This document shows positions 1 to 16,416 of a stretch of 16,416 nt of DNA, one piece after another. A program made the position numbers and the translations under genes. Positions within the stretch are counted from its first letter, which is position 1. Every line of letters begins with the position of its first letter. Under the pieces are notes generated by a model. The model ran no database searches, was not told the origin of the DNA, and saw only the letters and a program-made list of their open reading frames with translations. The stretch is from Candidatus Hodarchaeum mangrovi (lineage in GTDB: Archaea > Asgardarchaeota > Heimdallarchaeia > Hodarchaeales > Hodarchaeaceae): positions 1 to 16,416 of the forward strand of contig JAEOUE010000247.1 of NCBI GenBank assembly GCA_016839515.1. Direction: 5' to 3'.

Positions 1-1
1 A

Positions 2-508
2 CTTATTATAATTAATAAAATTGCTCGAATCTTGATGGAAATAAAAGAAGGTGAAATTGAAGGATTAGATGTCATTTTATGGTCTATTCAGGAAACTACC
101 CTTGATATAGCCTTAACCCTTTCCAAAAAATTATTTATTCATTCACCTCAACCTGATTGGTTATACACATTCTTTGGTTTCAAACGGAAGAAAGGTGTTT
201 CAATACTTACTAGGATGTGGGATCTTGATATCCTAGAGATTGGGGAAAATACTTTAATTGGCCCACAAACAATCGTCTCGGGACATCATATACGGAATGG
301 AAAATTGTTTCGACAGAGAATAATAATTGGAAAAAATTGTACAATTGGTGCAGGTTGTATTATTGGTCCAGGTGTAAAGATAGGAGATAATACAAAAGTA
401 GCCTATGGTTCAACTATTCCTCCCAAATGGATTCTCGAAAGCAATGCATTGTATGTTGGAGTTCCTGTAAAAAAGGTAAAGGATTTTACCAGCTCTAAGG
501 ATAGATAA
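2..508 (+). CDS. Hexapeptide-repeat (left-handed beta-helix) acyltransferase-like protein, probably 5'-truncated
   Basis: Repeats IGENTLIG / IGKNCTIGAGCIIGPGVKIGDNTKV and a C-terminal YVGVP motif. The frame is open from base 2 (LIIINKIARIL...) through the tracked TTG at 32, so the true start may lie outside the window. Confidence 0.8.
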   Translation, partial: LIIINKIARILMEIKEGEIEGLDVILWSIQETTLDIALTLSKKLFIHSPQPDWLYTFFGFKRKKGVSILTRMWDLDILEIGENTLIGPQTIVSGHHIRNGKLFRQRIIIGKNCTIGAGCIIGPGVKIGDNTKVAYGSTIPPKWILESNALYVGVPVKKVKDFTSSKDR

Positions 509-548
509 ACTCTATCCTTTAAACCTCTCGAGATCTTTTTTGTTTTTA
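497..548 (+). terminator. Perfect 9-bp hairpin followed by T-rich tracts
   Basis: AAGGATAGA (497-505) / TCTATCCTT (511-519) with loop TAAAC containing the stop codon. T-runs follow at about 536-548, in the gap between convergent genes. Confidence 0.45.
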
Positions 549-674
549 GAGCTCTTTTTCTATTTATAGGCATCATATTCACAAATAAAAATTCACATTA
601 CATAGAAAAAACTCAACTAAGCCTGGATAGTGACAGGTAGAGAGATCCTTGAGACGATAATAAAACAATTATTG

Positions 675-1142
675 TTAAATGAATAGTCCTTTTTTGTTTT
701 TTACGTAATATTGTTGATGATAATCTTCTGCTTTGTAATAATCTGATATGGGCTTAATCTCTGTAACAATGGATCTTTTAAATTTCTTTGAGTTTTCAAG
801 TTTTTTCTTAGAATCAAATGCCTTTTTTCTTTGTTCATCTGAATGATAGAAAATAATACTTCTATACTGAGTTCCAATATCTAGTCCTTGGCGATTTAAT
901 GTTGTAGGGTCATGCATATTCCAAAAATGTTGTAATAATTCATCATATGATACAAGATTTTCATCATATATTACTTCTACAGCCTCAGCATGACCTGTTA
1001 GACCTGTACACACTTCTTTATAGGTGGGGTTGGTCATTTTCCCACCTGTATAACCCACTGATGTCGAAATAACGCCTGGGATCTCACGAAATCGTGCTTC
1101 TATTCCCCAAAAACATCCTGCAGCAAAAGTTGCTTTTTCCAT
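675..1142 (-). CDS. msrA: Peptide methionine sulfoxide reductase MsrA
   Basis: GCFWG active site, GYTGG, TGHAEAV, HDPT, QGxDIGTQYRS and AEDYHQQY motifs. GTGAGGT RBS at 1149-1155. Confidence 0.97.
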   Translation of the reverse strand: MEKATFAAGCFWGIEARFREIPGVISTSVGYTGGKMTNPTYKEVCTGLTGHAEAVEVIYDENLVSYDELLQHFWNMHDPTTLNRQGLDIGTQYRSIIFYHSDEQRKKAFDSKKKLENSKKFKRSIVTEIKPISDYYKAEDYHQQYYVKNKKGLFI

Positions 1143-1365
1143 CTTGTAACCTCACAAAATGCTTGGCTTTACCTTGATATCTTTCAATAAATATAGATAA
1201 TTAAGTTATTCCCTTTATATTTCGTATTTATTTATTGAATATTTAAACAGAATTACGATTTTAGTTCTTCCCCTTTTAAAAACTAAATTATTTAAACTTC
1301 TTAGAAATTATATCGAAATAATTCAGATAAATGATTTTAATATAATTCTTATTTAGAAAAAAAAC

Positions 1366-1653
1366 ATGCCATCCAACTTTCAAGACTAGTTCAAACTATT
1401 AAACGATATTATTAAAGAGGATCCAGAGAATTATCAGCTTCGTATTCGAAATGTACAATTTCCATTTTGTAATCATAAAAATGACGAAGCAGCTGTGTGT
1501 TTTAATAAAGCGATTTCAGTTCATTCAAATGATCCCAAAGTTTGGGATGTCAAACGTAATTTTCTCGCTATTCAAGGAAAATTCTCAGAAGCTCTTGATT
1601 GTTTTAACAAAAGAATCATTCTTGCTTCATCCAAACCTCGAGTTTTTATCTAA
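1366..1653 (+). pseudogene. TPR-repeat protein remnant with in-frame TAG at codon 8
   Basis: Manual translation from ATG 1366: MPSNFQD*FKLLNDIIKEDPENYQLRIRNVQFPFCNHKNDEAAVCFNKAISVHSNDPKVWDVKRNFLAIQGKFSEALDCFNKRIILASSKPRVFI*. The segment EAAVCFNKAI...NDPKVW...QGKFSEALDCFNK matches the TPR consensus. Confidence 0.7.
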
Positions 1654-1717
1654 AGGAAGCACAAATCCTTTTCAATAGGATATTAGAAAGAAAAAGGAAA
1701 GGATAAACTCATTTTAA

Positions 1718-2071
1718 TTAAAAATAGTCTATTAATAGCACAACTCCACTGATAAAAAGAAGAAGTACACCCAATGTTCCACCAATTAATCCTAGCACAA
1801 TGTAAATAATTCCCCAAACTAGTTGATCACCTTTCCCTTTATTACTTAAGGCTTTATAACCATATATAGCTATAGTCCCACATATGATGGTGACTATTGC
1901 TATTACCACAAGATTTCCTTGAACAGCACCACTGATAATATTAAAATCAAAGAGCTGTAAGTTAAATTGGAGTAAATCTACAGCTTCTATCAGTTCAACA
2001 ATTCCAAGAATGATCATTATAAGTCCACCTACGGCACCCAATATTCTACCAATGAATTTTAAATCTGTCAT
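1718..2071 (-). CDS. Small Gly-rich integral membrane protein (about 4 TM helices), function unknown
   Basis: Hydrophobic segments with GxxGG patterns. GAGGT RBS lies 7 nt upstream of the ATG. Confidence 0.8.
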   Translation of the reverse strand: MTDLKFIGRILGAVGGLIMIILGIVELIEAVDLLQFNLQLFDFNIISGAVQGNLVVIAIVTIICGTIAIYGYKALSNKGKGDQLVWGIIYIVLGLIGGTLGVLLLFISGVVLLIDYF

Positions 2072-2228
2072 ATTTAATACCTCAAATTTTCACCAGTTAA
2101 ATGGTTGTTTTTAGAATATAGGAATTCTATTATGAATTGCAATTAGTTTGATTTCAAAAAGAATTTTCTGATCAATTATTATGCTCTAGGAAAAACAATT
2201 AATTCAATAATAACTAGCATAATTTATT

Positions 2229-3752
2229 GTGAATCGAAATTTAAAATCAAATATAAAGGAGTTTGGAGATTATCAAACTCCTGATGAATTAGCGAGTGAA
2301 ATAATTACCCTCATTCAAAAGGAAAATTTCCAGCCAGCGACCATTATAGAACCTACTTGCGGTTTAGGGGCTTTTATTTTAGCTTCAGGAGAACTTTTTC
2401 CTAATTCGCAGATTGTAGGAATTGATATTAATAAAACGTATGTAGAATATATAAATGACCAATTAAGAAGAAAAAAAAGCCCAAATAACATCGAAATACA
2501 AACAAGGGATTTTTTTACCATAAACTGGAAATCTTTGATATCAAATTACTCTGAACCTTATCTAATTGTTGGAAATCCTCCATGGATAACTACAGCTGAT
2601 CTTTCTGTCATTAATAGTAGAAATATTCCTAAAAAATTCAATATTCACAATTATCCAGGACTTGAGGCAAAGATGGGACGAAGTAACTTTGATATTTCAG
2701 AGTGGATGATGTTAGAACTTCTTAATAGTGTCAAAGATACTTCAACGACATTTGTACAAATATGTAAACTTAGTGTAGCGCGTAAGGTGTTTAAATATTG
2801 TGTTGATCATCAAATAAATATTGAAAAAGCTTATATATTTCTTATTGATGCCTTTTTTCATTTTAAAGCTAGTGTAGAAGCTTGTGTTCTGTTTCTTCAA
2901 TTAACTCCTGGAAAATTCACCTCTATATGTGAAATATTTGAAAAATTAAATAAAAATAAGTTACTTCATGAAATAGGAGTCATTGATGGAAAATTAATAG
3001 CAAATATAGAATATTATAGAAAATGGAATCATTTAAATGGAGAATCTCCTTTTGAATGGCGATCAGGAATTAAACACGATTCTGTAAAAGTTATGGAGTT
3101 TATAAAAGGAGAAAAACATTATATTAATGGATTGAAAGAAGAAATCGAAATAGAAAATGATTATTTATACCCGATGCTTAAAAGCTCTGATCTAGCAAAT
3201 AATAAGACCAACCCAAATCGTTGGATGTTGTTAACACAGAAACATACAGGCCAAGATACCTCAATACTTAGAAAAACTGCACCAAAAACATGGAAATATT
3301 TAATGGAAAAAGCATCTTATCTTGACAGAAGAAAAAGTGCTATTTATTTGAAACGCCCAAGATTTTCTATATTTGGTATTGGAGATTATACCTTGGAACC
3401 TTGGAAAATTGCTATTTCAGGTTTTTATAAAAATTTAAAATTTCTCTTTATAGGTCCAAAAGAAGGAAAACCAGTTGTTCTTGATGATACCTGTTATTTC
3501 CTTTCTTTTGATAATTATTGGAAAGCCATGTTAGTTCATACACTTCTAAATCATCCAATAACTGATGAATATTATCGTTCTTACATTTTTTGGGATATGA
3601 AACGTCCAATATCAAAACAAATCCTAATGAACTTAGATTTAAAAAAACTATTAGAGGAAATTGGTTATCAACATTTAATAGAAGCTTTAATGAAAAAAAA
3701 TCCATATTTAAAGCAAGAAAAGATACCTATAATTTTAAAAAATTTGTTTTAG
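2229..3752 (+). CDS. N6-adenine DNA methyltransferase, gamma class, M.NspV-like
   Basis: Motif X FGDYQTP, motif I EPTCGLG and motif IV NPPW in gamma order. Blocks GRSNFDISEWM, WRSGIKHD, RFSIFGIGDYT..PWKIAISGFYK and FWDxKRPI are recalled from M.NspV-type enzymes (from memory, not searched). Confidence 0.9.
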   Translation: MNRNLKSNIKEFGDYQTPDELASEIITLIQKENFQPATIIEPTCGLGAFILASGELFPNSQIVGIDINKTYVEYINDQLRRKKSPNNIEIQTRDFFTINWKSLISNYSEPYLIVGNPPWITTADLSVINSRNIPKKFNIHNYPGLEAKMGRSNFDISEWMMLELLNSVKDTSTTFVQICKLSVARKVFKYCVDHQINIEKAYIFLIDAFFHFKASVEACVLFLQLTPGKFTSICEIFEKLNKNKLLHEIGVIDGKLIANIEYYRKWNHLNGESPFEWRSGIKHDSVKVMEFIKGEKHYINGLKEEIEIENDYLYPMLKSSDLANNKTNPNRWMLLTQKHTGQDTSILRKTAPKTWKYLMEKASYLDRRKSAIYLKRPRFSIFGIGDYTLEPWKIAISGFYKNLKFLFIGPKEGKPVVLDDTCYFLSFDNYWKAMLVHTLLNHPITDEYYRSYIFWDMKRPISKQILMNLDLKKLLEEIGYQHLIEALMKKNPYLKQEKIPIILKNLF

Positions 3753-3844
3753 GATGGTATAATAATCTTATCACGAAATTATTTTTGTTAAGGTTGAAAT
3801 TAAATTAATAATTTGTCTTTATATTAGCATAAGATTGTGATTTT

Positions 3845-4996
3845 ATGTCGAAAGTTGCTGTACTTCGCACTAAACCTCAGACTATTATTGAAGATTATAG
3901 TAGTCTCTTAGATGAGATTAATTACAAATCTATTCTTAAAAATAGTGATATAAATACAATTATTAAGATTAATTTATCTTGGTCTCTCTTTTTCCCTGCT
4001 TGTTCCACTCCTCCATGGCAATTAGATGGTGTTCTAAAAAAACTAACAGAGGATGGTATGAAAACAGAAACAATTATTCCTACCGAGAATCAAACTGTAG
4101 TAACTCATCCTTGGAAAGGCGCCTATTTAAATAAATGGTTAAATGTCTTTAATTCATATAATGTAAAATATAGACCTCTCACAAATGAAAAATGGGTTCC
4201 TTACGACCCTAAAGGAGACGTTCCTTACATGAGGGAGCTATTCAAAGATAAAATTATAATTCCTGAAATTTATTTAAACTCAAATATAATTCATCTACCG
4301 ACAATTAAAACTCATGGACATACCATTATCACAGGAGCACTAAAAAATGCTTTTGGAGGTTTAATACCAAAATATCGTCATCATAGTCACAGAGTCATTC
4401 ATGAAATTTTAGTTGATCTATTAACTATCCAGAAAGAGATTCATCAAGGAATTTTAGCAATTACAGATGGAACAATTTCTGGGGATGGTGCAGGACCCCG
4501 TATAATGGATCCATTCGTTTCAAACCTTTTATTAGCAAGTGATGATCAGGTAGCCATTGATGCTATTTCTGCAAAGATTATGGGCTTTGATCCGTTAAAA
4601 ATAAAATTTATCAAAATGGCTCATGATCAAGGGTTAGGAACAGGAGATTTAAACCAAATTGACCTTATAGGTATGGATTCAGCAGAATTTAATAAGATAA
4701 ATTTTAATTTTCATACAGAACGAAGCCTAATAGTTAGATGGGATCAACGTATTCGTAATACAACATATAGATACCGGATCTTGAGACCAATTCATATGCT
4801 CCTTTTCCATACACCAATTTTCTGGTTATTTATTGCCACATCAGAAATCTATCATGATCGTATCTGGTATCCAATTAGAGGAAAAAGAAAAATTAAAGAA
4901 TTTAAGAACACAGAATGGGGGTCAATCTGGGAAAAATATTCTTATGGGGAAAAATTAACAAAATACCCTAAGATTCAGAATTGGAATCGATATTGA
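3845..4996 (+). CDS. DUF362 family protein
   Basis: IKINLSW, LPTIKTHGHT..TGALKNAFG, DGTISGDGAGP and LLLASDDQVAIDAISAKIMGFDP are typical DUF362 blocks. Confidence 0.85.
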   Translation: MSKVAVLRTKPQTIIEDYSSLLDEINYKSILKNSDINTIIKINLSWSLFFPACSTPPWQLDGVLKKLTEDGMKTETIIPTENQTVVTHPWKGAYLNKWLNVFNSYNVKYRPLTNEKWVPYDPKGDVPYMRELFKDKIIIPEIYLNSNIIHLPTIKTHGHTIITGALKNAFGGLIPKYRHHSHRVIHEILVDLLTIQKEIHQGILAITDGTISGDGAGPRIMDPFVSNLLLASDDQVAIDAISAKIMGFDPLKIKFIKMAHDQGLGTGDLNQIDLIGMDSAEFNKINFNFHTERSLIVRWDQRIRNTTYRYRILRPIHMLLFHTPIFWLFIATSEIYHDRIWYPIRGKRKIKEFKNTEWGSIWEKYSYGEKLTKYPKIQNWNRY

Positions 4997-5072
4997 AGGA
5001 AAAATTTTATCAATTAGTATTTAACCATTATAAATTAGTCCAACATCAACAAAGTTTACAAACCGGGATTTT

Positions 5073-5657
5073 TTGACTATGCATACGAATAAACTACCAC
5101 GTTGTGAGTGGGCAGGGGATGATCCACAAATGATTGCATATCATGATCTTGAATGGGGTGTTCCTGTTCATAATGACCGTGAATTATTTGAATTACTTGT
5201 ACTTGAAGGCGCGCAGGCAGGATTGAGTTGGACGACCATTCTTAAACGACGTGATGGATATAGAACAGCATTTGAAAACTTTGACCCTAAAATAATCTCA
5301 AAATATAATGATACCGATATTGAACGCCTTTTGGAAGATAAATCAATTATTCGTAATAAATTAAAAATTAAGAGCACTATAAATAATGCAAAAAGATTTA
5401 TAGAAATTCAATCTGAATTTGACTCATTTGACCAATATTTATGGGATTTTATTAATCACAAACCAATCCAGAATAAATTTAAAGCCCTTTCAGAGCTACC
5501 TTCTTTCACACCACTTTCTAAAGATATAAGTAATGATTTAAAAAAACGAGGGTTTACTTTTATTGGTCCTACAATTTGTTATGCATTTATGCAGTCAATC
5601 GGAATGGTAAATGACCACTTAATACACTGTTTCCGTTATCATGAATTAAATATCTAA
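5073..5657 (+). CDS. tag: DNA-3-methyladenine glycosylase I
   Basis: RCxW, YHDxEWGVP, LEGAQAGLSW, IIRNKLKI and GMVNDHLxxC zinc ligands. The start may be ATG 5079 rather than TTG 5073. Confidence 0.97.
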   Translation: MTMHTNKLPRCEWAGDDPQMIAYHDLEWGVPVHNDRELFELLVLEGAQAGLSWTTILKRRDGYRTAFENFDPKIISKYNDTDIERLLEDKSIIRNKLKIKSTINNAKRFIEIQSEFDSFDQYLWDFINHKPIQNKFKALSELPSFTPLSKDISNDLKKRGFTFIGPTICYAFMQSIGMVNDHLIHCFRYHELNI

Positions 5658-5924
5658 ATCTACTTATTTTGGTCATTTTTAATTAATTATAAAGATCAAC
5701 CTTTTTAGATAGATTTCAGAGATTAGACATCTTTTTTGTTTGATACTAAATCAACCACGGCAAATAATACAGGAAATTCAGTCTAGATACATTTATTTAT
5801 TCTATAAATTAATTTTGATTAATATTTTTAAAAGCTTTGCTATTACTATAATTTATACGCTTATCTTAATTATTAGAATATCTTATTTTGTTAATCATTA
5901 AACCAGCTCTTTTTATGCTATTTG

Positions 5925-5940
5925 CAAATGCTTAAATATT
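5925..5940 (+). promoter_or_regulatory. Possible archaeal TATA box for the small-peptide unit
   Basis: TTAAATA at 5932-5938, about 25 nt upstream of a GC-richer segment starting near 5961. Weak, because the background is AT-rich. Confidence 0.25.
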
Positions 5941-6019
5941 CTCATAGAAAACAATTTTCCAGCGGCCTCTAAAAGAAATTGCGGTCGTAATGAATCTGAT
6001 TTGAAATAAGGTGAACTAA

Positions 6020-6088
6020 TTGTCTAAAAAGAAAAGTAGTACAAAGAAAAAAACAGAAAAATCTTCAGCAGCTAAGAAAAAGAAATAA
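6020..6088 (+). CDS. 22-aa Lys-rich micro-protein MSKKKSSTKKKTEKSSAAKKKK
   Basis: AAGGTGA RBS at 6008-6014, 5 nt before TTG. 11 of 22 residues are Lys, with mixed AAA/AAG codons. TAA stop at 6086-6088. Absent from the ORF track. Confidence 0.65.
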   Translation: MSKKKSSTKKKTEKSSAAKKKK

Positions 6089-6112
6089 TTGTCAAGTTAT
6101 TTAACCATTAAA

Positions 6113-6149
6113 CACTAGAGAAAGCTTGATTCATCAATCTTATCTGGTG
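6113..6149 (+). promoter_or_regulatory. Intercistronic RNA stem-loop
   Basis: CACTAGA/TCTGGTG, AAG/CTT and TTGA/TCAA stems (14 pairs, one G-U) with a TTCA loop. Confidence 0.5.
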
Positions 6150-6196
6150 CAAATAATGTTTTTCAAATTTATTACCTAGGAGGTAAATAACAAAAA

Positions 6197-6310
6197 ATGG
6201 GATCTAAAGATAAAAAGAAAGACCTTGATGAGGAAGAAGAAGATTTAGATGAAGATTGGGACGACGAAGAAGATTGGGACGACGAAGACGACGACTGGGA
6301 AGATGAATAG
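6197..6310 (+). CDS. 37-aa hyper-acidic Trp-repeat micro-protein MGSKDKKKDLDEEEEDLDEDWDDEEDWDDEDDDWEDE
   Basis: GGAGGT RBS at 6179-6184, ATG at 6197, tandem TAG TAG stops and a downstream T8 tract. 25 of 37 residues are Asp/Glu, with in-frame GAN periodicity. Absent from the ORF track. Confidence 0.8.
   Translation: MGSKDKKKDLDEEEEDLDEDWDDEEDWDDEDDDWEDE
6251..6286 (+). repeat. Perfect 18-bp tandem repeat GAAGATTGGGACGACGAA x2 (EDWDDE), followed by a degenerate third copy
   Basis: Read directly at 6251-6268 and 6269-6286. Confidence 0.9.
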
Positions 6311-6335
6311 TAGTCTTTAATAATCTCAAGATCAC

Positions 6336-6368
6336 TCCCTCTTTTTTTTCCTTAAATTTTCCATTTTC
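6336..6368 (+). terminator. Oligo-T/pyrimidine-rich archaeal-type terminator
   Basis: TCCCTCTTTTTTTTCC (T8 at 6342-6349), about 30 nt after the acidic peptide stop and before the convergent gene. Confidence 0.55.
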
Positions 6369-6370
6369 AA

Positions 6371-7456
6371 TTAAGATTTATTAATTAGTGGAGAGGGAAC
6401 TTGATTGGTATGGAATGGTTTCCAAGTAAAAACTAATAGAATATCAATTATTATAACCATTTGAGAGATAGTACATAATAAACAGATGAATTCTAAGAGA
6501 AATAATTCAATATAAAGAAGATAAAATAAAGATAAAAATCCAACAAATAACAATAAGGTAAGTAACTTATACAATAGCTGTAAATTTTTTTCTGTTATAA
6601 CTATAAATTTCCTAGTTTCAATATTAATGGAGAATGGAGTGGGAATAATACTTATGAAATTAATTATTATGAAAATAGAACTCATAAGCCCTATACCCAT
6701 TAAAGAAAATGGTATCTCTATATTAAAAAGCATTAGATGATCATATCTACGAAATAACAATACCTGAGCCAAATTACCTCCAGCACAGCCACATCCACCA
6801 CGAATATAATCAAGGAGTTGATAAGTAAGGGTTATCAATGAGATTAAGGTCAATCCAATAAGAATCAAAAAACGTTTTTTTGAGATCCTTTTGAGTACCT
6901 TTTGATTACGATTTGGGGAAAAATACCATAAGCAGGGAATATTTAAGAAAATTAAACCTCCAAGGATTAATAATGAAGAAATTCCAAGCAATGGTAGATC
7001 AAGAGACTCAATTGAAATTTTTGGGATGAATGGTTGTGATGTTTTAGGAACAGTATATCCTGAATCTGTTAGAATTGCTAGAAAGGTGGTTTCAATCGAT
7101 TCAAGGTTTCTTTCATCTATAATTATCAGCTGATTATCTCCCCAATGGAATATAACCCATGGGAAACCTTGTAATGTGGAAGTATTAATGTCAAGAGAAT
7201 CAATTATATCCCAATATGATGCTAGTCCGATTTCAGTGTAGGTATCTATTAGAAGAAAATCTATGGTCTCATTATCTCTATAAGAATTGTAAAAAGGTTT
7301 AACATATGTGCTATATTTTGACATACAAGCAGAACATTCAGAATAATAAATTATGTAACATTCTATTAGGACTGGTTGGGCTGAATGAGAAGGAACGGGA
7401 GTGATTAATAATAAGAATATACTTAATACGATAATTAGATTTTTCTGTCTTAGCAT
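6371..7456 (-). CDS. Thioredoxin-like domain fused to a VKOR-family membrane domain
   Basis: N-terminal signal-like segment, CSAC motif and GFP cis-Pro loop. The C-terminal multi-TM region has loop CGC, IPFSLMGIG and YLLYIELFLLEFICLLC, matching the VKOR CxxC helix. Confidence 0.75.
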   Translation of the reverse strand: MLRQKNLIIVLSIFLLLITPVPSHSAQPVLIECYIIYYSECSACMSKYSTYVKPFYNSYRDNETIDFLLIDTYTEIGLASYWDIIDSLDINTSTLQGFPWVIFHWGDNQLIIIDERNLESIETTFLAILTDSGYTVPKTSQPFIPKISIESLDLPLLGISSLLILGGLIFLNIPCLWYFSPNRNQKVLKRISKKRFLILIGLTLISLITLTYQLLDYIRGGCGCAGGNLAQVLLFRRYDHLMLFNIEIPFSLMGIGLMSSIFIIINFISIIPTPFSINIETRKFIVITEKNLQLLYKLLTLLLFVGFLSLFYLLYIELFLLEFICLLCTISQMVIIIDILLVFTWKPFHTNQVPSPLINKS

Positions 7457-7512
7457 TAGCTTCTAGACCTATGAGAGTAATATTCAATTCCTAACATGAT
7501 TAATCTATTAAA

Positions 7513-8313
7513 TTAAGCTTTAACAATTTTCCTAAGTAATTTTTCAGCTACAGGTATGAAATATACAAAAGGTTCATTTATTCCCGTATCTTCTTGAACT
7601 CGAATTACGGGATCTAGGGGAATCTGCCCCAATAAATCCGTCTGAAATTCCTTTGCTAAAGCCATTCCTCCTCCTTCACCAAATATATGATGAGTAGTAC
7701 CACATGAAGGACATTTAAATGCGGACATATTTTCTACAATTCCAAGTACATTTTGATTCATTTTTCGTGACATTACAAGAGATTTTCCAGTATCTAATAA
7801 AGAAACTTCTTGTGGAGTTGTCACAATAACCACACCATCCATATTAGGTATTAATTGCATAATGGATATAGCTTCATCCCCAGTTCCAGGGGGCATGTCA
7901 AAAATTAGCATCTCTAACTCACCCCATTCAAAATCTGTCAAGAATTGTCTTAAAATTTTTATTTTCATTGGTCCACGCCATATTACTGGAGTAGATTTAG
8001 AACTTAAGAAAAAAGCTGTAGAAATAACTTTTAATCCAAGTGGGCCTTCAACAGGGAAAATTTTTCCTCCCTCTTCTTCTACCTCTACTCGCTTTCCTTC
8101 TAATCCCAGAATTTTAGGAATATTTGGTCCTGATATGTCTAAATCAACAATCCCTGTTTTATTTGGAAATTGTTTTGCAAATACTAAAGCAAGATTAGCT
8201 GCAACAGTGGATTTTCCTACCCCACCTTTTCCTGAAAGTATAACAATTTTATGCTTGATTCTCTCTAAATACTTTTGAAAATTCTGATCTTTTAATTGTA
8301 TTGGTTTCTGCAT
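7513..8313 (-). CDS. mrp: Mrp/NBP35 (ApbC) Fe-S cluster carrier ATPase
   Basis: SGKGGVGKST, DLDISGP, VIWRGP, DMPPGTGD, VTTPQ and ENMSAFKCPSC motifs. Start placed at ATG 8313 (after a purine-rich GAGAAGGA) rather than the tracked 8358. Confidence 0.95.
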   Translation of the reverse strand: MQKPIQLKDQNFQKYLERIKHKIVILSGKGGVGKSTVAANLALVFAKQFPNKTGIVDLDISGPNIPKILGLEGKRVEVEEEGGKIFPVEGPLGLKVISTAFFLSSKSTPVIWRGPMKIKILRQFLTDFEWGELEMLIFDMPPGTGDEAISIMQLIPNMDGVVIVTTPQEVSLLDTGKSLVMSRKMNQNVLGIVENMSAFKCPSCGTTHHIFGEGGGMALAKEFQTDLLGQIPLDPVIRVQEDTGINEPFVYFIPVAEKLLRKIVKA

Positions 8314-9088
8314 CAAATATCCTTCTCTTAACTCGTGTATAGAATATCCAAACATCATTAACTAGTTATAACAAGTATAAACAGATTGATTTAAAAGAAT
8401 TTTAGGTTCTTTTATTCTTTTAGGTATAGTATAGGATCACAAATAATTTTTTTTTTCTTACTTTCTGACTTAGGCGAATATATAATTTACTTATATCATT
8501 TTTAAACTCAATAGGAAGCAATTAACATTTTTTATAATACCATCCTCCTTGATTCAGTTACTCTAGGGGTATCTTATAATTAGAGAAAGTTAACAAAGGA
8601 TAAGAATGGATACTTGATTCTTATTAAATCAGAAAGGAAGTCTAGTGTTCTATTATCCCAATTTATTAACTATAGCGTTTCAGAAAATTGTATTTTTTTA
8701 AATCCAAGGATACATGGATGGAATGTATATTTTTAGTATATTATTCATTTGGAGCTAAAAAATAAAATACTTGGATACATTTCTATGTATTATTTCACCT
8801 TTTATCTAATTTCCAATGATAAGTGTTTAGCATAATCTTACAAGAATTAAAAGGGCTAATAAGAAAATTCCTTTCTCGATGCTGAAATGTCTTAATTCAT
8901 ATAAAAATCAATTTCCAGAAATTTTTGTCGGGAAAATGACATCAAGTTCTCAAATTGGTCAAAAACTTCAAGATGACATCCAAATAAGGAAATTGTCATA
9001 GTTCTATTACTTGCTTATATATCAACATGAATTCATTATAACTTAATCAAGACACAAGCTGTCAGCTTTCCGAAGGATTGAAGAAGAA

Positions 9089-9364
9089 ATGCGTTTAACT
9101 CAGCAATTTGGAATGAAAAAATCATTAGATCACTTATTTCAGCTCCTATATATGTCAACTAATCTTTTTTCTAATTTTGAATCACAAGAGGGATTGCATG
9201 TTCTTCATCTCAAGTTTAATAATTCACAGAATTATACAGAAGCCGAAGTTAGACAGCTTCTGTCTTATTTTCTGGACTTAGTAGAATACTTTACACATGA
9301 AAGAATTCTTCTAATTCAGGACCCAACTGATAAAACAAGATTTGCTTTAAGTGGAGGATTTTAA
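9089..9364 (+). CDS. Hypothetical protein, possibly the 3' part of a longer decayed gene
   Basis: 91-aa ORF abutting the next gene, with no recognisable motif. The frame extends back to ATG 8936 through two stops. Confidence 0.5.
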   Translation: MRLTQQFGMKKSLDHLFQLLYMSTNLFSNFESQEGLHVLHLKFNNSQNYTEAEVRQLLSYFLDLVEYFTHERILLIQDPTDKTRFALSGGF

Positions 9365-9365
9365 T

Positions 9366-9815
9366 GTGTATTCAGAAAAATCCTATATAGATAAAGCCAA
9401 TTCTGCTGAAAGAAAGCTTATAGCTTGGAAAGAATCAGAAAACATTACAGTAGCTCAGCAGGAAATTAAAAAGATACCTATGAGAACTTCAAGAGATGAA
9501 GAAGTAGCAAATAGAGCTTTATTGCTTCTTTCATTTAAAGATACTTCGATTCAAAATTTAAAGCATGTTTTCAATGTATTAGGCATAAAAACGGTTGAAG
9601 AAAAAAGAAAAATTTTGAAAGTGATATTTCATTTCATACGAGAAGGTTTAATTTATATCCCAAAGGGTTTACCAAATCTAATAGACAAGGGAGTCCTGAT
9701 AGATTTAAATAATCCTGCAGAAGAGAGTATTGAGATACATCTACTAAGACCTTTTGACGAATTGATAAAGGAAATCCAAGAGGAAATTACCAGTTTATAT
9801 GTTGGTGAGAAATAA
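9366..9815 (+). CDS. Hypothetical protein, possible winged-helix fold
   Basis: GGAGG at 9353-9357 lies 8 nt before the in-frame GTG 9366 (the track start is 9351). LLLLS...SIQNL...ILKVIFHFIREGLIYI resembles a wHTH pattern. Confidence 0.65.
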   Translation: MYSEKSYIDKANSAERKLIAWKESENITVAQQEIKKIPMRTSRDEEVANRALLLLSFKDTSIQNLKHVFNVLGIKTVEEKRKILKVIFHFIREGLIYIPKGLPNLIDKGVLIDLNNPAEESIEIHLLRPFDELIKEIQEEITSLYVGEK

Positions 9816-9827
9816 ATTAATTGAAGA

Positions 9828-10307
9828 TTGTCTGAAATCTATCAATTTGGTGGATGTCGAATGATAATGTATAATGGTTCAATTAAAAAGGTAAATTCTG
9901 AAAAACAAATAGATGAACTTGAACTAGTAAAAATAAAATCTTATTTAAATGAAGCTTTTCCAATTTCTGAGTATAATTTGACAATAATATGGCATGAACT
10001 GAAACAAATGAGAGCTGAACTTGAAATCTCACAAAAAATTCCTATTTCTGACCTTATTGACTATTATTTTAAACTCATTACGGTTAAACAAGCATTTAAT
10101 AACCAAATAAGTAATTTTGTACAGCTTAATCAATTATATATTGAATTAATTACAATTCGAGAAATGTTAGATCTTTCAGAATCTGTAAGAATTTCAGAGA
10201 TAATCGACTTTATTCAGAATGAGGACCTTACCAAACTAGGGATAGGGAAAAATTCTTTGTTAGAAAAACTATTGAAACTTACATTCTTGAATCTCTCATG
10301 GTATTGA
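9828..10307 (+). CDS. Hypothetical protein
   Basis: 159-aa ORF starting 12 nt after the previous stop. Helical composition. An alternative start is ATG 9861, after GGTGGA. Confidence 0.65.
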   Translation: MSEIYQFGGCRMIMYNGSIKKVNSEKQIDELELVKIKSYLNEAFPISEYNLTIIWHELKQMRAELEISQKIPISDLIDYYFKLITVKQAFNNQISNFVQLNQLYIELITIREMLDLSESVRISEIIDFIQNEDLTKLGIGKNSLLEKLLKLTFLNLSWY

Positions 10308-10434
10308 ATTTTCCTCATTCTTGAATTGCGTTCATATTAAAAAGTGTTATTTTTTCATTAAGAAATGTTTTTGATAGGTACTAGATCTTTTTACATATGC
10401 TCATTCTAGAAAAACAGAACATGAGGTTTTTGAA

Positions 10435-11862
10435 TTGGTTTTTCCTATAAATATTGAATCTCCGAATGATTGGTTAGAACAGATTCCCTCCTTTTTATCC
10501 TCTCTACAACCAGATTCTATTTATCTCGATTCTTTTGAATTCCAATCATATTTAGCTAATAAATTAAACAATTTCTATTCCCAATACCCCTTAAAATTTA
10601 ATAGTATAATTAAAGAAATTTTAAAAACAAGTACAGAACTAGCAAAATATCTTTTAATCAAGATATTATTATTAACTCCAGATTTATGGAAAAATTTCAA
10701 ACTTGATGATGAATTTCAACCAATATTGACAGAGCTTGCTCTTACTCCAGATAAAATTTATGCGAAAAATGCTGCAACATTATCCAAAAATATTATAGAG
10801 ACTGTGGAAAGTCAAAGATTCAAAGCTGAAAAAGTAAGTGAGGATGCGGGAACATTTGATGAAATTGAAGATAAGGAAATCAGCTTTGGAGAAGAAGAAG
10901 AAGAAGCTTTTGATGACCTTTCACTCTCAAAAATTATTCATGAATCTGAAGCAGAAACTTTTAAGAGAGAAAAAGCTTCTAAATCAGCCCCAGTACTTAA
11001 GGAAGCTCAGCCTCCTAAACCTAGCCCAGCATTTGGTGCTCCTAGTCGAAAAACAAGCCCAACTTCACCACCAGTCCCTTCCATGGAGAGAATGGAATCA
11101 ATATCTAAAAAAGAGAGCATAAAACCTGATACTATTTCATCTAAAATGTCTAAAGGGCAAACAATTCATACTCATGTTCACTATTACTCACGGATGAATC
11201 CACGTAAAACTTATCCATTTACTGTTACTTTATCAACTCTAGCTATAAAATTAAAAAGAGATAAGATTCATATATTGACTGGTGAAGAAGAATCCGAGAC
11301 CAGAGGTGATTTTGAATTATATGATATAAAAAGCGATCTTATAATTGAACCTTTACTCTCTGGATGCCTTGTTCAACCAACTTTTCAATTTTTTAGTCCA
11401 AAACCAGAAAATTTTCCAAGTGAATTAACCTTCTATATCACACCTTTAGTTGAAGCAGGATTTCGATCTACACAATTAGAAGGAGTATTGTACATCAAAG
11501 ACGAGAAAAGTAATATTCTATTAAAGTTAGAATTAGAAGAAACACGAGTAGTTAGTAATCGATTAAGTCAATTAGTAGCAATTTTCGGAGTTCTAAGTGG
11601 TGGAGCAATGCCTTTTCTTGATACTTTTATTTTTGGAGGAGATCTTCAAGCTCAAGTCATAACACAACTCTCAGAGAATGCTCAAAATTTAGCTCCAGCA
11701 ATTACAGGTTCTTTTACAAATGTTGATTGGTGGAATTTACTCACTAGTTTTCAAATCATACTTGTTGGTGGTACCTTACTTGGAGCCTTAATATATTGGT
11801 GGAAACGTTCTAGAGCTAGGATAGGTCCTATTGCGACTTCACAACTACAATTAAATCCTTAG
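10435..11862 (+). CDS. Hypothetical C-terminally membrane-anchored protein with acidic and Pro/Ser-rich linker
   Basis: GAGGT RBS before TTG. Helical N-domain, EEEEE tract, PPKPSP/SPTSPPVP region, beta-rich domain, then two hydrophobic segments ending in WWKRSR. Confidence 0.8.
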   Translation: MVFPINIESPNDWLEQIPSFLSSLQPDSIYLDSFEFQSYLANKLNNFYSQYPLKFNSIIKEILKTSTELAKYLLIKILLLTPDLWKNFKLDDEFQPILTELALTPDKIYAKNAATLSKNIIETVESQRFKAEKVSEDAGTFDEIEDKEISFGEEEEEAFDDLSLSKIIHESEAETFKREKASKSAPVLKEAQPPKPSPAFGAPSRKTSPTSPPVPSMERMESISKKESIKPDTISSKMSKGQTIHTHVHYYSRMNPRKTYPFTVTLSTLAIKLKRDKIHILTGEEESETRGDFELYDIKSDLIIEPLLSGCLVQPTFQFFSPKPENFPSELTFYITPLVEAGFRSTQLEGVLYIKDEKSNILLKLELEETRVVSNRLSQLVAIFGVLSGGAMPFLDTFIFGGDLQAQVITQLSENAQNLAPAITGSFTNVDWWNLLTSFQIILVGGTLLGALIYWWKRSRARIGPIATSQLQLNP

Positions 11863-11909
11863 TTTCGAATTGATGTTAAAAATAACTGCTTTATCTCTGA
11901 TTTCAGTTT

Positions 11910-13166
11910 TTGGATATGAAAAACATGAAGAGGCCAATTATTCTCTCATTTCCAAATCTCCGAACTTGTACCGTGGGCATTGTGACAAATAGAGGAGCTA
12001 CCCAAGACCAAATTCCAGGAGCGACACAAATCTTACTCCAAACCATGACTCGTGAAACTTATAACTATTCAGAACAACAAATTGCTCGAAAAATAGATGG
12101 TAAAGGTGGAAGTCTATTTACATTAGTTGAAAAAGATTTTGCGGTTATAGGGGCACAGACTCACCCTAAATATGCAGAGGAAACCTTAGATTTATTATTT
12201 GATATGACTGAAAATCCCAGTCTTAATCCTAAACACATTGAAATTGAGACTCAAAACCTAATTCAAGTGTACCAAAGAATTATGGCAAATGCGCTTCAAC
12301 GACTTATCTTTTTTGAAGCTGATAAAGCTGTTTTTGGAGAAGGGAACCCCTATAGTCAATCTCTTATTGGGAATTTAAAATCACTAAAATCGATTTCATC
12401 TGAAAATCTCCATCAAATACTGCCTGATTTTTTAATAGAACCGTGGGGTTTTGCCATTGGTTATTTACCAAAAGATATTAGAAAAAAACTAGATGAAAAA
12501 ATCCTATCACGATTAATTGAAGATAAATCTAAACTAACTACCAAAAAAAATAATACTTCAGGTCAAATGGTACACAAACGATTAATCACCTCATCAACAA
12601 AAGAAGATGAGAATGCTTATATATGCCTTAATATCGCGATTGACATGCAAACATCAAGATTAGGGTGTGTTCGATTTTCAAGTGGAATATTAGGTGAATC
12701 TTATGGATCAAGAATGTTCACAGTTCTTCGTGATAAAAAATCATTCGGATATTTAACTGGTTCTGTCATAAAACTGTTAGCAAATAAAATTATTCTTCGA
12801 TGTTTTATGGAAACTAAACCAGTTCGAGCTACAGAGGCAATAGAATCCTTAACGGATTTGATATATGATCTAGTTAAAAAAGAAATATCAATTACTGAAT
12901 ACGAAACCACTAAAAATTATCTTTTAGGAATGCAGGATCTTTCTCTAGATGATTCTCGCATAATCACCTCAAGAATTATTAATCGTAAAGTTCACGGATT
13001 ATCTCCCAATATAAAAGATAGTTATAAGGAAATTGAACAAGTAACACCAAAAAAACTGCATAAACTCTGGCAATCAATATTTAAACCTGAAAATATAAGC
13101 CTAGCGATTTCAGGAGATATAGATCCTAAGGAGATCGAAAACCATTGGCAAAATCAACTGAAATAG
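11910..13166 (+). CDS. M16 family peptidase, non-catalytic subunit
   Basis: M16 layout with PGATQILLQTM in place of HxxEH. Retains SRMFTVLRDKKSFGY, the C-domain R/Y pair. The start may be ATG 11916 or 11925. Confidence 0.85.
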   Translation: MDMKNMKRPIILSFPNLRTCTVGIVTNRGATQDQIPGATQILLQTMTRETYNYSEQQIARKIDGKGGSLFTLVEKDFAVIGAQTHPKYAEETLDLLFDMTENPSLNPKHIEIETQNLIQVYQRIMANALQRLIFFEADKAVFGEGNPYSQSLIGNLKSLKSISSENLHQILPDFLIEPWGFAIGYLPKDIRKKLDEKILSRLIEDKSKLTTKKNNTSGQMVHKRLITSSTKEDENAYICLNIAIDMQTSRLGCVRFSSGILGESYGSRMFTVLRDKKSFGYLTGSVIKLLANKIILRCFMETKPVRATEAIESLTDLIYDLVKKEISITEYETTKNYLLGMQDLSLDDSRIITSRIINRKVHGLSPNIKDSYKEIEQVTPKKLHKLWQSIFKPENISLAISGDIDPKEIENHWQNQLK

Positions 13167-14476
13167 TAAATATTGCTAATAAAATTAAGGTTTTTCGTTT
13201 AGAGAATAATTTACAAGTCCAACTTGTTACAATTCCAGGAGGTAAAACGACTCTTTTTTCAGTGGGATTCTATGCAGGGGCTATGTACGAAAATGGGTTT
13301 GGAAAAGGATCAAATGACGGAGTAAGTCACTTTACAGAACATATGTTTTTCAAAGGTACTCCCTTACGAGATGCAAACCAAATAAATCAAGAATTTTCCC
13401 AATTAGGGGCTGATCTTAATGCTTTCACAAGTTATGATCATACTATCTATTATGCCAAAGTTCCAACACGAAATTTAAGAAAGGCAGCTGAAATTTGGAA
13501 TGATCTTCTACTAAATAAAGAGTTAAATCCTAAAGAGTTTGAAGCTGAAAAGCAAATTATTTTGCAGGAAATCCAAATATACAAGGATATGCCAGAATTC
13601 AATGCACACTCAAATGCTCGAGCTCATCACTTCGCTGGAACACCTTTAGAGCATAATATTTTAGGATCAATAGATTCTATTACTTCAATGTCTTTAGGTA
13701 CATTAGAAAAATATATCAAAAAACATTATTCCCTCCATAATGCTATTATTACTATTGTAGGTGGTGGATTCAATCTAGAAGCAGAAACTGACTTTATTGA
13801 CAAATTATTTAATGAAAATGGAAAAAAAACTAATCAAAAACCGATTTATCCCCCCCAAATTAACGTACCAAAACGTAAAACTAATCTCAATTACTTTAAA
13901 GAGGAGTTAAGCAAACCTTTATCATATTTAGCAATATGTTGGAATTCACCAGGAATTAAATCAGAACTATTTTTCCCATCCCTCCTAATTAATACTTATC
14001 TTGGAAACTCTCGTACCTCTATTATTTATCGTAAAATAATCAGTAGAGGGATTTCAAGTCTGTGTAGATATGGTTTTGAACCATTTTATGATGTGTCAGC
14101 AAGTTCAATATTGTTTATTTCTCCCCCAGAAAAATTAAATAAAGTATACCATGAAATTCTAAGGCTTTTAATAGATTTATATTCATTTGAATTCACTGAT
14201 ACGATAATTACTGATTTAAAACAGGAAATATGGGGATCGTACTTAGCTGAAATTGAAGATCCTGCAAATTATGGATTAGATCTAGCTCAAAAGTTCATCA
14301 AGTTCCGTTACCCTTTACTACCCTCTGATTATGAAAAAAATTTGGATATTCCTTTGGAAATCGTCCAAAAAACTAAAGATGAAATTTTTGGGGATAAAAT
14401 TTCTCTTACCGTTTATGGTACAGGAAAATTACCATCAGATTGGACACCTGATTTTCCACAAAACTCTCCGTGGTAG
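13145..14476 (+). CDS. M16 family zinc peptidase, catalytic subunit
   Basis: GVSHFTEHMFFKGT (HxxEH), LNAFTS and EKQIILQE (third zinc ligand). Overlaps the previous gene by 22 nt. Confidence 0.93.
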   Translation: MAKSTEIVNIANKIKVFRLENNLQVQLVTIPGGKTTLFSVGFYAGAMYENGFGKGSNDGVSHFTEHMFFKGTPLRDANQINQEFSQLGADLNAFTSYDHTIYYAKVPTRNLRKAAEIWNDLLLNKELNPKEFEAEKQIILQEIQIYKDMPEFNAHSNARAHHFAGTPLEHNILGSIDSITSMSLGTLEKYIKKHYSLHNAIITIVGGGFNLEAETDFIDKLFNENGKKTNQKPIYPPQINVPKRKTNLNYFKEELSKPLSYLAICWNSPGIKSELFFPSLLINTYLGNSRTSIIYRKIISRGISSLCRYGFEPFYDVSASSILFISPPEKLNKVYHEILRLLIDLYSFEFTDTIITDLKQEIWGSYLAEIEDPANYGLDLAQKFIKFRYPLLPSDYEKNLDIPLEIVQKTKDEIFGDKISLTVYGTGKLPSDWTPDFPQNSPW

Positions 14477-14539
14477 TTTATAGAAAGATTAAGATATTGA
14501 GATTCAGGTTAATCATAATCAATAAGATGAGGAATATTC

Positions 14540-16180
14540 ATGGATAAGTATATGTGGTGGCAAAAAGCTGTTTTTTATCAAATATATCCACGAAGTTTTA
14601 AAGATTCTACTAATAATGGAATAGGGGATTTAAAAGGGATCATTAGTAAATTAGATTATTTAAAAGAATTAGGTATAGATGCAATTTGGTATTCTCCCTT
14701 TTTTATGTCTCCTCAAGAAGATTTTGGATATGATATTACAGCATATGATAAAATTGCCCCTGAATATGGAACGATGGATGATTTCAAATTGTTATTGGAA
14801 AAAAGTCATGCTTTAGGTATAAAAATGATCCTAGATTTAGTATTGAACCATACCAGTGACAAACATCCATGGTTTTTAGAATCTAAGAAAGATCAATCCA
14901 ATCCAAAAGCAGATTGGTATGTATGGAAGGATGGGAAAAAAAAGAACGGAAAAAAACCACCAAATAATTGGAAATCTATTATTGGAGGCTCAATGTGGAA
15001 ATGGAACGAAAAACGGGGTCAATTTTATCTTCATCAGTTCCTACCTTGTCAACCTGATCTTAATTGGCGTAATGAAGAAGTTAAACAACAAATGTTTGAT
15101 TATATTGAATATTGGCTTAACAAAGGAGTGGATGGATTTAGATTAGATATTATCCATACTCTTTTTGAAGATAATAAATTTCGAGATAACCCCAAAAGTT
15201 GGAGATTATTTCCTTCAGAAAGTAGCTCTGCATCCCTCTTCCAGAATCCAAGATATACCCAATTTCTTCCTGAAACAATAGAAATATGTAAATCTATTCG
15301 AAAAATTGTTAATAATTATTCTCCCCCTCGAATGTTGGTTGGAGAAGCAACAAGGGAACCAAAAGCAATACGATCACTTTATGGAGCACACAATGATGGT
15401 TTAAACCTTGTTTTCAATTTTTCTCTCTGTAATACAGATTTTAATCCGAAAAAAATAACTAAAATCATTCAAGAATCCGAATCATTGCTCCCTGAGCCCT
15501 ATTGGCCATGTTTTTGTTTATCAAACCATGATAACAAGCGAATGATTTCCAAATTAGGTAATAATGAAGAGAAAATGCGATTATTTACCCTACTTTTACT
15601 TTCTATTAGAGGAACTCCATTTATTTATTATGGAGAGGAGGTAGGAATGCATCAAGTTAAAATTCCTAAAAGTCAATGGTCTGATCCTATAGCATTCTTA
15701 AAATTCTTCAAATTACCAATTGGACGTTTTTTCAACCGAGATGGTTGTAGAACTCCGATGCAATGGAAACCAGTAGAAAATAATGCCGGCTTTTCTCCTA
15801 ATTCTTCTATAAAACCTTGGCTTCCTGTTCCACCAAGTTTAATGACTCAAAATGTCGAAACACAATTGAACAATAAAGATTCATTACTCAAATTTTATCA
15901 TGATCTGCTAAAATTTCGAAAAAACTCCCTTGCTCTTCAAATCGGTACATTTTCTTTATTATCAACAGCTAATGAAAAAATCTTGACATATAAAAGGACT
16001 TTTGGAGATGAAAAATTAATTATTATTCTTAATTTTTCAAATAAAGTAGTTGAGATTGTAAATCCAACTATAGATGGCTTTAAAGCATTTTCAACCAAGA
16101 GTATTATTGATCACAATAATTTCGTATCAAATATAATCTTAGACAAATTTGAGGGAATAATTCTAGATATTAGGTCATAA
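14540..16180 (+). CDS. GH13 alpha-glucosidase / oligo-1,6-glucosidase family
   Basis: YQIYPRSF, DLVLNHTSDKHPWF, PPNNW, QPDLNW, catalytic GFRLD / VGE / NHD, and RDGCRTPMQW motifs. Confidence 0.95.
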   Translation: MDKYMWWQKAVFYQIYPRSFKDSTNNGIGDLKGIISKLDYLKELGIDAIWYSPFFMSPQEDFGYDITAYDKIAPEYGTMDDFKLLLEKSHALGIKMILDLVLNHTSDKHPWFLESKKDQSNPKADWYVWKDGKKKNGKKPPNNWKSIIGGSMWKWNEKRGQFYLHQFLPCQPDLNWRNEEVKQQMFDYIEYWLNKGVDGFRLDIIHTLFEDNKFRDNPKSWRLFPSESSSASLFQNPRYTQFLPETIEICKSIRKIVNNYSPPRMLVGEATREPKAIRSLYGAHNDGLNLVFNFSLCNTDFNPKKITKIIQESESLLPEPYWPCFCLSNHDNKRMISKLGNNEEKMRLFTLLLLSIRGTPFIYYGEEVGMHQVKIPKSQWSDPIAFLKFFKLPIGRFFNRDGCRTPMQWKPVENNAGFSPNSSIKPWLPVPPSLMTQNVETQLNNKDSLLKFYHDLLKFRKNSLALQIGTFSLLSTANEKILTYKRTFGDEKLIIILNFSNKVVEIVNPTIDGFKAFSTKSIIDHNNFVSNIILDKFEGIILDIRS

Positions 16181-16206
16181 TTTTACAATCTTAGAAAGGG
16201 GTTTAG

Positions 16207-16416
16207 TTACACTCTCTTCCTCGATTTTATATATTCTTCTGCTTCTCCAATAATGTCACGAGTAACGACTACTACTTTATCAGCTAGGTGATGATAGGTT
16301 GTAGGGATTACCTCAATCATTGGGTTTTCAACAATCCGATCATAATTTCGTCTTATTTGATCTCGTTCACCTTCAATAAAACCTTGGAATGATTCAATTG
16401 TTTTAATAATATCAGA
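16207..16416 (-). CDS. C-terminal 69 aa of an unknown protein running off the window
   Basis: Open frame SDIIKTIESFQGFIEGERDQIRRNYDRIVENPMIEVIPTTYHHLADKVVVVTRDIIGEAEEYIKSRKRV*, with the stop at 16207-16209. Confidence 0.75.
   Translation of the reverse strand, partial: SDIIKTIESFQGFIEGERDQIRRNYDRIVENPMIEVIPTTYHHLADKVVVVTRDIIGEAEEYIKSRKRV

Follow-up and report, generated by a model that had tools for sequence, protein, structure and literature searches.

Prothymosin-alpha and linker histone H1 form a disordered polyelectrolyte complex of high affinity, as set out in two reports on that system (PMC7661507, PMC10576128). The proteasome lid and the BRCA2 and TREX-2 complexes share DSS1/Sem1, a disordered acidic subunit of small size that contains Trp. 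It binds PCI-domain or OB-fold partners through acidic-aromatic sites, and on several folded partners its aromatic side chains occupy pockets of basic surfaces. The ABCE1 accessory factor eIF3j/Hcr1 carries an N-terminal acidic Trp motif adjoining a Lys-rich stretch, and LysW-type proteins combine small size and acidity with a Trp close to the C-terminal end.

We analysed a locus of Candidatus Hodarchaeum mangrovi (GCA_016839515.1, contig JAEOUE010000247.1) that encodes a Lys-rich and an acidic, Trp-containing micro-protein; the window referred to below is the whole stretch of 16,416 nucleotides examined (positions 1-16,416, forward strand). Like prothymosin-alpha and H1, the two products are fully charged, low-complexity, presumably disordered chains of opposite sign, and by analogy the acidic member is a candidate chaperone of, or competitor for, a Lys-rich nucleic-acid binder. 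Unlike that system, the pair is archaeal, five to ten times smaller, and organised as a two-gene cassette, and its acidic peptide has regularly spaced Trp residues and a basic N-terminus; no Pfam family of the prothymosin or linker-histone kind matched at E-values up to 10. The acidic peptide resembles DSS1/Sem1 as a small, very acidic, putatively disordered protein, but is shorter, and the DSS1/Sem1 family (PF05160) was found neither in a six-frame search of the genome nor among 14 family members at E-values up to 10, a search in which low-complexity filtering may hide weak similarity. With eIF3j/Hcr1 the locus shares an acidic run with a key Trp and a Lys-rich run, and some archaeal acidic-Trp small open reading frames (sORFs) adjoin ABCE1; here, however, the charge blocks are separate genes and give no profile match. 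LysW/ArgW proteins match the acidic peptide in their minute size, their strong acidity, and a Trp close to the C-terminal end.

Layout and signals of the two-gene locus

The preliminary description had placed two tandem sORFs in the gap between tag and a gene labelled VKOR, and the ORF list of the window confirmed both in that gap, with the positions and compositions it had given. The gap measures 713 nt and is bounded by the ends of tag (5657; Pfam Adenine_glyco, E 7e-82) and of a convergent 361-aa gene (6371). For the latter the VKOR label is less firm than first given: an NCBIfam match exists but is sub-threshold (E 1.9e-5, 25 bits, cut-off 120), and Pfam returned none. The features of the unit are as follows.

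5931 to 5938, + strand: TATA-like box CTTAAATA, located 89 nt 5' of the first start; candidate promoter of archaeal type for the unit
6009 to 6014, + strand: Shine-Dalgarno-like AGGTGA, 5 nt 5' of the TTG of the Lys-rich gene
6020 to 6088, + strand: Lys-rich micro-gene, TTG start, 22 aa, 11 Lys, 1 Glu
6089 to 6196, + strand: spacer of 108 nt between the two micro-genes; its predicted hairpin is non-significant
6179 to 6184, + strand: Shine-Dalgarno-like GGAGGT, 12 nt 5' of the ATG of the acidic gene
6197 to 6310, + strand: acidic-Trp micro-gene, ATG start, 37 aa, 25 Asp/Glu, 4 Lys, Trp at 21, 27, and 34
6342 to 6349, + strand: T8 tract, 32 nt past the second stop; candidate archaeal terminator

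The ribosome-binding site proposed for each gene, the candidate TATA box, and the T8 tract can all be read in the window, and similar signals recur in the units of relatives. Across 16 units compared, a TTTAAATA-type octamer lies 78-121 nt 5' of the first gene in 12; GGTG occurs within 15 nt of 10 of the 16 first-gene starts and 14 of the 16 second-gene starts (24 of 32 together); and nine have a T-run of at least 6 no more than 80 nt from their last stop. Spacers between paired genes in relatives measure 29-125 nt. From signals of this kind we infer that the two micro-genes are co-transcribed. The hairpin suggested between the genes did not hold up, as its folding was non-significant (z -1.5, with 15 of 200 shuffles folding equally well), and the whole two-gene unit showed no unusual structure (z +0.7).

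Coding status and conservation of the pair

We considered whether the sORFs, instead of being two genes, could have arisen by chance in purine-rich low-complexity DNA or reflect a non-coding RNA. AAG/AAA and GAA/GAT runs form easily at the 30% G+C of this DNA, and other reading frames across the acidic repeat are also open. Against this, only one of the 59,081 sORFs of 15-80 aa in the 4,006,905-base genome has at least 40% Asp/Glu together with at least two Trp, and this is the acidic sORF of the window; basic sORFs number only 157 genome-wide, one of them 109 nt from the acidic one. Because no other sORF of the genome has this acidic, Trp-containing composition, and because it adjoins one of so few basic sORFs, coincidence is excluded on these counts. 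In the acidic gene, differences between species are distributed 591/427/1727 over the three codon positions, this third-position excess being accompanied by a median pS of 0.78 versus a pN of 0.20, and substitutions are mainly synonymous or exchange Asp for Glu and the reverse. For the Lys-rich gene, close species pairs give a pS of 0.39-0.45 versus a pN of 0.06-0.11. Start, stop, length, and ribosome-binding site are kept across species. Four metagenome DNA runs over the region are near-invariant, with three variant sites, and the sole variant within the acidic gene (6232 G>A, GAG to GAA) is synonymous. The acidic-Trp motif occurs, mostly within sORFs, in 115 of 400 genomes of the phylum, whereas the reversed control pattern gave 0 in every genome row listed. 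For a non-coding RNA, the non-significant folding is again unfavourable, and a search of Rfam over 5400-6700 returned only a chance-level microRNA match. The chance or non-coding reading is thus largely refuted, and we regard it as highly improbable.

Defined as a Lys-rich ORF of 19-27 aa beside an acidic-Trp ORF of 31-53 aa, the pair was found in 12 of the 22 genomes of the genus. Most have the basic gene first, and four genomes (G003, G007, G014, and G021) have the acidic gene first; two genomes carry tandem double pairs (G001 and G016) and one a second copy (G011). Beyond the genus, the pair was recovered in G060, a genome belonging to a different family of the phylum, and in L109, a Promethearchaeota record. 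The preliminary description had named beforehand what would speak against it, namely that neither the frames nor their linkage be conserved in relatives; the 12 congeners and the two more distant occurrences go the other way. Flanking genes vary between subgroups, which indicates that the two micro-genes travel together as a unit. Comparative evidence of this kind shows the two micro-genes to be real, linked, and under purifying selection, and we hold with high confidence that both are genuine and co-conserved.

Alignments were made of 13 Lys-rich and 14 acidic family members, and the latter all keep two Glu, two Trp, and one Asp. The similarity between the N-termini of the two peptides that had been pointed out earlier, a basic stretch with 'KKP'-type motifs, is present in some subgroups of the family but not in all.

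DNA, profile, and pattern searches did not recover the pair in the remaining 10 of the 22 congeners, so it is either dispensable or was missed there. A pattern search allowing Tyr for Trp in five congeners without the pair matched only PCNA tails, and the cassette is missing from the syntenic position in all 14 of the other loci with the neighbouring membrane-protein gene. This patchy distribution, together with variable genomic contexts and tandem duplications, would fit a toxin/antidote or defence-linked accessory cassette, in which the polycation harms membranes or nucleic acids and the polyanion neutralises it. A SAVED-endonuclease effector gene lies directly 5' of the pair in three genomes (G011, G001, and G019), and a type II DNA methyltransferase gene lies 2.3 kb upstream of it in the window. 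However, neither peptide matches a PADLOC-DB model of known anti-phage defence or toxin-antitoxin systems, and the acidic gene is old, widespread, often without a polycation, and elsewhere located amid housekeeping genes. In viral contigs, 51 stretches contain the three-Trp motif, seven of them in ORFs of at most 100 aa, and none has a Lys-rich neighbour, so that no pair was seen there. On balance we judge a toxin/antidote or defence role improbable.

A wider acidic-Trp family and its neighbours

Members of the acidic-Trp family are sORFs of about 25-90 aa, each with a ribosome-binding site to itself, in which a short N-terminus of basic or Gly-Pro-Lys/Arg type is followed by an Asp/Glu run with a Trp every 4-7 residues. 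The acidic gene of the window has these features, with Gly-Ser-Lys at the N-terminus where relatives show Gly-Pro-Lys. The family also appears in records labelled Desulfurococcaceae and Ignisphaera, and probably recurs in archaea other than the Asgard phylum. As these are low-complexity sequences, homology across lineages is hard to prove, and the family profile misses the window's own gene. A similar-looking tail is found on PCNA, which in 21 of 21 relatives within the genus ends in an acidic Trp/Tyr stretch resembling the micro-protein, which indicates that these organisms reuse the motif as a module.

Zinc-ribbon proteins with acidic-Trp tails were also detected in three Chloroflexota records (L076, L128, and L133), which lends something to the idea that the acidic peptide is a LysW/ArgW-type amino-group carrier protein. 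LysW/ArgW proteins, however, have an N-terminal zinc ribbon with two CxxC pairs and, as gene neighbours, an ATP-grasp ligase (LysX/ArgX) and enzymes of lysine or arginine biosynthesis. The 37-aa peptide has no cysteine and so no zinc ribbon, its C-terminal end does not match, and Pfam searches of the larger ORFs found no ATP-grasp or lysine/arginine biosynthesis gene in the window. An amino-group carrier is accordingly the least probable of the functions considered, and we find it extremely improbable.

Neither peptide matched Pfam or NCBIfam, and PADLOC-DB gave 0 families for either at E-values up to 0.01. An exact-sequence look-up recovered 0 of nine family members among about 15 billion predicted proteins, a profile search of the PDB with the acidic alignment found none at E-values up to 10, and the best ESM Atlas score, 0.78, was below the usable level. 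A homologue search with the acidic alignment gave one weak match among 8000 scored candidates, low complexity making this search uninformative, and a literature search found no paper on such a micro-protein pair or family. The earlier statement that no described family is recognisable thus holds across the Pfam, NCBIfam, PADLOC, and literature searches, and we regard the acidic-Trp micro-proteins as an undescribed archaeal family of putative function.

The neighbours of these sORFs bear on that function. No Lys-rich neighbour was found at 13 acidic-Trp loci of other families inspected. Since most of the extra-generic acidic-Trp sORFs examined are without one, the Lys-rich peptide is not the general partner of the family; and as the acidic gene occurs far more widely than the pair does, a Lys-rich peptide is not its partner in every case.

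At some archaeal loci the neighbours would fit an acidic-Trp peptide that, alone or jointly with the Lys-rich peptide, serves as accessory ligand to a conserved machine of information processing, either ABCE1, the ribosome-recycling ATPase, in the manner of eIF3j/Hcr1, or transcription factor S (TFS) with RNA polymerase. ABCE1 lies directly downstream of the acidic-Trp sORF in 3 of 14 archaeal loci, in TACK-type records (L074, L086, and L106, from Thermoprotei, Thermoproteota, and Bathyarchaeota records); an RPB9/TFS-type zinc-ribbon gene does so in two (L074 and L112); and THUMP genes lie upstream at archaeal loci, with the neighbours confirmed by Pfam. Within the genus, the pair is followed by a TFS gene 85 nt downstream in G012 and G009 and 1.1 kb downstream in G015. 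Conversely, no acidic or Lys-rich sORF was present within 1.5 kb at any of 30 Asgard ABCE1 loci or 30 Asgard TFS loci, and the ABCE1, ABCE1 paralogue, TFS, and THUMP genes of the window's own genome are without such an sORF nearby. For the (Glu3-4 Trp)n sORFs of TACK archaea, the resemblance may be one of composition only, and no eIF3j-type Pfam match appeared at E-values up to 10. We consider a ligand of these machines unlikely.

In other Asgard lineages a different kind of neighbour appears. At six loci in five such lineages, an acidic-Trp sORF lies about 75-435 nt from a gene for an orphan protein of 267-306 aa with a pI of 10.2-10.9; these proteins are mutually homologous, belong to a family of 100 representative clusters, and are accompanied by a Lys-rich neighbour at only two of the six loci. 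A profile search of all 22 genomes in the genus did not recover the orphan, and tblastn found none in the window's genome, where the strongly basic partner gene beside the acidic gene is the Lys-rich micro-gene 108 nt upstream. A confident fold model of the orphan was obtained with a pLDDT of 92.6 and a pTM of 0.88, for which Foldseek gave no convincing solved relative (best E 1.8e-3, designed ferredoxin folds; PaaX at rank 13, E 0.023, TM 0.25). VIA-align aligned only the C-terminal three-helix bundle, at a Z of about 11, a level common for helical bundles. Complex prediction between the Promethearchaeota acidic peptide (34 aa) and the basic orphan (271 aa) gave a score of 0.01 (mark 0.32), an outcome that weighs on binding in neither direction, disordered complexes being beyond the predictor. 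The recurrence of acidic-Trp sORFs beside genes for pI>10 orphans offers independent support for a possible affinity of the acidic peptides with basic partners.

A proposed polyelectrolyte-partner mechanism and its implications

We propose that positions 5931-6349 constitute a self-contained two-gene cassette, with one promoter, two ribosome-binding sites, and one terminator, the products of which would be two intrinsically disordered micro-proteins of opposite charge. With its short basic N-terminus and a Trp every 6-7 residues, the acidic peptide would bind, buffer, or chaperone strongly basic partners, the tryptophans serving as anchoring side chains. Within the genus the partner would be the co-encoded Lys-rich peptide, which, judged by composition, would otherwise adhere to nucleic acids; for other Asgard lineages, the neighbouring pI>10 orphan protein may fill this role. 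That the two chains are disordered, that they bind each other, and that nucleic acid is the target are points that we infer.

Several observations weigh against this mechanism. By hand count the net charges are about +10 for the Lys-rich and about -21 for the acidic peptide, and so are unbalanced one to one. The regular, conserved Trp residues suggest docking on a folded surface and not pure charge attraction. The lack of a Lys-rich neighbour at most extra-generic loci examined, and of the pair in 10 of the 22 congeners, also count against it. Taking both sides together, we assign the polyelectrolyte-partner mechanism a probability of roughly 0.45. The view of the preliminary description, that this is a co-expressed polycation/polyanion module outside any described family, agrees with the conserved pair and the recurring signals, with the amendment that the partner is not always the Lys-rich peptide. 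The functions it put forward, a nucleic-acid binder with its chaperone or DNA mimic, a condensate-forming pair, or a toxin with its antidote, are hypothetical.

A more specific alternative is that the peptides are accessories of chromatin or replication, with the Lys-rich one a free-standing histone-tail- or linker-histone-like DNA binder and the acidic one a DSS1- or prothymosin-like chaperone or DNA mimic. According to a recent report, histones are very abundant in Hodarchaeales and Lokiarchaeia, and some bear Lys-rich tails of 16-32 aa (bioRxiv 10.64898/2026.07.02.735847), while all eight histone-fold matches of the genome analysed here appear untailed; the acidic Trp/Tyr tail of PCNA also points this way. 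Yet the case rests wholly on compositional analogy: no chromatin gene recurs as a neighbour, the acidic family extends to the Desulfurococcaceae- and Ignisphaera-labelled records, and the searches for DSS1_SEM1 and prothymosin described above were negative. We therefore consider an accessory role in chromatin or replication rather unlikely. By the same analogy, and slightly less probably still, the pair could be a minimal gene-encoded polyelectrolyte system in the closest archaeal relatives of eukaryotes, combining a histone-tail- or linker-histone-like polycation with a Trp-anchored chaperone of the DSS1/prothymosin type, a module also fused to PCNA. Such a chromatin-type system, if real, would be a prokaryotic forerunner of the disordered acidic chaperones with which eukaryotes handle the basic proteins of chromatin and ribosomes.

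Returning to the polyelectrolyte-partner mechanism, if the two peptides bind each other, or if the acidic one binds basic proteins generally, no disordered polyelectrolyte pair encoded by genes would have been described in a prokaryote before them. Binding of this kind would provide a simple system for how cells handle highly basic nucleic-acid binders, and would bear on the origin of eukaryotic acidic chaperones. Low-complexity micro-proteins of 20-50 residues escape gene callers and profile searches, and even under another function the pair marks a blind spot in archaeal annotation.

Two micro-genes between convergent neighbours

The window, which has a G+C content of about 30%, contains a 713-nt gap between the end of a glycosylase gene and the end of a convergent membrane-protein gene, and this gap holds two short open reading frames (sORFs).

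Features of the gap and its borders
5073-5657: DNA-3-methyladenine glycosylase gene (Pfam Adenine_glyco, E 7e-82)
5931-5938: CTTAAATA, expression signal
5 nt 5' of the Lys-rich TTG start: AGGTGA, expression signal
6020-6088, + strand: Lys-rich sORF, 22 aa, TTG start, with 11 Lys and 1 Glu
12 nt 5' of the acidic-gene ATG start: GGAGGT, expression signal
6197-6310, + strand: acidic-Trp sORF, 37 aa, ATG start, with 25 Asp/Glu, 4 Lys, and 3 Trp
6342-6349: T8, expression signal
6371-7456, - strand: convergent gene for a 361-aa membrane protein

A preliminary description had proposed the two sORFs, their ribosome-binding sites, and the T8 tract, all of which are present with the coordinates and compositions listed. 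The hairpins it placed between the genes are less firm, as the predicted fold of the spacer was not significant (z -1.5); the fold of the whole two-gene unit was not significant either (z +0.7), and searches of the gap found no tRNA and no credible Rfam family. The neighbour it named as a VKOR gene encodes the 361-aa product, which matches VKOR-family models at a sub-threshold level only (NCBIfam E 1.9e-5) and has no Pfam match. This protein carries CxxC-type motifs in its N-terminal soluble part and near its C-terminus, and the adjacency of its gene to an Mrp/NUBPL-type ATPase gene is conserved in congeners. Elsewhere on the + strand, the window encodes a 507-aa type II DNA methyltransferase (2229-3752; PADLOC MTase_II, E 1.7e-149; Pfam N6_Mtase weak) and four ORFs in a row (9089-11862; 91, 154, 159, and 475 aa) that have no Pfam or PADLOC family and are followed downstream by two M16-type peptidase genes.

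The acidic-Trp/Lys-rich pair is not a product of chance, the alternative that a census of sORFs in the window's own 4.0-Mb assembly addresses. Among 59,081 enumerated sORFs of 15-80 aa, only one combined at least 40% Asp/Glu with at least two Trp, and this was the acidic sORF of the window; one of the genome's 157 basic sORFs lies 109 nt from it.

Conservation, linkage, and coding signal in the genus

Both frames, and their linkage, are conserved in 12 of the 22 genus genomes, that of the window (G000) included (G000, G001, G003, G007, G009, G011, G012, G014, G015, G016, G019, and G021); the preliminary description had set such conservation in relatives as a check on its proposal. A DNA search of 41 relatives gave matches confined to the acidic repeat, and each matching locus, when read, contained a 31-53-aa acidic-Trp ORF and a 19-27-aa Lys-rich ORF on the same strand. 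The basic gene mostly comes first, with the order reversed in G003, G007, G014, and G021; two tandem pairs occur in G001 and G016, a second copy lies 8 kb away in G011, and two Lys-rich ORFs occur in G015. In G011, G001, and G019, the gene immediately upstream of the pair encodes a SAVED-domain protein (L002:1-960, with counterparts in L007 and L011), and the PADLOC matches of this protein are SAVED-endonuclease effectors (E 1e-23). For the remaining 10 congeners, whose genomes are 70-93% complete, searches by DNA, profile, and pattern did not recover the pair; profile searching performs poorly here and misses even the window's own gene.

The genes flanking the pair vary from subgroup to subgroup and its genomic context in the window is unique (the pair occurs at none of 14 other loci with the neighbouring membrane-protein gene), and thus the two genes move together as a cassette. 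A toxin/antidote cassette is one rival explanation for such a unit; neither peptide has a Pfam, NCBIfam, or PADLOC family.

In the codon alignment of the acidic gene (n = 15), differences at codon positions 1, 2, and 3 numbered 591, 427, and 1727, with a median pS of 0.78 against a pN of 0.20 (0.57 vs 0.07 and 0.42 vs 0.07 in close species pairs). In the alignment of 14 acidic family members, five residues were invariant: two Glu, two Trp, and one Asp. The signal in the Lys-rich gene (n = 13; differences 574, 484, and 693; median pS 0.62 vs pN 0.33) was weaker overall but clear in close pairs (0.39 vs 0.06; 0.45 vs 0.11), and the window's own copy is the most divergent member. The region was nearly invariant in four metagenome runs, each from a different study, and the sole in-gene variant was synonymous. 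Together, these results show two real genes that are linked and under selection.

Expression signals also recur. In a comparison of 16 units (one from G060, a genome of another family of the phylum, one from the Promethearchaeota record L109, and 14 of the genus), a TTTAAATA-type octamer lay 78-121 nt 5' of the first start in 12, GGTG lay within 15 nt of 24 of the 32 starts, and a run of at least six T followed the last stop in nine. These signals fit a single archaeal promoter and terminator with two ribosome-binding sites, from which we infer that the two genes are co-transcribed; a search of sequencing runs gave no RNA run that covers the region. In the short-spacer subgroup (L002, L005, L007, and L011), a conserved TTTTCCC...GGGAAAA-type inverted repeat stands 3' of the acidic ORF, where the T-run stands in other subgroups, and may be a terminator or regulatory hairpin. 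In G007, G003, and G014 (L003, L004, and L009), blocks of the 5'-leader and intergenic spacer are conserved as strongly as the coding parts (alignment A4, columns ~115-145 and 365-420).

The wider acidic-Trp family and its basic neighbours

Of 400 genomes of the phylum, 115 contained a match to a pattern of Trp, 4-6 acidic codons, Trp, and two acidic codons, with 0 for the reversed control in every row listed. Of 30 motif loci fetched, 26 held an ORF of at most 90 aa, three a larger protein, and one no complete ORF; the small ORFs typically open on a short segment that is basic or Gly-Pro-Lys/Arg. Relatives with the module carry Promethearchaeota and Thorarchaeota labels. A three-Trp pattern, searched in one genome per prokaryotic species, gave at least 120 stretches, and the 80 that were read comprised 24 ORFs of at most 100 aa, 35 acidic tails, and 21 without a complete ORF. 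Among the matches listed, the tails sit on larger, mostly bacterial proteins, and the small archaeal ORFs come from Thermococcus, Thermoprotei, Bathyarchaeia, Thorarchaeota, Promethearchaeota, and Micrarchaeota records. Common descent of these sORFs across lineages is plausible but not proven, because the sequences are of low complexity. Three Chloroflexota records (L076, L128, and L133) encode mini-proteins of 71-84 aa that join a zinc ribbon to a long acidic-Trp tail, a LysW-like layout; a LysW-like carrier is a further rival explanation for the micro-genes.

Within the genus, and also in G060 and in L109 (a 24-aa ORF 96 nt downstream of the acidic ORF), the acidic gene is accompanied by the Lys-rich micro-gene, which was absent from the 13 other-family loci inspected. 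At six loci from five other Asgard lineages, the acidic gene lies beside a basic orphan of 267-306 aa and pI 10.2-10.9 (L034:1864-2667, L035:1957-2817, L052:281-1120, L053:797-1636, L099:612-1532, and L109:4-822). These orphans are mutually homologous (pairwise chain E 4e-46, 2.5e-9, 2e-6, and 1.5e-4), belong to no family in Pfam, PADLOC, or NCBIfam, and form 100 representative clusters among 1.84 billion proteins; the confident predicted model (pLDDT 92.6) shows a three-helix bundle in addition to two alpha/beta domains, and no solved structure is a convincing relative. The orphan was found in none of the 22 genus genomes, and tblastn found none in G000. An acidic-aromatic module paired with something strongly basic is the most constant theme.

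Other neighbourhoods bear on a further rival reading, a translation or transcription accessory. In TACK-type records (Thermoprotei, Thermoproteota, and Bathyarchaeota; L074:4324-6753, L086:1874-3861, L106:1892-3897, and L112:1785-2186), tiny (Glu3-4 Trp)n sORFs, often with Trp as the last residue, are flanked by a THUMP gene on one side and by an RPB9/TFS-type zinc-ribbon gene and/or ABCE1 on the other, and the pair is upstream of TFS in three species of the genus. No acidic or Lys-rich sORF was found near ABCE1 or near TFS at 30 Asgard loci each, nor near the ABCE1, TFS, or THUMP genes of G000.

A chromatin or replication accessory is a rival reading on which PCNA bears, as the acidic micro-protein resembles the PCNA tail of relatives. 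In all 21 relatives searched (L320-L340; also L010 and L049), PCNA carries an acidic tail of 35-40 aa at its C-terminus, and this tail has spaced Trp in 16 genomes and only Tyr in five (G002, G004, G013, G018, and G020). The five are also among the congeners from which no micro-gene pair was recovered; the PCNA gene of G000 was not found in its assembly. G000 has features consistent with an archaeon, namely histone-fold genes, ABCE1, TFS, and archaeal-type promoter boxes. Its eight histone-fold hits (contigs C133, C267, C129, C16, C58, C63, and C161) apparently all lack Lys-rich N-terminal tails; C129 encodes a doublet histone, and C161 a 381-aa histone-fold fusion with a Lys/Arg-rich stretch at its end.

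A proposed polyelectrolyte-partner model

As far as our searches show, the acidic-Trp family is not in print: we found no literature description of such a pair or family. The peptides have no solved relative by sequence and no match to the DSS1_SEM1 profile, and none of nine family members tested is present as an exact sequence among ~15 billion predicted proteins. Prothymosin-alpha with histone H1, DSS1/Sem1, and the eIF3j acidic motif are the nearest functional analogues, by likeness in composition and logic rather than by membership.

The preliminary description had read the pair as a polycation/polyanion module, and the conservation and linkage of the two genes support this reading at the level of the genes, not of function. 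We favour a polyelectrolyte-partner model, in which disorder, binding, and target are all inferred. Four observations tell against a simple 1:1 complex: the charges do not match (+10 vs -21), the acidic family ranges far wider than the Lys-rich gene, 10 of 22 congeners yielded no pair, and the conserved spacing of the Trp residues is suggestive of docking on folded surfaces. Under the polyelectrolyte-partner model, one transcript would yield a Lys-rich polycation and an acidic, Trp-anchored polyanion that would bind and buffer it and could bind other basic proteins too, the likely outcome being that the access of the polycation to nucleic acids would be controlled.

Follow-up and report, generated by a model that had tools for sequence, protein, structure and literature searches.

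A small acidic, tryptophan-bearing gene in Candidatus Hodarchaeum mangrovi, its lysine-rich neighbour and its relatives among the Asgard archaea

The acidic gene and its surroundings

The window analysed here, 16,416 nucleotides in length, is an entire 16.4-kb contig from a 4.0-Mb genome bin (G000; 33% G+C, 91% complete) assigned to Candidatus Hodarchaeum mangrovi. The feature considered is a short open reading frame (ORF) on the forward strand (Table 1), the translation of which is MGSKDKKKDLDEEEEDLDEDWDDEEDWDDEDDDWEDE, followed by a stop. The resulting peptide of 37 residues is characterized by 25 Asp or Glu, four Lys and three Trp residues, a complete absence of Cys, and a net charge of approximately -21. 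It begins with a short Lys head, and two DLDE units lie N-terminal to the three Trp residues, each of which is flanked by acidic residues. Translation bears out, position for position, the three acidic-context Trp residues and the two DLDE units that the original prediction had placed here. An in-frame stop is found two codons 5′ of the ATG, which makes the start of the ORF unambiguous.

Table 1. Features of the window that are discussed in the text (the pair is the Lys-rich ORF together with the acidic ORF).
Feature	Position	Strand	Remarks
Type II methyltransferase	2229-3752		497 bits (PADLOC); 2.4 kb upstream
DNA-3-methyladenine glycosylase gene	5073-5657		5′ of the pair
TATA-like box, TTAAATAT	5932..5939	+	~85 nt 5′ of the Lys-rich ORF; read directly; putative promoter
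Shine-Dalgarno-like GGTGA	6010..6014	+	5 nt 5′ of the TTG of the Lys-rich ORF
Lys-rich micro-ORF	6020-6088	+	22 codons from a TTG, then a stop; Lys makes up 11 of the 22 residues
Shine-Dalgarno-like AGGAGGT	6179..6185	+	11 nt 5′ of the ATG of the acidic ORF; read directly
Acidic-Trp microprotein gene	6197-6310	+	37 codons plus TAG; translated, aligned and codon-tested
Start (ATG) and stop (TAG) of the acidic ORF	6197-6199 and 6308-6310	+
Trp codons, each with Asp/Glu codons around it	6257-6259, 6275-6277, 6296-6298 (within 6257..6298)	+
Matches of the Trp-acidic DNA pattern inside the acidic ORF	6257-6285 and 6275-6306
Weak, long-looped hairpin with T8 run (6342-6349)	6330..6406	+	Probable transcript end
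Membrane protein, 361 residues	6371-7456	-	Convergent; 3′ of the pair

The hairpin that probably marks the end of the transcript overlaps the 3′ end of the convergent membrane protein gene. It is no more stable than shuffled sequences (z = -0.26, not significant), and the leader 5′ of the window's own gene likewise folds no better than shuffles (z = 0.42); the corresponding 3′ hairpins in relatives have z values of -2.5 to -4.0. The TATA-like box is a putative promoter for both the Lys-rich and the acidic ORF, and TTTAAATA-like boxes are found at a similar distance in the type-1 cassettes of related genomes, which are described below. Scans of the window for Rfam families and for tRNAs gave no match.

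How unusual is such a peptide within its own genome? A six-frame search of the whole of G000 for [DE]2-W-[DE]2 revealed six frames with at least one occurrence, one with at least two and one with at least three. The corresponding figures for the reversed genome were 0, 0 and 0, and for three block shuffles 1-2, 0 and 0. Moreover, among 23,111 ORFs of at least 30 residues, the acidic ORF is the sole one of 80 residues or fewer in which Asp and Glu make up at least 45%. The triple Trp-acidic arrangement is real and goes beyond a chance product of composition.

The pattern of nucleotide change among relatives is that of a coding sequence. Differences at codon positions 1, 2 and 3 among 13 copies of the acidic ORF stand at 374:265:1221, and pN/pS ranges from 0.07 to 0.52 in all 78 pairs of copies, these pairs being kin rather than independent comparisons. 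The stretch is also present in 20 metagenome runs from nine studies, and contigs spanning the locus in four runs (four studies) carry a single variant within the ORF, G6232A, which reads as a synonymous third-position change (GAG to GAA). Further variants on the locus-spanning contigs, at 6311, 6331, 6362 and 6372, all fall outside the acidic ORF, while each contig that shows A6268C stems from another organism and matches the acidic repeat. Such variants are too few to serve as a test of coding by themselves. Two RNA runs contained next to none of the words of the window. That the ORF is translated is suggested by its conservation, and we consider it very probable that 6197-6310 is a genuine protein-coding gene and a member of the family described below.

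A second, still smaller ORF precedes the acidic gene, from which it is separated by 108 nt. It is half Lys, and no other Lys-rich micro-ORF of the sort follows a GGTG or GGAGG site in G000; the four other ORFs that were flagged are Leu-rich and consist of 13-15 residues. Its coding signal is weak: the differences at codon positions 1, 2 and 3 are 195:174:242, and pN/pS extends from 0.17 to 1.25 (0.5-1.1 where the window copy is compared to the others). With 30-43% identity between the window copy and the others, the resemblance is one of composition more than of sequence. In all of the relatives the corresponding ORF is preceded by AGGTGA. The window's Lys-rich ORF is probably, although not provably, a real gene.

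Relatives in the genus and across the phylum

When the proteins of 40 relatives were searched first, two genomes of the genus yielded three tiny ORFs of a similar kind; profile searches were then extended to 83 genomes of the class and 400 of the phylum. Within the genus, 15 related cassettes are now recognized in ten genomes, and they fall into two arrangements. Ten copies from six genomes are of type 1 (one in G000, one pair each in G001, G011, G016 and G019, and one in G007), and five are of type 2 (G003, contig 6 of G007, G012, G014 and G021). The type-1 acidic ORFs encode 36-47 residues, their length changes being of whole codons, and all are preceded by an AGGTGA-like site except for the divergent C400 copy of G019. 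Each copy has two to four Trp residues, which agrees with the proposal that the peptide is multivalent. Trp21 and Trp27 are retained without exception by 10 of 10 close homologues, and their conservation across 28 diverse members of the wider family is at least 90%, so that the conservation of Trp on which the original prediction depended is found. The Glu run and several Lys residues are also invariant among the ten type-1 copies. The window peptide is nearest to the type-2 copies, above all to that of G014 (77% identity over aligned columns); the window copy is a rather divergent member of the family.

The sole constant neighbour of the acidic ORF in the genus is the Lys-rich micro-ORF, which flanks 14 of the 15 cassettes, the fifteenth being cut at a contig end. 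In the type-1 cassettes of relatives it has 20-21 codons and lies 10-60 nt upstream of the acidic ORF. It also accompanies the type-2 cassettes, in four of the five approximately 110 nt downstream. Beyond the genus, one locus of family f12 likewise possesses a Lys-rich ORF. No such neighbour was seen at 11 checked loci of family f20, and the pair is therefore not universal.

These comparisons bear on the question of whether the peptide itself matters. A translation-level sensor, or some other element independent of the peptide, would use the Asp/Glu run or the Trp codons to stall or drop ribosomes. The ORF is indeed very short and draws on few codon types, and the type-1 cassettes have conserved hairpins both 5′ and 3′ of it. 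We nevertheless judge such an element quite improbable, given that constraint is strong at the level of amino acids and that the number and spacing of the Trp residues vary among type-1 copies while the class of residue is preserved. Moreover, in the window and in the type-1 cassettes there is no same-strand gene before the terminator-like hairpin or T-run.

The family extends well beyond the genus. A strict DNA pattern for two Trp residues in acidic context, TGGGANGANGA-N(1-10)-GAYTGGGANGANGA, matches 107 of 400 genomes of the Asgard phylum, distributed over many families, and the reversed pattern matches none. Thirty of these loci were read. Twenty-eight proved to be stand-alone ORFs of 29-84 codons (counted from the first in-frame start; one is cut), and the remaining two are PCNA genes. 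A search for longer forms of the acidic ORF found none among the best 7999 candidates scored. The peptide is hence an entity of its own and no truncated remnant of a larger gene, as the small ORFs show; the search is weak evidence for this. The shared build is a short basic head, an acidic run, and a Trp (sometimes Tyr or Phe) every four to seven acidic residues. The head contains Gly-Pro followed by Lys or Arg (GP[KR]) in 16 of 28 members, and the window copy carries GS where most family heads have GP. The C-terminus is variable, with no conserved terminal residue, and Cys is lacking throughout the 28. The window gene has the marks of this family: it stands alone, has its own ribosome-binding site, a basic head and at least two conserved Trp residues, and is accompanied by a Lys-rich ORF. 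We therefore describe a large and almost unannotated family of Asgard microproteins, typified by a basic head and a Glu/Asp run in which two to four Trp residues are buried.

Protein databases hold very little of it. An hmmsearch of 1.84 billion representatives with the type-1 alignment returned one match, P0003, a protein of 64 residues with one Trp, which extends beyond the end point of its closest relatives. Two word-based searches of 5.8 billion clusters returned one match each (P0003 and, weakly, P0004); these scored the best 8000 candidates by shared words, and their blanks carry little weight. A pattern search of genome contigs gave 599 matches, of which tblastn confirmed none; known members were missed by it, and the method is ill suited to a family of such low complexity. 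The best score in the ESM Atlas was 0.78, which provided no lead. Nothing meaningful was obtained with the peptides from Pfam (E ≤ 10), PADLOC or PHROGs, and profiles run against the full set of PDB chains (E ≤ 10) gave a chance match to ISW1 (E = 0.79) and otherwise nothing. Our literature searches for Asgard microproteins and for small acidic Trp proteins yielded no account of this class; members could be present in a preprint on small proteins from the deep sea or in its supplements. As far as these searches go, this widespread family of Asgard microproteins is undescribed.

Neighbouring genes and the roles they suggest

The genes around the acidic ORF vary from cassette to cassette; at the majority of the 30 loci read they are ordinary metabolic genes, and across the phylum no neighbour is common to all cassettes. 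The membrane protein gene at 6371-7456 illustrates the point. Orthologues are present in 15 other genomes of the genus, and no cassette lies near any of the 22 loci that hold relatives of this protein in the other genus genomes. These orthologues are only 33-47% identical, an indication that the genus is deep.

One linkage is confined to a subset of type-1 cassettes. A SAVED protein of 408 residues, which PADLOC matches, with E values from 2e-23 to 2e-28, to a Cap4-like SAVED-PD-DExK effector, is encoded in 6 of the 22 genus genomes (G001, G007, G011, G016, G017 and G019). In G001, G007, G011 and G019 a type-1 cassette is found no more than approximately 0.6 kb downstream of it; SAVED and cassette are on separate contigs in G016, and the contig of G017 ends inside SAVED. 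This proximity, the Type II methyltransferase of the window, and the presence of small hyper-acidic Trp ORFs on viral contigs too would all suit a DNA mimic with a role in defence, that is, a peptide which restrains a nuclease or DNA-binding defence protein or blocks a protein of the invader. We regard this as unlikely. In G000 the cassette exists in the absence of any SAVED homologue, G011 and G019 each possess a second cassette away from SAVED, and the link might reflect shared descent in a single subclade. The ordinary metabolic genes beside most of the 30 loci, together with the failure of PADLOC and PHROGs to match the peptide, argue in the same direction.

In family f20 the acidic ORF is found directly upstream of, and co-directional with, a gene for a methyltransferase + ATP-grasp fusion of approximately 645 residues (G152, G153, G155 and G167); in a fifth genome, G188, the two are divergent. 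This recalls the amino-group carrier proteins LysW and ArgW, which are small and acidic, have a Trp close to the C-terminal end, carry a zinc ribbon, terminate in a fixed residue and are partnered by an ATP-grasp ligase. The microprotein might by analogy be the carrier or substrate of such a ligase, as a LysW/ArgW-like protein, a Pup-like tag or a RiPP precursor. The likeness consists of small size, acidity, the possession of Trp and, for the f20 members, the adjacent fusion in five genomes. The window peptide differs, however, in having neither a Cys4 zinc ribbon nor a fixed C-terminal acceptor nor an adjacent ligase. No orthologue of the two-domain methyltransferase/ATP-grasp protein was detected in the 22 genus genomes, G000 included, where the matches were to generic methyltransferases, and there is no ATP-grasp gene in the window. 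Since the family also lacks a conserved C-terminal residue and Cys, and has no match in the PDB, we consider a ligase substrate very improbable.

A third kind of neighbour is seen at four loci of families f8, f9 and f12: next to the acidic ORF is the gene of a very basic protein (267-286 residues, pI 10.2-10.8, net charge +24 to +36). A co-fold of the basic orphan protein of G109 with its neighbouring microprotein gave a score of 0.00, from which nothing follows about binding in either direction. The window encodes no very basic orphan protein, and no homologue was detected in G000 (91% complete); that partner consequently cannot explain the window copy.

The motif on other proteins and a proposed mechanism

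The arrangement of Trp residues in an acidic run is not restricted to free microproteins. In all 21 of the other genus genomes, PCNA ends in an acidic C-terminal tail of 30-40 residues with Trp, or with Tyr in one subgroup. The order of elements in this tail resembles that of the second half of the microprotein: an aromatic residue, an acidic run, Trp, a further acidic run, Trp and an acidic end. The PCNA of G000 itself is missing from the assembly. Among viral contigs, the Trp-acidic pattern is present in more than 119 stretches; approximately half of the 80 viral ORFs read encode larger proteins whose acidic C-terminal tail contains it, while a few of the 80 are small hyper-acidic ORFs. A corresponding Tyr-acidic DNA pattern matched in 1 of 22 genus genomes, at a place covered by no same-strand ORF of at least 20 codons. 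We conclude that prokaryotes and viruses repeatedly make use of a Trp set in an acidic run. The original prediction had itself cautioned that prokaryotic acidic tails with aromatic residues exist, a caveat which the phage protein tails and the genus PCNA bear out.

One precedent for what such tails do comes from phage replication. In phage T7, acidic tails of gp4 are described as docking onto basic patches of gp5 in the replisome (PMC12593628). The tails of phage SSB and helicase proteins and of the genus PCNA share Asp/Glu runs and an aromatic anchor with the window peptide, and their known or presumed mode of action is to dock on basic patches. They differ in that each terminates a folded protein, whereas the window encodes a free peptide of 37 residues with a basic head. 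By analogy, then, the nearest functional counterparts of the peptide would be the acidic, aromatic tails that replication proteins carry and pairs of disordered polyanions and polycations, here in the form of a free micro-gene.

Given the resemblance of the PCNA tails in 21 of 21 genomes to the second half of the microprotein, the latter could be a free mimic of the tail that competes for its reader and so tunes the traffic of replication factors. The RFC subunit genes found after the PCNA gene in G011 and G017 would fit such a role. We think it rather unlikely, as the receptor is hypothetical, the PCNA of G000 is missing from the assembly, the resemblance is one of low complexity and possibly convergent, and the cassette is without linkage to replication genes.

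The original prediction had looked in another direction, towards eukaryotic W-acidic motifs. It had called the peptide notable should the host be an Asgard archaeon with actin homologues. The host is an Asgard archaeon, and G000 has one actin-family match at E ≤ 1e-5, a strong one of 437 bits, and an ARPC4-like gene (30.7 bits) that was found in none of 14 control genomes. An acidic-context Trp which is both conserved and repeated, in a host so equipped, is what might be expected of a short linear motif engaging an actin-nucleation or motor-adaptor system. With the A motif of WASP-family proteins the peptide shares an acidic stretch and a conserved Trp near the C-terminus. It lacks, however, the WH2 (V) and connector (C) motifs that precede it in the VCA segment, an absence that had been noted there and that is borne out by the lack of a Pfam match at E ≤ 10. 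No more than 20 residues precede the first Trp, and a peptide of 37 residues leaves no room for these motifs. No Arp2 or Arp3 paralogues were found in G000 with a single actin-family query.

The comparison to kinesin light chains leads to a similar result. These are described as recognizing a Trp or Tyr that has acidic residues around it, electrostatics contributing strongly, and the SKIP peptide is described as having a hydrophobic residue at position -2 of its W-acidic motif (PMC6214655). Trp flanked by Asp/Glu is shared with these ligands; the hydrophobic residue is missing, position -2 of the three Trp residues being Glu, Glu and Asp. Nor was a kinesin found in the host: the motor domain PF00225 has no match in G000 at E ≤ 0.01 (genome 91% complete). 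With these queries, the receptor machinery for WASP A and kinesin-light-chain motifs thus appears absent or incomplete in this host, and a cytoskeletal role is extremely improbable. That the pattern is common in phage tails and in the PCNA tail of the genus points instead to a general binding of basic surfaces and not to a cytoskeletal code. Of the original prediction, then, a stand-alone, multivalent peptide with conserved Trp in an Asgard host with actin stands, and the tie to Arp2/3 or to kinesin is left without support.

A further eukaryotic comparison is to DSS1/Sem1. DSS1 is a small, disordered and acidic protein with a conserved, functionally important Trp. The window peptide has the same general build and might similarly act as a 'glue' in the basic grooves of complexes, for instance those of PCI-domain pairs or OB-fold proteins. 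It has approximately half the length of DSS1/Sem1, though, and lacks the C-terminal helix segment. G000 does encode a protein of 510 residues or more that at its C-terminus exceeds the Pfam PCI cut-off (34 bits). This match is weak, and the same model scores in 14 of 14 control prokaryotes, in one of them over the cut-off. PF05160 has no match in G000 at E ≤ 10, nor does it match any of seven family members at E ≤ 10 or any of 23 at E ≤ 5, and no DSS1/Sem1 chain was recovered by the PDB profile searches at E ≤ 10. Neither did we find literature that joins Asgard archaea and DSS1. We consider such a glue improbable, and membership in any known family cannot be claimed.

Our preferred reading, which we put forward tentatively and with somewhat less than even confidence, is that the peptide is a disordered polyanion which would clamp or decoy Lys/Arg-rich partners, with its Trp residues as anchors. 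Disorder is expected from the net charge and the lack of a hydrophobic core. Starting from the gene, its family, the pairing with the Lys-rich ORF and the motif on PCNA as observed, we infer that the peptide would bind Lys/Arg-rich surfaces through charge, and that the Trp side chains would act as hydrophobic anchors which add affinity and specificity. Chains of this type bind surfaces rich in Lys/Arg, with an aromatic residue in the acidic run as the typical anchor; precedents are the docking of gp4 on gp5 in T7 and the recognition of acidic Trp or Tyr motifs by kinesin light chains.

Within the genus, the most economical partner would be the co-encoded poly-Lys peptide, with which a charge-neutral disordered pair may be formed. 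More widely, basic nucleic-acid-binding proteins would be likely partners, for which the peptide may serve as chaperone, decoy or competitor. Several observations favour such a clamp: in G000 the sole Lys-rich ORF of its kind lies 108 nt from the sole hyper-acidic ORF, very basic proteins are found beside the acidic ORF at the f8, f9 and f12 loci, and the motif recurs on PCNA. Against it, the coding signal of the window's Lys-rich ORF is weak, the pair is not universal, the flanking genes provide no functional context, and composition alone fits several other roles.

A precedent for a pair of this kind is prothymosin-α, which with linker histone H1 forms a disordered polyelectrolyte pair. Common to both is that a disordered protein of extreme acidity has a disordered partner rich in Lys. 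The differences are that the two micro-peptides are here encoded side by side, that their binding is hypothetical, and that the Trp anchors have no counterpart in prothymosin-α/H1.

A broader and more speculative extension, of which we are rather doubtful, is that Trp in acidic context constitutes a 'code', in which one class of basic receptor sites would read both the PCNA tails and the free microproteins. The diffusible microprotein, buffered by its poly-Lys partner, would then compete with the sliding clamp PCNA and other acidic tails. If this were true, the prokaryotes most closely related to eukaryotes would have a regulatory layer of short linear motifs, perhaps of the sort that later gave rise to DSS1-like and W-acidic motifs.

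What this window newly provides is a genus-wide two-gene cassette in two arrangements, the linkage of one subtype to SAVED, and PCNA tails that match the microprotein. The family to which it belongs is missed almost entirely by gene callers and protein databases. If Trp-anchored charge clamping proves to be its mode of action, then tiny disordered regulators would be widespread, and overlooked, in the archaea nearest to eukaryotes.

Genes of the window and of the host genome

Several open reading frames of the window besides that of the acidic-Trp microprotein, and several proteins encoded elsewhere in the host genome (G000), are included in the table. The Type II DNA methyltransferase gene is followed by one for a DUF362 protein, and no restriction enzyme was recognisable among the scanned window ORFs of at least 80 residues. 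The membrane protein, which matched nothing in Pfam or PADLOC, has relatives at 33-47% identity in a further 15 genomes of the genus; in G007 and G015 its counterpart is fused into far longer frames. Downstream of the four successive ORFs are found two M16 peptidase genes and then one for an alpha-amylase.

Searches of the host genome revealed a PCI-like protein, for which no NCBIfam match was found outside the C-terminus, and the PCI model also gave weak matches in all 14 control prokaryotes. The ARPC4-like (Arp2/3 subunit 4) match was found in none of the 14 control genomes. A further protein, without a significant Pfam match, carries in its acidic tail a single Trp in the same context as in the microprotein.

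Features located in the window, the host genome and related genomes
Feature	Location	Strand	Remarks
Type II DNA methyltransferase	window 2229-3752	+	PADLOC MTase_II, 497 bits
Membrane protein, 361 residues	window 6371-7456	-	several paired-Cys motifs
Four successive ORFs (91, 154, 159, 475 residues)	window 9089-11862	+	no Pfam match for any
PCI-like protein, at least 510 residues	G000:C251 (L153:1447-2979)	-	C-terminus above Pfam PCI-domain cut-off, 34 bits
ARPC4-like match	G000:C263:4263-4541	+	30.7 bits, 155-codon frame
Protein of 142 residues	G000:C96:4430-4858	-	acidic tail at end
Orphan SAVED protein, 408 residues	L020:4993-6219	+	Cap4-like by PADLOC
5′ palindrome/hairpin	type-1 cassettes L003, L005, L007, L008, L009, L010		conserved, directly after TATA-like box
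Methyltransferase/ATP-grasp fusion	L214:3580-5508	-
Methyltransferase/ATP-grasp fusion	L215:2686-4656	+
Methyltransferase/ATP-grasp fusion	L216:3748-5679	-
PCNA locus (example)	L220 = G011:C9:115611-119507

Surroundings of the acidic-Trp micro-ORFs

In the type-1 cassettes, where an acidic-Trp micro-ORF adjoins a Lys-rich one, both arms of the 5′ hairpin stem vary among genomes (ttgacc/ggtcaa, tggcc/ggcca, ttggct/agccaa). The 3′ hairpin is strong (z = -2.5 to -4.0) and includes AGGTGA and its complement, and repeated CGCAC motifs are found farther upstream. In the related genomes G001, G007, G011, and G019 a type-1 cassette lies a short way downstream of the SAVED gene, orthologues of which are present in G001, G007, G016, G017, and G019. 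Residues 1-230 of the SAVED protein have no Pfam match, and no nucleotide cyclase was found among the scanned neighbours of its gene.

In five genomes of another Asgard family (f20), acidic-Trp micro-ORFs adjoin the gene for a fusion protein of approximately 645 residues, which joins a UbiE-like SAM methyltransferase to an ATP-grasp domain of the D-Ala-D-Ala-ligase type. A SET-domain gene comes after the fusion gene in G167.

Acidic tails in viruses and on PCNA

The DNA pattern for two Trp in acidic context is common on IMG/VR viral contigs (L034-L113). Among the matches listed, one recurrent group consists of proteins of approximately 200 residues with the Trp-acidic tail at the end, and a second is a family of approximately 168 residues ending in a Trp/Tyr-acidic tail; stand-alone hyper-acidic ORFs, 35-100 residues long, account for a few. 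A relative of the type-1 peptide, P0003, was found on a 717-nt contig of an ENA metagenome; its 64 residues contain one Trp and extend approximately 30 residues beyond the end point of its closest relatives.

The G000 assembly contains no PCNA. Across 21 genomes of the genus (L220-L240) every PCNA possesses an acidic C-terminal tail of 30-40 residues following the YLLAP motif, and RFC genes lie downstream of PCNA in G011 and G017. Trp stands in acidic context in 16 of these 21 tails, and in the other five (G002, G004, G013, G018, and G020) it is replaced by Tyr only.
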